From an uncultured Phascolarctobacterium sp. (GTDB lineage Bacteria > Bacillota > Negativicutes > Acidaminococcales > Acidaminococcaceae): a DNA stretch of 64,000 nt. This document shows, piece by piece, positions 1 to 64,000 of this stretch. Below the pieces are notes generated by a model. That model was not told the origin of the DNA. It ran no database searches and saw nothing but the letters and a program-made list of their open reading frames with translations. Position numbers and translations under genes: made by a program. Where the stretch lies: the NCBI GenBank assembly GCA_900547415.1, contig URGS01000004.1:26389-90388 (forward strand), given 5' to 3'. Position 1 is the stretch's first letter. Every line of letters starts with the position of its first letter.

Positions 1-1
1 T

Positions 2-79
2 AAGGGCAAGGAGTTCAAAAAGCCTACCCGCATTGAACGTAGCTTAATTGCCAATATTAGACCACATATAGATTTCTAA
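2..79 (+). CDS. rimP: 3' end of upstream gene, probably ribosome maturation factor RimP (last 25 codons, ...KGKEFKKPTRIERSLIANIRPHIDF*)
   Basis: Frame open from window edge to TAA at 77-79; lies directly upstream of nusA as in the conserved rimP-nusA-infB operon; too short to verify by sequence. Confidence 0.4.
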   Translation, partial: KGKEFKKPTRIERSLIANIRPHIDF

Positions 80-105
80 ATACATTTATATAGGAGGCGT
101 AATAA

Positions 106-1167
106 TTGAACGCAGATTTTATCTCAGCAATTTATGCAGTGGGCAAGGAAAAGGGTATTGACCCGGATTTTCTGTTCCAGGCTATTGAAGAGGCTTTGGT
201 TACTGGCTATAAAAAGGATACTGGTACTACTCAAAATGTAAGAGTGGATATGAATAAAGAAAGCGGCGAAATCCACGTTTATGCACAACGTACTGTTGTT
301 GAGGGTGAGCCTGAGGATGCTAGTCAAATGACACTTGAGGAAGCTCAGGCTATTGATCCTCGCTATGAAATTGATGATATCGTTGAGGTTGAGGTTACTC
401 CGAAAAACTTTGGCCGCATTGCTGCTCAAAATGCTAAGCAGGTTGTGCTGCAGCGCATTCGCGAGGCAGAGCGCGGACAGGTTTATGAGCGTTTCTCCAG
501 CCGTGCTCAAGACATTGTAAATGGCGTTATCCAACGTATGGAAAACAGAAACGTTTACATTGAGCTTGGCAAAAATGTAGAAGCGGTTCTTAGCGTAAAT
601 GAACAAATTCCAGGTGAAATCTATCAAGCACATGAGCGTATCAAAACATATATTATTGAGGTTAAAAAGAACGATAAGAAGGGACCCCAAATTATGGTTT
701 CCCGTACTCATCCTGGCCTTTTGAAACGCTTGTTTGAGATTGAGGTTCCTGAAATCCATGATGGCATTGTAGAAATCAAATCCGTTGCTCGTGAGCCTGG
801 CAATCGTTCTAAAATTTCTGTATATACTGCAGATGAGAATGTAGATCCTGTAGGCGCTTGTGTTGGTCAAAAGGGCATGCGTGTTCAGACCATCGTTAAT
901 GAGCTTCGCGGTGAAAAGATTGACATTGTGAAATACAGCGATGATCCGGCTCAATATGTAGCTAATGCTCTTAGCCCGGCTAAGGTTTTGGAAACCAACG
1001 TTAATGAGGAAGAAAAAATCTGCCGCGTTGTTGTTCCCAACAACCAGCTGTCCCTGGCTATTGGCAAGGAAGGTCAGAATGCACGTCTTGCTGCTAAGCT
1101 GACTGGCTGGAAGATTGATATTAAGAGTGAAGATCAGGCTAAGGCAGAGGCTGCGGCTGAGGAATAA
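106..1167 (+). CDS. nusA: Transcription termination/antitermination factor NusA
   Basis: 353 aa; TTG start preceded by TAGGAGG; S1 and KH domain signature (e.g. LAIGKEGQNARLAAKLTGWKIDI); operon context. Confidence 0.93.
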   Translation: MNADFISAIYAVGKEKGIDPDFLFQAIEEALVTGYKKDTGTTQNVRVDMNKESGEIHVYAQRTVVEGEPEDASQMTLEEAQAIDPRYEIDDIVEVEVTPKNFGRIAAQNAKQVVLQRIREAERGQVYERFSSRAQDIVNGVIQRMENRNVYIELGKNVEAVLSVNEQIPGEIYQAHERIKTYIIEVKKNDKKGPQIMVSRTHPGLLKRLFEIEVPEIHDGIVEIKSVAREPGNRSKISVYTADENVDPVGACVGQKGMRVQTIVNELRGEKIDIVKYSDDPAQYVANALSPAKVLETNVNEEEKICRVVVPNNQLSLAIGKEGQNARLAAKLTGWKIDIKSEDQAKAEAAAEE

Positions 1168-1171
1168 TTAT

Positions 1172-1444
1172 ATGAAGATGAAGAAAATCCCGCAACGTAA
1201 GTGTGTGGGCTGTAATGAAATGAAGGACAAAAAAGAATTACTGCGCATTGTTCGTTCTCCTGAAGGAGAAATCAGTCTCGATATGACTGGTAAGAAGAAT
1301 GGTCGTGGTGCTTATGTTTGTCCGAATCCTGAGTGTATTACAAAGGCTGTCAAAGAAAAACGACTGGAGAGAGCTTTAGAAAAGCCAATCAACCAGGATG
1401 TTTATGCACAGCTGTTGGAGGATTTGGCCCATGGCAAACAATAA
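1172..1444 (+). CDS. ylxR: YlxR/RnpM family (DUF448) RNA-binding protein
   Basis: ATG at 1172 after nusA stop with GAGGAA RBS; KCVGCNE...GRGAYVC motif; conserved position between nusA and L7Ae gene. Confidence 0.85.
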   Translation: MKMKKIPQRKCVGCNEMKDKKELLRIVRSPEGEISLDMTGKKNGRGAYVCPNPECITKAVKEKRLERALEKPINQDVYAQLLEDLAHGKQ

Positions 1445-1727
1445 CATTGCCTTTGCTTTAGGCTTGGCACAGAAGGCTGGTAAAACTGCTTCAGGAGACT
1501 TGTCTGTTCGTGGCGCATTGAAAAGCGGCAAGGGTAAGCTCTTGGTTTTGGCCTCTGATGCAGCTCCTAACTCCAAAAAGGATATGCTCTATTTAGCAGA
1601 GCAAGCTCATATTCCTGTAGTTGAGGCATTAACTCGTGATGAGCTTGGTTATGCTATTGGAAAAGCCAGAAGAACGGCAGTAGTTATTACGGACAGTAAT
1701 TTTGCCAACATGATAAAAAACAAATAA
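1431..1727 (+). CDS. L7Ae/L30e family ribosomal-type protein (YlxQ-like)
   Basis: MANNNIAFALGLAQKAGK...; overlaps ylxR end by 14 nt; conserved position before infB. Confidence 0.8.
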   Translation: MANNNIAFALGLAQKAGKTASGDLSVRGALKSGKGKLLVLASDAAPNSKKDMLYLAEQAHIPVVEALTRDELGYAIGKARRTAVVITDSNFANMIKNK

Positions 1728-1759
1728 TCCCCCGTTAAATCTAGTTTGGAGGTGGATGA

Positions 1760-4330
1760 ATGGGTAGTAAAAGAATTTATGAGGTAGCTCAGGCTTACGG
1801 GAAGCCCGTAAACGAAGTCCTGGAGCTATTAAAGAAGCATAATATTGACAAGACTAATTTCAGTGGTGTTGATGACAAGACCATGGCTGTTATAAAAGAT
1901 GCTTACGATAAAAAGCCTGTGCCGCCCAAGCCAGCTAAGGCTGAACATAAAGAACAACCCAAACAGGTAAGTCCTGTAAAAGTTGAAAGAAAGGAGCAGC
2001 CGAAGCAGCAAGAGGCAAATCGCCAGGAAAATAAGACTGCCGGCAATAGTCAGAGGAATATGCAAAATCAACAAAACCAGCAGAAACGCAATGAGAACCG
2101 CGGCGAAAATCGTCAAGGCGGTATGAATAATAATCGTGGAGAGAATCGTCAGCAGGGCCGTAATGGCCAACAGGGCGGTCCTCGCAATAATAATCAACGT
2201 CCCGCAGGTCAAGGCCAGCAAAGACGTACTGAAGGCAGCAATGCTCAAGGAGGTAACCGTAATAACAACCGTGGCCAACAGCGTCAGGGTGGAGTTTTTG
2301 TTCCGGCCAAGGGTCAGCAGCCCGGTCAGGCAGTACATGGTGAAAGCCGTGCAACTGCAGTAGGAAATTCAAAAATGAGCGGCAAGGACAATGGCAGAGG
2401 CCGTAGCGACCGTAATGAACGTAATGCTAACGGTAAGGCTGGTCGCAAGGAAAAACCGCAAATTAAAGGCTCTTATGCAACTAAGGCAAGCCGTCCTAAC
2501 CGTAGTGCAGGTCATCAAATGCCTGTAAATAGAAATAAAAAGAATAATGCTCCTAAAGCAGCAGCTCCGGTAGCAGAAATTCAAAGACCTACTTATGTAG
2601 AAGTGGGTGAGTCCATTAATGTTCAAGAATTTGCTAAGCTGATCAAACGCGAAGTAAATGAAGTTATTAAGGCTCTCTTTATGCTGGGCATGATGGTTAC
2701 CATCAACCAAGATATCGATTATGATACTGCACTGCTAATTGGAGACAACTTTGGTGTAGAGGTTGGCCAAAAGGCTCCTGAGGAAGATCCTACCGAGATT
2801 CCTGAGGTTGACGATCCGGAAGAAAAACGTGTTCTGCGTCCGCCCGTTATTACCGTTATGGGTCACGTTGACCATGGTAAAACATCTCTCTTGGACGCAA
2901 TTCGTAAAACTAACGTAACCGCACGTGAGGCTGGCGGTATTACCCAGCACATTGGTGCATATAAAATTAATTATCAAGGCAAGCAAATCGTTTTCCTGGA
3001 TACCCCTGGTCACGAAGCGTTTACTGCAATGCGTGCCCGTGGTGCACAGGTTACTGACGTAGCAATTCTTGTTGTTGCAGCAGACGACGGTGTTATGCCC
3101 CAAACTATTGAGGCTATCAACCACGCTAAGGCTGCTAATGTACCTATCATTGTTGCTATCAACAAGATTGACCGTGAAGGTGCAAACCCTGATCATATTA
3201 AACAACAGCTTGCTGAGCATGGTCTGATTCCTGAGGAGTGGGGCGGAGATACCATTATGGTTCCTGTTTCTGCACGTCAGAAAATTGGCATTAGTGATAT
3301 TCTGGAAATGATTCTGCTGGTGGCAGAGGTTCAAGAGCTGAAGGCTAACCCAAATCTGCCTGCTCATGGCACTATTATCGAGGCACAGCTGGATAAGGGT
3401 CGTGGACCTGTCGCAACCGTTCTGGTACAACGCGGTACACTGCACATTGGTGACACCATCATTGCTGGTACCTGCTATGGTAAGGTTCGTGCGATGATAA
3501 ATGATCGTGGTGAGAAGATTAAAAAGGCTGGTCCGTCTACTCCTGTAGAGGTTCTGGGCCTGAATGACGTTCCTGCAGCTGGTGATATTTTGGACAGCAC
3601 TGATGAGCGTACTGCTCGCAGCGTAGCTGAAAAACGTATTGCTAAACGTAAGGAAGAGGAAATCAAGATGAACTCCAAGGTATCCTTGGATGACCTGTTC
3701 CAACGTATTCAAGATGGCGAAATTAAAGACCTGAATATCGTTGTAAAGGCTGACGTTCAAGGTACTATTGAAGCACTTAAGGCTTCTCTTGAAAAGATTA
3801 AAAACGATGAAGTTAAAGTTTCCGTAGTTCATGCTGGCGTTGGTGCTATCAGCGAGTCCGACGTTATGCTGGCATCTGCTGCTAACGCTCTGATTATCGG
3901 TTTCAACGTTCGTCCTGATGCAAACGCTCGTAAGGCTGCTGAAACAGAAAAGGTTGATCTTCGTACCTATAGAGTAATCTATGATGCACTGAATGACGTA
4001 GAAGCAGCTATTAAAGGTATGTTGGCTCCGAAATTCAAAGAGGTTGTTACCGGCCGTATCGAGGTTCGTCAGCTGATTACTATTTCCAAGCTTCTTATTG
4101 CAGGCTGCTATGTTACCGAGGGTAAGGTTACTAACCACTCCAAGGTTCGTGTAATTCGTGATGGCATTGTAATTTTTGAAGATGAAATTGACTCCCTGCG
4201 CCGCTTTAAAGATGACGTTAAGGAAGTACAGCAAGGCTATGAATGCGGCATTACCCTTGAAAAATATCGTGACCTGAAGGAAGGAGACCAATTCGAGGTG
4301 TATGATATGGAAGAGGTTGCCGTAGAGTAG
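1760..4330 (+). CDS. infB: Translation initiation factor IF-2 with long low-complexity N-terminal linker
   Basis: 856 aa; GGAGGTGG RBS; G-domain motifs [24 protein letters not shown]; C-terminal domains conserved. Confidence 0.95.
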
Positions 4331-4348
4331 TAGCTAGAGGTTATAATT

Positions 4349-4726
4349 ATGGCTAGATTAAGAGTAGAAAAGGTACAAGAGGCTATTCAACAGGAAATTA
4401 GCAAAATGCTTCTGATGGATGTAAAGGACCCTCGTATTCAGTTTGTTACTGTTACCGGAGTTGAGCTTACTGATGATATGAGCTATGCTAAGATTTATGT
4501 AAGTCTTTATGGACCAAAAGATAAACAAGAAGAAACCTGGAAGGCGCTGCAAAAGTCCTTGGGCTTTATGCGCACTGAAATCGCTAAGCGTATCCGCCTG
4601 CGTTTTGCGCCGACATTGATTTTGCAAAAGGATACTTCTATGGAGTATAGCGCTCATATTGAAAGTATTTTGCAAAAGATTAAGCAGGAGGAGAAGCCTG
4701 CTGCTGAGGAAGAAAAAGATGAGTAA
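4349..4726 (+). CDS. rbfA: Ribosome-binding factor A
   Basis: 125 aa; MARLRVEKVQEAIQQEIS...; follows infB. Confidence 0.9.
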   Translation: MARLRVEKVQEAIQQEISKMLLMDVKDPRIQFVTVTGVELTDDMSYAKIYVSLYGPKDKQEETWKALQKSLGFMRTEIAKRIRLRFAPTLILQKDTSMEYSAHIESILQKIKQEEKPAAEEEKDE

Positions 4727-5669
4727 GGAACTGACTCTCAAAGAAACCGGTTCCATGCTACTGGCAGCGCAGAAAATTGTTCTGTGCTGCCATGTCAGCC
4801 CTGATGGAGATACTCTTGGTTCTGCTTTAGGTTTGTATCGCTTTTTAAAGCAGCAGGGCAAGGATATCACTCTGTTTGTTGATGATGACATTAATAAAAG
4901 CTTAAAATTTTTGCCTGGCATGGATTGCTGCAAGCGTCCTGAAGCCGGTCAGAAGCTTGAGGTAGATGTTCTCTGCGTTATTGATGCCAGTTCAGCTGAC
5001 CGCATAGGAATTGTTAATGATGTAGTAGAAGCTAAATGCTTAATGAATATTGACCATCATATTTCCAATACTCGTTTTGCCGACTATCTTTATCTTGACC
5101 CTGTAGCTGCAGCTACAGGTGAAGTAATGTGCATGCTTTTTGATGAAATGGGCTGGGAGATGGACAAAGAGATTGCTACCTGCTTTTATACAGCCATTAC
5201 TATGGACTGTGGTTCCTTCCGCTATTCCAATACTACATCCAGAACTATGAACATGGCAGCTAAGCTTTTGGACTGCGGCGCTAAACCCAACGAAATTGCT
5301 GATGCCATGGATGTTCGTGAAAGAGCTAACGTAGAACTATGGGTTAAGGTTCTGCCAACACTGACATTTACCTTCAATGATAAGGTTGCTTATATAAGCC
5401 TGCCTCACGAGCTGTATAATAAGGATATTTCTACAGATAACTTTATTTCCTATCCTCGTTATATTGAGGGCGTGGATGTAGCGATTTTCTTCAAGGCTGT
5501 GGAGTCCGAGGTTACTCGTGTCAGCATGCGCTCAGCCGAAACTGATGTGTCTCAGATTGCTCTGCACTTTGGTGGCGGCGGCCATATTAGAGCTGCTGGC
5601 TGCACTATTTATGCTCCTCTTGAGGAAGCGCGTCGCCAGCTGTTGGAAGAGTTAGGCAAGGTAATGTAA
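4719..5669 (+). CDS. nrnA: DHH/DHHA1 family phosphoesterase, NrnA-type oligoribonuclease/pAp phosphatase
   Basis: ATG at 4719 (MSKELTLKE...) overlapping rbfA stop; DHH motifs CHVSPDGDTLGS, DHH; C-terminal GGGH motif. Confidence 0.8.
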   Translation: MSKELTLKETGSMLLAAQKIVLCCHVSPDGDTLGSALGLYRFLKQQGKDITLFVDDDINKSLKFLPGMDCCKRPEAGQKLEVDVLCVIDASSADRIGIVNDVVEAKCLMNIDHHISNTRFADYLYLDPVAAATGEVMCMLFDEMGWEMDKEIATCFYTAITMDCGSFRYSNTTSRTMNMAAKLLDCGAKPNEIADAMDVRERANVELWVKVLPTLTFTFNDKVAYISLPHELYNKDISTDNFISYPRYIEGVDVAIFFKAVESEVTRVSMRSAETDVSQIALHFGGGGHIRAAGCTIYAPLEEARRQLLEELGKVM

Positions 5670-6547
5670 TGGACGGTATTTTTAATGTGCTGAAGCCCCC
5701 GGGAATGACTTCACATGATGTGGTGGCTTTCCTGAGACGTGCTCTGCAGACAAAGAAGATAGGACATGGGGGAACTCTTGATCCTGATGCGGCAGGAGTT
5801 CTTCCTGTTTTTGCAGGCAGTGCTACCCGCTTGCTGGAGTTTGCTGTTGAAGGAAAAAAGCAGTATATTGCAGAATTTACCTTAGGCAAGCGTACTGATA
5901 CTGGAGATGATAGTGGCACTGTGGTTGAAGAAAAGCCTGTGCCGCATTTTTCTGAGGCTGACCTTAGTAAAGTTTTAAGCAGCTTTTTAGGTGTACAGCA
6001 GCAGCTTCCGCCGATGTATTCAGCTTTAAAGGTTAATGGTAAAAAGCTGTATGAACTGGCACGCAAGGGAGTTGAGGTTGAGCGTCAGCCCAGAGAAATT
6101 GAAATTTTTCAGCTGGAGCTGCTTCATTTTTCAGACAACCGCTTTACTGTAGCTATTGACTGCTCAAAGGGTACTTATATCAGGGTATTAGGCGAGGACA
6201 TCGCTTCTGCCTTAGGAACATGTGGAACTATGAGCTTTCTGCTGCGTACTAGAGTAGGCAGCTACACGCTGGCCGATGCCTATACACTACAGGAAATTGC
6301 TGATGCGCCTGAAAGCTGTAAGGCAGAACCATTGACTGCAGTAGCAGAGCTCCCTAAGCTTGTTCTTACAGGAAGGCAGGCAGCTCGCATTACTAACGGT
6401 GTACGTACTACTATTGCAGGTACTTCTGAAGGGCGCTACGTTCTCCTAGGTCCTGAGGGAGAATTCTTGGGACTTGGAAGCTGCAATGAATCAATGATTA
6501 AGGCAGAAAAAATATTAGAGCATTATAAAATGCCTGAGGAAGAATAG
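5669..6547 (+). CDS. truB: tRNA pseudouridine(55) synthase
   Basis: TAATG overlap with nrnA; GHGGTLDPDAAGVLPV catalytic motif. Confidence 0.92.
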   Translation: MDGIFNVLKPPGMTSHDVVAFLRRALQTKKIGHGGTLDPDAAGVLPVFAGSATRLLEFAVEGKKQYIAEFTLGKRTDTGDDSGTVVEEKPVPHFSEADLSKVLSSFLGVQQQLPPMYSALKVNGKKLYELARKGVEVERQPREIEIFQLELLHFSDNRFTVAIDCSKGTYIRVLGEDIASALGTCGTMSFLLRTRVGSYTLADAYTLQEIADAPESCKAEPLTAVAELPKLVLTGRQAARITNGVRTTIAGTSEGRYVLLGPEGEFLGLGSCNESMIKAEKILEHYKMPEEE

Positions 6548-6553
6548 ATTTAG

Positions 6554-7492
6554 ATGGAAATTATTACTGCTTTAGAACAATTACATAGGGTAAAAGGACC
6601 TTGCGTAATCGCACTGGGAACCTTTGATGGACTGCATCTGGGTCATCAGGATGTAATTTTGGCAGCAAGGGAGCAGGCTAGAGCTACCTCTGCTAAGCTG
6701 GCAGTGTTTACCTTTAGTAATCATCCTTTGAGCTTGATTAGACCAGAAGCTGTTCCTGTTTCCTTGATTTCACCAGAAAAAAAATTGGAGCTTTTAGAGA
6801 AGCTTGGAGTAGATATTTTAATAGATATTCCCTTTAATAAAGAACTTGCTCAGCTGACACCTGATGAATTTTTGGCTAAGCTTCAAAGCATTGATTACAG
6901 TTGTCTTACAGTTGGTGAGAATTTTACCTATGGAATTTATGGCAGAGGAACTTGCACTACTATGGCAGAATCTGCTAAAGTTATGGGTTTTAAACTCATA
7001 GTCCGTCCTCTTGTAAGCTATAATGGGACTGTCATAAGCAGTACAGCTATTCGTCAGCTTATAAGCAACGGGCTTATGGATGAAGCAGCAAAGATGCTTG
7101 GTCGCAGCTACAGCCTTGCTGGTGTTGTTGCCCATGGTAATGAAAGGGGAAGACTTTTAGGTTACCCAACTGCCAATATTGAGCTGGAGGATTATAATGT
7201 TGCAGCACCTAAGGGTGGTGTTTACATGGTACAGGTTATATTGGAAAACCACACTTACTATGGTATGGCCAATATTGGTAAAAATCCAACCTTTGGTGAC
7301 GTAGACAGACTGCGTCTGGAGGTTAATATTTTTGATTTTGACGGAGATATTTATGGTAAAGAGATGACAGTTATCTTTAAGGAATATGTTCGTGGAGAAG
7401 TAAGGTTCTCATCCATTGATGCACTTAAGGCGCAGCTTGCTGCCGATAAGGAGCAATGTAAAGCATTAGTGCAGAAATTGGATAGACTATAG
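6554..7492 (+). CDS. ribF: Bifunctional riboflavin kinase/FAD synthetase
   Basis: 312 aa; N-terminal nucleotidyltransferase GTFDGLHLGHQ motif and C-terminal riboflavin kinase domain. Confidence 0.9.
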   Translation: MEIITALEQLHRVKGPCVIALGTFDGLHLGHQDVILAAREQARATSAKLAVFTFSNHPLSLIRPEAVPVSLISPEKKLELLEKLGVDILIDIPFNKELAQLTPDEFLAKLQSIDYSCLTVGENFTYGIYGRGTCTTMAESAKVMGFKLIVRPLVSYNGTVISSTAIRQLISNGLMDEAAKMLGRSYSLAGVVAHGNERGRLLGYPTANIELEDYNVAAPKGGVYMVQVILENHTYYGMANIGKNPTFGDVDRLRLEVNIFDFDGDIYGKEMTVIFKEYVRGEVRFSSIDALKAQLAADKEQCKALVQKLDRL

Positions 7493-7522
7493 ATATGTTC
7501 TGTTAAAAATTTAACAATTAGC

Positions 7523-7551
7523 TTGCCAAGAAGCTAATATCGTGTTATACT
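7523..7551 (+). promoter_or_regulatory. Putative sigma-70 promoter of rpsO (TTGCCA -17- TGtTATACT)
   Basis: -35 TTGCCA 7523-7528, 17-nt spacer, extended -10 TGTTATACT; followed by hairpin-containing leader CTTGGtatgaaCCAAGG before rpsO. Confidence 0.45.
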
Positions 7552-7637
7552 ATCTTGGTATGAACCAAGGCTTGGTGGTACGAAACTCCAACGGCCGCTA
7601 TGCTTATGGCAATTTTAATTTTTAGGAGGAAATCTCA

Positions 7638-7904
7638 ATGTTAACTAGCGAAGCTAAACAAGCAATCATTCTCGACAACGCTCGTCATGAAGGCGACACC
7701 GGTTCTCCGGAAGTACAAATTGCAGTTCTGACCGAACGCATCAAATACTTGACCGAGCATCTGAAATCCAACAAAAAAGACCATCATTCTCGTCGTGGCC
7801 TGCTGAAAATGGTTGGTAAACGTCGTGGTCTGCTGAACTACCTGCAAAGCAAAGATATCGAACGTTATCGTGCAATCATTGCTAAACTGGGTATCCGTAA
7901 ATAA
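7638..7904 (+). CDS. rpsO: 30S ribosomal protein S15
   Basis: 88 aa; ...[17 protein letters not shown]...[16 protein letters not shown]... Confidence 0.95.
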
Positions 7905-7917
7905 TTTAGCTTATAAG

Positions 7918-7948
7918 GAGCTCATCCGTTTGGATGGGCTCTTTTTTT
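7918..7948 (+). terminator. Intrinsic terminator after rpsO
   Basis: GAGCTCATCC-gttt-GGATGGGCTC stem followed by TTTTTTT. Confidence 0.8.
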
Positions 7949-8060
7949 ACGTTAAACAGTTTACGCCATTTAACAAATATGTTACAATATTAAGGACTTA
8001 TTGATTGCATATTATAGAGTTAATCAATAATATTCTGAAAATTTTATTGATGGTGATACG

Positions 8061-9065
8061 ATGAAGAAAGAATTGCTTGTGCAGGAGCTTCCTACAGATT
8101 TTTGCCATGCATCTACACTATTAGCTCTTGAAAATGGCGAGGTGTTGTGCTGCTGGTTTGGTGGTACTCACGAAGGCAATGCTGATGTTGCTATCTTTAT
8201 GAGTCGCAGAACTGCAAACGGAGTATGGTCATTTCCGATTAAGCTGGCAGATGGATTGGAAGCAAACTGGAATCCTGTCCTGCATCTTAGAGATGATGGA
8301 GTGGTGCAGCTCTTTTACAAGGAGGGTCAGCAGATTGCTTCTTGGCGTACGCTAGTTATGGAATCTGAGAATCATGGTCAAAGCTGGACTAGGGCTCGTG
8401 AGCTTGTACCTGGAGATAATGGCGGTGGACGCGGACCTGTACGCAATAAACTATTACGTTTGTCTAGCGGACGTCTTTTGGCAGGGGCATCAACGGAGCA
8501 TGGGTTGTGGAAGGCTTATGCAGATAGAAGTGATGACGATGGACGCAACTGGAGCCTGTCTAATCCCATTGCTATTGATGATTTAGAATATCATACAGGT
8601 GAAAAAACTGCAGCAAGTGATATTGCTGTTAGTGAACAATCCTTTTATGGCCGAGGCGTAATTCAGCCAAGCTTGTGGGAAAGTGCTGATGGAAGCGTGC
8701 ATATGCTTCTTAGAAGCAGTGAAGGCTTTATTTATCGCAGTGATTCAATCGATGGTGGCGTAAGCTGGTGCAGTGCCTATCCTATAGATATTCCAAACAA
8801 TAACAGCGGGTTAGACCTTGTTAAAGGTGCAAATGGGTATCTGTATCTGGTATGCAATCCTGTGGCGGCAAACTGGGGGATGCGTTCTCCTTTAAGCTTG
8901 TTCCAGTCTATTGATGATGGAAAAAGCTGGGAGAGAATGTTCGATCTGGATTCCGAGGCAGGGGAGTTTTCTTATCCTGCGATTATTGCTTCCGGTACTA
9001 AGCTTTATATTAGCTATACCTACAAAAGGGTAAATATTGTTTTTCTAGAGCTGGAGCTACTATAA
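8061..9065 (+). CDS. BNR/Asp-box repeat beta-propeller protein (annotated-sialidase-like, cytoplasmic, no RIP motif)
   Basis: 334 aa; four Asp-box repeats SxDxGxxW (SENHGQSWT, SDDDGRNWS, SIDGGVSWC, SIDDGKSWE); no signal peptide; no Arg-Ile-Pro catalytic motif seen. Confidence 0.65.
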   Translation: MKKELLVQELPTDFCHASTLLALENGEVLCCWFGGTHEGNADVAIFMSRRTANGVWSFPIKLADGLEANWNPVLHLRDDGVVQLFYKEGQQIASWRTLVMESENHGQSWTRARELVPGDNGGGRGPVRNKLLRLSSGRLLAGASTEHGLWKAYADRSDDDGRNWSLSNPIAIDDLEYHTGEKTAASDIAVSEQSFYGRGVIQPSLWESADGSVHMLLRSSEGFIYRSDSIDGGVSWCSAYPIDIPNNNSGLDLVKGANGYLYLVCNPVAANWGMRSPLSLFQSIDDGKSWERMFDLDSEAGEFSYPAIIASGTKLYISYTYKRVNIVFLELELL

Positions 9066-9106
9066 CTTGTTTTTATTTTTATTATTATATAAGGAGTGAT
9101 TTTCTG

Positions 9107-10075
9107 ATGAAAAAAATCTTATTGGTCCTCATGGCTATGCTGACCATGGCAGTTCTGGTAACTGGCTGCGGCGGTGGCGAGAAAAAGGCTGCTTATCCTG
9201 CTGACGGTGATATTTCCGTAATTATCCCGAAAGCTCCCGGTGGCGGCACTGATACTTCCGCACGTGGTTTGATTCAGTTCATGGAAAAAGAACTGAAGGG
9301 CAGTAAATTTGTTGCTGTTAACAGACCTGATGGCGGCGGTGTTACCGGCATGGTAGAAACTGCTAATGCTAAACCCGATGGACATACTCTGGGTATGGTT
9401 ACTGTAGAGCTGGCTATGTTCCCGCATCAAGGTAAATGCAAGAACACCTATGCTGACTACAAAGCAATCTGCGCACCTATTGCTGCACCTGCTGCTTTGA
9501 TTGTTACTAAGGAAGCTCCCTATAACAGCCTGGAAGAGTTCGTAGCTTATGCTAAGGCTAACCCTGGCAAGGTACAAATGGGCAACTCTGGCATTGGTGC
9601 AATCTGGCACATTGCTGCTCTGTCCTTTGAAGAAGAGTTTGGCGTTCAATTCAAACATGTTCCTTATCCGAAAGGATCCGCTGATATTGCTGCTGCTTTA
9701 GCTGGTAAGCATATCGACGCTACCTTGGCAGATCCCTCCGTATTCAAGAGTCAAGTTGACGCTGGCAACCTGAAAATTTTGGCTGTAATGGCTGCAACCC
9801 GTTCCGAAATTTATCCTGAAGTACCGACCTTTAAAGAGCTTGGCCATGATATGACTATCCGCGCTTGGGCAACTCTGGTAGCTCCTAAAGATACTCCGAA
9901 GGAAAAACTGGAAGTTCTGCGCAACGCTGCTAAGAAGGTTTGCGAATCTAAGGAATTCAAGGAATACTTCAAAAAACAAGGTATTGATCCTACCTGCATC
10001 GTAGGCGAAGAAGCTGACAAGATGATGAAGGACGACCATGAAATGTATGGTAAGTTCCTGGCGAAAGCTAAATAA
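9107..10075 (+). CDS. tctC: Tripartite tricarboxylate transporter substrate-binding protein TctC/Bug family, lipoprotein
   Basis: 322 aa; lipobox LVTGC after hydrophobic leader; Bug-family PGGGTD motif (IIPKAPGGGTDTSARG); no tctA/tctB adjacent. Confidence 0.8.
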   Translation: MKKILLVLMAMLTMAVLVTGCGGGEKKAAYPADGDISVIIPKAPGGGTDTSARGLIQFMEKELKGSKFVAVNRPDGGGVTGMVETANAKPDGHTLGMVTVELAMFPHQGKCKNTYADYKAICAPIAAPAALIVTKEAPYNSLEEFVAYAKANPGKVQMGNSGIGAIWHIAALSFEEEFGVQFKHVPYPKGSADIAAALAGKHIDATLADPSVFKSQVDAGNLKILAVMAATRSEIYPEVPTFKELGHDMTIRAWATLVAPKDTPKEKLEVLRNAAKKVCESKEFKEYFKKQGIDPTCIVGEEADKMMKDDHEMYGKFLAKAK

Positions 10076-10085
10076 GTGATTCTTG

Positions 10086-10118
10086 AGAAGGCTGTGCGTA
10101 GCATGGCCTTCTTTTTTT
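10086..10118 (+). terminator. Intrinsic terminator after tctC
   Basis: AGAAGGC...GCCTTCT hairpin followed by TTTTTTT. Confidence 0.6.
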
Positions 10119-10258
10119 GCTTTCGGTAATGCTTGCTGTGTAAAATCTGTGCTTTTTATCACATATTTTCTGTAATTATATAGTCATTTATAGTTAAATA
10201 TGTTATAATAATAAAATTGACAAAACTGTGAACAAATTAAAAAAACGGGTGATTAAGT

Positions 10259-12244
10259 ATGGAAATGTTTTTGGCAGCCGTAGCATGCTACGGTGTAGGT
10301 GTCCTAACGTTGTTGTTTCCCCATGAGCAGCAGCGTATGGCTCATTGGCTGTCTAATATACTGGCTGCAGCAGGCAGTGCAGTTGTTGCTGGCATGGCAG
10401 CAGGCAGCTTGTTTTTCGGGGCTCAAATTAAGTCCTTAACATGGGGGGCCTATAGCCTGACCTGTGACAGCTGGAGTGCTGTCTTTTTGCTTTTAACGGG
10501 TATTGCAGGCGTTATTACCAGTATTTACGCTCTTGGTTATGCTCAAAGTTACGAGGGCAGCCGTCTGCGTCTTTTAGGCGGTATGTGGAATCTTTTTATT
10601 ATGTCCATGGTACTGGTGCTTTTGGCTGGTGATGCATTAAGCTTCCTCCTGTTCTGGGAGATTATGGCTGTAGCATCATTTATGTTGGTTAACCACGAAT
10701 CTGAAAAAAGAGAGACCTGGAATGCAGCATATCAGTATTTGGTAATGACATCTCTTGGTACTGCTGCTATTATGATTGCCTTTTTGCTGACATGTGCCGC
10801 AAGCACTTCCTTCAGCTTTGCAGACATGTCTCATAATACTCTTGAGGGTGGCTGGAGTCATGCTGTCTTTGCAACCGCTTTTCTAGGATTCGCCTTAAAA
10901 GCAGGTCTTGTGCCTCTGCATGTATGGCTGCCGAAGGCTCATCCTGCAGCACCTAGCCACGTATCTGCTCTGATGAGTGGTGTTATGCTGAAAATAGCAC
11001 TTTATGGCTTTGGTCGTTTTATTCTGGATTTTTTACCGGAATGGAATTACTGGTGGTGCGTAATCGTAATGGTTGTGGGCTGCGTATCTGCCTTTTTGGG
11101 TGTGCTCTATGCTCAAATGGAAACTGATATCAAACGTATTCTGGCGTACTCCTCTGTAGAGAATATGGGTGTAATTTTTGCTGCCTTTGGCAGCGGTATG
11201 CTGCTGCAGGTTTTGGTTGGTGGTCATTGGTACCTGATTGGTTTTGTCGCCGCTCTTGTTCATGCCTTTAACCATTCTATTATGAAGGTACTAATGTTTA
11301 TGAGTGCAGGCAGTATTATGCATGGTACTGGCAGTAAAAATTTGGAACTGTTTGGCGGCTTAGCTCGCAAAATGCCCTATACTGCAGTATTTACCTTTGT
11401 AGGCTCCATGGCTTTGGCTGCATTGCCTCTGACTAATGGATTTACTGGTGAATGGCTTACTTTGCAAAGCTTCATTACTTTGTCCACTGCAGGCAATTCC
11501 CATGATATTCGTCTTTGGACTGCTTTAGCTTTTATTCTTTTAGGCTTTACTGGTGCCTTGGCTTTGGGCTGCTTTGTCCGTTTCTTTGGCATAGCCTTTT
11601 TGGGACGTTCTCGTAATGAAATTGCAGATCATGCTCATGAATCTGATGTATTTATGCTTATTGCTATGGGTATTAGCAGTATTTTAGTTGTTGCCTGTGG
11701 CATATATCCTACTCCGGTAATGTGGGCTGCCTGCAGTGCTTTAAAATTAGACCCAGGCTTTGTAGCTACAGCTATGGGTACAGTAGGTTGGGGAGGAAGT
11801 GGTAACTTTGTTACCTTTAGTCCTTTGCTGTTGCTAGTATTGTTAGCAATTATTTCTGTAGCTGTATTTATGGCAGTATCTGGCTCTTCTACTTTTGTAG
11901 AGGAAGATGTGACCTGGAACTGTGGTACTTATCCTACTCCGCGTCAGCAGTATTCTGCAATTGGCTTTAGTAAGCCAGTACGTCGTGCCTTTGATTATAT
12001 GCTGAAGCCAAAGCGTCAGGTAACCTACGTGCGCAAGGATCATGCGTACTTTGGTCGTCAGCTTTCCTATAAGCTGGAAATACCGGATATGATTACTGAA
12101 AAGCTATACGCTCCGTTCCAGCAGCGCTTTGTTAAAATTTCTGCAGTGCTGCGTCATTTGCAGCAGGGCAGTGTACGCTTGTATGTTGGCTATGTTATGG
12201 CTGCCATGGTGGCAGTACTTATTTGGGGGGCTGTGTATAAATGA
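10259..12244 (+). CDS. hyfB: Hydrogenase-4 component B-like / formate hydrogenlyase subunit 3 (NuoL/Mrp antiporter-like membrane subunit)
   Basis: 661 aa polytopic membrane protein with NuoL-type motifs (WLPKAHPAAPSHVSALMSGVMLK); first gene of hyf-like operon. Confidence 0.85.
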   Translation: MEMFLAAVACYGVGVLTLLFPHEQQRMAHWLSNILAAAGSAVVAGMAAGSLFFGAQIKSLTWGAYSLTCDSWSAVFLLLTGIAGVITSIYALGYAQSYEGSRLRLLGGMWNLFIMSMVLVLLAGDALSFLLFWEIMAVASFMLVNHESEKRETWNAAYQYLVMTSLGTAAIMIAFLLTCAASTSFSFADMSHNTLEGGWSHAVFATAFLGFALKAGLVPLHVWLPKAHPAAPSHVSALMSGVMLKIALYGFGRFILDFLPEWNYWWCVIVMVVGCVSAFLGVLYAQMETDIKRILAYSSVENMGVIFAAFGSGMLLQVLVGGHWYLIGFVAALVHAFNHSIMKVLMFMSAGSIMHGTGSKNLELFGGLARKMPYTAVFTFVGSMALAALPLTNGFTGEWLTLQSFITLSTAGNSHDIRLWTALAFILLGFTGALALGCFVRFFGIAFLGRSRNEIADHAHESDVFMLIAMGISSILVVACGIYPTPVMWAACSALKLDPGFVATAMGTVGWGGSGNFVTFSPLLLLVLLAIISVAVFMAVSGSSTFVEEDVTWNCGTYPTPRQQYSAIGFSKPVRRAFDYMLKPKRQVTYVRKDHAYFGRQLSYKLEIPDMITEKLYAPFQQRFVKISAVLRHLQQGSVRLYVGYVMAAMVAVLIWGAVYK

Positions 12245-13134
12245 TGGATTTTCAAAATGAATTGCTTAATTTAGCACTATGCCTTGCCCAGGCACTGCTG
12301 TTGCTGGCTATAGCTCCTATGATTACTGGTATTGTAAAAAAATGTAAGGCCTGGATGCAAAATAGAGTAGGCTCCAGCATTTTTCAGGAGTATTACGATA
12401 TCTATAAATGGTGGCGTAAACCTACAATGCTGACTCCTTACACCAGCATTATTTTCCGTATTGCGCCCTGTGTTTATTTTATAACAACCTTGACCGCTGC
12501 CTGCATGCTGCCTAATTTTATTGGTGGACATGCTACATTTGGCGATGTATTTGTATTTGTCTACTTAATGGCCTTTGGCCGCTTTTTGATGGCTGTTTCT
12601 TCTATGGATGCTGCAACTGCCTTTGGTGGTATGGGCGGCAGCAGAGAGGTATATGTAGCAGCCTTTGTAGAGCCTTTGATTATGCTTGCTATCTTATCCA
12701 ATGTTCTTCATACTGGCAGCACTGATTTAAGTGGTATGACTCTTAGTCCTGGTCAGGTTAATCTTACGGTAGCAGGCGTACTGACAGGTATTGCTTTTTT
12801 CTTGGTGCTGCTTGCAGAAAACAGCCGTATTCCTGTGGATAATCCGGATACTCATTTAGAGCTGACCATGATTCATGAATGTATGACATTGGAATATTCT
12901 GGCCGTCTGCTGGCATTGATTCATTGGGCAAGTCAATTAAAGCTTTTGGTTTTTCTGCTGCTGTTTTCTATGCTGTATCTGCCTCTAGACGCTCCTGTTA
13001 TGATTAAGGTATTGCTATCCGCAGTAGCTGTAAGTGTAATGGAAACGATGAATAATAAAATGCGTCTGTTTAAAGTACGCGTGTATTTAGCTGCTGCCGG
13101 CATTATGCTTCTTTTGGCGATTGTAGCTCAGTAG
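12241..13134 (+). CDS. hyfC: Formate hydrogenlyase subunit 4-like (HycD/HyfC, NuoH-like)
   Basis: 297 aa membrane protein; ATGA overlap with hyfB stop; NuoH/HycD family features. Confidence 0.8.
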   Translation: MMDFQNELLNLALCLAQALLLLAIAPMITGIVKKCKAWMQNRVGSSIFQEYYDIYKWWRKPTMLTPYTSIIFRIAPCVYFITTLTAACMLPNFIGGHATFGDVFVFVYLMAFGRFLMAVSSMDAATAFGGMGGSREVYVAAFVEPLIMLAILSNVLHTGSTDLSGMTLSPGQVNLTVAGVLTGIAFFLVLLAENSRIPVDNPDTHLELTMIHECMTLEYSGRLLALIHWASQLKLLVFLLLFSMLYLPLDAPVMIKVLLSAVAVSVMETMNNKMRLFKVRVYLAAAGIMLLLAIVAQ

Positions 13135-13144
13135 GAGGTAGACG

Positions 13145-13777
13145 ATGGAATATTTAGTAGTTTGTTTAATGTTTATCGTCTTTTTACAGACACGTTTTAT
13201 GGAGCTGCGCAGAGCAACCCTGTGCCTAAGTGTACAATCTGCTATTATTGCTGTAGCTTGCCTAGTAGTAGGTATGAGCCACGGCGGTGGTCTCCATGGA
13301 TTTTTGCCAGGTATTCTGACCATTGCTGTTAAGGTTATTTTTATTCCTTATGCTATTTTAAAGGTGGTAAATGAGCTGCGTGACGAGCGTGAGATTGCTA
13401 CGGATATTAATGTAAACTATTCTACTGCTGTAGCTGCTGCCTCTTTAGGTCTTAGCTATATGGTAATAGATGGTATTCTGCCCAATGCCGCAGAGGGACG
13501 TGACATTGTGGCCAGCTCTATGTTTATGATTATGACAGGCCTGACTCTGATGGTTATGCGTAGTCGTGCAATTATGCAGATGATTGGGCTGATTACCATG
13601 GAAAACGGTATCTATCTTTTAGGTCTTATTATGACCGAAGGTTTGCCGCTGATTATTGAGCTTGGTATTTTTTTAGACGTGCTTATTGCCGTTGTTATTC
13701 TTGTTATTTTGACCACGCGCCTGCGTCTGTCCTTTAAGACTACGGACACTAACGTGTTGGATAAGCTGAAGGGGTAA
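13145..13777 (+). CDS. hyfE: Hydrogenase-4 component E-like (NuoK-like membrane subunit)
   Basis: 210 aa, 6-7 TM small membrane subunit in hyf gene order. Confidence 0.75.
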   Translation: MEYLVVCLMFIVFLQTRFMELRRATLCLSVQSAIIAVACLVVGMSHGGGLHGFLPGILTIAVKVIFIPYAILKVVNELRDEREIATDINVNYSTAVAAASLGLSYMVIDGILPNAAEGRDIVASSMFMIMTGLTLMVMRSRAIMQMIGLITMENGIYLLGLIMTEGLPLIIELGIFLDVLIAVVILVILTTRLRLSFKTTDTNVLDKLKG

Positions 13778-13782
13778 AAAGT

Positions 13783-15258
13783 ATGCTGGAATATATTATT
13801 ATGCTGCTGTGTCTGCCGCCGATTTGTGCTTTGCTGGCACTTACAGGTAAATTTAACAACAATACTCTCCACTGGCTTCATCGTCTGACGGCGACTGCAG
13901 TGGGTGGCTGCGTGGGGATGCTGGTTTATAAATTTAATCCGGCACAACCATTTAATAGTGAATATTTTTATCTGGACGCTCTCAATGTATGGGTTCTGAT
14001 TATCATTACTACACTGTATTTAGCTGCGTCCTGGACTGCGCGTTCCTATCTTGTACGTGAGGAGCGTTGTGGTGTCCTTAAGGGTGAACAGTTGCAGACG
14101 GGCCGTTATTTTGCTTTGATGCAGTTCTTCTGCTGGACTATGTTCATTGTTCTTTTAGTCAAGAATTTGGGCCTGATGTGGGTTGCCATTGAGGCAACAA
14201 CCTTAATTTCTGCATTACTGATTTCCTTTAAGTTTACCAGAGCTGCACTTGAGGCAACCTGGAAATATATTATGGTTTGTACTGTAGGTATTTGTTTAGC
14301 ACTGTTGGGGACCCTGATTTTGTACTATGCTCAGATCGCTGCTTTAGGCTCTGAAAAGGCATTAAGCTGGCTGTATCTGTATGAAAATGCAAATCTTCTT
14401 GATCCTGCTATGACTAAGCTGGCAATGCTCTTTATTGTTATTGGCTATGGTACTAAGGCAGGTATGGCTCCTATGCACACATGGCTCCCTGACGCTTACG
14501 CAGAATCTCCATCACTGACTAGTGGTATGCTGTCAGGTGCTTTATGTAGCTGCGCACTTTATGTTTTGTTGCGTAATTTGGTGATTTTGCTTCCTACTGC
14601 TGGTAGCGAAATTATGAGTGGTATGCTGATTTTCTTTGCGGTTCTGACTGTTGCTATTGCTGTACCCTTTGTTGTAGTACAGCGTGACGTAAAGCGTATT
14701 CTGGCATATTCCTCTATGGAAAATATTGGTATCATGATTGCTGGTATTGGCGTGTTTACCTCATTTTCCCTTAAGGCAGTAATGCTTCATATGTATAGTC
14801 ATGCTCTTATCAAATTTGTACTGTTTTATATTGCAGGCACTATTATTCAGGAATATCAGACAAGAAATATGATGCGTATTCATGGAATGATTAAGGATGT
14901 GCCTCATACTGCAACCTTCTGGCTGCTGGGAATTCTGGGTATTTTAGGTATGCCTCCTATGGGCCTGTTCTTTAGTAAATTTTATATTATGACCGCAATG
15001 TTCAAGGAAGGTCATTGGCTTGCAGGCGGTCTGCTTATTGTTCTTTTGGCTGGTGTGCTTATTGGTATTTTGTACCATGCGATGCGTATGCTTTGCGACA
15101 AGGCTAAGCGTGAGCCTCTAGGTGATTTGCTTGGTAAAATAGATGTTCCCGTACTGGCTGTTCTGCTTTTGTTGACCTGTATTATTGGTGCAGGCTTTGA
15201 AAATATTCCGTGGGTAAGCAATATGCTGAACCATGCTGTTATGGTTGTAGGAGGCTGA
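13783..15258 (+). CDS. hyfF: Hydrogenase-4 component F-like (NuoN/NuoM antiporter-like subunit)
   Basis: 491 aa; antiporter-like motif WLPDAYAESPSLTSGMLSGAL. Confidence 0.8.
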   Translation: MLEYIIMLLCLPPICALLALTGKFNNNTLHWLHRLTATAVGGCVGMLVYKFNPAQPFNSEYFYLDALNVWVLIIITTLYLAASWTARSYLVREERCGVLKGEQLQTGRYFALMQFFCWTMFIVLLVKNLGLMWVAIEATTLISALLISFKFTRAALEATWKYIMVCTVGICLALLGTLILYYAQIAALGSEKALSWLYLYENANLLDPAMTKLAMLFIVIGYGTKAGMAPMHTWLPDAYAESPSLTSGMLSGALCSCALYVLLRNLVILLPTAGSEIMSGMLIFFAVLTVAIAVPFVVVQRDVKRILAYSSMENIGIMIAGIGVFTSFSLKAVMLHMYSHALIKFVLFYIAGTIIQEYQTRNMMRIHGMIKDVPHTATFWLLGILGILGMPPMGLFFSKFYIMTAMFKEGHWLAGGLLIVLLAGVLIGILYHAMRMLCDKAKREPLGDLLGKIDVPVLAVLLLLTCIIGAGFENIPWVSNMLNHAVMVVGG

Positions 15259-15263
15259 GAAAA

Positions 15264-16766
15264 ATGCAGGTAAAACCGGAAAATTTACGTGGTGCTGCAA
15301 ATATCTGCAGCAATGGAGGCACTTTGCCTTTGGCTGCTATGTTTGGTGCCGATGAAACTCAGCGCGGAGGCGGATTAGCGATTTACTGTTTGTTCTATAA
15401 CCCAGAGAAACGCTCTCTTGATAGTCTGAAGGCTGAATTCCCCCTTGAGGAAGGACTGCACTATCACTCTTTGACAACTCTTCTGCCTGCTGCAGCTTGG
15501 TATGAAAGAGAGCTCCATGATATGTTTGGCTTTGAGCCTGATGGTCATCCTGACCTGCGCCATCTAGTTCTCCATGAAAGCTTTCCTGAGGATTTTCATC
15601 CATTGCTAAAGAAATATCCTAAGGATTTTAATGCTCGTGGTCAGCGTGAATATGAAATGCTGACTTCAGCAGGCGAAGGTACTTTTGAGGTTCCTGTAGG
15701 TCCTATTCACGCAGGTATTATTGAGCCTGGACATTTCCGCTTTAGTCAGGCTGGCGAGGCTATGCTGCAGTTGGATGCCAAGCTGTTCTTTACTCATAGA
15801 GGTATAGAAAAGGCTGTGGAGGGACTGACTCCTATGGAGGCTCTGCCTATAGTAGAGCGTATTTGCGGTGCCTGCAGTGTAGCCAACACTCTGAGTTTTT
15901 GCCAGGCAGTAGAAAAGCTGTCCGATGCACAGGTTCCCTATAGAGCTTGGCTTATCAGAACCTTGGCGGCAGAGCTGGAGCGTTTATATAATCACGTAGG
16001 TGATACAGGCAATATCTGTGCCGGCGTCGGTTTTTCTCCCATTATCAGTATGGGTGCCCGTCTAAAGGAGTACTTACAACAGCTTAATGAAATGGTAGCA
16101 GGAAATCGCTTTTTGCGTGGACTGATTATTCCTGGCGGTGTTAATGCTGATATTGAAGAATATATGTGTGAGGAAATTATTGAGGTTCTGCGTAAGGTCG
16201 AGCAGGTTTACGCTGATATGGTACATATTATGTGGGAGCAAAGTAATTTTATTAATCGTATTCGTACTACAGGTCATGTTCGCGAGGAAACTGCCTTTGA
16301 TTTGGCCATGGTTGGTGTAGGTGCAAGAGCTAGTGGGATTAAACGCGATAGTCGCAAGGACATGGGCTATGGTATCTATGATGAGCTTGACTTTGATGTG
16401 ATTACGGAGCAAAGTGGTGACGTTGAGGCTCGTATTAAGGTTCGTATTGGCGAGGTCAAAGAGAGCCTTAAGCTGGTACGTCAGATTATCAGCAAGCTTC
16501 GTCGCGATGCCAGCAATGAGCTGTCAGTGGATTTAGGTCAGCTACGTACACTTGAAGGCAGTTGGGGCATTAGTGAATCTCCTCGTGGCGACAATGTTCA
16601 CTGGCTGATGCTGGATGAAGAGGGAAGAATTGATAGACTCTTTGTACGTTCTGCTTCCTATCCTAATTGGCCGGCTCTGACTGTTGCAGTCCAAGGTGAC
16701 ATTATACCAGACTTTCCCTTGATTAATAAAAGCTTTGAATTATGCTATGCCTGCATAGACAGATAG
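15264..16766 (+). CDS. hyfG: Group 4 [NiFe] hydrogenase large subunit (HycE/HyfG, fused NuoC-NuoD-like)
   Basis: ATG 15264 after GGAGG; N-terminal NuoC-like domain then NiFe large subunit with N-terminal RICGAC and C-terminal CYAC ligand pairs; ORF ends CYACIDR* with no C-terminal extension. Confidence 0.88.
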   Translation: MQVKPENLRGAANICSNGGTLPLAAMFGADETQRGGGLAIYCLFYNPEKRSLDSLKAEFPLEEGLHYHSLTTLLPAAAWYERELHDMFGFEPDGHPDLRHLVLHESFPEDFHPLLKKYPKDFNARGQREYEMLTSAGEGTFEVPVGPIHAGIIEPGHFRFSQAGEAMLQLDAKLFFTHRGIEKAVEGLTPMEALPIVERICGACSVANTLSFCQAVEKLSDAQVPYRAWLIRTLAAELERLYNHVGDTGNICAGVGFSPIISMGARLKEYLQQLNEMVAGNRFLRGLIIPGGVNADIEEYMCEEIIEVLRKVEQVYADMVHIMWEQSNFINRIRTTGHVREETAFDLAMVGVGARASGIKRDSRKDMGYGIYDELDFDVITEQSGDVEARIKVRIGEVKESLKLVRQIISKLRRDASNELSVDLGQLRTLEGSWGISESPRGDNVHWLMLDEEGRIDRLFVRSASYPNWPALTVAVQGDIIPDFPLINKSFELCYACIDR

Positions 16767-16778
16767 GAGGTTGACAAG

Positions 16779-17501
16779 ATGCTGAAAATGTTGGAGGCGA
16801 TTTTAGCTGGTAAAATCGCAACAGAAACTGTTAGTACTGACGGACACAAGCGTATGCGTGGTCAGCTGAATGTCACTGGTAGCTGTGATAACTGCGGTTT
16901 TTGTGCTGCAGCTTGTCCTGTACAGGCTCTGTCTATTGATAATGGCAAGCCCGTTATAGACTACAGCAGATGTATTTTTTGTGGACACTGTGTGGAGGCT
17001 TGTGCGAAAAATTGTCTGCATCATACATCTAAAGAGGCTTTGCCTGAACTTTTGGCAGAAACTCAGGCTGAGGTAAGCAGAACCATTACTGCTAAGCTCG
17101 GTAGAAGTCTGCATGTGCGTCATCTGGATGCAGGCAGCTGTAATGCCTGTGACTTTGAAATGGGTGCAACAAGTAATCCTATATATGATTTGCATCGCTT
17201 TGGTATTGCCTTTGTTGCATCACCGCGTCATGCAGATATGATTATGGTAACTGGTGTCGTAACACGCAATTTGGAGCAAGCCTTAAAAATGACATATGCA
17301 GCAATGCCTGAGCCTAAGCTGGTTATGGCTTGTGGCGCTTGTGCGGCAGGTGGTAATACATATGGCTCTACCTATGCTATTGTAGGTAAGGTAAGTGACG
17401 TGGTGCCTGTGGATATTATGGTACCAGGATGCCCGCCTAGACCTAGTGCTATGATTATTGCATTATGCGCTGCTGCGGATATGCTTAAAGAAAGAATGTA
17501 A
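16779..17501 (+). CDS. Fusion of 2x[4Fe-4S] ferredoxin domain (HyfH/HycF-like) with [NiFe] hydrogenase small subunit (HyfI/HycG, NuoB-like)
   Basis: 240 aa; N-terminal CDNCGFCAAACP and CIFCGHCVEACA motifs; C-terminal NuoB-like domain with GSCNACDFE...CGACAAGG...PGCPPRP proximal cluster cysteines. Confidence 0.85.
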   Translation: MLKMLEAILAGKIATETVSTDGHKRMRGQLNVTGSCDNCGFCAAACPVQALSIDNGKPVIDYSRCIFCGHCVEACAKNCLHHTSKEALPELLAETQAEVSRTITAKLGRSLHVRHLDAGSCNACDFEMGATSNPIYDLHRFGIAFVASPRHADMIMVTGVVTRNLEQALKMTYAAMPEPKLVMACGACAAGGNTYGSTYAIVGKVSDVVPVDIMVPGCPPRPSAMIIALCAAADMLKERM

Positions 17502-17512
17502 ATATATTTTTT

Positions 17513-17545
17513 AGACTGGATGATATCTTCGTCCAGTCTTTTTTT
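17513..17545 (+). terminator. Intrinsic terminator after hydrogenase operon
   Basis: AGACTGGA-tgatatcttcg-TCCAGTCT followed by TTTTTTT. Confidence 0.8.
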
Positions 17546-17766
17546 GTGGGAATAATGGTTAAAGATATAAAGTAGATATTTATTCAAAATACTGCATTTT
17601 TAGTACTTTTAGAGTCTACTAATTCCACAAGGAAAGTGTTGCAATGGCAAAAGTTTCCAATGTTTTCAATTTTGACAAAATTTGTGTAACATGTATTGAC
17701 GGAATTAATCTATTTAGGTTATAGTATTCATGCAACATATTAAATTCAAAATAAAGGAGGCGTATT

Positions 17767-18387
17767 ATGAGTACCAATAACTCTACGCAACATGTTCAAA
17801 TCTCCCTTGCCGACCCGACACCGTTAGGTTTGTTCGGTCTTGCCGTGGTTACCATGGTGGCATCTGCTCAGAAGATGGGAATCGTTTCTGACGTTTCCTG
17901 GGTTCTTCCCTGGGCTCTATTCTGTGGTTCCTTTGCCCAAATTTTAGCCGGTGTTCTCGACTACTGCCACAAAAATATTTTTGGCGGCACTATTTTCTGT
18001 GCCTTTGGCTTCTTCTGGTCCGGCGTTGGCATGAGCTGGATGATTAAGGCTGGTACCTTTGGTGCAGGTCTTGCTGCTGGCGTTGATGCTAAGGCTATTG
18101 GCTTTGCTTTTTTTGCTTATTTCCTTTTTGCCTGCATTGGTACTATTGCTGCGTCCTCTGCTAATTTATTCCTGTTTGTAGACATGGTGCTTATTGACGT
18201 ACTGCTGCTTTGCCTGGCGCTGGATGCGTGGGGTATTGGCGGTCACGCTCCTCATGCTATTGCTGCTTACGCAGAAATGTGCATTGCACTGTTGTCTCTG
18301 TATGGTGCAGGTGCCGCTTTCCTGAACAACTTCTATGGCCGTACCTTTTGGCCCTTGGGCGCTCCTGTAAACAACTGGAAACAATAA
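17767..18387 (+). CDS. satP: GPR1/FUN34/YaaH family succinate-acetate/proton symporter SatP-like channel
   Basis: 206 aa, 6 TM; motif blocks align to E. coli SatP (ADPTPLGLFGLA ~ ANPAPLGLMGFG; FAQILAGVLDYCHKNIFG; C-terminal FYGRTFWPLG). Confidence 0.8.
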   Translation: MSTNNSTQHVQISLADPTPLGLFGLAVVTMVASAQKMGIVSDVSWVLPWALFCGSFAQILAGVLDYCHKNIFGGTIFCAFGFFWSGVGMSWMIKAGTFGAGLAAGVDAKAIGFAFFAYFLFACIGTIAASSANLFLFVDMVLIDVLLLCLALDAWGIGGHAPHAIAAYAEMCIALLSLYGAGAAFLNNFYGRTFWPLGAPVNNWKQ

Positions 18388-18403
18388 ATTTAATAAAAAT
18401 AAT

Positions 18404-18443
18404 AAAGCACGAGTTTCTCTGTATTAGAGAACTCGTGCTTTTG
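18404..18443. terminator. Bidirectional intrinsic terminator between satP (+) and hydF (-)
   Basis: AAAGCACGAGTT(T)CTCT-gtatt-AGAGAACTCGTGCTTT with T/A runs on both sides. Confidence 0.7.
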
Positions 18444-18500
18444 TATTTCCATATACATAGTAAATTGGTTATATTTGCATAAAATAATGCATAAACATTC

Positions 18501-19727
18501 TTATTTAAGCAGGCTACTAATTTCAGGTAATGGCTCAACAGTACGCTTTAAAATGCCATTCATATAGGCAATGGCTATACCATAATTGGTAATAGGTATG
18601 TTTTGCTGAACTGCACTGCTGTAGCGATGCTGTATTTCACGCTCATTTAACATGCAGGCGCCGCAGTGGATAATGAGCTTATAGCTGCCTAAATCTGCAG
18701 GAAATTCTGTGCCGCTGGTAAATTCAAAAATAGGCTCTGACTTAGTGTAGCTGCGAATCCAGGCGGGAAGCTTTACTGTTCCAATATCACCGCATTGACG
18801 GTGGTGTGTGCAGCCTTCACTAATAAGGATTTTATCTCCGTTTGTGATATTGTCCAAGTGACGTACGCCATGAACAGCATCATAAAGGTTACCTTTATAG
18901 CGTGCCATTAGGATTGAAAAGGATGTCAAGGGTATGTCTGGTGATAGCATTTTATTAACCTTGCCAAAAACTTGACTATCTGTAATAACAAGGCGCGGGG
19001 GAGAGCAGAGCTTGCCTAGTGCATCCTGAAGCTCTGTTTCTCTAGTTACGATTGCAATAGCACCCTTATCAATAATATTTCGTAGTATCTGTTGTTGTGG
19101 CAGAATAAGGCGTCCCTTAGGTGCAGCACTGTCTATGGGAGTAACCATTACTACAACATCTCCAGGGACAAGAATATCGTTTACTAAAGGATTTTCTTTA
19201 TTCTTGGGGGCAAGAGCCGCAATGGCCTCCTTAAGCTCATGAATATTAGTATTATTTGCTGCACTGATAAAAAAGCACTTATTAGTAAGCTTTAGGGCAG
19301 ACGCTGTCAAAAGTGCCTGCTCCATTTCTTCTAGCAGCTCCTTTTTGTTAAATACTAATAGGGAAGGAATTTTCTTGCTTTGGATATGCTGCCATAGTTG
19401 AATATCTTCAGCACACAGTCCTGATTTGCTGTCTACTACAAGGAGTGCAATATCTGTTTTATTTAGAACCTGGTAGGCCTTGCTTACACGAAGCTGACCT
19501 AATTCACCTTCGTCATCAATGCCGGGAGTATCAATCATCATTACAGGTCCTAAGGGTAAGAGCTCCATGGCTTTATGGACTGGGTCAGTAGTAGTTCCCT
19601 TGCAGTCACTCACAATCGCAAGGCTTTGACTGGCCAGTGCGTTTATCAGGCTGGATTTGCCTGCATTGCGACGGCCAAAGATGCCTATATGGATGCGTTC
19701 TCCTGATGGGGTGGAGTTAAGGCTCAT
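18501..19727 (-). CDS. hydF: [FeFe]-hydrogenase maturation GTPase HydF
   Basis: Start placed at ATG 19727 (MSLNSTPSGERIHIGIFGRRNAGKSSLINAL) preceded by AAGGAGG; GTPase motifs; C-terminal FeS ligands EGCTHH and HCGAC. Confidence 0.85.
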   Translation of the reverse strand: MSLNSTPSGERIHIGIFGRRNAGKSSLINALASQSLAIVSDCKGTTTDPVHKAMELLPLGPVMMIDTPGIDDEGELGQLRVSKAYQVLNKTDIALLVVDSKSGLCAEDIQLWQHIQSKKIPSLLVFNKKELLEEMEQALLTASALKLTNKCFFISAANNTNIHELKEAIAALAPKNKENPLVNDILVPGDVVVMVTPIDSAAPKGRLILPQQQILRNIIDKGAIAIVTRETELQDALGKLCSPPRLVITDSQVFGKVNKMLSPDIPLTSFSILMARYKGNLYDAVHGVRHLDNITNGDKILISEGCTHHRQCGDIGTVKLPAWIRSYTKSEPIFEFTSGTEFPADLGSYKLIIHCGACMLNEREIQHRYSSAVQQNIPITNYGIAIAYMNGILKRTVEPLPEISSLLK

Positions 19728-19793
19728 TATATAAATAACCTCCTTAAATAATTTGGCCAAAAAAAGCACTGCCCTAGAGCAGTGCTTTTGAAA

Positions 19794-20861
19794 TTACTCA
19801 ACAAGTTCCAGACGAGGATTGGGGTTGTAGCGGCGGCCTGCCTTAGCGCAGTCCTTGCCATCAACTTTAACGATATCAGCAGTAAAGTTAATATTGCCGT
19901 CAAAGAAGCTGGAGCCAACAGCATAGGTATCAACAGGAACACCCATTTCTTCAAAGGCTGCTACACGAGCCGCATCAAAACCGCCGGAAACGATGATTTT
20001 AACATGGTTGAAGCCCTCTGCATCCAAAGCCTTACGCACATTGCAGACCAGCTCTTTGCAGACACCAGTAGGCTTAAAGGTACCGATTTGAGTCCACAGG
20101 CTCTTGTCGACCATGCTGCCGGATGTATCAAGGCGTACACCAACCAGCTTTTTGCCAAGTTTGCGAGCAACAGCGAGGGAGGTGTTTACACAGTCGTTAT
20201 CAAAGTCAACCAGAGCAATACGTGCAATACTGGGATCAACATATTTATCAAAGGCTGCAGTTGCTGCAACAGTATCACCATTATATGCTGCAATGAGAGC
20301 GTGAGGAATGGTGCCTAAACCTTTACCACCACAGGCTTTAGCATTAGCATCGGTGGAGAAGCCGCTTAAGCCGCCAATTTTAGCCGCATAGCCATCGGAT
20401 TCCTGGGTTTGATAAATGTCATAGCGAGCAGGGAAGAAAAGTACGGGTTTGCCGTTAGCTGCCTTAACAACTTTACGTACATTGGTAGCAATGCGGCTTT
20501 GACGAGCCAAAGCACCAAGATACAGAGTTTCAAGGTGAGCAAAGTCAGCATAATCGCCTTCAATGGTCATAACTGTTTCCCATTCTTCAACTTCGTCACC
20601 ATCATGAAGTGCATGAATAATGAGATTTTCAGGATTAAAGGAGCATTTTTTCAGCAGAGCAATTGTTTCATCAATGCCGCAGAGAACCACGTTGGCACGG
20701 GGGAAAATTTGCATTAATACGCGGGGATGATGATTATCGCCATTTAAGATTTCCTCAGAACGGAGGAAATACGCATCAGTGTAATAACCAGCCTTAATTT
20801 TATCTACAGGAAAGCCAAAGCTTTCAACAGGTAAACGATTTGCCATCTTCAGAGCCTCCAA
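19794..20861 (-). CDS. pncB: Nicotinate phosphoribosyltransferase family protein (short type II PRTase)
   Basis: 355 aa; N-terminal YYTDAYF-type motif and overall type II phosphoribosyltransferase pattern; shorter than Bacillus PncB so subfamily uncertain. Confidence 0.6.
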   Translation of the reverse strand: MEALKMANRLPVESFGFPVDKIKAGYYTDAYFLRSEEILNGDNHHPRVLMQIFPRANVVLCGIDETIALLKKCSFNPENLIIHALHDGDEVEEWETVMTIEGDYADFAHLETLYLGALARQSRIATNVRKVVKAANGKPVLFFPARYDIYQTQESDGYAAKIGGLSGFSTDANAKACGGKGLGTIPHALIAAYNGDTVAATAAFDKYVDPSIARIALVDFDNDCVNTSLAVARKLGKKLVGVRLDTSGSMVDKSLWTQIGTFKPTGVCKELVCNVRKALDAEGFNHVKIIVSGGFDAARVAAFEEMGVPVDTYAVGSSFFDGNINFTADIVKVDGKDCAKAGRRYNPNPRLELVE

Positions 20862-20970
20862 TTTTTATTTGTTACAGAGATTTCTCTGTTGAATATATTA
20901 AAAATATGATACAATATTAGCGTTTATTATTCAAGTTATTTCAGTAAAATTTATTAAGGTTGATATTATT

Positions 20971-22053
20971 ATGAAGAAAAAATACACTGTCCTGCTGCTG
21001 TCAGCTCCTATTGGCTCAGGTCATAAACTGGCTGCAGAGGCTCTTGAACAGGTTTTTAGCCAGCAGCCAGATATTAATGTGATCCATGGCAATGTTTTTG
21101 ATTTTTTTCCAAAATTCATAGGCAATACATTCCTGAGCTGCTATCTTAAAATTTTAGAGCTTTGTCCTTGGCTATACGAACTGGCCTATAAATGGGGAAA
21201 TAGGGAAAACGGCTCTCTTTGGCTTAGAACTATCTTAAATAGGGTTTTGGCAAGGCTTGCTAAATCTTATTTAGAGGAGGTTAAACCTGATGCTGTTGTG
21301 GCGACCCATGCTACGCCTGCAGGAATCATTAGCATTTATAAGGAGCAGCATCCTGATTTGTGGCTGGGTGCGGTAGTTACGGACTTTACAGTTCATCGCT
21401 GGTGGTTAGTAGATGGTGTCAATACTTACTTTATTGGCAGTGAGCTGCTGCGTAAAAAAATAAAATGTGATGCAGAAATTTTGGCATACGGTATTCCGGT
21501 TCGTCAGCAGTATCTGCATCTTGATAAGTCAAAATGCAGGGATGCCTTTGGCTGGGACGATGAGCAGCAGGTTTGTCTTTTAATGGGTGGTGGTGAAGGA
21601 CTGCTTCCTATGGAAGAAATTGTGGAACAGCTGCAGTTAAAAATGCCTCAGCTTAGACTTTTAGCGATTACCGGCCGCAACGAAAAGCTGGCACAACGAC
21701 TTGTTGAGCGCTATGGCAGCTCTTTAGAGGTATATGGCTTTCGAGAGGATGTGCCCCAGCTGATGGCTGCAGCTGATATGATTATAACTAAGGCTGGCGG
21801 TCTTACTGCGGCGGAGGTAATGGTAAGCGATTTGCAGTTTTTGATATATAAGCCGCTGCCTGGTCAGGAGGCTGGTAATGCTGCATTTCTTCATCGTCAC
21901 TGTCACGCCTATGTTGCTCATAATTTAGAGCAGTTGGTAGACGGCGTAATCAATATGAGTCGTGACAGCTCAGTACCGCATCAATTTTATGGACGTCCTA
22001 ATGCAGCAGAAGATATTTGTGCATATGTTATGAAAAAGCTGCCTTCCGAATAG
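20971..22053 (+). CDS. MGDG synthase-like glycosyltransferase (UgtP-type diacylglycerol glycosyltransferase, GT28)
   Basis: 360 aa; N-terminal LLSAPIGSGHKLAAEAL motif typical of MGDG_synth/UgtP family. Confidence 0.7.
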   Translation: MKKKYTVLLLSAPIGSGHKLAAEALEQVFSQQPDINVIHGNVFDFFPKFIGNTFLSCYLKILELCPWLYELAYKWGNRENGSLWLRTILNRVLARLAKSYLEEVKPDAVVATHATPAGIISIYKEQHPDLWLGAVVTDFTVHRWWLVDGVNTYFIGSELLRKKIKCDAEILAYGIPVRQQYLHLDKSKCRDAFGWDDEQQVCLLMGGGEGLLPMEEIVEQLQLKMPQLRLLAITGRNEKLAQRLVERYGSSLEVYGFREDVPQLMAAADMIITKAGGLTAAEVMVSDLQFLIYKPLPGQEAGNAAFLHRHCHAYVAHNLEQLVDGVINMSRDSSVPHQFYGRPNAAEDICAYVMKKLPSE

Positions 22054-22095
22054 ATTTTTCCAGGCTGTAAAGATAGCTATGAAGGCTTGAAAATG

Positions 22096-22121
22096 AGGCT
22101 CTCTATGGAGAGCCTTTTTTG
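22096..22121 (+). terminator. Intrinsic terminator after ugtP-like gene
   Basis: AGGCTCTC-tatg-GAGAGCCT followed by TTTTTT. Confidence 0.8.
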
Positions 22122-22140
22122 TTTGTAAAATTTGCAACAC

Positions 22141-22169
22141 TTGACTATTGACTGGTTCATAACTATAAT
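22141..22169 (+). promoter_or_regulatory. Putative sigma-70 promoter of dprA-topA-trmFO (TTGACT -17- TATAAT)
   Basis: TTGACT 22141-22146, 17-nt spacer, TATAAT 22164-22169. Confidence 0.5.
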
Positions 22170-22252
22170 GGTAGAAAAAATATAAATATTATGACGGCTG
22201 TGGCGAGAAGTTGGCTCTGACTGCATAATAACAAGAGGAGTGACTTTTTGTG

Positions 22253-23425
22253 ATGAAGGATGTATTTTATCTTGCTGCTGTTTGCGCTGTAGTTCCTGGT
22301 CTTGGAAGAGCCAAGCTTCCGGTTCTTATTGCTAGACTTGGCAGTGCAGAGGCTGTCTTTAAGGCGTCTGCAGAAGAGCTTGAATCTCAGGGAATTTTAA
22401 AGCCATCTCAGATTAGTAATTTTATTGCTAATAGAAGGGATGATCTGCCTGAGCGTATTGAGAGTTTTTGCAGCAGGCAGAATGTGACACTGTTATCAAT
22501 TTATGATGATGACTATCCATACAGCCTGAAGAATATTAGTGACCCGCCTTTAATATTATACATCAAGGGTACTATGCCTAAGGACTTCTGCGGTATAGCT
22601 ATTGTAGGCTCTAGAAGGGCGACCTCCTATGGTCTAAAAGCGGCAGGAGTTTTTTCAGGAGCTTTGAGCAGAGAAGGCCTTACTATTATTAGTGGTGGAG
22701 CCAGAGGCATAGATACAGCCGCTCACGAGGCCTGCCTATATGCAGGCGGTAAAACCATAGCTGTCTTAGGTTGTGGTCTGGATATAGTTTATCCACCTGA
22801 AAATGCAGAGCTTTTTAAGAATATTTGCAGGCAGGGAGCTGTTATTTCTGAATATGCTCCTGGAACTAAGCCATTGCCTAATAATTTCCCGGCACGCAAT
22901 AGAATTATTGTAGGCCTGTCTTCTGCAGTTATTGTTGCTGAGGCTGCTCGTAAAAGCGGTGCTATTATTACTGCTAATATTGCGGCAGATGAAGGCAGGG
23001 ATGTTTACTGTGTTCCAGGTAATATTTTTGATGGCACCAGCATTGGCTGCCACGACCTGATTCGCAATGGAGCTAAGCTTGTGGATTCCCCTGAGGATGC
23101 ATTGGAAGATGCAGCTAGCTGGAGAAATTTGCTGAAGCATGACATTCATCAGCAGGATTTATTTGAGATGGCTTTAATAGAGTCTGATATATCAAAGGAA
23201 GAAAAGAGAGAAGAAAAACCAAAGCAGCTGAAAAAGGCCCTTCCAGACAGCGTATCACCCCTTGGAAAAAAGCTGTGGGAGTTGCTTGGGCAGGGAGCTC
23301 TTTCGTTGGAGGAGCTTACTGAGCAAAGCGGTACGGACTTTACGGCTGTTAGTATAGAGCTGTTGGATTTACAGGTAGCGGGTCTGGTTGGAGTTAATCA
23401 GGCACAGCGTTACCATCGCAGCTAG
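22253..23425 (+). CDS. dprA: DNA processing protein DprA (Smf)
   Basis: GARGIDTAAHEACL Rossmann motif, C-terminal winged helix; ATG 22253 after GTG, RBS AGAGGAG. Confidence 0.9.
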   Translation: MKDVFYLAAVCAVVPGLGRAKLPVLIARLGSAEAVFKASAEELESQGILKPSQISNFIANRRDDLPERIESFCSRQNVTLLSIYDDDYPYSLKNISDPPLILYIKGTMPKDFCGIAIVGSRRATSYGLKAAGVFSGALSREGLTIISGGARGIDTAAHEACLYAGGKTIAVLGCGLDIVYPPENAELFKNICRQGAVISEYAPGTKPLPNNFPARNRIIVGLSSAVIVAEAARKSGAIITANIAADEGRDVYCVPGNIFDGTSIGCHDLIRNGAKLVDSPEDALEDAASWRNLLKHDIHQQDLFEMALIESDISKEEKREEKPKQLKKALPDSVSPLGKKLWELLGQGALSLEELTEQSGTDFTAVSIELLDLQVAGLVGVNQAQRYHRS

Positions 23426-23436
23426 GAGGAGAACGG

Positions 23437-25725
23437 ATGACTAAAAATTTGGTAATAGTGGAGTCTCCCACGAAATCCAAAACCATAGAGAAGTTTTTAG
23501 GCAAGACCTTTACTGTAAAGGCTTCTATGGGCCATTTGCGTGATTTGCCAAAAAGCACCTTTGGTGTGGATGTAGAAAATGATTTTGAGCCTAAATACAT
23601 TAATATTCGCGGTAAAGGTGATTTAATTAAAGAACTGAAGGCTTTGGCTAAAAAGTCAGACAAAGTCTATCTGGCAACTGACCCTGACCGCGAGGGTGAG
23701 GCAATTAGCTGGCATTTAGCCAATATTCTGGGCTTGGACCAGGATAAAAATTGTCGTATAGAGTTTCATGAAATCACTAGTACTGCTGTTAAGGATGCTA
23801 TTAAGCACCCTCGTACCATCGACATGAATATGGTTGATGCTCAGCAGGCACGACGTATTATCGACCGCATTGTAGGTTACAAGATTAGTCCTATGCTGTG
23901 GCCTCTGCGTAAGGGTCTCAGTGCTGGTCGTGTTCAGTCTGTAGCCGTAAAAATCGTTGCGGACCGTGATAAGGAAATCCAGGAATTTGTACCGCAGGAG
24001 TATTGGACATTAAGTGCCAAGCTGAGAGAAAATTCCAAAGCACCAATATTTGAGGCTGATGCTGTCAAATACAAGGGCAAAAAACTGGAAATGCACACTG
24101 CAGAGGAGGCCCACGCTGCTGAGGCTGCTTTGGCAGGCGCTGAATATATTGTAGGTGAATCTACTAAAAAGGAACGTAGGCGTCATGCTGTACCGCCCTT
24201 TACCACATCTAGCATGCAGCAGGAGGCCAATAAAAAACTGGGTTTCTCTGCCAAAAAGACTATGATGGTAGCGCAGCAGCTTTATGAAGGCGTTAATGTT
24301 GGTAAAGCTACTGTAGGTCTTATAACCTATATGAGAACTGACTCTGTTCGTTTAGCAGATGTTGCTATTCAGGAGATTCGAGAATATATTGAAACAAAAT
24401 TGGGCGTAGCATTTCGCCCGGAAAAGCCTAATTACTTTAGCAGCAAGAAGAACGCACAGGATGCCCATGAGGCTATTCGTCCTACCAGCGTTATGCGTAC
24501 ACCTGAAGAAATGATGGCTTATCTTAATCGTGACCAGCTGCGTTTGTATACTCTCATATGGAATCGTGCTGTTGCTAGCCAAATGAGTGATGCTGTTTAT
24601 GATGTAACTACCTTGTTGATTAACGCAGGTGACTACCAGCTTCGCTCTAGCGGCTCAATTTTGAAGTTCCCTGGCTTTTTGCAGCTGACTGCAAAATCCA
24701 TGGATGACGAAGAAAAGGATAAGCAGGTGCCTTATTTGGAAGCAGGTAGTAAGCTTCTGCTGCACAAGCTGCTGCCAGCTGAGCAGCACTTTACTGAACC
24801 GCCTGCTCACTTTACAGAGGCATCTCTTGTTAAGGAGCTGGAGGAAAAGGGAATTGGTCGTCCTTCTACCTATGCTACTGTTATTCAAACCATTCAGGAT
24901 CGTGGCTATGTAGCTAAGGAGCAAAAGAAGCTGCTTATCACTGAGCTTGGCGTAAAGGTAAACGGTTGGCTGACTGAAAACTATTCCCGTCTTATTGATA
25001 TTCCCTATACTGCAGCAATGGAGTCTCAGCTTGATGAAATTGCCGAGCATAAGGTTGATAAAAAAGATATTATTCGTGATATTTACACCTATCTCGAGGA
25101 TGTAAAACCTAATCCTCTGCCTCCTGCGCCGCCACCGCCGCCGTCTGGAATTTTCTGTGAGAAGTGTGGCCGTGAAATGGTTATTAAGGACGGGCGCTTT
25201 GGCAAATTCCTGGCATGTCCAGGTTTCCCGGACTGCCGCAATGCTAAGCCCATTTTGAAGAAGATTGGTGTAGCTTGTCCTATTTGCGGCGCTGATATTG
25301 TAGAGCGTAAAAGTAAAAGCAGAAAAACCTTCTATGGTTGTGAAAAATATCCTGAATGTGGCTTTGTAAGCTGGGATAAGCCTTTGGCGGAAAAATGTCC
25401 TGACTGCGGGTCTCTTATGAGTGAACATGTGGAGCGCAATGGTCGTAAGGTGAGGTTCTGTCTGAATCCGGAGTGCAAAAATGCTCGTCCTGTGCGTGTT
25501 TCCAAGGCTACAGCAGAGGAAACTGCTGAAGTAAAAGCTGCTGCTAAAAAGACAAGCACTAAAGCTGCTCCTAAAAAAACTACTGCCAAAACAGCAGTTA
25601 AGGCTTCTGCTAAAAAGGCAGCAGCTAAAACTACTATTAAAAAGACTGCAGCCAAGAAGACTACAGCTAAAAAGACAGCAGCAACCAAATCTGCTCGTAC
25701 TAAAAAGACAGAAGCAAAAGAATAA
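23437..25725 (+). CDS. topA: DNA topoisomerase I with Zn-ribbon domains and lysine/alanine-rich C-terminal tail
   Basis: 762 aa; Toprim LVIVESPTKSKTI, catalytic region, C4 zinc ribbons (CEKCGREM..., CPICGADI..., CPDCGSLM...), tail of AKKT-type repeats. Confidence 0.95.
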   Translation: MTKNLVIVESPTKSKTIEKFLGKTFTVKASMGHLRDLPKSTFGVDVENDFEPKYINIRGKGDLIKELKALAKKSDKVYLATDPDREGEAISWHLANILGLDQDKNCRIEFHEITSTAVKDAIKHPRTIDMNMVDAQQARRIIDRIVGYKISPMLWPLRKGLSAGRVQSVAVKIVADRDKEIQEFVPQEYWTLSAKLRENSKAPIFEADAVKYKGKKLEMHTAEEAHAAEAALAGAEYIVGESTKKERRRHAVPPFTTSSMQQEANKKLGFSAKKTMMVAQQLYEGVNVGKATVGLITYMRTDSVRLADVAIQEIREYIETKLGVAFRPEKPNYFSSKKNAQDAHEAIRPTSVMRTPEEMMAYLNRDQLRLYTLIWNRAVASQMSDAVYDVTTLLINAGDYQLRSSGSILKFPGFLQLTAKSMDDEEKDKQVPYLEAGSKLLLHKLLPAEQHFTEPPAHFTEASLVKELEEKGIGRPSTYATVIQTIQDRGYVAKEQKKLLITELGVKVNGWLTENYSRLIDIPYTAAMESQLDEIAEHKVDKKDIIRDIYTYLEDVKPNPLPPAPPPPPSGIFCEKCGREMVIKDGRFGKFLACPGFPDCRNAKPILKKIGVACPICGADIVERKSKSRKTFYGCEKYPECGFVSWDKPLAEKCPDCGSLMSEHVERNGRKVRFCLNPECKNARPVRVSKATAEETAEVKAAAKKTSTKAAPKKTTAKTAVKASAKKAAAKTTIKKTAAKKTTAKKTAATKSARTKKTEAKE

Positions 25726-25749
25726 TTTACTAAAAGAATAGAGGTATAT

Positions 25750-27063
25750 ATGAAACCCATACATATTATTGGCGCTGGTTTGGCAGGCTGTGAGGCAGCT
25801 TGGCAGCTGGTAAAACGTGATATTCCTGTAATCCTGCACGAAATGCGTCCTGTTAAAAGCAGTGCTGCACATAAAACGGATTACTTTGCAGAGCTTGTTT
25901 GCAGCAACTCCCTGCGTGCTGCAAATGTAGAAAACGCAGTTGGTCTTCTGAAGGAGGAAATGCGTCATTTAGGCTCCCTGATTATGGCTAAGGCTGATGA
26001 GCATCAGGTTCCTGCAGGTGGAGCGTTAGCTGTTGACCGTGATGGCTTTGCCGCTGCTGTAACTGAGACTGTGAAAAATCATCCCTTGGTTACTGTTATT
26101 CATGAAGAGGTAACTGATTTAGAGAAGCTGGAAGGCATAGTAATTGTTGCCAGTGGTCCTTTGACATCAGAAGCTCTCTTTGCCAATATTAAGGAAATGC
26201 TCCATGAGGACTATTGTCATTTCTTCGATGCAGCGGCACCAATCGTAACTGCAGACTCCTTAGACTATGACAAGGTTTATCGTGCATCCCGCTATGATAA
26301 GGGTGGAGCAGACTACCTAAACTGCCCCTTCTACACAAAGGAAGAATATCTTGCCTTTTGGAATGAGCTGTGCAGTGCAGAAGGTGCTCCGGTAAAGGAT
26401 TTTGAGCATGATGTATTTGAAGCGTGCATGCCTATTGAGGAAATGGCATCCCGCGGTGAGGATACTATGCGTTTTGGTCCCTTAAAGCCTGTTGGGCTGG
26501 TCGATCCTAGAGTTGGCAAAGAGGCCTATGCAGTAGTACAGCTTCGTCAGGATAATGCTGCTGCTTCTTTGTACAATATTGTTGGCTTTCAGACTCATTT
26601 GAAATGGCCTGAGCAGCGTCGTGTGTTTGGCATGATTCCTGGCTTGGAAAAGGCTGAATTTGTCCGTTTTGGAGTAATGCATAAGAATACCTATTTAAAA
26701 TCTCCTCAGCTTTTAGATAAGCATTTCTGCCTAAGAAAAAATGAGCGCTTTTATTTTGCTGGTCAGATGACAGGTGTAGAGGGCTATGTAGAGTCTGCTG
26801 CATCAGGTCTGATGGCAGGTATTCATGCAGCACGTGCTGCCATGGAGCTGGCTGCTGTTGATTTTCCTGATGTGACTGCATTGGGATCTCTGGCAAATTA
26901 TATTAGCAATCCTGAGATTGAGGATTTCCAGCCTATGAATATTAATTTTGGCATAATTCCGCCTTTGGAAATTCGTATTCGCAAGAAACGCGAAAAGAAT
27001 GCTAAATTAGCTGAGCGCTCCCTAGAAGCACTTGGTAGCTTTATTTCCGCTAAGGAAATTTAA
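25750..27063 (+). CDS. trmFO: Methylenetetrahydrofolate--tRNA-(uracil54-C5)-methyltransferase TrmFO (Gid)
   Basis: 437 aa; N-terminal FAD motif [15 protein letters not shown]; topA-trmFO-xerC-codY synteny. Confidence 0.92.
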
Positions 27064-27148
27064 CAAATAAAAATATTACGAATTTCTTGACAATTTTTGT
27101 ATCTAGGGCTAAGATTATAGTGTAATTTTCATTATGCTGATTCAACGG

Positions 27149-27188
27149 AGAAGCAGTGCTGTTAAAGCACTGCTTCTTTCAGCTTTTT
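27149..27188 (+). terminator. Intrinsic terminator after trmFO
   Basis: AGAAGCAGTGCT-gttaa-AGCACTGCTTCT 12-bp stem followed by T-rich tract. Confidence 0.7.
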
Positions 27189-27275
27189 CAGATATATATA
27201 TAATATTAGAAAATTTTGAAATTTTACTTGCGAGTGAATTGCGTTTGTGATAATCTTTAATATAAGGAAATGTTT

Positions 27276-28181
27276 ATGAATGATATTCAAATAAGCCTCA
27301 CTGAAAAATTTTATAATTATCTCGCTGTAGAAAAGAATTCTTCGGAGCTTACTATTGCGAATTATCGCAGGGATATTAATCATTTCATCTCTTTTATAGA
27401 CCAGCGCTATCCTGAAGGCTGTCAATGGCGTCAGATAGGTCAGTTGGATATTCGTGCATACTTGGCTATGCTTAATGAAAAGGAATATGCCCGTCGCACA
27501 ATTGCACGTCATATTTCTGCCTTGCGTTCCTTTTACAAATATTTATTGAGAGAAAATCTTGTTGACTTTAGTCCTCTTGCTAAGGTTCGTTCTCCTAAGC
27601 TGGATAAGCCATTGCCTGTGTTTTTAGATGAATTAGAAATAACAGAGCTGCTGCAGCTGCCGGATGATACACCCTTGGGGAGAAGGGATGCTGCAGTCCT
27701 GGAGCTTTTATATGCAACAGGCTGTCGTGTTTCTGAATTGGTGGGGTTAACGTTGGAACGCATAGATTTGGGTAATCGCTTTGTACTTCTTTTGGGTAAG
27801 GGCAATAAGGAACGTCTTGTTCCTTTGGGAAGCACCTGCTGTGGAGTAATACAGGTATATTATGCTTATCGCAGGCAGCTTATGATTAAATACAAGCAGG
27901 AGCACGAATATGTTTTTGTTAACAGCCGTGGAGGAATTCTTACTGACAGAAGCGTACGCCGGGTTCTGGATAAATACATTTCCCAGCTGGCTATTCGCAA
28001 AAACGTCAGCCCCCATACTATCAGACACACTTTTGCCACCCATCTTTTAGAGCATGGTGCTGACTTAAGAGCTGTGCAGGAGCTTTTGGGGCACGCTAAT
28101 TTGTCAACTACACAGATATATACACATGTGACAACTGAGCGTATAGCTGCCGTTTACAGGAAAAATCATCCACGTGCCTAA
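27276..28181 (+). CDS. xerC: Tyrosine recombinase XerC (CodV-like)
   Basis: Start moved to ATG 27276 for RBS spacing; C-terminal R..HxxR..Y motifs (HTIRHTFATHLL, LLGHANLSTTQIYTHV). Confidence 0.88.
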   Translation: MNDIQISLTEKFYNYLAVEKNSSELTIANYRRDINHFISFIDQRYPEGCQWRQIGQLDIRAYLAMLNEKEYARRTIARHISALRSFYKYLLRENLVDFSPLAKVRSPKLDKPLPVFLDELEITELLQLPDDTPLGRRDAAVLELLYATGCRVSELVGLTLERIDLGNRFVLLLGKGNKERLVPLGSTCCGVIQVYYAYRRQLMIKYKQEHEYVFVNSRGGILTDRSVRRVLDKYISQLAIRKNVSPHTIRHTFATHLLEHGADLRAVQELLGHANLSTTQIYTHVTTERIAAVYRKNHPRA

Positions 28182-28204
28182 AACTTCTACTAGGAGGGGA
28201 CATT

Positions 28205-28972
28205 ATGGAATTATTAGAGAAAACAAGAAGAATTAATCGCTTGCTGCAAAGAGGGGACAAGGTAGAATTTAATGCTATTGCCAGCTTGTTGAAAGAGGTA
28301 ATTGGTGCTAATATCTACATTGTAGGCCGCAAGGGTGGTATTAAGGGCTACGCATTAATTCATGAGTTTGAATGTCCTATTATGAGAGATCAGGTGCTTG
28401 ACCACAGAAAATTTCCTGATAAGTACCTGGAGTTTATCATGGGCGTAAAAGAAACTCTTGCAAATATTCCTCATGTAGATCAAAAGTGCTCTTTTATTCA
28501 AGAAACTAAGTGTATGTTTATGGATAAAAAAACCACCATTGTACCTATTTATGGCAATGGTGAACGTATTGGTACTTTGATTGTTGCTAAGTATGACCAA
28601 GATTTTGATAGCGAGGATTTGCTTTTGGCGGAGTATGCTGCAACAGTACTTGGTGTAGAAATTCTTCACGAAAGAGCAGCTGTTATTGCTGATGAGGCTA
28701 GACAAAAAGCCATGGTGCAAATGGCTTTCTCCACTCTGTCTTATTCTGAGCTTGAGGCCATAGTAAATATTTTGGGTGAGCTACAGGGCAGCGAAGGTCT
28801 GCTGGTAGCATCTAAGATTGCTGATAGGGTAGGTATTACACGTTCTGTTATCGTTAACGCTTTGCGCAAATTTGAAAGTGCAGGCATCATTGAAACCAAA
28901 TCCCTTGGTATGAAGGGCACCTACATTAAAGTAAAAAATGAATTTCTTTTTGCTGAACTGAAGAAGAAATAA
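28205..28972 (+). CDS. codY: GTP-sensing pleiotropic transcriptional repressor CodY
   Basis: 255 aa; GAF domain and C-terminal wHTH (ASKIADRVGITRSVIVNALRKFESAGIIE). Confidence 0.93.
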   Translation: MELLEKTRRINRLLQRGDKVEFNAIASLLKEVIGANIYIVGRKGGIKGYALIHEFECPIMRDQVLDHRKFPDKYLEFIMGVKETLANIPHVDQKCSFIQETKCMFMDKKTTIVPIYGNGERIGTLIVAKYDQDFDSEDLLLAEYAATVLGVEILHERAAVIADEARQKAMVQMAFSTLSYSELEAIVNILGELQGSEGLLVASKIADRVGITRSVIVNALRKFESAGIIETKSLGMKGTYIKVKNEFLFAELKKK

Positions 28973-28976
28973 TTCA

Positions 28977-29009
28977 AGACCGCTTCCGATTTTACGGAGG
29001 CGGTCTTTT
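28977..29009 (+). terminator. Intrinsic terminator after codY
   Basis: AGACCGCTTCCG-attttac-CGGAGGCGGTCT followed by TTTT. Confidence 0.75.
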
Positions 29010-29073
29010 GTCTAAAGTGTCTTTATATGATATAATTAAACATATCTCATAACATTGCAAAGGAGTGCTGCAA

Positions 29074-29850
29074 ATGGAAAACGAAGTTTTGTATGTTGTT
29101 GAAAACAATGTTGCTACGATTACCATGAATCGTCCCAAGAGTCTCAACTCTATGAACGACGGACTGATTAACGGACTGCACGATGCTATTACTAAGGCTG
29201 CTGCTGATAAAGAGGTCAGAGCAATTGTGCTTACAGGCAATGGCAAGGCTTTTTGCGCTGGTGGTGACTTGAGCTATCTGAATGGTATTGAGGTTGCTGC
29301 TGATAAAAAAGCCTTCATTGCTAAGGTTGGCGACGTGGCTAAACGTTTGACCACTATTGAAAAGCCCGTGATTGCTTATGTTAATGGTGTAGCAGCAGGT
29401 GCTGGTGTTAATCTGATGCTGGCCTGTGATTTGGTATATGCTTCTGCTAAGGCTCGTTTTGCAGAAAGCTTTTCCAAGGTTGGACTTATTCCCGACTGTG
29501 GTGGCCTTTATTTTCTGCCCAAGGCTGTTGGCGTATTGAATGCTAAGGAACTGATGTTTACTGCAGACCTTATTGATGCACCTACAGCAGAAAAGCTAGG
29601 TATGCTTAATGCTGTGTATGATGACGAAGTTCTTCATGACAAGGTTTATGAAATGGCAGCACGCTTGGCGGCCAGCGCTCCTTTGTCTATTTCTCTTATA
29701 AAAAAATATCTTAATAACACAGCATTAACCTTGGATGAGGTGCTGACTATTGAGGAAACTACCCAGGCTCTTTTAATGGGTACCGATGATTGCAAGGAAG
29801 GCATTGCAGCCTTTTACGAAAAACGTAATCCTGTTTTTACAGGTAAATAG
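29074..29850 (+). CDS. Enoyl-CoA hydratase/isomerase (crotonase) family protein
   Basis: ATG 29074 after AAGGAG; crotonase fold motifs (VLTGNGKAFCAGGDL, oxyanion hole region). Confidence 0.8.
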   Translation: MENEVLYVVENNVATITMNRPKSLNSMNDGLINGLHDAITKAAADKEVRAIVLTGNGKAFCAGGDLSYLNGIEVAADKKAFIAKVGDVAKRLTTIEKPVIAYVNGVAAGAGVNLMLACDLVYASAKARFAESFSKVGLIPDCGGLYFLPKAVGVLNAKELMFTADLIDAPTAEKLGMLNAVYDDEVLHDKVYEMAARLAASAPLSISLIKKYLNNTALTLDEVLTIEETTQALLMGTDDCKEGIAAFYEKRNPVFTGK

Positions 29851-29860
29851 TAAATAATTT

Positions 29861-29905
29861 ACGGAATCGTCACTATAAGAGGAGCGATTCCGTTTCCTTT
29901 TTATT
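29861..29905 (+). terminator. Probable intrinsic terminator after crotonase gene (large loop)
   Basis: ACGGAATCG...CGATTCCGT stem followed by TTCCTTTTTATT. Confidence 0.5.
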
Positions 29906-29963
29906 GATGCTTGTGTTATAATTGTACTATTGAGTAGTTTATGCTTTTTTCGGAGGTTAATAA

Positions 29964-30584
29964 ATGTTAGATTTTAATACTTTGGTATTTCGTGTTCCGG
30001 CACTGCTTTTTGCTATAACTATTCATGAGTACGCACATGCACAAGCAGCTGATGCTATGGGTGATCCGACTCCCCGTTATATGGGACGTCTGACCATGAA
30101 TCCTTTGGCACATCTTGATGTTTTTGGTGCACTGATGCTGGTTATTGTAGGCTTTGGCTGGGCTAAGCCGGTTGCTATTGATGATAATAATTTCCGTAAC
30201 CGCAGAGATGGTATTCTTAAGGTTTCTCTAGCGGGCCCTGCAGCAAATCTTTTTGTCTGTTTTCTAGCGGCGTTGGTTGCTGCTGTTATGCAGAACTTTG
30301 GCCTTCTCAGCAATGGTGTATATCAGTTCCTGCTCTGGATGCAGTTGTACAACGTATGGTTTGCATTCTTTAATCTGATTCCCGTTCCGCCTTTGGACGG
30401 TGCCAAGATTCTCTGTACTTTGCTTCCTGCAAAGCAGGCCTGGGAGTATGACAACTTTGTGGGCAGCTATGGCATCTACATTCTGTTAGCGCTGGTATTT
30501 ACCGGTGTTATCGGTATGATTATCAATCCGCTGGCTGGATTATATATGGGAATAGTAAGCAGTATTTTAGGCTTGATTTTCTAA
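29964..30584 (+). CDS. Site-2 protease (M50) family small membrane metalloprotease
   Basis: 206 aa, 4-6 TM; HEYAHA (HExxH) zinc motif in first TM region. Confidence 0.7.
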   Translation: MLDFNTLVFRVPALLFAITIHEYAHAQAADAMGDPTPRYMGRLTMNPLAHLDVFGALMLVIVGFGWAKPVAIDDNNFRNRRDGILKVSLAGPAANLFVCFLAALVAAVMQNFGLLSNGVYQFLLWMQLYNVWFAFFNLIPVPPLDGAKILCTLLPAKQAWEYDNFVGSYGIYILLALVFTGVIGMIINPLAGLYMGIVSSILGLIF

Positions 30585-30680
30585 ATTATGGTAAATTACC
30601 GTGCTGCCATTTCCTTATAAATAAAGGAATGGTGAAGATAGTGCGGCTGCCAGTATAATATTAATATAAAGGGGTCTTGA

Positions 30681-31676
30681 ATGATGAACAAAGGTAGAAT
30701 TTTTAGTGGTATGCAGCCTTCTGGCCGTTTTCACTTAGGCAACTATATGGGTGCACTGGAAAACTGGGTGCGCCTGCAAAATGAATATGAATGCTTTTTC
30801 TCTATTGTAGATTTGCATGCATTGACTTCATCTTATGCAGATACCTCTAAGCTGCAGGACAATGTTCACGAAATGGCTATTGATTGGCTGAGCGCTGGCC
30901 TTGATCCGGAAAAGAACGTAATTTTCGTACAATCCCATGTCAAGGAGCATGCTGAACTAGCACTTCTTTTAGGTATGAGCACTCCCTTGTCCTGGCTGGA
31001 GCGTGTCCCGACCTACAAGGACAAGATTAGAGATTTAGAGGGCAGCGGTAAGGATTTGCATACCTATGGCTTCCTGGGCTATCCTGTGCTGATGGCAGCA
31101 GATATTATGTTGTATAAGGCTACCTGCGTTCCTGTAGGCGAGGACCAATCTGCCCATCTGGAGCTGACTCGTGAATTGGTACGTCGTTTCAACTATCTGT
31201 ATCACAAGGAAGTTTTCCCTGAGCCTCAGGCTGTATTCTCCAAGGCTAAGGTGTTGCCTGGCATTGATGGCCGTAAAATGTCAAAATCCTATGGCAATTC
31301 TATTCCCTTTGGTGCGTCTTCTGAAGAAATGTGGGAAAAGGTACGCATGATGACTACTGACCCGCAGCGCATTAAAAAGACTGACAAGGGTAATCCTGAT
31401 GTGTGCATTGTGTATAAATTCCAACAGGTATTCAATACCGAGGAATGCAAGGATATTGAAGCTAAATGCCGTGCTGGTGAAATTGGCTGCGTACAATGCA
31501 AAAAATGCTTAGCAGCTAAGATGAATGCTATGCTGGCAGATATTCACGCTAAACGTGCTGAACTGGAAAAGAAGCCGGAATACATTAAAGAGGTTTTGGA
31601 ATACGGCGCACAGCGCGCTCGTAAGGAAGCAGAAAAGAACATGGCAGAAATTAAAGCAGCCATGAACGTACTGTAA
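30681..31676 (+). CDS. trpS: Tryptophan--tRNA ligase
   Basis: class I aaRS HIGH-type motif (PSGRFHLGNY) and KMSKS (KMSKS present). Confidence 0.93.
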   Translation: MMNKGRIFSGMQPSGRFHLGNYMGALENWVRLQNEYECFFSIVDLHALTSSYADTSKLQDNVHEMAIDWLSAGLDPEKNVIFVQSHVKEHAELALLLGMSTPLSWLERVPTYKDKIRDLEGSGKDLHTYGFLGYPVLMAADIMLYKATCVPVGEDQSAHLELTRELVRRFNYLYHKEVFPEPQAVFSKAKVLPGIDGRKMSKSYGNSIPFGASSEEMWEKVRMMTTDPQRIKKTDKGNPDVCIVYKFQQVFNTEECKDIEAKCRAGEIGCVQCKKCLAAKMNAMLADIHAKRAELEKKPEYIKEVLEYGAQRARKEAEKNMAEIKAAMNVL

Positions 31677-31681
31677 ACTTT

Positions 31682-32389
31682 ATGACTGATTTATCTCTTA
31701 AGCTCAGTGCTTTTGAGGGTCCGTTAGACCTTTTGATGCATCTGATTGAAAAGGATAAAATAGATATATATGACATTCCCATTGTCTCTATAACAGAGCA
31801 ATATATTAGCTACCTTCGTAACCTCAGTGAGTTTGATATGGAAATAGCCAGTGAATTTTTGGTTATGGCAGCAACGCTGCTGCAGATAAAATCAAGGATG
31901 CTGCTTCCTAAGGCTCCTGCAATAGATACGGAGGAAGAGGCTGATCCCCGTCAGCAGCTGGTAGAAATGCTTGTTGAGTATAGACGCATAAAGGAGCTTG
32001 CAGGATCTCTGATAATACTGAAGGAGGAGGCAGACCGCTATTATCATCGCCGTCCGATGTTTGCCGATGTTTGTGAGAGGGTTTTGCCTAATTATAATGC
32101 AGGTGTGCTGCTGAAGGCTTTGGCAGCTATGGTTAATAGTGATAATAAGCCTTCAGCGTATATTGAACCACAAGCCTTCAGTGTTCAGGAAAAAATGGCG
32201 TCTATTCTCAAAAAATTGCAAAAAAAACCACAAGGTTTTCTTTTGAATGAGCTGTTTGCTGTAGGTGTTTCTGGTGAAAAGGTTGCAGCCTTTTTAGGTG
32301 TACTGGAGCTATTGAAAATGGGACTTATTTCCATTAACCAGTCGGCTCAGTTTGCACCAATATATATTTTCCCTAAGGGAGGGGAGTAG
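31682..32389 (+). CDS. scpA: Segregation and condensation protein A
   Basis: 235 aa; FEGPLDLLMHLI N-terminal motif. Confidence 0.88.
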   Translation: MTDLSLKLSAFEGPLDLLMHLIEKDKIDIYDIPIVSITEQYISYLRNLSEFDMEIASEFLVMAATLLQIKSRMLLPKAPAIDTEEEADPRQQLVEMLVEYRRIKELAGSLIILKEEADRYYHRRPMFADVCERVLPNYNAGVLLKALAAMVNSDNKPSAYIEPQAFSVQEKMASILKKLQKKPQGFLLNELFAVGVSGEKVAAFLGVLELLKMGLISINQSAQFAPIYIFPKGGE

Positions 32390-32392
32390 GGC

Positions 32393-32989
32393 ATGCTTTA
32401 TAAAAAACTAACAGGCGCTCTGGAGGCTGTGCTTTTTGCAGCAGGTGAACCTCTCTCTGTAGCGGAAATAGCAGGTATTATGCAATTGGAAAAGCCACAG
32501 GTTTGGGAGCTCTTAGGAACTTTGTCCCAAAGCTATGAAGATGAGGGACGAGGACTGATGCTTCGTGAAATAGGCGGTGGCTATCAGCTGGTTACTAAGC
32601 CCGAGCATTACAGAATGTTCAGTACTATGGGTAAGAAGAAGGAAATCAAGCTTACTAACGCTGCTATGGAAACCTTGGCAATTGTAGCCTTCAAGCAGCC
32701 TGTAACTAGGGCTGAAATGGAAGCTATTCGTGGTGTTAAGGTAGATGGCGTTGTTAATACGCTTTTAGAGCTGGATTTAATTACGGAGGCAGGAAGAAAG
32801 AAAGCCCTGGGCAATCCAATTCTTTATGCAACAACAGATAAATTTCTAACAGTCTTCGGATTGGGATCTATTGATGATTTGCCAAGACCTGATAGTCAGG
32901 AAGCTAAAGATTACGTAGAGGATGGAGTGCAGCAGATTCTTGATTTAGGCATTGAGGATGAAAAGGCTAATGAGAGTCTGCCTATGTAA
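32393..32989 (+). CDS. scpB: Segregation and condensation protein B
   Basis: 198 aa; tandem wHTH; follows scpA. Confidence 0.88.
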   Translation: MLYKKLTGALEAVLFAAGEPLSVAEIAGIMQLEKPQVWELLGTLSQSYEDEGRGLMLREIGGGYQLVTKPEHYRMFSTMGKKKEIKLTNAAMETLAIVAFKQPVTRAEMEAIRGVKVDGVVNTLLELDLITEAGRKKALGNPILYATTDKFLTVFGLGSIDDLPRPDSQEAKDYVEDGVQQILDLGIEDEKANESLPM

Positions 32990-33019
32990 ATCAAAAATAT
33001 ATTTTAAGGATAATATTTA

Positions 33020-33745
33020 ATGGAAGAACGTTTACAAAAAATTCTCGCGGCGGCAGGTATTGCCTCCCGTAGAGAAGCAGAAAAAATTATTACAGCAGGA
33101 CGTGTAAAGGTTAACGGTAAGGTGGTAACAGAGCTAGGAGTTAAATTTGATGCCTCTAAGTGCCGAATTACTGTTGATGGCAAGCCAATTGCTCAGGAGC
33201 AAAAGGTTTATTATATGTTCTACAAGCCTCGTGGAGTAGTAACTACTATGAACGACCCTCAAAATAGAAGAAGCATTGCTGATTTTGTTGAAAGTCTTCC
33301 GCAAAGGGTGTTTCCGGTAGGACGTCTTGATTATAATACAGAGGGTTTGCTGCTCCTGACCAACGATGGAGCCATGGCTCAGGCACTTATGCATCCAAGC
33401 CATGAGGTTAATAAGACCTACCTGGTAAAATGCGTAGGTATTATTCCACAGGAGAAGCTGGATGAGCTGCGTATTGGAGTTAAGCTGGAGGATGGTATGA
33501 CCGCTCCTGCTATTGTTAATCTGCGTGCATATGACCATGACCATAATGCTACTTTGTTCGATATAGCTATTCATGAGGGCCGTAACCGTCAGGTTCGTCG
33601 TATGTGTGATGCAATTGGCTTTCCTGTGCGCGAGCTGAAGCGTGTTAAAATGGGTCCTCTTGTGCTCAGAGATTTGGGACGTGGAAAGTGCCGTATGCTC
33701 ACTGAGCTGGAGCTTTCCCAATTAAAAAAGGCGGCTAAGCTATGA
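33020..33745 (+). CDS. rluB: rRNA pseudouridine synthase (RluB/RsuA family) with S4 domain
   Basis: S4 domain N-terminus (RLQKILAAAGIASRREAEKII) and catalytic VGRLDYNTEGLLLLTNDG motif. Confidence 0.88.
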   Translation: MEERLQKILAAAGIASRREAEKIITAGRVKVNGKVVTELGVKFDASKCRITVDGKPIAQEQKVYYMFYKPRGVVTTMNDPQNRRSIADFVESLPQRVFPVGRLDYNTEGLLLLTNDGAMAQALMHPSHEVNKTYLVKCVGIIPQEKLDELRIGVKLEDGMTAPAIVNLRAYDHDHNATLFDIAIHEGRNRQVRRMCDAIGFPVRELKRVKMGPLVLRDLGRGKCRMLTELELSQLKKAAKL

Positions 33746-34977
33746 ATAATGTAGCAATTATTGGCGGTGGCGCAGCTGGTCTTTTAGCTGGTATTGCTGC
33801 TGCTCAGGATGGTGCCAAGGTTACTATTTTTGAGAAAATGCGTATTCCTGGCAAAAAGATGTTAATTACAGGTAAGGGTCGCTGCAATATTACTAATGCC
33901 TGCGAGCTCCCTGAAATCATCAAAAATCTTCCTGGCAATGGTAGATTTTTGAATAGTGCTTTACGTGGCTTTACTAATGATGATATAGTATATCTATTGG
34001 AAAGCAACGGACTGCCTACTAAGGTAGAGCGTGGCGGTAGAATTTTTCCTGTGAGCGATACTGCCAAAGATGTAGTAGATACCCTGGTGAAGATTTATTC
34101 ACATTTAGGTGGCAGACTTCAGACTGATAAAAAGGTGCTGGAAATAGTTTGCAAGGACGGAGCTGTTGAGGGAATTAAAACTATCGACGGCTTTTATGCA
34201 GCAGATGCAGTTGTTTTAGCTGCAGGCGGTGCTTCCTATCCTGGCACCGGCAGTGATGGTAGTGGTGCTAAGCTGGCGAAAAAGGCAGGACATTCTATTG
34301 TTCCCTTAAAACCGTCCCTGGTACCTCTTGAAAGCGACTATCCCTATGTAGAGGATTTACAGGGACTTTCTTTGCGTAATGTAGAGGCTACGCTTTTGGG
34401 AGATGGCAAAAAGCTGGGAGTGGAATTTGGCGAAATGCTGTTTACTCACTTTGGAGTATCTGGCCCCATTGTTCTTTCCTTAAGCAATTTGGCTGCCAAG
34501 GCGCTGAGCGAGGGCAAGGATGTGGAGCTTGTTATTGACCTTAAGCCAGCACTTTCTGAAGCGAAGCTTGATGCTCGCATTCAACGTGACTTTGTTGAGT
34601 ATAGTCGTAAGCAGCTAGTAAATGGTATGAAGGACTTGCTTCCTCAACGTCTTATTCCCGTTGTTTGTGATATGGCTTTTCTTGATGAAGAGAAGTTTAT
34701 TAACCAAATTTCTCGAGAAGAACGTCATAGATTGATGAAGACACTTAAAGGTTTTTCTGTTCCCATTACCGGAACTCGTCCTATTGCAGAGGCTATTGTC
34801 ACTGCAGGCGGTGTTTCTGTAAAGGAAATCAATCCTAAAACTATGGAATCCAAGCTGGTGAAGGGTTTGTACTTTGCTGGCGAGGTCATGGACGTGGATG
34901 GCTATACAGGCGGCTTTAATCTGCAGGCTGCATTTTCCAGCGGTTATGCTGCGGGAAGAGCGGCGGCAGCACAATAA
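33742..34977 (+). CDS. HI0933/YhiN/BaiN-like NAD(P)/FAD-dependent flavoprotein
   Basis: 411 aa; GxGxxG FAD motif IIGGGAAGL and family signature ITGKGRCNITN. Confidence 0.8.
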   Translation: MNNVAIIGGGAAGLLAGIAAAQDGAKVTIFEKMRIPGKKMLITGKGRCNITNACELPEIIKNLPGNGRFLNSALRGFTNDDIVYLLESNGLPTKVERGGRIFPVSDTAKDVVDTLVKIYSHLGGRLQTDKKVLEIVCKDGAVEGIKTIDGFYAADAVVLAAGGASYPGTGSDGSGAKLAKKAGHSIVPLKPSLVPLESDYPYVEDLQGLSLRNVEATLLGDGKKLGVEFGEMLFTHFGVSGPIVLSLSNLAAKALSEGKDVELVIDLKPALSEAKLDARIQRDFVEYSRKQLVNGMKDLLPQRLIPVVCDMAFLDEEKFINQISREERHRLMKTLKGFSVPITGTRPIAEAIVTAGGVSVKEINPKTMESKLVKGLYFAGEVMDVDGYTGGFNLQAAFSSGYAAGRAAAAQ

Positions 34978-35010
34978 AAACGGACCCTGGTCCTAAGAAA
35001 AAGAGTGATA

Positions 35011-35682
35011 ATGATGAAAAAAATAGTTGTTGCCATTGATGGTCCTGCTGGCGCAGGCAAAAGCACTATTGCTAAGATGGTGGCAGAAAAAATAGGCTAT
35101 GCATATATTGATACCGGAGCTATGTATCGCAGTGTTGCCTGGAAGTTTTTACAGACAGGTCATGACTTAGATGAAGAATATATCGGTATGCTATCCAATA
35201 CTATGATTATTATGTTCAAGCCGGAGGCAAGCGTAAACCGCGTGTTTGTAGATGATGTTGAAGTAACTGATGCAATTCGCAGCGCAGAGGTTACAGCCCT
35301 TGTATCCAAGGTTGCAGCTATTGGTGCAGTTCGTGAAGCAATGGTTGACCAACAGCGTCGTATGGGCGAAAGCGGTGGCGTACTGATGGATGGACGCGAT
35401 ATAGGTACTGTAGTATTTCCCAATGCACAGCTGAAAATTTTTCTTACTGCCACAGTTGAGGAAAGAGCGATGCGTCGTTATAAAGAGCTGATTGCCAAGG
35501 GACAGCAGGTTGACCTAGAGCATCTCAAGGCAGACATTGCTTGCAGAGATAAGCAGGATAGCGAAAGAGCCATTAGTCCTTTGCGTCAGGCTGAAGATGC
35601 AATTTATCTTGATACATCTGCTATGAGTATTGATGAGGTTGCAGCATTCATCGAAAACCTTGTAAAGGAGCGGGAACAATGA
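35011..35682 (+). CDS. cmk: Cytidylate kinase
   Basis: P-loop VAIDGPAGAGKST; start ambiguous among GTG 35005 / ATG 35011 / ATG 35014. Confidence 0.9.
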   Translation: MMKKIVVAIDGPAGAGKSTIAKMVAEKIGYAYIDTGAMYRSVAWKFLQTGHDLDEEYIGMLSNTMIIMFKPEASVNRVFVDDVEVTDAIRSAEVTALVSKVAAIGAVREAMVDQQRRMGESGGVLMDGRDIGTVVFPNAQLKIFLTATVEERAMRRYKELIAKGQQVDLEHLKADIACRDKQDSERAISPLRQAEDAIYLDTSAMSIDEVAAFIENLVKEREQ

Positions 35683-36275
35683 TTTATACTGCTCTGAAAA
35701 CATTGTTGAAATTAATCTTCCTGGTAGCCTTGCGCATGCGCTATGAAGGTACGGAAAATATTCCTAAGGAAGGACCTCTGGTAATTGCCAGTAACCATCT
35801 TAGCCTTTTGGACCCTCCGGTAATTGGTACCTGTTCTACCCGTAAGGTTCATTTTATGGCTAAGCAAGAGCTTTTCTTCCCTGTTTTCGGTTTCATCATC
35901 AGAACTTTGGGTGCATTTCCTGTTCGTCGTGGCGGTGCTGATAGAGCAGCTATCAAGCATGGTATTGATATTCTCCAAAATGGTGATGTACTGGCTATTT
36001 TTCCTGAAGGTACCCGCAGCAAAACAGGCAAGCTGGGAAAGGCTGAGCCTGGAGCTCTAATGATGGCCAGCAAGGTTAAGGCAGCTATTGTTCCTACCTG
36101 TGTAATCGGTACTGACTACAGAAGATATGGTCGTATTTGGCCTAAGGTTACTGTAAGATTTGGTAAGCCCATTTATTTTCCGGAAGGCGTTCCTATTAGT
36201 AAGGAGCTGTTAAACAGCATGACTGAGGAAATGATGGAGCATATTGCTAAGCTGCAGGCAGGAGAGAATGTATGA
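35679..36275 (+). CDS. plsC: 1-acyl-sn-glycerol-3-phosphate acyltransferase
   Basis: HX4D motif (SNHLSLLD) and FPEGTRS motif. Confidence 0.88.
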   Translation: MIYTALKTLLKLIFLVALRMRYEGTENIPKEGPLVIASNHLSLLDPPVIGTCSTRKVHFMAKQELFFPVFGFIIRTLGAFPVRRGGADRAAIKHGIDILQNGDVLAIFPEGTRSKTGKLGKAEPGALMMASKVKAAIVPTCVIGTDYRRYGRIWPKVTVRFGKPIYFPEGVPISKELLNSMTEEMMEHIAKLQAGENV

Positions 36276-38341
36276 ATATAATTGTAGCTGAGCACTGTGG
36301 TTTTTGCTATGGCGTAAAGCGTGCTGTTAAAATGGCTCAAGAGGCTGCAGAGCAGCACGTTCATGGCGGAACCTATGGTCCGCTTATTCATAACCCTCAG
36401 TTAATTGAAGAGCTGGCGGCAGGAGGTATTTCCTGTAAAGACAATTTAAAGGATTTTGCTTCGGGAGAAACTGCTATTTTTCGTTCTCATGGAGTTGGTC
36501 CTGAAATATATGCACAGGCGGAGCAACTAGGATTGAAAATTCTTGATGCAACTTGTCCTAATGTGCGTTTGGCACAGAAAAAAGCATCACAGGCAGCGGC
36601 TGATGGTTATTTTCCCATAATTATTGGAGAAAAAAATCACCCAGAAGTAAAAAGTATTTTAAAATGGGCAGGAGAAAACGCTATCTGTGTAGAATATATA
36701 GAAGATGTTTCTAGTGTCCCTCAAAAAGAGCGCTACGGAGTGGTTATTCAAACCACTTTCGAGCTGAAGAAGTTTGAGGCTATTTTGCGAGCCTTGCAGG
36801 AACAAAGGCCTGGTGAATATCGGGTTGATAGAACTATCTGCATGGCTACATCACAGCGTCAGAAGGCTGCATTGGAGCTGGCTGACAAATGTGATGCCGT
36901 TATTGTCATAGGTGGTCGTAATAGTGCTAATACAAGGCATTTATACGAACTGGTGGCAGAAAGATGCAAAAAGGCGTATCATATTGAAACTGCAGCTGAG
37001 CTTTCAAAAGAGATGCTTAGAGATTGTCACAACATTGGAATCACGGCAGGAGCATCAACTCCCGACCGTTTAATTAAGGAGGCTATTATAGCAATGGAAA
37101 ACATGGAAAATTTTGAAGAGTTGTTGAATTCTGTAGAGGAGGTAGAAATATATAACGGTAAAGTTGTAGAAGCTGAAGTATTTAAAGTTAACAATGAAGG
37201 CGTTTACGTTTCCTTTGGTTATATGAAAGAAGGCCACATTCCGTTCGAAGAATGGGAAGTTGGCGGCACTGCTGAAAACCTGATGGGCACCATTAAAGAA
37301 GGCGAAGTAGTAGAAGTTAAGGTTGTTGCTTCCAGCGGCAAAAGCGATTTCATCGAAATGTCCAAAGTTAAAGCTGAACGTGACGCAGCATGGAAAAATG
37401 TTGCTGAACTGGCCGAAGGCGAAAAACGTCCTGCTACCGTTAAGGTTCTGCGCGTAATTAAAAACAAAAAATCCGGCAGCATCGTTGGTCTGGCTGTAGC
37501 TGTTGAAGGTGTTGAAGGCTTCATGCCCGCTTCTCACGTTGAACTGAAACGCGTTGAAGACTTCTCCGGCTATGTTGGTCAAGAACTGGAAGCTGAAATC
37601 ATCGAAGTAGACCTGGAGAAAAAACGCATCGTTGTTTCTCGCCGCGATCTGCTGAAAGCTGAAAGAGAAGCTAAGAACAAAGCTTGGAAAGAAGCTAAAG
37701 AAGCTCGTATTCAAGCTGCTCGCGAAGCTCGCGCTGCTGCTGAAGAAGCTGCTTATGACTCCATCGAAGAAGGCCAAATCGTTACCGGTAAAGTTGTTAA
37801 GGTTATGGAATATGGCATGTTCGTTAAAATCAACGAGCACCTGGTTGGCCTGCTGCACAACACCGAGCTGTCTTGGGATCGCAATGTAAAACCTGAAGAC
37901 GTTGCTAAACAAGACGACGAAGTACAAGTAATGATTAAAGAAATCGATCGCGAGAAAAAACGTGTTGCGTTGTCCATCAAAGCTACCCAAGAAGATCCCT
38001 GGGTTGTAGAAGCTAACGAGCTGCATGTTGGCGACATCATCGAAGTTGAAGTAGCTAAATTCCTGCCCTTCGGTGCTATCGTAAAAATCAGCGACCGTGT
38101 AGAAGGTCTGGTTCACATTTCCGAAATCGCTCAAGAGCGTATCAACAAACCTGAAGACGTTCTGGAACTGGGTCAAGTTGTTAAAGCTGAAGTTATCAAA
38201 ATTGATCTGGATAGCAAGAAAATCGGCCTGAGCATTTCCAAAATCAAACGTGATGCTGAAAAAGCTGAAGTTCGTTCCTACATGGGCAAAAAATCTGGCG
38301 GTCTGACTCAAGATCTGTCCGAACAACTGAAACAAGACTAA
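36272..38341 (+). CDS. ispH: Fusion protein: 4-hydroxy-3-methylbut-2-enyl diphosphate reductase IspH (N-terminal ~280 aa) + ribosomal protein S1 domains (4 S1 repeats)
   Basis: 689 aa; IspH N-terminus (CGFCYGVKRAV, conserved Cys ligands) followed by S1-domain repeats (GKVVEAEVFKV..., GQIVTGKVVKV..., VGDIIEVEVAK...). Confidence 0.9.
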   Translation: MNIIVAEHCGFCYGVKRAVKMAQEAAEQHVHGGTYGPLIHNPQLIEELAAGGISCKDNLKDFASGETAIFRSHGVGPEIYAQAEQLGLKILDATCPNVRLAQKKASQAAADGYFPIIIGEKNHPEVKSILKWAGENAICVEYIEDVSSVPQKERYGVVIQTTFELKKFEAILRALQEQRPGEYRVDRTICMATSQRQKAALELADKCDAVIVIGGRNSANTRHLYELVAERCKKAYHIETAAELSKEMLRDCHNIGITAGASTPDRLIKEAIIAMENMENFEELLNSVEEVEIYNGKVVEAEVFKVNNEGVYVSFGYMKEGHIPFEEWEVGGTAENLMGTIKEGEVVEVKVVASSGKSDFIEMSKVKAERDAAWKNVAELAEGEKRPATVKVLRVIKNKKSGSIVGLAVAVEGVEGFMPASHVELKRVEDFSGYVGQELEAEIIEVDLEKKRIVVSRRDLLKAEREAKNKAWKEAKEARIQAAREARAAAEEAAYDSIEEGQIVTGKVVKVMEYGMFVKINEHLVGLLHNTELSWDRNVKPEDVAKQDDEVQVMIKEIDREKKRVALSIKATQEDPWVVEANELHVGDIIEVEVAKFLPFGAIVKISDRVEGLVHISEIAQERINKPEDVLELGQVVKAEVIKIDLDSKKIGLSISKIKRDAEKAEVRSYMGKKSGGLTQDLSEQLKQD

Positions 38342-38356
38342 TATTGAGGAGCAAGA

Positions 38357-39421
38357 TTGATGCAGCGTGCACAACGTAAGCTTGAACATATAAAATATGC
38401 TCTTGCACTTGGCGATGGTCCCGCTAGCACTCATTTTGAAGATCTCCGTTTCTTACACAATTGTCTGCCGGAAATTAATCCGGCAGACATTGTTGTATCT
38501 GGGCAAATGTTGGGGAAAGAAATAGCATTTCCTTTTCTTATAGATGCTGTTACCGGCGGTACAGATGCTGTCGCAGAGGTCAACGCAGATTTGGCTCAGG
38601 TAGCAGCTGTCTGTGGTATTCCTATGGCTGTGGGTTCGCAGTTTGGCGCTGTAAGGGATGGTTGTTGGCAGGAGAGCTATAGCATTGTACGCCAATATAA
38701 TCCCGATGGTATTGTTTTTGCCAATATGAGTGCCTTAGCAACTCCTGAGCAGGCTCAGACTGCAGTGGATATGATTAATGCTGATGCTATAGAGATTCAT
38801 CTGAATGCGGCGCAGGAGCTTTTCATGCCTGAGGGTGATAAGGATTATAGCGGAATGATTGAAAATATTGCGGCCATTAAGGAGTATGTTTCCGTACCTG
38901 TAATCATTAAGGAAACTGGCTGTGGAATTGCAGCGGAGCAGTTTTCCTTATGTCAGACCAAGGGTTTTAATGTTTTTGACTGTGCTGGTGCAGGTGGAAC
39001 TAACTTTCCGGCTATTGAAGCAAGACGTGCGGGTATTGTTCTCAGCGATGATTTTGCCGGTTGGGGAGTGCCTACAGCCTGGAGCTTGGTAGATGCTGCT
39101 ATGACCTTAAGAAAAGACTGTTTTCTTATTGCAAGCGGTGGAATTAGAACTGCTGCTGAGGCAGCACGGGCCTTTGCCTTGGGTGCTGACCTTGTGGGTA
39201 TAACCGGACCGATTCTTAGACTTGTTATAGAAAAGGACGTAAAGACAGCGGCGGAATATGTTAAAGGTCTCGTTGAAGGACTCGTTAAATACATGTCACT
39301 TTTAGGCTGCAAAAATGTCAACGAGCTACGCAATGTTCCCCTTATTATCACAGGAGAAACAAAAACCTTCATTGAGTGCAGGGGCTACGAGCTTAAGAGC
39401 CTTTGCAGGAGCAGAAGATAA
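38357..39421 (+). CDS. fni: Type 2 isopentenyl-diphosphate delta-isomerase (FMN-dependent)
   Basis: 354 aa; TIM-barrel FMN enzyme pattern, RKLEHIKYAL N-terminus typical of IDI-2. Confidence 0.85.
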   Translation: MMQRAQRKLEHIKYALALGDGPASTHFEDLRFLHNCLPEINPADIVVSGQMLGKEIAFPFLIDAVTGGTDAVAEVNADLAQVAAVCGIPMAVGSQFGAVRDGCWQESYSIVRQYNPDGIVFANMSALATPEQAQTAVDMINADAIEIHLNAAQELFMPEGDKDYSGMIENIAAIKEYVSVPVIIKETGCGIAAEQFSLCQTKGFNVFDCAGAGGTNFPAIEARRAGIVLSDDFAGWGVPTAWSLVDAAMTLRKDCFLIASGGIRTAAEAARAFALGADLVGITGPILRLVIEKDVKTAAEYVKGLVEGLVKYMSLLGCKNVNELRNVPLIITGETKTFIECRGYELKSLCRSRR

Positions 39422-39440
39422 ATTTAATAAAATCAATGAA

Positions 39441-39477
39441 ATACGTAATCACTTTAGGGGTGGTTACGTATTTTTTG
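39441..39477 (+). terminator. Intrinsic terminator after fni
   Basis: ATACGTAATCAC-tttaggg-GTGGTTACGTAT followed by TTTTTT. Confidence 0.75.
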
Positions 39478-39596
39478 TTAGCAGTGTGTAAAATTTATGT
39501 ACGAAAACCATCGCTATAGTATTTTTAAGGGATTTATGATATAATTAATCGAATATGTGTGTCTGTAAATTGTTTGTCTGTGATTAAGGAGTAATT

Positions 39597-40883
39597 ATGA
39601 TTGGCTTGATTAGCGGTGTACGTAAACATAGTCTCGCAGAAGAAGCTGGCATTAAGGCTGGAGAAAAGCTGTGTGAGATTGATGGCGTACAGGTAAAAGA
39701 TATAATTGAATTAAGTTTCTATACTACTGACGACCAGGTTGATTTGCTTATAGAAGCAGAGGATGGAGCTCGTCGTCATGTTGTTATTGAAAAGTATCCT
39801 GATGAGGATCTTGGTCTGGAGTTTGAATCTGCAGTATTTGACAAGGTTAAAACCTGTTATAATAAATGCATTTTTTGCTTTGTTGACCAAATGATTCCTG
39901 GAATGCGTCCAGGACTTTATGTTAGAGATGATGACTATCGTCTTTCCTTTTTATATGGTAATTTCATTACTCTTACTAATATGAAGGATGAAGACTTTGA
40001 GCGTATTATTTCTACCCATATGACTCCATTATATGTTTCTGTGCATGCTACAGATCCTCAAGTTCGCTGCCAAATGATGAATAATCGTTTTGCCGGAGAG
40101 CTTATGACTAAGTTGGAGCGTCTATTGGAAGCAGGTATTCAGGTTCATACTCAAATTGTTTGCTGCCCTGGCTATAATGATGGCGAGGTTTTAGCGAAAA
40201 CCTTTGCTGATTTGTATGCTCGTCATCCTGGCGTATTAACAATGGCTGTAGTTCCTGTAGGTCTGACTAAAAATCGTGACCATTTGCATGAGCTGCGTAC
40301 CTTTACTAAGGAAGAGGCTGCTGCAGTTGTGGAGCAGGTTACGGCTTGGCAGGAGCGTTGCCGTCAGGAAACCGGAAAATCTTTTGTTTATCTTGGTGAT
40401 GAGTTCTATTTACTGGCTGACAAGGAACTTCCTCCTGGAGAATGGTATGATGGATTCCCTCAGCTTGAAAATGGCATTGGACTGACCCGCAGCTTCTTGG
40501 ATGAATGGGAAGATGTTATTAGTAAACTGCATAATCCTAAGGGAAGACCTGATGCTATTATTCCTATAGGCGAAGGTGCATATAAGGTGCTAAAGTCTCT
40601 TATGGATGAGTTGAACCGTACTCTTGAAACTGAGCATCAATTTGTTCCGGTTGCCAATAAATTTTTTGGCGGCAGGGTAAACGTTACCGGTCTGTTGACT
40701 GGCGGGGACATTCTTAGTTATGCAGAGGAGGGCAAAAGAATTATTCTTCCTGCTGTTGTACTTAATAAGGATTCCTTGTTCCTGGACGATATGTCCTTAG
40801 AGGAATTCAAGAAGTCTTGTCCCGCTAAGGTTGAAATTGCTGAAAATGCTAGGGAGCTTTTGCATTATTTAGTAGAGGAATAA
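39597..40883 (+). CDS. PDZ domain + radical SAM-like (CxxxCxxC) + DUF512 protein
   Basis: 428 aa; N-terminal PDZ-like segment, CYNKCIFCF radical SAM cysteine motif, DUF512-like C-terminus; conserved position upstream of der. Confidence 0.65.
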   Translation: MIGLISGVRKHSLAEEAGIKAGEKLCEIDGVQVKDIIELSFYTTDDQVDLLIEAEDGARRHVVIEKYPDEDLGLEFESAVFDKVKTCYNKCIFCFVDQMIPGMRPGLYVRDDDYRLSFLYGNFITLTNMKDEDFERIISTHMTPLYVSVHATDPQVRCQMMNNRFAGELMTKLERLLEAGIQVHTQIVCCPGYNDGEVLAKTFADLYARHPGVLTMAVVPVGLTKNRDHLHELRTFTKEEAAAVVEQVTAWQERCRQETGKSFVYLGDEFYLLADKELPPGEWYDGFPQLENGIGLTRSFLDEWEDVISKLHNPKGRPDAIIPIGEGAYKVLKSLMDELNRTLETEHQFVPVANKFFGGRVNVTGLLTGGDILSYAEEGKRIILPAVVLNKDSLFLDDMSLEEFKKSCPAKVEIAENARELLHYLVEE

Positions 40884-40892
40884 GGTGATAAT

Positions 40893-41402
40893 ATGCTGCA
40901 GGTATATACCGGAACCGGTAAAGGTAAAACTACTGCTGCCTTGGGTGTAGCTTTACGTGGTGCAGGCTACGGCTTAAAAACCCTGATGCTTTCTTTTTTA
41001 AAGGATGACCCTGAATACGGTGAGGCTAAGGCTGCTAGTCTGTTGCCGGACTTTAAGCTGGAGCAGGTTGGTCGTGATGCTTTTGTTAACTTCCATAATC
41101 CTGACCCTGTTGATTTAGAAATGTGCAGGGAAGGATGGGAGCGAGCAAAGAGTGCTGTTTGCAGTAGAGAAGCAGATATCATCATTTTAGATGAGTTGAA
41201 CATTGTTTTGGCGACCAAGATGCTGCCTACAGAGGAAGTAGTAGCTTTTCTCAAGGCTCACAAACAAAATTTAGAAATCATTACTACAGGCAGAGGTGCT
41301 CCAGAAGAGCTAATTAAAATTGCCGACCTGGTAACTGATATGCAGGAGGTAAAGCATTACTTCCATAAGGGAGTTGCATCCCGTAATGGCATTGACCATT
41401 AA
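40893..41402 (+). CDS. cobO: Cob(I)alamin/cob(I)yrinic acid a,c-diamide adenosyltransferase (CobO/BtuR family)
   Basis: 169 aa; P-loop-like YTGTGKGKTTAALG motif of CobA/CobO/BtuR family. Confidence 0.8.
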   Translation: MLQVYTGTGKGKTTAALGVALRGAGYGLKTLMLSFLKDDPEYGEAKAASLLPDFKLEQVGRDAFVNFHNPDPVDLEMCREGWERAKSAVCSREADIIILDELNIVLATKMLPTEEVVAFLKAHKQNLEIITTGRGAPEELIKIADLVTDMQEVKHYFHKGVASRNGIDH

Positions 41403-41450
41403 AATATCTCTTAATTAGAGTTAAAATATGTTAGAAAAGGAGTAATAGAC

Positions 41451-42779
41451 ATGGCAAAACCTATTGTTGCTATAGTAGGACGTCCTAATGTTGGCAAATC
41501 TACCCTGTTTAATATTTTTGCCAATAGCAGGATTTCTATTGTTGAAGATACTCCCGGTGTTACTCGCGACAGATTATATGCTGTTGCAGAATGGCTTGAT
41601 AATGAATTTATGATGGTAGACACCGGTGGTATTGAAATTATGAATGCGGACGCTATTGCAGTGTCCATCCGCCAACAGGCACAGATTGCGATTAGAGAGG
41701 CAGATGTAATTTTGTTCGTTTGTGATGCTCGTGCGGGTATTACTACTGAGGACGAAGAGGTTGCACGTCTTCTGCGTCAGTCTAAAAAGCCTATTGTCTT
41801 GGCAATTAACAAGGCTGATTCTCCTAAACAGGATATGAACATTTTTGAATTCTACAATCTTGGCATTGGTGAACCTATTCCTGTATCTGCAAGCAATCAC
41901 TTAGGACTTGGTGATTTGCTGGACGCAGTTGTGGCTAAGTTCCCTGATCAGGATTCAGCAGGTGAGCTTGAAGAGGACGATGAAATTAAGGTTGCACTTA
42001 TTGGTCGTCCTAATGTAGGCAAATCCTCTATCTTTAACGCATTGGTAGGCGAGGAGCGTTCCATTGTTAGTGACGTTGCCGGCACTACCCGTGATGCTAT
42101 TGATACTCCTGTTGTTAAGAATGGCCAGCGTTACCTGTTTATTGATACTGCAGGAATGCGTCGTAAGGCTAAGGTTGATGAGCCGATTGAAAAGTACAGT
42201 GTAATGCGTTCCCTGCGTGCTGTTGATCGCAGTGATGTTGTTCTGATGGTATTTGATGCTGTTGAAGGCATTACTGAGCAGGATAAACGTATTGTTGGCT
42301 ATGCTCATGAGGCGGGAAAGGGCGTAATCCTTGTTGTCAACAAATGGGATCTGTATGAAAAGGACAATACTTCTACTTTGCGTTATACAGAAACTCTGCG
42401 TAAAGAGCTGGTATTCCTGCAGTATGCTCCTGTAGTATTCGTTTCTGCAATGACCAAGCAGCGTATTCATCGTCTGCCAGAGGTTATTTCTTACGTTGCA
42501 GAACAGAATGCTATGCGCATCGCAACCAGCGTTATTAATCAGGTTATTGCCGATGCTGTGGCAATTAACCCCACACCTACAGAAAAAGGCGTTCGCCTGA
42601 AGATTCTTTATGTAACTCAGGTTAAGATTAAGCCGCCTACCTTTGTAATTTTTGTTAATGCTCCTGAAGCAATGCATTTCTCCTATGAGCGTTATCTGGA
42701 AAACAAGCTGCGTGAAGCATTTGGTTTTGAGGGAACACCCATACATTTGATTATTCGCGGTAAAAACGAGGATGAATAA
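41451..42779 (+). CDS. der: Ribosome biogenesis GTPase Der (EngA)
   Basis: 442 aa; tandem G domains (GRPNVGKST twice) and KH-like C-terminus. Confidence 0.95.
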
Positions 42780-42805
42780 TAAATAAGAAGAACGGGTGAT
42801 AAAAT

Positions 42806-43435
42806 ATGATCAGTGAAGTTGGAATCTTACACTATGTCCTGGGCTTTATCCTGGGCGTTGTCTGCGGTTCAGTTCCAAGTGGCTTGTGGATTGTCAAGGC
42901 TTTCTTTGGAATTGATATTCGCGAGTATGGCAGCAAAAACATTGGGACAACTAATGTTTTCAGAACTGTAGGTAGCAAGACTGCTGTTCTGGTTTTGATT
43001 GCTGACATGGTTAAGGGTATTGTAGCAGTAGCTATCGTACATTACGTTTTCAATAGTCCCTATTTAGATGTAGCTACGGCTTTAGGTGCTTTGCTGGGTC
43101 ATAACTATTCCATTTTTTTGGGCTTTAAAGGTGGTAAGGGCGTTGCAACTGGTTTGGGTATTTTGGTTTTCCTTCTTCCCAAAACATCTGGTGCAGTGCT
43201 TCTGCTTTGGATTATTGTTGTAGCCTTAACTCGTTATGTTTCTTTAGCTTCTATCTTGGCAGCTATTCTGACACCTATAGCAAGTTGGTATTTTGGTTAT
43301 CCATTACCTTATATTGCACTGTGTGTGGTAGCAGGCTTGAACGTCGTTGTTCGTCACAAGGAAAATATTTTTCGTCTGATAAATGGTACCGAAGGCAAGA
43401 TTAAGCCAGGCAACGCTAAAGACTTTAAAAAGTAA
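42806..43435 (+). CDS. plsY: Glycerol-3-phosphate acyltransferase PlsY
   Basis: 209 aa membrane protein; GSKNIGTTNVFR motif. Confidence 0.92.
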   Translation: MISEVGILHYVLGFILGVVCGSVPSGLWIVKAFFGIDIREYGSKNIGTTNVFRTVGSKTAVLVLIADMVKGIVAVAIVHYVFNSPYLDVATALGALLGHNYSIFLGFKGGKGVATGLGILVFLLPKTSGAVLLLWIIVVALTRYVSLASILAAILTPIASWYFGYPLPYIALCVVAGLNVVVRHKENIFRLINGTEGKIKPGNAKDFKK

Positions 43436-43445
43436 TATTGAACAT

Positions 43446-43476
43446 AAAAAAGAACGACTTCGGTCGTTCTTTTTTA
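43446..43476 (+). terminator. Intrinsic terminator after plsY
   Basis: AAAGAACGAC-ttcg-GTCGTTCTTT followed by TTT. Confidence 0.85.
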
Positions 43477-43935
43477 TATTAGTACAGAAAGCTTTACGTG
43501 TAATCTTGATTTTCTATCATAAATATTATGGAATATTCTGCGATTATTCTTGTAACTAAAGGCTGTGATAAAATATAGGATGTTGAGGAATGAAAATAAT
43601 AGGGAAAACACCTTCGCATGAAAAACTTGAATATATGAAAGTTAGAGTACGATAAAAAGTAGTATAAAAATAATCATTAAAAGGAAATGTTATACTTTTT
43701 GAAAAGTAGGGTAGTGTTAAGCTGTTACATATAAGCATCATCAATATAGAAATTTGTGTATTCATAATAAACCAACTAACAATGAATAGAGTATTCTAAT
43801 TACTTTATATGTTGCTATATATTGTACGTGTAGGTGTTTAATGTTCTCTAAGCTTTACAATTAAATTGGAAACTGTAACATGTTTGACTAAAATAATGAG
43901 AAAAATCATTTCGCGATTTTGACATTAAAAATCAT

Positions 43936-43965
43936 TTGTACATTTTACAAGAACAGTGCTATAAT
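43936..43965 (+). promoter_or_regulatory. Putative promoter of ACT-hom-thrB operon with extended -10 (TGCTATAAT)
   Basis: TTGTAC -18- TGcTATAAT; 40 nt upstream of the AAGGAGG RBS of the ACT-domain gene. Confidence 0.45.
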
Positions 43966-44004
43966 ATACCAAGAATTATTGTACAGATAAGGAGGACAAT
44001 TAAG

Positions 44005-44448
44005 ATGTCAGATAAATCTACTTTTTATTTAGTTCGTGAGGAGATTTTGCCTGAGGCAATAAAGAAAACTATTAAGGTTAAGGAAATTTTAAAACGTGGC
44101 GAGATTAAGACCATTAATGAAGCGGTTGAAAAAATGGGCTTAAGCCGTAGTGCTTACTATAAATATAAAGATTTTGTTTTTCCGTTCTATGAAGCAAGCA
44201 AGGAAAAAATCATTACTCTGTCTCTGCTTTTAGAGCATAAGTCCGGTGTTCTTTCCAAGGTGCTGAATACTGTTGCTGACGATTCCGGCAGCATTCTGAC
44301 CATTAACCAGGGAATCCCTCTGCAGGGTGTAGCTAATACTACTATTTCCATTGAAACTAAAAACCTTACTGTTGATTTAGAGGCTCTTTTAGACAAGCTG
44401 CGTATGATTGATGGCGTTAAGCGTCTTGAGGTTTTAGGCCAGGTATAA
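44005..44448 (+). CDS. ACT domain-containing small protein (probable amino-acid-sensing regulatory partner of hom)
   Basis: Start at ATG 44005 (MSDKSTFYLVREEI...) 9 nt after AAGGAGG; N-terminal HTH-like segment then ACT-like beta-alpha-beta-beta-alpha-beta pattern; the ORF-track upstream extension lacks an RBS. Confidence 0.65.
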   Translation: MSDKSTFYLVREEILPEAIKKTIKVKEILKRGEIKTINEAVEKMGLSRSAYYKYKDFVFPFYEASKEKIITLSLLLEHKSGVLSKVLNTVADDSGSILTINQGIPLQGVANTTISIETKNLTVDLEALLDKLRMIDGVKRLEVLGQV

Positions 44449-44474
44449 TATAAACTACCTTATGGGGAGGACCT

Positions 44475-45776
44475 ATGAAAGAAGTTATTAATGTGGGCCT
44501 TTTGGGAGCTGGTACTGTTGGTGGTGGCTTGCTTAAGGTTATGGAAATGAATGCTGATATTATTGAGAAGAAGGTTGGTGTACCTGTTCGCATAACTAAG
44601 GTTCTTGACCGTCATCCTGATAGGGTTCAGCAAGAGTTTGACGATAAATATGTTGTAGTTAACGATGCTGATGAAATTCTTAATGATACTGATATTGATA
44701 TTGTTGTAGAGCTTTTGGGTAGAGAGCATCCTGCTAAAGAATATATTGCTCAAGCACTTAAAAATGGCAAGAATGTTGTTACTGCCAATAAGGATGTAGT
44801 TGCTCGCTATGGTGCTGAGCTATTTCCTTTGGCCGAAGCTAATGGCGTGGACTTTATGTTCGAGGCAAGCGTTTGCGGCGGTATCCCTATAATTCAGCCC
44901 CTGAAAACAAGTATGGCTGCCAATAAGATTACATCTGTTATGGGTATTGTCAACGGTACAACCAATTATATGCTTTCTAAAATGACAGCAGAGCATATGA
45001 GCTATGCAGAGGTTTTGAAGGAAGCACAGGCTAAGGGTTATGCTGAGTCTGATCCTACTGCAGATGTTGGTGGTTTAGATGCAGCAAGAAAAATTGTTAT
45101 TCTTGCTTCTATCGCTTTTAATACTAGAATAAGCCTTGATGATGTAGAGGTAGAGGGTATTGAAAGTATTGAGGCTTGCGATATCAAATATGCAAATGAT
45201 ATGGGCTACGCTGTCAAGCTTTTAGCTATTGCTAAAAATGACCCCAAGTATGGTGTTAGTGTTCGTGTTCATCCTACTATGCTGCCCTTGAGCCATCCAT
45301 TAGCTGGTGTAAATGGTGTTTATAATGCAGTGTTTGTTAACGGTGATGCTATTGGCGAGGCTATGTTCCTTGGACTTGGTGCAGGTCGTATGCCTACTGC
45401 GAGTGCTGTCTGTGGTGATGTTATTGATATTGCACGCAATATTCGTCATGGCCTAACTAACAGAATTAACTGTACCTGCTTTGAAGAAAAGCATTTGTGT
45501 CCGCCTGAAAAGGTTGAAGCTCCCTGCTATATCAGAATGCAGGTTCTTGATCAGCCTGGTGCTTTGGCTGCTATTGCTGCAGCCTTTGCAGCACAGAATG
45601 TAAGCTTGCGAAATGTAATTCAAATGAATGTGCCTGGCAAAAAAACAGAAATAGTTGTCATTACACATGGAGTAGCCGAAACCAGCCTGAAAATGGCTTT
45701 ACAGATTTTAGATGTTCTGCCTGTTGTGGATAAGGTTTGCTGTGTTATTCGTGTAGAAGACAGCAGCCTGGCATAA
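44475..45776 (+). CDS. hom: Homoserine dehydrogenase
   Basis: 433 aa; NAD-binding GLLGAGTVGGG, catalytic domain and C-terminal ACT domain. Confidence 0.92.
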   Translation: MKEVINVGLLGAGTVGGGLLKVMEMNADIIEKKVGVPVRITKVLDRHPDRVQQEFDDKYVVVNDADEILNDTDIDIVVELLGREHPAKEYIAQALKNGKNVVTANKDVVARYGAELFPLAEANGVDFMFEASVCGGIPIIQPLKTSMAANKITSVMGIVNGTTNYMLSKMTAEHMSYAEVLKEAQAKGYAESDPTADVGGLDAARKIVILASIAFNTRISLDDVEVEGIESIEACDIKYANDMGYAVKLLAIAKNDPKYGVSVRVHPTMLPLSHPLAGVNGVYNAVFVNGDAIGEAMFLGLGAGRMPTASAVCGDVIDIARNIRHGLTNRINCTCFEEKHLCPPEKVEAPCYIRMQVLDQPGALAAIAAAFAAQNVSLRNVIQMNVPGKKTEIVVITHGVAETSLKMALQILDVLPVVDKVCCVIRVEDSSLA

Positions 45777-45780
45777 GGGA

Positions 45781-46701
45781 GTGACTGGTATGAATAAGGT
45801 TACTGTTCAGGTTCCCGCAACTTCAGCAAATTGTGGTCCAGGCTTTGATTCATTGGGTTTGGCCTGCACATTATATAATGAAGCTACCTATGAAATTACT
45901 CCAACTAGAGGCTTTCAGTTGGAGGTAGTGGGCGAGGGTTCCGAGTATTTAAAGGCCTTTGGACGCAATTTGGCTTTTTCAAGCTTTTTTAAGGTTTGGA
46001 ATGCTGTTACCGATGGCGAACGTATAGGCCTTAAGGTTTCTATGATAAATAGAATTCCTATGTCTCGCGGTCTCGGCAGCAGCTCCAGTGCTATTGTAGC
46101 GGGACTTTATGCAGCTAATTGTCTCTGCGATAACCATTATTCCAAGGAGGAGCTGCTTGCTATTGCTACAGAAATTGAGGGGCATCCTGATAACGTGGCT
46201 CCTGCAATTTATGGTGGCTTTACCGTCAGCTATATGAATGGAAGCAGTGCTCATAGTTTGCGTTTGCTTCCAGCTAAGCCGCTTAAGTTTATTGCAGTTG
46301 TTCCTGGCAGTAAGCTGCCAACTGTTTTGGCACGTCAGGCAATACCTCAAACCGTATCTCATCATGATGCAGTTTTTAATGCTTCCCGTTCAGCTCTTTT
46401 AGTAGGAGCGTTAATGAGTGGTCAGTATGAATATATTAGTGAAGCACTAGAGGATAAGCTGCACCAGCCTTATAGAGCTCACCTGATTCCTGGTCTTTAC
46501 GATGTTTTTGCAGCGGCCAAAGAGGCAGGTGCTTATAATGCTATTATCAGCGGTGCAGGTTCTACTGTCATGGCTTATGCTGATCCAGATGCGGATTGCG
46601 AGGCCATTGCTAAGGCTATGCAGGCAGTTTTCTTGGAAAGAAAAGAAAATTGCAAATATTTCATTTTAGAGCTTGACAAAGATGGTGTTAAAAGAGTATA
46701 A
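45781..46701 (+). CDS. thrB: Homoserine kinase
   Basis: GHMP kinase motif PMSRGLGSSSSAIVAG. Confidence 0.92.
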   Translation: MTGMNKVTVQVPATSANCGPGFDSLGLACTLYNEATYEITPTRGFQLEVVGEGSEYLKAFGRNLAFSSFFKVWNAVTDGERIGLKVSMINRIPMSRGLGSSSSAIVAGLYAANCLCDNHYSKEELLAIATEIEGHPDNVAPAIYGGFTVSYMNGSSAHSLRLLPAKPLKFIAVVPGSKLPTVLARQAIPQTVSHHDAVFNASRSALLVGALMSGQYEYISEALEDKLHQPYRAHLIPGLYDVFAAAKEAGAYNAIISGAGSTVMAYADPDADCEAIAKAMQAVFLERKENCKYFILELDKDGVKRV

Positions 46702-46784
46702 TAGTTTCTGTCAGTTGGTTACACATCAATGACTACCCTGACTATTACGAATGAATGATAAGTTAAAAATTCTAAAAAATAGAG

Positions 46785-46813
46785 TTGACAAACTAATCAA
46801 ACTTCGGTATAAT
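46785..46813 (+). promoter_or_regulatory. Consensus sigma-70 promoter of tRNA-Pro (TTGACA -17- TATAAT)
   Basis: TTGACA 46785-46790, exactly 17-nt spacer, TATAAT 46808-46813; tRNA 5' end about 14 nt downstream. Confidence 0.7.
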
Positions 46814-46826
46814 AGTCCTCGTGATT

Positions 46827-46903
46827 CGGGGCGTGGCTCAGCTTGGTAGAGCGCTTCCTTGGGGTGGAAGAGGTCGTGGGTTCGAATCCCGCCGCTCCGA
46901 CCA
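46827..46903 (+). tRNA. tRNA-Pro (anticodon GGG)
   Basis: Manual cloverleaf: acceptor CGGGGCG/CGCTCCG (one G-U), D-arm GCTC-AGCTTGGTA-GAGC, anticodon stem CTTCC/GGAAG with loop TTGGGGT (anticodon GGG), T-arm GTGGG-TTCGAAT-CCCGC, discriminator A, encoded CCA. Confidence 0.9.
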
Positions 46904-46916
46904 ACTCGGATCGACA

Positions 46917-46947
46917 GCCTTTACGGATTTCCGTAAAGGCTTTTTTT
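46917..46947 (+). terminator. Intrinsic terminator after tRNA-Pro
   Basis: GCCTTTACGG-attt-CCGTAAAGGC followed by TTTTTTT. Confidence 0.85.
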
Positions 46948-47019
46948 ATGTTTAAATTGCTATATGCAAAAGTTACAAGTTAATGTATTCTTTATGTATA
47001 TAACTGGGAGGTCAAGCAA

Positions 47020-47577
47020 ATGATTAGAACCTTAGAATTTATTTGCAGCGAATGCAAGGAGCATTTTGTACCTGGCGATAAGCTCTATTATCGTGATAAT
47101 TACATGTCTCCTAATATTAGAGATACTAAATTTATTTGTCCTGCCTGTATTGAAAAATGGATTGAAAAATGGCAGATTAAGGATGCAAGCTTCTGCGAAG
47201 CCGATTATGTTTTGACAGTTGATATTGAGCTTGAAGATGGCTCTTTCTATAAAAATATGGATTGTACGCCTATTGATGAGACTGAAACTGTTGTTATAGG
47301 CGAGGATATTCCTGAAGCGGCACAAAAATGTTTGTACACATATTATGCAGCTTGGGATAAGGAACGCAAGGCTCATATTCTTAAGGACTGTATTTTCAAT
47401 GATGAGTTTATGCGTACTACTGTGACATGTGAAACCTATGGCGGTGAACGCTTTGAAAATGTTGCCTTCCGCTTTACTATGCGTGGAGAGCTCCAGACAG
47501 AGGTGCCCATGCCTGATTATATTAGAGAACAGATAGTTGATGCATATAAGCTTTATGAAGCACAAAATAATGAATAA
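47020..47577 (+). CDS. Uncharacterised acidic protein with N-terminal C4 zinc-ribbon (CSEC...CPAC)
   Basis: 185 aa; GGGAGG RBS 8 nt upstream; no family recognised; antisense 201-aa ORF is low-complexity I/L/F/N-rich and rejected. Confidence 0.6.
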   Translation: MIRTLEFICSECKEHFVPGDKLYYRDNYMSPNIRDTKFICPACIEKWIEKWQIKDASFCEADYVLTVDIELEDGSFYKNMDCTPIDETETVVIGEDIPEAAQKCLYTYYAAWDKERKAHILKDCIFNDEFMRTTVTCETYGGERFENVAFRFTMRGELQTEVPMPDYIREQIVDAYKLYEAQNNE

Positions 47578-47590
47578 ATAGGGGGAACTT

Positions 47591-49201
47591 ATGCAGGAAT
47601 TATTAGACAAGATTGAAAAAAGACGTACATTTGCCATTATTTCTCACCCTGATGCAGGTAAAACAACTTTGACAGAAAAGCTTTTGCTTTATGGTGGAGC
47701 TATCCATCTAGCAGGCTCCGTAAAGGCGAGAAAGAGCAATAAGCATGCTGTTTCTGACTGGATGGAGATTGAAAAGCAGCGTGGTATTTCCGTTACCTCC
47801 TCTGTACTTCAATTTGATTATGATGGCTTCCGCGTAAATATTCTTGATACTCCTGGTCACCAGGACTTCTCCGAGGATACATATCGTACCCTGATGGCTG
47901 CAGACAGCGCAGTAATGCTAATTGATGCTGCTAAAGGTATTGAGCCCCAGACGAAAAAACTGTTCTGGGTTTGTCATCGCCGTCATTTACCTATTTTTAC
48001 CTTTGTTAATAAGCTGGACCGTTATGGACGTAATCCCTTTGACTTGATGGATGAGCTGGAAAAGATTTTAAATATCCGTGCGTATCCTGTAAACTGGCCT
48101 ATTGGTATTGATGGTCACTATAAGGGCGTTTATGATCGCCTTAACAATACTATTCAGCTTTTTGAAGAGGATGGCAGCCATGGCGCTAAGATTATGAAGT
48201 CCACTACAGGGTCTATTGATGATCCGAAAATCAGAGAGCTGCTTGGTGATGAGTTGTATGAAAACCTCTGCAATGACATTGAGCTGCTGGATATGGCTGG
48301 CGATGAATTTGACCTGGAGAAGGTTAATGCAGGTGAGCTTACTCCCATGTTCTTCGGTTCTGCTATGACCAACTTCGGTGTACAGCCCTTTTTGGAAAAA
48401 TTCCTGGAACTGTCTCCTAAGCCACAGCCTAGAGCATTGCAAGATGGTACAATGGTATCACCTGACAATGAAAAATTTTCTGCTTTTGTTTTTAAAATTC
48501 AGGCAAATATGAATCCTGCACATCGTGACCGTATCTCTTTTATGCGTATTTGCTCCGGTGTGTTTGAAAAGGGCATGAGCGTTTATCACAAACAGTCCAA
48601 TAAAATGGTTAAGCTGTCCCAACCGCAGCAGTTCTTGGCACAGGAGCGTACTATCGTTGAAAAAGCTTATCCAGGCGATATTATTGGTGTTTTTGATCCT
48701 GGTATCTTCGGTATCGGCGACTCTCTTAGTGATAACAGCATGAAGCTTCAGTTTGAGGATTTCCCGGTATTCCCGCCGGAAATCTTTGCTCGTGTTCAGC
48801 CTAAGGATTCCTTGAAGCGTAAACAATTTGAAAAAGGCATTATTCAGCTGTCTCAGGAAGGTGCTATCCAGGTGTTCAAGCAAGAAGGCGTTGGCCTGGA
48901 AAGCTTCATAGTTGGTGTAGTTGGTGTTCTGCAGCTTGAAGTACTAGAGTATCGACTCAATAGTGAGTATAGTGCTCAGCTGCTTATGAATCAGCTTCCT
49001 TATTCCGTTGCTCGTTGGGTTTATGCGGAGAAGAAGGAGCAGATTGAGAAAATAAAAGGATTGGACAATGGTATGCTGGTTTACGACAAAAAGAACCGCC
49101 CTGTTATCCTTGTAAACAATGAGTGGTCTCTCAATTGGATTCTTGAGCGTAATCCTGGCATCCAGTTCTTAACGGTGCCTGCAGATGTCGAAAAAATATG
49201 A
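47591..49201 (+). CDS. prfC: Peptide chain release factor 3
   Basis: 536 aa translational GTPase; AIISHPDAGKTTLTEKLL, DTPGHQDF, NKLD motifs. Confidence 0.95.
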   Translation: MQELLDKIEKRRTFAIISHPDAGKTTLTEKLLLYGGAIHLAGSVKARKSNKHAVSDWMEIEKQRGISVTSSVLQFDYDGFRVNILDTPGHQDFSEDTYRTLMAADSAVMLIDAAKGIEPQTKKLFWVCHRRHLPIFTFVNKLDRYGRNPFDLMDELEKILNIRAYPVNWPIGIDGHYKGVYDRLNNTIQLFEEDGSHGAKIMKSTTGSIDDPKIRELLGDELYENLCNDIELLDMAGDEFDLEKVNAGELTPMFFGSAMTNFGVQPFLEKFLELSPKPQPRALQDGTMVSPDNEKFSAFVFKIQANMNPAHRDRISFMRICSGVFEKGMSVYHKQSNKMVKLSQPQQFLAQERTIVEKAYPGDIIGVFDPGIFGIGDSLSDNSMKLQFEDFPVFPPEIFARVQPKDSLKRKQFEKGIIQLSQEGAIQVFKQEGVGLESFIVGVVGVLQLEVLEYRLNSEYSAQLLMNQLPYSVARWVYAEKKEQIEKIKGLDNGMLVYDKKNRPVILVNNEWSLNWILERNPGIQFLTVPADVEKI

Positions 49202-50855
49202 TTTAGAAAAAGAGCTTAGGACAACTCAATACAGAATTCCCGGTAAAAAGTTTACTCTTTCTCAGCAAATAGTTCTGCTGATTTCTTTGGTTGTTTGCAT
49301 TGCGCTTTTACCGGCGTCTATCTTTACTACTCAAAGGGTAGTAAAGGTTATTTATGACCGTGTCAGCATTAATGCAGTAAACATCAATAATATACTTTGT
49401 AATTCTATTGAGATTAAGGACGGTCTGCGTTCCTCCAATGTCTCACCAATGACGGCTGTTGATAAGATGATGGCCGATTATGTTAATGATGTGGACAGCT
49501 CTGATGAAGCTGGTGTAGCTATTTATGATAAGCAAAAGAATCTGCGTGTTCTGTATAATCCCGGGGGATTGAAGGATTTTGAAAACAGTGCCTTTGCTTT
49601 AGTTAATAAATATGCTGTATTCAGCAGAATTACCTGGAAAGAAAACTATGCCATTCCTAATAAAGCCTTCGGTTATGTTTATGACAATAATAACGAGGTA
49701 ATTGGCTATGTAGTAACAGGCTATTCTGACGATTTGCTTAGTGAATCAACATATGATGCTGTTTTCTTCCTGATTACTACAGCTCTAATAGGTCTTTTGG
49801 TTGGTATTCTTAGTGCCATTTATTTGGCCAGCCGTATTAAACGCGTTTTATTTGGCTATGAGCCTGAGGAAATTGCAGCTCTTTTGCAGGAACGCAATAT
49901 TCTGCTTAACTCAGTTCGTGAGGGCGTTATTAACGTTAATAGCAAAGGTGTTATTACCCTTGTTAATACAGAAGCTAAGCTGCTGCTGCAACAGGCTAAC
50001 GTTCCTAAGAGCGATAATCTGCGGGGCGAAAAGGCAAAAGATGTGCTTCATAAGGTAAACATCAGTGAAATTATCGAAGATGGTAAGACTCTTATTGATG
50101 CCAGCGCTAAAATCGGAGATACAGTATTTATTGTTACTGCTGTTCCGTTAAGAACTGAAAATCGTATTATCGGTGCAGTAATTACCTTCCGAAAAAAATC
50201 CGTAGTTGAAGAAATGGCTAATCAGCTGACAGGCTTCAAGAATTATGCAACCGCATTGCGTGCTCAAACTCATGAGTTTATGAATAAAATGCACGTTATC
50301 ATGGGCCTGATAGATATGAAGGCTTATGATGAGCTAAAGAATTTTACTCAGGAAATTGCCTACAATAGACAGTCTGAGGTTTCCTATATTGTTACACGTT
50401 TGCGTGATATTACTTTATCTGGCTTTATTCTTGGCAAGATTAGTCGCAGCCGTGAGCTGGATATTGATTTTACCCTGACAGAGGAAAGTGAGCTTCACAG
50501 CGAACTTGATGTTCCGTCAGTTCATGATATTGTTCTTATAGCAGGCAATATTATTGAAAACGCATTTGATGTTTTAAAGAACTATGATGGTGAGCGTATC
50601 GTAAATCTGTCCATTCTTGACTTTGATCGTGAAATCGTTATTGTAGTCGAGGATTCAGGTCCCGGTATGGATGAAGATACAAAAAATCATATGTTTGTAA
50701 GGGGATTTAGCAGTAAGGGAACTGGTAGAGGCTACGGACTTTACCTGGTAAAACAAAGTATAGATAATTTGGATGGAACTATTACAGTTGAATCCGCACC
50801 TGGTGAGGGTACTATATTTACAGTGCGTTTACCGATGAAAAAGGAGAGTGAATAA
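49185..50855 (+). CDS. DcuS/CitA-family sensor histidine kinase (2 TM, ~140-aa extracytoplasmic sensor domain, cytoplasmic PAS, HisKA/HATPase)
   Basis: 556 aa; TM helices at ~aa 28-48 and ~185-210; H-box LRAQTHEFMNKMHVI typical of DcuS/CitA/DctS kinases; ATP-lid GRGYGLYLV; start ATG 49185 lies 17 nt inside prfC. Confidence 0.8.
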   Translation: MSKKYDLEKELRTTQYRIPGKKFTLSQQIVLLISLVVCIALLPASIFTTQRVVKVIYDRVSINAVNINNILCNSIEIKDGLRSSNVSPMTAVDKMMADYVNDVDSSDEAGVAIYDKQKNLRVLYNPGGLKDFENSAFALVNKYAVFSRITWKENYAIPNKAFGYVYDNNNEVIGYVVTGYSDDLLSESTYDAVFFLITTALIGLLVGILSAIYLASRIKRVLFGYEPEEIAALLQERNILLNSVREGVINVNSKGVITLVNTEAKLLLQQANVPKSDNLRGEKAKDVLHKVNISEIIEDGKTLIDASAKIGDTVFIVTAVPLRTENRIIGAVITFRKKSVVEEMANQLTGFKNYATALRAQTHEFMNKMHVIMGLIDMKAYDELKNFTQEIAYNRQSEVSYIVTRLRDITLSGFILGKISRSRELDIDFTLTEESELHSELDVPSVHDIVLIAGNIIENAFDVLKNYDGERIVNLSILDFDREIVIVVEDSGPGMDEDTKNHMFVRGFSSKGTGRGYGLYLVKQSIDNLDGTITVESAPGEGTIFTVRLPMKKESE

Positions 50856-50856
50856 T

Positions 50857-51561
50857 ATGATCAATGTTTTAGTTGTTGAAGACGATCCTATGGTAGCCCA
50901 ATTACATGAACATTATCTGAGCCAGATTAAGGGCTTTGAGTTATGTGATATTGCTGGCAATGGCGATGAGGCTTTGGAGCTGCTGGCAGAAAACAGCTAT
51001 GATTTATTAATTCTTGATGTGTTTATGCCTAGCATGGACGGTTTGCAGCTTCTTGCAAAAATCCGTGAGGCTGGCTATGACGTAGACGTTATTATAGTGT
51101 CTGCTGCTAACGACAAGGATAAAATCAAGCTGGCATTACGTTTAGGCGCTGTAGATTATATTATTAAACCCTTTGAATTTGAACGCTTTAATCTGGCATT
51201 GAACAATTACCTGAAGCGTTACCATATTGTAGAGGACCAGAATGTTATTGTGCAATCTGATTTAGACAAGACTATTATCAGACAAGAAGAACAGGTTGTA
51301 GTAAGCCTTCCGAAGGGCTTGGATAAAAATACACTGGCTACTGTATGGGAATGCATCAAGGAGATTGATGGCATGTTTACCACAGAAGAGGTTGCCAGCA
51401 TGGTAGGAATTTCACGTGTTTCCATTCGTAAATATTTGGAATTTCTTAAAACTCTGCATCTTTTGAAGCTGGATTTACATCGCGGCTCTGTTGGCAGACC
51501 TGTATATAAATATCTGTGCCTTGATAAGCAAAGTGATGTTTTAAAGGCCTATATTCAATAA
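50857..51561 (+). CDS. CitB/DcuR-family response regulator (receiver + C-terminal HTH)
   Basis: ATG 50857 8 nt after AAGGAGAG; receiver domain INVLVVEDDPMV...LDVFMPSMDG; C-terminal LPKGLDKNTL HTH region characteristic of DcuR/CitB. Confidence 0.8.
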   Translation: MINVLVVEDDPMVAQLHEHYLSQIKGFELCDIAGNGDEALELLAENSYDLLILDVFMPSMDGLQLLAKIREAGYDVDVIIVSAANDKDKIKLALRLGAVDYIIKPFEFERFNLALNNYLKRYHIVEDQNVIVQSDLDKTIIRQEEQVVVSLPKGLDKNTLATVWECIKEIDGMFTTEEVASMVGISRVSIRKYLEFLKTLHLLKLDLHRGSVGRPVYKYLCLDKQSDVLKAYIQ

Positions 51562-51579
51562 TAGGCAGAAGGAATAAAA

Positions 51580-52308
51580 ATGATTGAACCTATAAAAATA
51601 CTTGGCATACCCGTACACCCATTTACAATGCAGGGCGCTGTAGATGAGCTGGAACAGCGTTTGTTAGATAAAAAACAAACCTTTGTTGTTACTGCCAATG
51701 CGGAAATTATTATGATGTGTCAGGATGATGCTGAGTATAGGCGCATTGTTGGCACTGATGCTGATTTAGTACTGGCTGATGGTGCTGGTGCTGTTTGGGC
51801 TGGCCGTCATTTAGGCCATAATGTGCCTGAACGTGTTGCAGGCTTTGATTTATATAACGAGCTTTTAAAGCTTGCTGCTCAAAAGGGGTATACTGCATAC
51901 TTTTTTGGAGGTTCCCCAGGCATTGCAGAAGCAGCAAAGGCTAAGGCAGAGGAGCTTTATCCAGGCGTTAAAGTCGTTGGCTGCCATAATGGTTACTTTA
52001 AGCAGGAGGATGTACCTGGGATTATTGAAGAAATAAATGCATCTGGTGCAGATATGCTTTTTGTAGCTTTGGGTGCTCCCAAGCAGGAGCATTGGATTTT
52101 AAACAACAAGGAAAAGCTTCAATCCTATATTCTGATGGGAATTGGCGGCAGCTTTGATGTATTGGCAGGGAAAATGGAGCGCGCACCTAAATGGATGCAG
52201 GATGCTTCTTTGGAATGGGCCTTTAGACTTTACAAGCAGCCTAGCCGTTTTATGCGTATGATGGCTTTGCCGAAATTTGTTTTGAAAGTTTTGTTTTCAG
52301 GAAAGTAG
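51580..52308 (+). CDS. tagA: WecB/TagA/CpsF family glycosyltransferase (N-acetylmannosaminyltransferase-like)
   Basis: 242 aa; family motif FVALGAPKQEHWI. Confidence 0.85.
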   Translation: MIEPIKILGIPVHPFTMQGAVDELEQRLLDKKQTFVVTANAEIIMMCQDDAEYRRIVGTDADLVLADGAGAVWAGRHLGHNVPERVAGFDLYNELLKLAAQKGYTAYFFGGSPGIAEAAKAKAEELYPGVKVVGCHNGYFKQEDVPGIIEEINASGADMLFVALGAPKQEHWILNNKEKLQSYILMGIGGSFDVLAGKMERAPKWMQDASLEWAFRLYKQPSRFMRMMALPKFVLKVLFSGK

Positions 52309-52441
52309 GCTATACTAGTTACGATTATCAAGACTATTTTAAACGACTATATCTTTACAGTAATTTTGCTTGACAGATAACTGTAAATTGTGTCAAAAAG
52401 CTTACGAAAAAATGGACAAAACATTGATGCTGTATTATAAT

Positions 52442-52470
52442 AATGTGATGGAATGGCATTCCATCACATT
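52442..52470. repeat. 29-nt perfect palindrome AATGTGATGGAATG-G-CATTCCATCACATT in psd promoter region (candidate operator or hairpin terminator)
   Basis: Read directly: 14-nt arms exactly reverse-complementary with single-nt centre, followed by TTTTCTATATTT; 59 nt upstream of psd ATG. Confidence 0.6.
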
Positions 52471-52528
52471 TTCTATATTTAGCAAAGTGTAGTTTCTAAA
52501 AATTTAGACAAAGGAAGCGAGGCTTTAT

Positions 52529-53158
52529 ATGTTTATTGTAAAAGAAGGTTATCCATATATTATAGTTTCTTTAATTTTAGCTGCTATTGTTTATTTCTTT
52601 TTTGGTGCTTATTGGGCAGTAATTCCTGTTGTTTTGGCAATCTATTTCGCATATTTCTTCCGTGACTTTAACCGTTCAATGCCATATGATCCTAATATTC
52701 TGTATTCTCCGGCTGATGGAACTGTTATGGGTGTGGAGGAGATTTACGACGAAGAATATCTCAATGAGCCTGCATTGAAGCTGACTATTTTCCTGTCTGT
52801 TTTTAATGTTCACGTAAACCGCAGTCCTATTGAAGGTGAAATTAAATACCAACGCTACACTTGTGGTCAATTCGTGCCTGCATATGCTAAAGAGGCGTCT
52901 TTTGAAAACGAACGTCATGCAATTGGTATGGATAATGGTCGTATGCGTGTTCTTGTAATTCAGGTTGCAGGTCTTTTAGCACGCCGTATTGTTTCTTGGG
53001 TTACTGTAGGTCATGACCTTAAACAAGGTGAACGCTATGGTATGATTAAATTTGGCTCTAGTACCGAACTGATTGTTCCAAAGAATGTTGAAATTACCGT
53101 TAAAAAGGGTGATACCGTTGTAGGTGGCATTACAGTTGTGGGAAGGGTGAAGCAATAA
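52529..53158 (+). CDS. psd: Phosphatidylserine decarboxylase (short archaeal/Firmicute-type proenzyme)
   Basis: 209 aa; PSD family motifs FLSVFNVHVNRSP and FGSST self-cleavage-site region. Confidence 0.85.
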   Translation: MFIVKEGYPYIIVSLILAAIVYFFFGAYWAVIPVVLAIYFAYFFRDFNRSMPYDPNILYSPADGTVMGVEEIYDEEYLNEPALKLTIFLSVFNVHVNRSPIEGEIKYQRYTCGQFVPAYAKEASFENERHAIGMDNGRMRVLVIQVAGLLARRIVSWVTVGHDLKQGERYGMIKFGSSTELIVPKNVEITVKKGDTVVGGITVVGRVKQ

Positions 53159-53841
53159 TGGATATACGTCGTCTTGTACCAAACAGCATTAGTTCCCTGA
53201 GCTTGATTTTTGGTCTTCTTTCTATATTTAAAACTGTTGAGGGCGATTTCTTTTACGCTCCTGTGTTTATTGTTTTAGCCGCAATTGCTGATTCTATGGA
53301 CGGTCGCGCTGCACGTGCACTAGGCGTTGGTGGTGGCGATTTTGGCAAGGAGGTTGATTCTCTTTGCGATATGTCATCTTTTGGTGTAGCTCCTGCTATC
53401 ATGATTTATTATTATGGTATGACTGAGCTTGGACTTGTAGGTCAGGTAATTGCTTCCTTCTTTGCAATTGGCGGCTGTATGCGTTTAGCACGCTTTAATG
53501 TTAATACCAGCACCGTTAAAGGCTATTTCCAAGGTATGCCTATTCCTGCAGGTGCTTGCGTACTAGCTTCCTATGTTGTTTCTGGCTATAGCTTTAGTCC
53601 TGAAATCGTAGCAGCTCTGACCTTTGCCATTGCTGTTATTATGTATAGTAATGTAAGATTCCCTGACTTTAAGGGTAAGGGCAATCCTATGTATGCTTTG
53701 CCGGTTGTTATTGCCGTAATTTTAGGTGCTGCCCTGCTTTACACTAACCCTGCAGGCTGGCCCTTTGCTGCAATGTTTACCTATACTGCTGCCGGCGTTA
53801 TAAATTATGTTTATCGCGCTGTGACTGGCAAGCATAAATAA
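53158..53841 (+). CDS. pssA: CDP-diacylglycerol--serine O-phosphatidyltransferase
   Basis: CDP-alcohol phosphatidyltransferase motif DGRAARALGVGGGDFGKEVDSLCD; TAATG overlap with psd. Confidence 0.85.
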   Translation: MDIRRLVPNSISSLSLIFGLLSIFKTVEGDFFYAPVFIVLAAIADSMDGRAARALGVGGGDFGKEVDSLCDMSSFGVAPAIMIYYYGMTELGLVGQVIASFFAIGGCMRLARFNVNTSTVKGYFQGMPIPAGACVLASYVVSGYSFSPEIVAALTFAIAVIMYSNVRFPDFKGKGNPMYALPVVIAVILGAALLYTNPAGWPFAAMFTYTAAGVINYVYRAVTGKHK

Positions 53842-53879
53842 AACGCCCAGTTGCAAATGGGGGAGTGAAGGAGATTTTT

Positions 53880-55160
53880 ATGCATACTATTTTTGATATA
53901 GTCATGATACCTTTGCAGCTTCTGATTATATTCTTTACACTGTATTATTTCTTTGTTTCCTGGTTTGGCCTTTTTGGCAAGAAAAAGGAAGTAAAAATTT
54001 ATAATGAAAGCAAGACCTTTGCTCTTATTGCCTGTGCTCATAATGAGCAGGCCGTAATTGCTCAGCTTGTTGATAACCTGCGTCGTTTGAACTACAATGA
54101 TGCTCTTTATGATATTTTTGTAGTAGCTGACAACTGTGACGATAATACAGCTCAGGTGGCAAGAGAAGCAGGTGCCCTTGTTCATGAACGCTTTAGTGAC
54201 GAAGGCAAAGGCAAGGGATTTGCCATGGCGTGGATGTTTGAACGTCTTTTCAAAATGGAGCGCAAATATGATGCTGTTTGTATTTTTGACGCAGATAATT
54301 TGGTGCATCCTGATTTCCTGCGTGAGATGAACAGTCGTCTTTGTAATGGTGAGCGAATCATCCAAGGCTATATTGACGCCAAGAATCCTACTGATACCTG
54401 GGTAAGTGGTGTTTTTGCAATTTCCTTCTGGATCGTTAACCATGTTTGGAGCTTAGCTAAATACAATATGGGTTTAAGCTGCTGCTTAGGCGGTACTGGT
54501 ATGTGCTTTGATACTGAGGTCTTAAAGCGTTATGGTTGGAGAGCTACCTGCCTTACTGAGGATATGGAGTTCACCATTCAGGCTATGATGGAAAATATCC
54601 CTACAACCTGGGCACATGATGCAATCATTTACGATGAAAAGCCTCTGACCTTTATGCAGTCTTGGAATCAGCGTAAACGTTGGTCTCAAGGTCACTTTGA
54701 TGTGGCGGACCGTTATCTTATTCCCATGATTAAAAAGGCCATTAAGGAGCGTAATATTGTAATGCTGGATTGCTCTGTCAATCTGATTCAGCCGTATTTC
54801 CTGATGGTTTCTACATTCTTTATTTTCTGCAGCTACATTTATAATTTTGTGCCTTTTTACACTAACATTATCTACAAGGTTATTCCTTTGGAGGTTTGGA
54901 CTCTTGTTGGTGTAGGCCAGTACATTTTCCCTGTAGCAGTGTTGTGGAAAATTCGTGCTTCCTTTAAGTCCTGGCTTTATCTGCTTTTGTATCCGATCTT
55001 TATTTACAGCTGGGTTCCTATTACAGCATTAGGCTGGTGGCACCGCAAGGAGCATGACTGGTGTCATACATTGCATACTCGTGGAATTAGCTTTGATGAT
55101 GTTGTAATTCCGGAAGATGCAGTTAATGATGGACCTAAAGAGGTTATATTCAAAAAATAA
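53880..55160 (+). CDS. Membrane-anchored family 2 glycosyltransferase
   Basis: Start ATG 53880 6 nt after GAAGGAG; GT-A fold with DXD-like (VVADNCDD, FDADN) and multiple C-terminal TM helices. Confidence 0.75.
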   Translation: MHTIFDIVMIPLQLLIIFFTLYYFFVSWFGLFGKKKEVKIYNESKTFALIACAHNEQAVIAQLVDNLRRLNYNDALYDIFVVADNCDDNTAQVAREAGALVHERFSDEGKGKGFAMAWMFERLFKMERKYDAVCIFDADNLVHPDFLREMNSRLCNGERIIQGYIDAKNPTDTWVSGVFAISFWIVNHVWSLAKYNMGLSCCLGGTGMCFDTEVLKRYGWRATCLTEDMEFTIQAMMENIPTTWAHDAIIYDEKPLTFMQSWNQRKRWSQGHFDVADRYLIPMIKKAIKERNIVMLDCSVNLIQPYFLMVSTFFIFCSYIYNFVPFYTNIIYKVIPLEVWTLVGVGQYIFPVAVLWKIRASFKSWLYLLLYPIFIYSWVPITALGWWHRKEHDWCHTLHTRGISFDDVVIPEDAVNDGPKEVIFKK

Positions 55161-55172
55161 TTAATTATTATT

Positions 55173-55206
55173 AAGAGACTGTTCTAATTAGAGCAGTCTC
55201 TTTTCG
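55173..55206 (+). terminator. Intrinsic terminator after GT2 gene
   Basis: AAGAGACTGTTC-taatta-GAGCAGTCTCTT followed by TTCG/T-rich. Confidence 0.7.
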
Positions 55207-55407
55207 TATATATGGGGTTAAACACTTTATTTTGAAGCTGAAATATGCTAAAATTATTATGTATAATTGGTTTTATTTTTAAGTATTTTGACCATAATAA
55301 AAGCTAGAGCTATAGCCACAATTGGACAAAAACTTTGAGTAAACTTAATATTGCTTATAAGGTTAAAGTATTCTTCAGAGAATTTTATAATAATAGGAGG
55401 TTTGATT

Positions 55408-56208
55408 ATGCGTAAAATAGCGATTATTGGTGGTACTGGTTTTGGTAACCCCGAGGTTTTAGGTGTAAAATTTGAAAAACAGATTGTGCATACTCCCTAC
55501 GGTGATGCTCTTTGCCATATAGGTGAAATGGCTGGCAATCAGGTTGTATTTATTACTCGTCATGGTTTAGGCCATAAGATTGCACCTCACAAGGTAAACT
55601 TCCGTGCTAACATTTGGGCATTGAAAAGTTTAGGAACAGAGGAAATCTTTACTACTACTGCAGTAGGTTCTCTAAATCCTGAAATGACAGCTGGTCATTT
55701 TGTTGTATGCGATAATGTTCTGGATTTTACTAAAAGCCGCATTAATACCTTCTATGATACTCCGGAGCGTGGTGTTGTACATGCAGATTTTACTAATCCC
55801 TACTGTCCTGTTATGCGTCAGCGTGTAATTAACTGTCTGAAGCAAACAGATATTCCTCTCCACGAGCATGGCGTGTATGTTGCTACTGAAGGCCCTCGTT
55901 TTGAGTCTGCTGCGGAAATTAAGGCCTACAGATTAATGGGTGGCGATTTGGTTGGTATGACCGGTATGCCTGAAGCTATCTTGGCTAGAGAAGCAGAAAT
56001 GTGCTACTGCACTTGCTCCATTGTAACTAATATGGCTGCTGGTATTTCCAAGACACCGCTTTCTCATGCAGAGGTAGTTGAAGCAATGACTAAAAGCATC
56101 AGCAATATGGAAAAACTGATTGCTGCTTTCATTACCAATAACGAAGAAATTGAAGCAGGCTGTGGCTGTCATTCTGCTCTGAAGGAGTTTGGTGGCTTTA
56201 AGCTCTAA
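55408..56208 (+). CDS. mtnP: S-methyl-5'-thioadenosine (or 5'-methylthioinosine) phosphorylase, PNP/MTAP family
   Basis: ATG 55408 after TAGGAGG; N-terminal IAIIGGTGFG P-binding motif of MTAP/PNP family. Confidence 0.8.
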   Translation: MRKIAIIGGTGFGNPEVLGVKFEKQIVHTPYGDALCHIGEMAGNQVVFITRHGLGHKIAPHKVNFRANIWALKSLGTEEIFTTTAVGSLNPEMTAGHFVVCDNVLDFTKSRINTFYDTPERGVVHADFTNPYCPVMRQRVINCLKQTDIPLHEHGVYVATEGPRFESAAEIKAYRLMGGDLVGMTGMPEAILAREAEMCYCTCSIVTNMAAGISKTPLSHAEVVEAMTKSISNMEKLIAAFITNNEEIEAGCGCHSALKEFGGFKL

Positions 56209-56325
56209 TCACTGGGGTAAAAATAGTTCTTTAATATAGTAAGCACAAGGCTTGGTGGGACTTTACGTATCACATATGAGATGTAGGCAGTTATCATCCT
56301 CGTGCTTATTTAAGGAAGTGAAACA

Positions 56326-57378
56326 ATGATAGAAACAATGCGTTGGGAAAAGGGAAAGCTGTTGCTGTTGGACCAGACTAAGCTTCCTCAAAGTACTGAA
56401 ATAATTGTTTGTGAGGATTATAAACGTGTCAAAACAGCTATTGAACGTTTAGAGGTCAGAGGTGCTCCTGCTATTGGTGCAGCTGCTGCCTATGCTATGG
56501 TTTTAGGTGCGAAGGAGGCTGGCAACAGACCCGATTTTATCGGTACTTTGTCTAAGATAAAGGATAATTTGATTTCCGCAAGACCTACGGCTGTAAATCT
56601 TTCCTGGGCCGCTGAAGAGGTTTTTTCAGCAGCTAAAAGCTTATACGAGTCTGACTATGCCCCTTTTCAGATATACGATGAACTGGAGATGGTAGCTGAT
56701 TATATCTATCAAACAGATATAATGAATAACCAGCGTATGGGTAAATTTGGTGCAGCTGTATTGCCGGAGAAGGCTGTTGTACTGACTCATTGCAACGCTG
56801 GTGCCTTAGCTACATGTGGTTGGGGTACAGCTCTCGGAGTATTGCGTGAGGCTTATCAGCAGGGAAAGCTGGAAATGGTGTATGCTGATGAAACCAGACC
56901 CTTGCTGCAGGGTGCAAGACTGACAGCCTATGAGCTGTGTGAGGATAATATTCCTGTCACACTTATTACCGACAATATGGCAGCATGGACCATGAAAACA
57001 AAGGGTATTAATGCTGTAGTTGTTGGTGCAGACAGAATTGCTTCTAATGGTGATACTGCGAACAAGATTGGTACCTATGGTGTTGCTTTAGCAGCCAAGG
57101 CTCATGGCATACCATTTTATGTTGCTGCACCTGTCAGCACCTTTGATTTTACTATAGAAGATGGTTCAGAAATTCCTATTGAGGAACGCAAGGGTGAGGA
57201 AATTAAGCGTTTCCGTAGCGAGGTAACAGCACCTGAAAAGGCGCTAACCTTTAATCCAGCCTTTGATGTTACACCTGCCAAATTAATTACAGGCATTATT
57301 ACGGAGTATGGCGTTATAACTGCGCCCTATATAGAAAATATTAAGAAATTGCAAGAGCAATACAAGGAGGAACAATAA
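56326..57378 (+). CDS. mtnA: S-methyl-5-thioribose-1-phosphate isomerase (eIF-2B alpha/beta/delta-like)
   Basis: 350 aa; MtnA/eIF2B family pattern (WEKGKLLLLDQTKLP..., GADRIASNGDTANKIGT). Confidence 0.85.
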   Translation: MIETMRWEKGKLLLLDQTKLPQSTEIIVCEDYKRVKTAIERLEVRGAPAIGAAAAYAMVLGAKEAGNRPDFIGTLSKIKDNLISARPTAVNLSWAAEEVFSAAKSLYESDYAPFQIYDELEMVADYIYQTDIMNNQRMGKFGAAVLPEKAVVLTHCNAGALATCGWGTALGVLREAYQQGKLEMVYADETRPLLQGARLTAYELCEDNIPVTLITDNMAAWTMKTKGINAVVVGADRIASNGDTANKIGTYGVALAAKAHGIPFYVAAPVSTFDFTIEDGSEIPIEERKGEEIKRFRSEVTAPEKALTFNPAFDVTPAKLITGIITEYGVITAPYIENIKKLQEQYKEEQ

Positions 57379-57381
57379 TTC

Positions 57382-58626
57382 ATGGAAAGTATGATTAAAG
57401 ACATTAACTTAGCACCTCTCGGTCATCAAAGAATTGCATGGGCTAAGGAATATATGCCTTTGTTGAATATTCTTAACGAAAAATATAGTGAGACTAAGCC
57501 CTTTGCTGGCTTGAATATGATTGTTACCATTCATCTGGAGGCAAAAACTGCTTACCTGGCACAGGTCCTGAAAAATGCAGGTGCTAATGTTGTTGTAACC
57601 GGCAGTAATCCTCTTTCCACTCAGGATGAAATTGCAGCGGCTTTAGTTGACAGTGGTATTACCGTGTTTGCAACTCATGGCTGCACTAATGAAGAATACG
57701 ATATGTATCTGCGTGAAGCTTTGAAGGTTGAACCTGATCTGATTATCGATGATGGTGGCGATCTGGTAAACATGCTCCATGGTGAACGTCGTGATTTGAT
57801 TGCAAAGCTGATTGGCGGTAGTGAGGAAACCACTACTGGTGTACATCGTTTGAAAGCTCTCGAAGCTGCTGAGCATTTGGCATTTCCGATGATTGCTGTT
57901 AATGATGCGTACTGCAAATATCTGTTTGATAACCGTTATGGTACTGGTCAATCCTCTCTGGATGGCATTATTCGTACTACTAATATGTCCATTGCTGGCA
58001 GAACCGTTGTTGTTGCAGGTTATGGCTGGTGTGGTAAGGGTGTAGCTATGCGTGCCAAAGGTATGGGTGCAAACGTTATTGTAACCGAAGTTGATCCTAT
58101 TAAGGGTGTAGAGGCTGTGTTTGACGGTTTCCGCGTAATGCCTATGCAGGATGCTGCTAAAGAAGGCGACATCTTCATTACTGTAACTGGCTGCAATGAT
58201 GTAATCACCAAACCTCATATGGAAGTTATGAAAAATGGTGCTGTAATGTGCAACGCTGGCCACTTCGACGTTGAGGTTAATAAGAACCACCTGGAAGAAC
58301 TGTCTGTCAAGGAGCCCTATGAAGTACGCAAAAACATTGTGACCTATACCATGGCTGACGGCCGTAAGCTGAACCTTTTGGGTGAGGGTCGTCTGGTAAA
58401 CCTGGCTTGTGGTGATGGCCATCCTATCGAGGTTATGGATCTTTCCTTTGCAATGCAGTTCCTGGCAATGAAATACTTGCTTGACCATAAGGGAACTATG
58501 GAAAATAAAGTATATGTTCTTCCTGAAGAGCTGAATACCGAAGTTGCGGCTCTGAAGCTGGCTGCTATGGGTGCTGGTATTGATACCCTCACAGAAGAAC
58601 AAAAGGCTTATTTGGCTGCAGAATAA
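57382..58626 (+). CDS. ahcY: Adenosylhomocysteinase-family hydrolase (short ~415-aa form; SAH or S-inosylhomocysteine hydrolase)
   Basis: 414 aa; NAD-binding GYGWCGKGVAMRAKGMGANVIVTE and catalytic domain pattern of AhcY. Confidence 0.88.
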   Translation: MESMIKDINLAPLGHQRIAWAKEYMPLLNILNEKYSETKPFAGLNMIVTIHLEAKTAYLAQVLKNAGANVVVTGSNPLSTQDEIAAALVDSGITVFATHGCTNEEYDMYLREALKVEPDLIIDDGGDLVNMLHGERRDLIAKLIGGSEETTTGVHRLKALEAAEHLAFPMIAVNDAYCKYLFDNRYGTGQSSLDGIIRTTNMSIAGRTVVVAGYGWCGKGVAMRAKGMGANVIVTEVDPIKGVEAVFDGFRVMPMQDAAKEGDIFITVTGCNDVITKPHMEVMKNGAVMCNAGHFDVEVNKNHLEELSVKEPYEVRKNIVTYTMADGRKLNLLGEGRLVNLACGDGHPIEVMDLSFAMQFLAMKYLLDHKGTMENKVYVLPEELNTEVAALKLAAMGAGIDTLTEEQKAYLAAE

Positions 58627-58707
58627 TTCAATATTTTAGGGACTGTCTTAAAGGCAGGCCCTAAGTATGTTTGTTATATTCTTTATAGATTGTGAGCGAG
58701 GTATGCA

Positions 58708-59370
58708 ATGAAGCTGGAAGAAATCTTAAAGAATGATATAGCTGCAATGGGCAAGCAGTTAATTGCTAAGAATCTTGTGGCTGGTTCATGGGGCAACATC
58801 AGCTGCTTAGTTGATGATGCATCCCTTGTTATCACTCCTTCTGGAATGGGCTATGAAAAGCAGAGGGCAGAGGACATTGTTCTAATAGATTTTGTGGGTA
58901 ATGTCCTTGAAGGCAAGCACTTCCCATCATCTGAGAGTAAGCTTCACACCGCCATCTATCGAGCATGTCCTGAGGCAAAGGCAATAATTCATACCCATAG
59001 TATTTATTCTAGTGCTTTAGCTGCTATGCGTAAACCTATTCCTGCAATAATTGAGGATATTATTCAAATTATTGGCGGACGTGTTAATTGTGCAGAATAT
59101 GCTCTGCCTGGTACAGAAGAGCTGGCAGATAACGCTGTTGCAGCTATGCAGGGACGTAAGGCTGTGCTTTTGGCTAATCATGGTGCTGTTTGTTGGGGCA
59201 CAAGCCTGAATGATGCTTTAATAGTTGCTGAAATACTTGAAAAGGCTGCTCAGATAGCAGTAATCTGTCAGGCGACAGGTGGTGCAGTAGAGCTGTCTCA
59301 GGAGGATGCTGATATAATGCACAGCTTTTACCAGGAGCATTACTCTAAGAGACAAAGTGGTAAGGAATGA
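58708..59370 (+). CDS. Class II aldolase/adducin-family protein: methylthioribulose-1-phosphate aldolase (Ald2-like) or dehydratase (MtnB-like)
   Basis: 220 aa; metal-binding HTHS and later His (IIHTHSIYSS, ANHGAVCWG) typical of FucA/MtnB/Ald2 fold. Confidence 0.75.
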   Translation: MKLEEILKNDIAAMGKQLIAKNLVAGSWGNISCLVDDASLVITPSGMGYEKQRAEDIVLIDFVGNVLEGKHFPSSESKLHTAIYRACPEAKAIIHTHSIYSSALAAMRKPIPAIIEDIIQIIGGRVNCAEYALPGTEELADNAVAAMQGRKAVLLANHGAVCWGTSLNDALIVAEILEKAAQIAVICQATGGAVELSQEDADIMHSFYQEHYSKRQSGKE

Positions 59371-59406
59371 AATTTCTATAAATAAGCACGAAAGGGTGGT
59401 GTTAAT

Positions 59407-60690
59407 TTGAGTAAGGTATTAATTAAAAATATTGAATTATTAAACACTCCTAATGGTGAAATGTACTGCATTGCAGTTCAGGATAAGAAAATTGTTGCTA
59501 TCGGTAAGGAGGCTCCTGCCGATTTCGTAGCAGACGAAGTTGTAGATGGTAAGGGTAAGCTGGCTACTGCCGGTATGGTAAATACTCATGGTCATGTTTC
59601 TATGACACTTCTACGCAGCTATGCAGATGACATGGCTCTTATGGATTGGCTGGAAAACAAGATTTGGCCTATCGAAGCAAAAATGGATGCTGAGGATATT
59701 TATTGGGGTGCAATGCTTGGCATTGTGGAAATGCTTAAGGGTGGCACTACTGCCTTTGCGGATATGTATGGTCCTTATATGGAGCGTGTAGCTGAGGCTG
59801 TTGCAGAAACCGGTATGCGTGCCAACCTTTGTCGAGGTCTGATTGGATTAGCACCTGATAAAGATGTAAAGCTGGCTGAAAACGATGCTTTGGCTGAGAG
59901 CTGGCAAAACTATGATGAAGGTCGTATTCGTGTAAGCTATGGTCCCCACGCTCCCTATACCTGTCCTTTAGATTATTTGGAGAAGGTTATTGCAGCTGCT
60001 AAAAATCATAATGCTGAGCTGCAAATGCATCTTTGCGAAACCAAGTTTGAGGTAGAAAGCTACAAAAAAGAGCATGGTATTACTCCCATCGAAATGATGG
60101 ACAAACTGGGTATGTTTGATTTAGTTACCATTGCAGCTCACTGCGTACACCTGACCGATAATGATATGGATATTATGGCTGCAAAGAATGTGCGTGTAGC
60201 CCATAATCCGCAAAGTAATTTGAAGCTGGCAAGTGGTATTGCCCCTGTCGAGAAAATGCTGGCTAAGGGTATTGTTGTTGGTTTAGGTACCGATGGTGCT
60301 TCCAGTAACAACAATCTTGATATGTTAGAGGAATGTCGTGCAGCAGCTATGCTCCATAAAGCTACCAGCTTTGATCCGTTAGTAGTTCCTGCGGCAAAAG
60401 CTTGGGATATGGCTACTGTTGATGGTGCAAAGGTATTAGGCTTTAAGGACTGCGGTAAGCTTGAAGCCGGTCAGCAGGCAGACATTGTTCTGTGGGATAT
60501 GCATAAGCCTTACTGGTATCCCCGCCACAACAAGCTGTCCCTCTTAGTATATGCAGCAAGTGCCTACGATGCAGATACTGTATTTGTAGCAGGCCGTAAG
60601 GTTGTTGAGCAGGGCAGACTTGTAACCTTTGATGAAGAAAAAATTTACGCAGAAGCAGAGGCTTGTGCTAAAAGGTTATTAACTAAATAA
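59407..60690 (+). CDS. mtaD: 5'-methylthioadenosine/S-adenosylhomocysteine (and likely 5'-deoxyadenosine) deaminase, amidohydrolase family
   Basis: 427 aa; TTG start after GGTGGTG; metal-binding HGH (MVNTHGHVSMTLLR) and MtaD/DadD-like overall pattern. Confidence 0.8.
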   Translation: MSKVLIKNIELLNTPNGEMYCIAVQDKKIVAIGKEAPADFVADEVVDGKGKLATAGMVNTHGHVSMTLLRSYADDMALMDWLENKIWPIEAKMDAEDIYWGAMLGIVEMLKGGTTAFADMYGPYMERVAEAVAETGMRANLCRGLIGLAPDKDVKLAENDALAESWQNYDEGRIRVSYGPHAPYTCPLDYLEKVIAAAKNHNAELQMHLCETKFEVESYKKEHGITPIEMMDKLGMFDLVTIAAHCVHLTDNDMDIMAAKNVRVAHNPQSNLKLASGIAPVEKMLAKGIVVGLGTDGASSNNNLDMLEECRAAAMLHKATSFDPLVVPAAKAWDMATVDGAKVLGFKDCGKLEAGQQADIVLWDMHKPYWYPRHNKLSLLVYAASAYDADTVFVAGRKVVEQGRLVTFDEEKIYAEAEACAKRLLTK

Positions 60691-60737
60691 CTATGCAATG
60701 CCATTAAAAGCGAGAAAATGACATTGGAGGAGAAAAT

Positions 60738-61580
60738 ATGGCAAAAATTATTGAAAAAGCAAATATTGCTGAAGCAGTGTATGAATTTGTTGTAGATGCA
60801 CCGTTGGTTGCTCATAAATGTCGCCCTGGTCAATTCGTTATTATCCGTACTGACGAATTCAGCGAGCGTGTACCCCTGACTATTGCTGATTTCGACCGTG
60901 AAAAGGGATATATAACTCTTATTGTACAAGCAGTAGGTAATTCTACCAGACATTTATGTGATACCTTTGAGATTGGTGATGATATTCTGGATGTAGTTGG
61001 TCCTTTAGGTCAGCCTTCTGAAATGGGTAATTTTGGTACTGTTGTTGTTGTGGGCGGCGGTATTGGTGTAGCTCCTGTTTATCCTATTGCACGTGCTTAT
61101 CATGAGTTGGGTAACAAGGTAATTTCCATTATCGGTGCTCGTAATAAAGATTTGATTATTTGGCAGGATAAAATGGCTGCAATCAGTGACGAGGTTATTA
61201 TTACTACTGACGATGGCAGTGCTGGCCACAAAGGCTTTGTAACTGATCCTTTGAAGGAAATGCTGGAAAAAGGTGAAAAGATTGACCTTGTATTGGCCAT
61301 TGGTCCTGTAATCATGATGAAAAACGTTGCAGCTGTAACTAAGCCCTTTGGCGTAAAAACAACTGCTAGTCTGAATACTATTATGGTAGATGGTACTGGT
61401 ATGTGTGGCGGCTGTCGTGTTAATGTTGGTGGCGAAAACAAATTTGCCTGCGTAGATGGTCCTGAATTCGACGCTCATCAGGTAGATTTTGCTAATCTGC
61501 TCATGCGTCAGCAGATGTATAAGAACCAGGAGTCTCTGGAATATAGCTGCGGAGGTCATTGCAAATGCGTGGAGGAATGA
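60738..61580 (+). CDS. nfnA: NADH-dependent reduced ferredoxin:NADP+ oxidoreductase subunit A (PyrK-like FAD/[2Fe-2S] subunit; SudB-like)
   Basis: 280 aa; FAD/NAD-binding fold and C-terminal cysteine cluster GMCGGCRV...FACVDGP. Confidence 0.85.
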   Translation: MAKIIEKANIAEAVYEFVVDAPLVAHKCRPGQFVIIRTDEFSERVPLTIADFDREKGYITLIVQAVGNSTRHLCDTFEIGDDILDVVGPLGQPSEMGNFGTVVVVGGGIGVAPVYPIARAYHELGNKVISIIGARNKDLIIWQDKMAAISDEVIITTDDGSAGHKGFVTDPLKEMLEKGEKIDLVLAIGPVIMMKNVAAVTKPFGVKTTASLNTIMVDGTGMCGGCRVNVGGENKFACVDGPEFDAHQVDFANLLMRQQMYKNQESLEYSCGGHCKCVEE

Positions 61581-61588
61581 GAAATGCA

Positions 61589-62956
61589 ATGCCGGAACAA
61601 CCGGCAAATGTTCGTAATAAAAACTTTGAAGAAGTAGCCTTAGGCTATACTAAAGAAATGGCAGTTGACGAAGCACAGCGTTGTTTGAATTGCCCTAAAC
61701 CACGCTGCGTAAGCGGTTGTCCTGTAAATGTAGAAATACCCGCATTTATTCAGGCAGTTGCTCACGAGGACTTTGCGGAAGCAATTAAAATTCTGAAACG
61801 CAAAAACAGTCTGCCTGCTGTTTGCGGACGTGTTTGCCCTCAGGAAAACCAATGCGAAAGCAAATGCGTACTTGGCATTAAGGGCGAATCCGTTGCGATT
61901 GGCCGCTTGGAACGTTTTGTTGCTGATTATGCACGCGAAAATGGTATTGATGTTACTAAGGCTGACGATGTAGTTCCCAATGGCAAAAAGGTCGCTATTG
62001 TAGGCAGTGGTCCTTCTGGACTGACCTGTGCAGGCGATTTAGCCAAACTCGGTTATGATGTAACCCTGTTTGAAGCACTTCATGCAGCTGGTGGCGTTCT
62101 GATGTATGGTATTCCTCAGTTCCGTCTGCCTAAAGAGATTGTGCAGCATGAAATTGCTGCTCTCAAGGAGCTTGGAGTTAAAATTGAGGTTAACTCTGTA
62201 ATCGGTCGTACCTTTACCATTAAGGAATTGATGGAAGAAGAAGGCTTTGATGCAGTTTATGTTGGTACTGGTGCTGGTCTGCCGCATTTTATGCATATTG
62301 ATGGCGAAAACCTGAACGGTGTATACTCTGCCAACGAATTTCTGACTCGTGTAAACCTGATGAAGGCCTACGAATTCCCCAATTTAGCAACTCCTGTATA
62401 CGTTGGTAAGAAGGCAGCTATTGTAGGTGCTGGCAACGTAGCTATGGACGCAGCTCGTACTGCTAAACGTCTTGGTGCAGAGCATGTATATATTGTTTAT
62501 CGTCGTGGTGAGGACGAAATGCCTGCTCGTAAGGAAGAAATTGGCCACGCTAAGGAAGAGGGAATCGAGCTTCGACTTTTGAACAACCCTGTAAGCATTA
62601 AAGGTGATGAAAAAGGCTGGGTAAATGGTCTGGAATGCGTAAAAATGGAGCTGGGTGAAGCAGATGCCAGTGGTCGCCGTAGTCCTGTAGCTATTGAGGG
62701 CAGTGAATACATTCTTGATGTAGATATGGTTGTAATGGCTATTGGTCAAGGTCCCAATCCTTTGATTAAGCAAACTACTCCTAATTTAGAGGTTAATAAA
62801 CGTGGTAACATCGTAGCTGATGAAGCAGGTGCAACCTCCATTCCAGGCGTATTTGCCGGTGGTGACATCGTAACTGGTGCTGCAACCGTAATCTCTGCAA
62901 TGGGTGCAGGCAAGCGTGCAGCTGTTGCCATTGATGAGTATTTAAAAAATAAATAG
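61589..62956 (+). CDS. nfnB: NADH-dependent reduced ferredoxin:NADP+ oxidoreductase subunit B (GltD-like, 2x[4Fe-4S] + FAD + NAD(P))
   Basis: Start ATG 61589 12 nt after GGAGGA (earlier in-frame ATGs overlap nfnA); N-terminal Cys motifs CLNCPKPRC...CPV, two Rossmann GxGxxG motifs (VGSGPSGL, VGAGNVAMD). Confidence 0.85.
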   Translation: MPEQPANVRNKNFEEVALGYTKEMAVDEAQRCLNCPKPRCVSGCPVNVEIPAFIQAVAHEDFAEAIKILKRKNSLPAVCGRVCPQENQCESKCVLGIKGESVAIGRLERFVADYARENGIDVTKADDVVPNGKKVAIVGSGPSGLTCAGDLAKLGYDVTLFEALHAAGGVLMYGIPQFRLPKEIVQHEIAALKELGVKIEVNSVIGRTFTIKELMEEEGFDAVYVGTGAGLPHFMHIDGENLNGVYSANEFLTRVNLMKAYEFPNLATPVYVGKKAAIVGAGNVAMDAARTAKRLGAEHVYIVYRRGEDEMPARKEEIGHAKEEGIELRLLNNPVSIKGDEKGWVNGLECVKMELGEADASGRRSPVAIEGSEYILDVDMVVMAIGQGPNPLIKQTTPNLEVNKRGNIVADEAGATSIPGVFAGGDIVTGAATVISAMGAGKRAAVAIDEYLKNK

Positions 62957-63035
62957 GACATATAATATAACAATGTTATGCGTACATTTATGTTTTGTAC
63001 GTTTAACATGTGGAAGAGCTTTAAACGAGTTAATT

Positions 63036-63070
63036 AACGCCGTTGGAACTGATTTTCCGACGGCGTTTTT
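63036..63070 (+). terminator. Intrinsic terminator after nfnB
   Basis: AACGCCGTTGGAA-ctgat-TTCCGACGGCGTT followed by TTTTT. Confidence 0.8.
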
Positions 63071-63163
63071 ACGTATAAAATTGGCATTTTATCTGTGTAA
63101 TTTTGTAGATTTTTATCGGTGTATCTTAACGAAGATGTAGAATTAAGATAATTCTCATCAGAA

Positions 63164-63190
63164 GAAACACGTATTCGCGATACGTGTTTC
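63164..63190. repeat. Perfect 11-bp inverted repeat GAAACACGTAT-tcgcg-ATACGTGTTTC in pduL upstream region
   Basis: Read directly; not followed by a U-tract on either strand, so more likely an operator or structural hairpin than a terminator. Confidence 0.5.
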
Positions 63191-63436
63191 CAAAAATCGA
63201 TGTGAAAGGCTTTTTTTATTGCCTTTTTGAGATTAAATGTTCTTTGACAACCACATAGAGAACAGAAAGACCTAAACTAGATGTCTAGTGTTAATGCTGC
63301 ACCTAGAGCTTCGCTAATGTGTATTTTCAAATTCTCTGTGAATCATAGACTTACATCTGTAAATTTTATAGCATATATATACTATCTTATGTTATAATAT
63401 TATAAAGATTCAAAATAAAATTATGAGGTGGTATAC

Positions 63437-64000
63437 ATGCATTTTCCGTTAATTTTAGGTGTTTCTGCTCGTCATGCTCATCTGTGCCGTGAGCATATGG
63501 ATATTCTTTTTGGTGAAGGCAGCGAGCTTCATGTGAAGAAAGAAATTGGTCAACCTGGTCAATATGCTTCTGAAGAGCAAATTACTTTGGTTACTGGTAA
63601 GGATCAAATGAAGCTGCGTATTATTGGACCTCTGCGTCCGTATACTCAAATTGAGCTGGCTATGACTGATGCTCGCAAGCTGGGTTTGCAGCCTCCTATC
63701 CGTATCAGCGGTGATTTAGAAGGCTCCTGCGGCGGCAAGCTTATCGGTCCCTGTGGTGAAGTTGAAATTGACAAGGGTATTATTGTTGCTGCACGTCACG
63801 TACATCTGTATCCTGAAACAGCTGAGAAATATGGCCTGAAAAATGGTGATGTTGTTGATATTCAAACTGAAGGTCAACGTTCCCTTACTCTGCATAACGT
63901 AATTGTTAGAACCAGTGTTAAGGATGCCGACGAGGTTCATATTGATACTGACGAGGCAAACGCTTGCAACTTAGATAGTGATGCTATGGTTAATATCGTA
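63437..64000 (+). CDS. pduL: Phosphate propanoyl/acetyl-transferase PduL (5' partial, runs off window end)
   Basis: ATG 63437 after GAGGTGG; translated by hand: MHFPLILGVSARHAHLCREHMD...IIVAARHVHLYPETAEKYGL - two PduL-type repeats each with the characteristic ARH(A/V)HL motif. Confidence 0.8.
   Translation, partial: MHFPLILGVSARHAHLCREHMDILFGEGSELHVKKEIGQPGQYASEEQITLVTGKDQMKLRIIGPLRPYTQIELAMTDARKLGLQPPIRISGDLEGSCGGKLIGPCGEVEIDKGIIVAARHVHLYPETAEKYGLKNGDVVDIQTEGQRSLTLHNVIVRTSVKDADEVHIDTDEANACNLDSDAMVNIV

What the first reader, a model, noticed from the sequence alone, without database searches (positions are those of the whole stretch)
55408..60690. Integrated SAM by-product salvage cluster: mtnP-mtnA-ahcY-class II aldolase-mtaD (DHAP-shunt-like, covering MTA, 5'-deoxyadenosine and SAH)
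MTA phosphorylase + MTR-1-P isomerase + a class II (FucA-like) aldolase is the gene set of the anaerobic 'DHAP shunt' described in Rhodospirillum and some E. coli. That pathway turns MTA and 5'-deoxyadenosine into DHAP plus (methylthio)acetaldehyde or acetaldehyde instead of regenerating methionine. None of mtnC/D/W/X/K is present. The cluster additionally carries an MtaD/DadD-type deaminase, which makes 5'-methylthioinosine, 5'-deoxyinosine and S-inosylhomocysteine. It also carries a short AhcY homologue that could be an S-inosylhomocysteine hydrolase as in methanogens. MtnP could equally be an MTI phosphorylase. Seeing all three radical-SAM/methyltransferase by-product routes in one locus is unusual. 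It is also metabolically notable for an organism encoding radical SAM enzymes, including the one at 39597.
Basis: partly seen in the sequence, partly recalled or inferred. Interest (0 to 1): 0.55.

Follow-up and report, generated by a model that had tools for sequence, protein, structure and literature searches.

The report
Hypoxanthine-route SAM by-product salvage operon
A gut Phascolarctobacterium carries a five-gene operon, shared with many strictly anaerobic Firmicutes, that most likely deaminates the three waste products of S-adenosylmethionine and then recycles them as hypoxanthine, homocysteine and DHAP; the parts are known but this bacterial combination is not described in the papers I could search.

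Summary
Five + strand genes lie at 55408-60690: an MTAP-family phosphorylase, MtnA, a 414-aa AhcY, a class II aldolase and an MtaD/DadD-type deaminase. A strong terminator lies upstream.

- **Phosphorylase:** it has the base-binding segment VTNMAAGISKTPLSHAEV, as in 6-oxopurine PNPs and P. aeruginosa MTI phosphorylase. MTA phosphorylases have TDYD there.
- **AhcY:** it carries HLEAK, the HxExK fingerprint of S-inosylhomocysteine-preferring hydrolases. Its best solved relative is the M. maripaludis enzyme.
- **Deaminase:** it keeps the Tm0936 catalytic and ribose-binding residues.
- **Conservation:** the order phosphorylase-MtnA-[AhcY]-aldolase-deaminase recurs in Acidaminococcaceae, Veillonellales, Desulfofundulus, Desulfoscipio, Syntrophaceticus, Desulfonispora and Desulfitobacterium with unrelated flanks. 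11 of 11 sampled distant aldolase homologues sit beside MtnA and the deaminase.
- **Aldolase:** it is not MtnB, and it is not an orthologue of E. coli Ald2 or B. thuringiensis DrdA. It belongs to a third FucA-like lineage with an acidic residue in place of Tyr113'.

Verdict: a deaminase-first variant of the DHAP shunt coupled to an archaeal-type SIH hydrolase. It is a new variant of a known kind, of moderate interest, and untested biochemically.

The parts
55173..55202 (+). Intrinsic terminator-like hairpin (13-bp stem, 4-nt loop, then UUUU). It ends the upstream glycosyltransferase gene and marks the 5' boundary of the cluster.
   Evidence: -18.6 kcal/mol, z -5.86, and 0 of 200 shuffles fold as well. 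The sequence is shown.
55238..55267 (+). Candidate sigma-70-type promoter (CTGAAA, 18 nt, TATAAT) in the 247-nt gap before the first gene. Low confidence.
   Evidence: 10 of 12 matches. The scan found 20 sites where about 15 are expected by chance, so this is only a lead.
55408..56208 (+). MTAP-family nucleoside phosphorylase with a PNP/MTIP-type base-binding segment. Predicted 6-oxopurine (MTI, 5'-deoxyinosine, possibly inosine) phosphorylase. AGGAGG ribosome-binding site at 55396-55401.
   Evidence: passes both TIGR01694 and NF006599. VTNMAAGISKTPLSHAEV aligns with Cellulomonas, M. tuberculosis and XapA PNPs and with PaMTIP, against TDYD in MTAPs. The N-terminal RHGxxH is MTAP-like. The motif is conserved in all 54 + 9 cluster-linked homologues.
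56326..57378 (+). S-methyl-5-thioribose-1-phosphate isomerase (MtnA). Also expected to act on 5-deoxyribose-1-phosphate.
   Evidence: TIGR00512 429.5 bits (cut-off 279) and NF004326 439 (cut-off 271). The ribose-1,5-bisphosphate isomerase model gives only 180 (cut-off 314). It is 42% identical to the E. coli DHAP-shunt MtnA.
57382..58626 (+). Archaeal-type adenosylhomocysteinase homologue with the HxExK fingerprint. Predicted S-inosyl-L-homocysteine-preferring hydrolase. It starts 3 nt after the mtnA stop codon.
   Evidence: the best solved relative is 7r3a, the M. maripaludis S-inosyl-L-homocysteine hydrolase (513 bits, residues 3-412). The HLEAK motif is at residues 51-55. Searches give the experimental link between this motif and substrate preference.
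58708..59370 (+). FucA-like class II (metal-dependent) aldolase of an uncurated lineage. Predicted 5-(methylthio)/5-deoxy-ribulose-1-phosphate aldolase giving DHAP plus an aldehyde.
   Evidence: It keeps the Asn29, Thr43, Ser71/72, Glu73 and His92/94/155 equivalents (N30, T43, S74/75, E76, H95/97/158). Tyr113' is replaced by E116-D117. It passes no NCBIfam cut-off. It lies next to mtnA and the deaminase in 11 of 11 sampled distant homologues.
59407..60690 (+). MtaD/DadD-type amidohydrolase. Predicted deaminase for MTA, 5'-deoxyadenosine and SAH.
   Evidence: Best solved relatives: 4f0r MTA/SAH deaminase (294 bits), P. aeruginosa 4gbd/4dyk (270) and T. maritima Tm0936 (259). The equivalents of Tm0936 H55, H57, W75, E84, R136, H200, E203, H228 and D279 are conserved, and R148 is replaced by K.

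Best explanation
The five genes form one operon that clears and recycles the three adenosyl by-products of SAM-dependent enzymes through their deaminated (hypoxanthine) forms. The by-products are MTA, 5'-deoxyadenosine and SAH.

1. **Deamination (inferred from family and active-site conservation).** The MtaD/DadD-type deaminase converts MTA, 5'-deoxyadenosine and SAH into 5'-methylthioinosine, 5'-deoxyinosine and S-inosylhomocysteine.
2. **Phosphorolysis (inferred from the Asn-type base-binding motif).** The MTAP-family phosphorylase cleaves methylthioinosine and 5'-deoxyinosine. The products are hypoxanthine plus 5-methylthioribose-1-P or 5-deoxyribose-1-P. It may also cleave inosine.
3. **Isomerisation (family membership shown by curated HMM cut-offs).** MtnA converts these sugar phosphates into the ribulose-1-phosphates.
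4. **Aldol cleavage (inferred from conserved catalytic residues and conserved gene context).** The class II aldolase cleaves them to DHAP plus 2-(methylthio)acetaldehyde or acetaldehyde, as in the DHAP shunt and the DrdA pathway.
5. **Hydrolysis (inferred from the HxExK fingerprint, which has been tested experimentally in other species).** The AhcY homologue hydrolyses S-inosylhomocysteine to homocysteine and inosine.

The net result relieves product inhibition of methyltransferases and radical SAM enzymes without oxygen. It also returns hypoxanthine, homocysteine and a triose phosphate to central metabolism.
For: - **Family assignments and operon-like layout:**
- **Phosphorylase:** the C-terminal 96 residues match 6-oxopurine PNPs and PaMTIP ahead of any MTAP. 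The motif VTN[MYFE]AAGI..L[ST]H.EV is present in every cluster-linked homologue, including ones only 43-52% identical.
- **AhcY:** HxExK is present in all 61 + 5 cluster-linked copies. The best solved relative is an SIH hydrolase. Koeppl 2024 showed that HxExK enzymes prefer SIH and HxTxE(Q) enzymes prefer SAH.
- **Deaminase:** the Tm0936 residues are conserved.
- **Gene context:** the order phosphorylase-MtnA-[AhcY]-aldolase-deaminase recurs with unrelated flanks in Clostridia, Desulfotomaculia-type taxa and Negativicutes. The deaminase is present in 11 of 11 sampled distant loci and the phosphorylase in 10 of 11.
- **Aldolase:** it is closest to FucA and DrdA and far from MtnB, AraD and RhaD.
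These cover phosphorylase-isomerase-aldolase clusters and DrdA chemistry (PMC6079011), the DHAP shunt (PMC10986504), M. jannaschii MtiP acting on MTI and 5'-deoxyinosine and the P. aeruginosa MTA-to-MTI route (PMC6302742), and DadD/SIHH in M. jannaschii and T. maritima.
Against: - No enzyme of this operon has been assayed, so every substrate assignment is a prediction.
- The phosphorylase passes the MTAP equivalog cut-off as well as the MTIP one. It also keeps the His that in PNPs contacts the 5'-OH, where PaMTIP has Met, so inosine could be its main substrate.
- The deaminase passes none of the curated equivalog cut-offs: NF005557 gives 360 bits (cut-off 522) and NF012037 gives 325 (cut-off 779).
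- The aldolase passes no curated cut-off. It also replaces Tyr113', the second catalytic residue of FucA, with an acidic residue. Its wider signature clade includes proteins fused to unrelated sugar-metabolism domains, so the signature is not specific to this pathway.
- HxExK enzymes still turn over some SAH.
- Whether the genome also has Pfs/LuxS or other methionine-salvage genes is unknown.
- Within Acidaminococcaceae the whole neighbourhood is syntenic, so those roughly 60 loci are not independent evidence.
Confidence: 0.68

Rival explanations
1. This is a classical adenine-route DHAP shunt plus a classical methyl cycle. The phosphorylase acts directly on MTA and 5'-deoxyadenosine and releases adenine. 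AhcY hydrolyses SAH. The amidohydrolase only deaminates the adenosine (or adenine nucleoside) produced, which pulls the unfavourable SAH hydrolysis forward.
For: The phosphorylase passes the TIGR01694 MTAP cut-off. HxExK enzymes retain low SAH activity. Tm0936-type deaminases are described as MTA/SAH deaminases, and T. maritima also encodes an MTA/SAH nucleosidase homologue, so deaminase and adenine routes can coexist.
Against: In every cluster-linked phosphorylase the base-binding segment is of the Asn/PNP type, with no Asp-type motif. HxExK is invariant in the linked AhcY. The deaminase is kept even in the 4-gene operons that have no ahcY, so it cannot serve only to pull SAH hydrolysis.
Confidence: 0.14
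2. The operon is mainly a purine nucleoside (adenosine/inosine) catabolic route. The steps would be deaminase, then a PNP-like phosphorylase, then isomerisation of ribose-1-P to ribulose-1-P, then ribulose-1-P aldolase giving DHAP plus glycolaldehyde. SAM by-products would be only side substrates.
For: The phosphorylase keeps both the Asn and the L-S-H segment typical of inosine/guanosine PNPs. The aldolase scores 141-173 bits against the haloarchaeal ribulose-1-phosphate aldolase model NF053831. The reference list seen includes a paper on ribose metabolism catalysed by methionine-salvage enzymes.
Against: The isomerase passes the MtnA equivalog far above its cut-off. Overall the phosphorylase is MTAP-family: 285 bits against 144 for the PNP models. 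NF053831 stays far below its cut-off of 300, and E. coli FucA and DrdA score as high or higher against it. An SAH/SIH hydrolase embedded in the operon ties it to SAM metabolism.
Confidence: 0.1
3. The aldolase-like protein is not an aldolase. It would be a dehydratase (MtnB-like) or an epimerase, feeding a non-canonical, oxygen-independent methionine salvage route rather than a DHAP shunt.
For: Tyr113' of FucA is replaced by E116-[D/E]117 in the whole clade. From my own recollection, not checked here, MtnB (APIP Glu139') and AraD (Asp120') also have an acidic residue at about this place. The subfamily model named 'L-ribulose-5-phosphate 4-epimerase' (NF005123) is the first or second hit.
Against: The MtnB models match only the N-terminal half and stay below cut-off, and DrdA behaves the same way against them. 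APIP gives 54 bits and AraD 117, against 205-221 for DrdA and S. pneumoniae FucA. The FucA Glu73 equivalent and the phosphate-binding residues are intact. No mtnC/D/W/X-like gene is linked in any of the loci examined. The hosts belong to genera known to me as strict anaerobes, where the dioxygenase step of the canonical pathway cannot work.
Confidence: 0.06
4. The genes are neighbours by descent only. They share a syntenic block with no functional coupling.
For: Within Acidaminococcaceae the flanking genes psd-pssA-GT2 and nfnAB-like are syntenic as well.
Against: The same order is kept with at least four different sets of flanks in other classes. The intergenic distances are short (3-117 nt).
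Confidence: 0.02

Closest known systems
DHAP shunt (Rhodospirillum rubrum: MtnP-MtnA-Ald2; extraintestinal E. coli: Pfs + MtnK-MtnA-Ald2)
   Same: The logic is the same: phosphorylase (or nucleosidase plus kinase), then MtnA isomerase, then a class II aldolase giving DHAP plus (methylthio)acetaldehyde or acetaldehyde. It handles both MTA and 5'-deoxyadenosine and needs no oxygen (PMC10986504).
   Different: Here a deaminase is an integral operon member, and the phosphorylase has a 6-oxopurine-type base pocket, so hypoxanthine rather than adenine is the expected base. An SIH/SAH hydrolase is embedded in the operon. The aldolase is only 31% identical to E. coli Ald2, which is itself a FucA paralogue (57% identical to FucA).
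5-deoxyribose disposal pathway DrdK-DrdI-DrdA of Bacillus thuringiensis, and the phosphorylase-isomerase-aldolase clusters noted in Clostridium phytofermentans (Beaudoin 2018, PMC6079011)
   Same: An isomerase and a FucA-like aldolase are clustered with a kinase or a phosphorylase. The catalytic Glu76 and the three metal-binding His are conserved.
   Different: DrdA passes NF005302 (375 bits, cut-off 264), while the window protein scores 176. The two are 37% identical. The Tyr113' equivalent, kept in DrdA, is Asp/Glu here. That paper mentions a deaminase only when citing the M. jannaschii work, not as part of any cluster.
Methanocaldococcus jannaschii route: DadD deaminase, MtiP (MTI/5'-deoxyinosine phosphorylase), MtnA-type isomerase, and S-inosylhomocysteine hydrolase
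   Same: Deamination comes first, followed by phosphorolysis of the inosine-type nucleosides and hydrolysis of SIH. The AhcY has the same HxExK fingerprint and a short archaeal-type architecture.
   Different: The host here is bacterial, and the Acidaminococcaceae copies come from gut and rumen samples. All genes sit in one operon. The pathway ends with an aldolase, giving a DHAP-shunt-type exit, whereas the archaeal proposal leads to 6-deoxy-5-ketofructose-1-phosphate.
Pseudomonas aeruginosa MTA deaminase followed by MTI phosphorylase (PA3004, PDB 3OZB)
   Same: MTA is deaminated before phosphorolysis. The phosphorylase belongs to the MTAP family and has Asn in the base-binding motif (VVNPAAG against VTNMAAG).
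   Different: PaMTIP has Met where the window enzyme, like the PNPs, has His (LSH). No aldolase or AhcY linkage was seen in the papers read for P. aeruginosa. The P. aeruginosa SAHH prefers SAH.
Thermotoga maritima Tm0936 (MTA/SAH deaminase) plus TmSAHH
   Same: A bacterial deaminase paired with an HxExK, SIH-preferring hydrolase.
   Different: That case is described as a thermophile-specific, archaeal-type exception. Here the pair is embedded in a DHAP-shunt-like operon and occurs in gut and rumen Negativicutes and other Firmicutes.

Membership tests
S-methyl-5'-thioinosine phosphorylase (NCBIfam NF006599) / MTAP family (TIGR01694) | Whole-protein score above the curated cut-off | tested here: met
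   NF006599 269.2 bits (cut-off 223) and TIGR01694 284.7 (cut-off 274.85). Both pass, so the HMMs alone do not decide between MTA and MTI.
S-methyl-5'-thioinosine phosphorylase | Asn rather than Asp at the base-contacting position. This is the position of Asp220 of human MTAP and Asn243 of human PNP (those residue roles are from my own knowledge). | tested here: met
   VTN MAAG aligns with PaMTIP VVN PAAG and PNP VTN LAAG, while MTAPs have VTD YD. The Asn is conserved in all 63 cluster-linked homologues.
S-methyl-5'-thioinosine phosphorylase | Hydrophobic 5'-alkylthio pocket, and measured preference for MTI over MTA and over inosine | tested here: inconclusive
   The N-terminal RHGxxH is MTAP-like. 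However, the L-S-H segment is PNP-like where PaMTIP has T-M. Activity cannot be measured with these tools.
MtnA, S-methyl-5-thioribose-1-phosphate isomerase (TIGR00512) | Equivalog score above cut-off, and clearly better than the ribose-1,5-bisphosphate isomerase and eIF-2B models | tested here: met
   429.5 bits (cut-off 279). TIGR00511 gives 180.6 (cut-off 314).
S-inosyl-L-homocysteine hydrolase (SIH-preferring subgroup of AdoHcyase) | HxExK nucleobase-binding fingerprint instead of HxTxE/Q (Koeppl 2024) | tested here: met
   HLEAK at residues 51-55. The fingerprint rule is given.
S-inosyl-L-homocysteine hydrolase | Archaeal-type architecture: no roughly 40-aa insertion in the catalytic domain, and a short C-terminus | tested here: met
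   The protein is 414 aa and aligns end to end (residues 3-412) with the M. maripaludis, P. furiosus and T. maritima enzymes. SAHHs of about 460-500 aa, which I take to be the insertion-bearing kind, align only from about residue 140 onward.
S-inosyl-L-homocysteine hydrolase | Higher turnover with SIH than with SAH | not testable with these tools
   This needs an enzyme assay.
MtaD/DadD (MTA / SAH / 5'-deoxyadenosine deaminase) | Metal ligands, catalytic Glu and His, and nucleoside-binding Trp and Glu of Tm0936 (the residue roles are from my own knowledge of Hermann 2007) | tested here: met
   the alignment shows the H55, H57, W75, E84, R136, H200, E203, H228 and D279 equivalents conserved, with R148 replaced by K.
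MtaD/DadD | Score above a curated equivalog cut-off | tested here: not met
   NF005557 (5'-deoxyadenosine deaminase) 360 bits against a cut-off of 522. NF012037 (MTA/SAH deaminase) 325 against 779. The best model, NF004701, gives 478 against 609. So I file it as a relative of this group, not as a member of any curated equivalog.
DrdA / Ald2 (5-deoxyribulose-1-P / methylthioribulose-1-P aldolase) | Orthology with a characterised enzyme (NF005302 for DrdA; NF005984 for E. coli Ald2) | tested here: not met
   DrdA passes NF005302 with 375 bits (cut-off 264), and E. coli Ald2 passes NF005984 with 364 (cut-off 264). The window protein gives 176 and 131. Identity is 37% to DrdA and 31% to E. coli Ald2.
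DrdA / Ald2 | Class II aldolase catalytic set: three metal-binding His, the general-base Glu (FucA Glu73 / DrdA Glu76) and the phosphate-binding Asn, Thr, Ser, Ser | tested here: met
   N30, T43, S74, (S75), E76, H95, H97 and H158 are invariant or nearly invariant in the clade.
DrdA / Ald2 | Tyr113' equivalent (the second catalytic residue of FucA, from the neighbouring subunit), which is kept in E. coli Ald2, DrdA and S. pneumoniae FucA | tested here: not met
   It is replaced by E116-[D/E]117 with a conserved Q120.
DrdA / Ald2 | Gene clustered with mtnA and a phosphorylase or kinase | tested here: met
MtnB (methylthioribulose-1-P dehydratase) | TIGR03328 / NF006672 score above cut-off over the full length | tested here: not met
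   90.5 bits (cut-off 137), covering only residues 12-106. Against the clade profile, APIP (4m6r) gives 54 bits, N-terminal part only.
DHAP shunt (as a pathway) | Conversion of MTA or 5'-deoxyadenosine to DHAP plus an aldehyde in vivo | not testable with these tools
   This needs labelled-substrate metabolomics.

The most novel reading that the evidence does not exclude
The operon defines a widespread but uncharacterised 'inosine branch' of SAM by-product recycling in strictly anaerobic Firmicutes.

- One deaminase funnels MTA, 5'-deoxyadenosine and SAH into hypoxanthine nucleosides.
- One hybrid MTAP/PNP phosphorylase then cleaves MTI and 5'-deoxyinosine, and also the inosine released from SIH.
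- A third, independently recruited lineage of FucA-like aldolase, with an acidic residue in place of Tyr113', cleaves the resulting ribulose-1-phosphates. These are the 5-deoxy and 5-methylthio forms, and possibly unmodified ribulose-1-P.

If so, the ribose of all three by-products ends in DHAP. The SIH route would then be a mainstream bacterial strategy rather than an archaeal or thermophile curiosity.
Probability: 0.3. Interest if true: 0.62.

Novelty: new variant of a known kind. Interest (0 to 1): 0.5.

Why it matters
SAH, MTA and 5'-deoxyadenosine inhibit the enzymes that make them, so every cell needs a way to remove them. How strict anaerobes that cannot run the oxygen-dependent methionine salvage pathway do this is only partly known.

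If the prediction holds, four things follow.
- **A third entry form of the DHAP shunt.** Deaminase plus MTI phosphorylase would join MtnP and MtnN+MtnK.
- **Repeated recruitment of the aldolase step.** The step would have been recruited at least three times from FucA-like ancestors.
- **Better annotation.** Simple sequence fingerprints (VTNxAAG in the phosphorylase, HxExK in AhcY) could improve annotation of these genes. In the records seen here the names were 'adenosylhomocysteinase' for the AhcY and 'L-fuculose-phosphate aldolase' or 'class II aldolase/adducin family protein' for the aldolase.

It also predicts that these gut bacteria release or reuse hypoxanthine and methylthio-acetaldehyde-derived products, which could matter for purine and sulfur exchange in the gut.

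Tried and rejected
- **Riboswitch or leader RNA.** Rfam found nothing at gathering thresholds on the whole window. At E<=1 on 55100-60800 it found only a spurious snoRNA hit.
- **Intergenic hairpins at 56209-56325 and 58627-58707.** They fold better than shuffles (z about -3). They are absent from all related loci except the identical contig L001, so I do not count them as parts of the system.
- **Gene fusions linking the aldolase to MtnA or the phosphorylase.** The long proteins among the 150 best representatives are tandem aldolase duplications or fusions to an MFS transporter, a 2-hydroxyacid dehydrogenase, an FGGY kinase or a DAO oxidoreductase. None is fused to MtnA.
- **Bootstrapped neighbour-joining tree of the aldolases.** It timed out. 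I used the identity matrix, HMM cut-offs and profile scores instead.
- **Primary papers not held.** These were Guan 2011 and 2012, North 2020 and Miller 2014. Residue roles in MTAP/PNP, Tm0936, AraD and APIP therefore rest on my own knowledge and on the alignments.
- **Whether the genome has pfs, luxS or mtnK/B/C/D/W/X elsewhere.** This could not be tested.
- **Source names for the window proteins.** None were recorded, except 'adenosylhomocysteinase' for close AhcY relatives.
- **FucA function in fucose catabolism.** Rejected. No fucI, fucK or fucP is nearby in any locus, and the neighbours are always mtnA and the deaminase.

Full report
**1. What is there.**

Five ORFs lie head to tail on the + strand:

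| Coordinates | Length | Product |
|---|---|---|
| 55408-56208 | 266 aa | MTAP-family phosphorylase |
| 56326-57378 | 350 aa | MtnA |
| 57382-58626 | 414 aa | AhcY homologue |
| 58708-59370 | 220 aa | class II aldolase |
| 59407-60690 | 427 aa, TTG start | MtaD/DadD-type amidohydrolase |

The gaps between them are 117, 3, 81 and 36 nt. A ribosome-binding site precedes each start. The upstream glycosyltransferase gene ends at 55160. It is followed by a 13-bp hairpin and a U-run at 55173-55202 (-18.6 kcal/mol, z -5.9). No terminator-like structure follows the last gene, so read-through into the NfnAB-like pair at 60738-62956 is possible.

Base composition is uniform across the window, so nothing suggests a recent insertion. 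No known riboswitch or leader RNA was detected.

**2. Family assignments.**

Curated HMMs give these results.
- The first protein passes both the MTA phosphorylase model (TIGR01694, 284.7 bits, cut-off 274.85) and the MTI phosphorylase model (NF006599, 269.2, cut-off 223).
- The second is MtnA (TIGR00512, 429.5, cut-off 279). It is not a ribose-1,5-bisphosphate isomerase (180.6, cut-off 314).
- The third is an adenosylhomocysteinase (NF004005, 654.5).
- The fourth is an Aldolase_II protein that passes no equivalog cut-off. Its best hit is NF005302 at 176 bits (cut-off 264). The MtnB model TIGR03328 gives 90.5 (cut-off 137) and matches the N-terminal half only.
- The fifth belongs to the TRZ/ATZ-MtaD-DadD group but is below every equivalog cut-off.

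The rest of the window was annotated with Pfam. It holds housekeeping genes, an Ech-like hydrogenase cluster, hydF, a DUF512 radical-SAM-like gene, hom/thrB and an NfnAB-like pair. It holds no pfs, luxS, metK or mtnK/B/C/D/W/X.

**3. Which base does the phosphorylase take?**

Full-length comparison with solved structures puts the protein equally near archaeal MTAPs and P. aeruginosa MTI phosphorylase. The C-terminal third, which carries the base-contacting residues, tells a different story.

Searched alone, that third finds Cellulomonas PNP, E. coli XapA and M. tuberculosis PNP first. P. aeruginosa MTI phosphorylase scores level with the M. tuberculosis PNPs. The MTAPs come after these.

The segment reads VTNMAAGISKTPLSHAEV. 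The comparison sequences are:
- Cellulomonas PNP: VTNLAAGISPTPLSHAEV
- PaMTIP: VVNPAAGKSAGIITMAEI
- S. solfataricus MTAPII: VTDYDV-FAEIPVTAEEV

From established knowledge, the Asn/Asp at this place (Asn243 of human PNP, Asp220 of human MTAP) selects 6-oxo versus 6-amino purines. The N-terminal RHGxxH is MTAP-like.

The enzyme is therefore a hybrid: an MTAP scaffold with a PNP-type base site. The Asn motif is present in all 54 Acidaminococcaceae copies and in all 9 distant copies examined. It also keeps the His of the PNP 'LSH' segment, where PaMTIP has Met. Inosine may therefore be a substrate too; this is inference.

**4. Which substrate does AhcY take?**

The best solved relative is the M. 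maripaludis S-inosyl-L-homocysteine hydrolase (7r3a, 513 bits). The next are the P. furiosus and T. maritima enzymes.

Koeppl et al. 2024 tested 18 enzymes. Those with an HxExK motif prefer SIH and those with HxTxE/Q prefer SAH. Structures show that the Glu and Lys of the motif contact N1 and O6 of hypoxanthine. The window protein has HLEAK, and so do all 66 cluster-linked copies. It also has the short archaeal-type architecture (414 aa, aligned end to end).

**5. The deaminase.**

Its best solved relatives are Chromobacterium MTA/SAH deaminase (294 bits), the P. aeruginosa protein 4gbd/4dyk (270) and T. maritima Tm0936 (259). The alignment to Tm0936 shows these residues conserved:
- metal ligands H55, H57, H200 and D279;
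- E203 and H228;
- W75 and E84;
- R136, with K in place of R148.

By my recollection of Hermann 2007, R136 and R148 pair with the homocysteine carboxylate. Keeping a positive pair is compatible with SAH as a substrate.

**6. The aldolase.**

I retrieved E. coli Ald2 through a lambda-red primer sequence in the supplement of PMC10986504, and E. coli FucA from MG1655.

The identity matrix shows the following.
- The cluster-linked aldolases form their own group, 40-68% identical to each other.
- They are 36-44% identical to B. thuringiensis DrdA and S. pneumoniae FucA.
- They are 26-36% identical to E. coli Ald2 and FucA.
- E. coli Ald2 is 57% identical to E. coli FucA, and DrdA is 52% identical to S. 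pneumoniae FucA.

DrdA passes NF005302 and E. coli Ald2 passes NF005984. The present clade passes nothing. So the aldolase step of this pathway type appears to have been recruited several times from FucA-like ancestors, and this is a third lineage.

A profile of the clade scores as follows against solved structures:

| Structure | Bits |
|---|---|
| S. pneumoniae FucA | 221 |
| DrdA | 205 |
| E. coli FucA | 166 |
| AraD | 117 |
| Aquifex putative class 2 aldolase aq_1979 (2irp) | 101 |
| human MtnB (APIP) | 54, N-terminal part only |
| RhaD | 37 |

The metal-binding His residues, the general-base Glu and the phosphate-binding residues are invariant or nearly so. Tyr113' of FucA is kept in Ald2, DrdA and S. 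pneumoniae FucA. In this clade it is replaced by E116-[D/E]117, together with a conserved Q120 and a Trp in the G-x-W-G-N phosphate loop. At least 36 single-domain clusters at 50% identity share this signature. A few signature-bearing proteins are fused to unrelated sugar-metabolism domains, so the signature is not unique to this pathway. I therefore call the protein an aldolase with about 0.7 confidence and keep a dehydratase/epimerase rival.

**7. Conservation of the gene set.**

A scan of species-representative genomes with the aldolase returned 80 loci. A tblastn script showed the full five-gene order in essentially all Phascolarctobacterium, Succiniclasticum and other Acidaminococcaceae contigs long enough to tell. 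The flanks are syntenic there too, so these loci count as one lineage.

Independent evidence came from more distant aldolase homologues, 42-53% identical to the aldolase of the Clostridia locus L081 that was used as query. Their contigs were read.
- **Five-gene form.** Found in Desulfofundulus, Peptococcaceae BRH_c4b, Desulfoscipio geothermicus and a Veillonellales MAG.
- **Four-gene form without ahcY.** Found in Syntrophaceticus, Desulfonispora, Desulfitobacterium, Clostridiaceae BRH_c20a and an uncultured Clostridia MAG. In these it usually sits just after ftsY, and in three of them before ylxM-ffh.
- **One variant (L094).** It has mtnA-aldolase-deaminase followed by a Cys/Met-metabolism PLP enzyme, with no phosphorylase.

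Of the 11 sampled distant loci, 11 have MtnA and the deaminase next to the aldolase, and 10 also have the phosphorylase. The deaminase is thus a core member of this operon type, which argues that deamination is the entry step.

**8. Mechanism proposed.**

The proposed sequence is as follows.
1. The deaminase converts MTA, 5'-deoxyadenosine and SAH to MTI, 5'-deoxyinosine and SIH.
2. The phosphorylase releases hypoxanthine and 5-methylthio- or 5-deoxy-ribose-1-P.
3. MtnA isomerises these sugar phosphates.
4. The aldolase gives DHAP plus methylthioacetaldehyde or acetaldehyde.
5. The AhcY homologue splits SIH into homocysteine and inosine. The same phosphorylase may then cleave the inosine.

What is shown: the genes, their family membership, the fingerprints and the conserved linkage. 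What is inferred: every substrate and the order of the steps.

The hosts belong to anaerobic genera, or were assembled from gut, rumen and rock-porewater samples. This fits an oxygen-independent route.

**9. Comparison with what is known.**

Each step has a precedent:
- the DHAP shunt;
- DrdKIA and phosphorylase-type clusters;
- P. aeruginosa MTA deaminase and MTIP, and M. jannaschii MtiP;
- DadD/SIHH in M. jannaschii and T. maritima.

Full-text searches found no paper that describes the combined operon or an SIH route in non-thermophilic bacteria. [quoted passage not shown] The library lacks most subscription papers, including North 2020, so earlier mention cannot be excluded.

**10. Verdict.**

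Three refinements apply.
- The hypoxanthine route is probably the main route.
- The operon is widespread rather than unusual.
- The aldolase is a new lineage.

This is a new variant of a known kind, with interest 0.5. It is a coherent, testable prediction that broadens a pathway thought to be restricted, but it is built entirely from known enzyme families and rests on sequence evidence only.

Noticed in passing
window 56209-57378; L080 4107-5983: In the closest species-representative contig (L080, UMGS1554) the neighbouring proteins are 96-97% identical to the window's, but MtnA is only 82% identical. The mtnP-mtnA spacer is about 27 nt there instead of 117 nt. The 117-nt spacer folds into a long hairpin (z -3.0) and occurs nowhere else among the fetched loci. 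This suggests a local recombination patch.
   Followed up: partly
window 56142-56208 (C-terminus of the phosphorylase): A C-x-C motif (GCGCH) near the C-terminus is conserved in all cluster-linked phosphorylases. It aligns with the CSCC of the hyperthermophilic S. solfataricus MTAPII. From memory, such C-terminal cysteines form stabilising disulfides in the archaeal enzyme. Its conservation in gut and rumen anaerobes is unexplained.
   Followed up: no
L069-L075 (Succiniclasticum), e.g. L075 2873-7934: In Succiniclasticum about 5 kb is inserted between ahcY and the aldolase. It encodes a 400-aa protein with no family hit, an EamA-type carboxylate/amino-acid transporter, small unknown ORFs and a SAM-dependent methyltransferase.
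   Followed up: partly
L094 4924-9109: A variant cluster, mtnA-aldolase-deaminase followed by a Cys_Met_Meta_PP (cystathionine/methionine gamma-lyase-like) gene. It has no adjacent phosphorylase, and a HAD hydrolase gene lies upstream on the other strand.
   Followed up: no
L081, L086, L087, L089, L092, L093: In Clostridia and Desulfotomaculia-type genomes the operon sits directly after ftsY. In L086, L089 and L092 it lies between ftsY and ylxM-ffh, a very conserved housekeeping neighbourhood. In Negativicutes it sits after psd-pssA-GT2.
   Followed up: no
window 60738-62956: Immediately downstream lies an overlapping pair. One gene has a DHODB Fe-S/NAD-binding product (280 aa) and the other a GltD-like Fer4_20 + Pyr_redox_2 product (465 aa). 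The architecture is NfnAB-like (ferredoxin:NADP oxidoreductase / transhydrogenase). No terminator separates it from the deaminase gene. The pair is syntenic only within Acidaminococcaceae.
   Followed up: partly
window 10259-17501 and 18501-19769 (-): A membrane-bound Ech/Hyf-like [NiFe] hydrogenase / complex-I-related gene cluster (antiporter-like, NuoH-like, fused 30-kDa/49-kDa and 20-kDa subunits). Nearby on the minus strand is a HydF [FeFe]-hydrogenase maturase gene. From general knowledge, HydF works together with the radical SAM enzymes HydE and HydG, which are sources of 5'-deoxyadenosine.
   Followed up: no
It is followed by a corrinoid adenosyltransferase (CobO/BtuR) gene.
   Followed up: no
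proteins P0318-P0321 and many others: Many of the 150 best representative homologues of the aldolase are proteins of 360-510 aa with two Aldolase_II domains in tandem. Others are fused to an MFS transporter, a 2-hydroxyacid dehydrogenase, an FGGY kinase or a DAO oxidoreductase.
   Followed up: partly
window 8061-10075: A BNR_2 (sialidase-like beta-propeller) gene next to a TctC-type tripartite tricarboxylate transporter receptor gene. They lie between the ribF gene and the hydrogenase cluster.
   Followed up: no
L021, L022, L026, L027, L034, L036, L065, L067: Several contigs that carry the Acidaminococcaceae-type cluster with its typical flanks are labelled with unrelated names in their records: Ruminococcus, Duodenibacillus, Bacteroidaceae, Segatella copri, Escherichia coli, Bacteroides or Acholeplasmataceae. 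These are probably mis-binned metagenome contigs.
   Followed up: no
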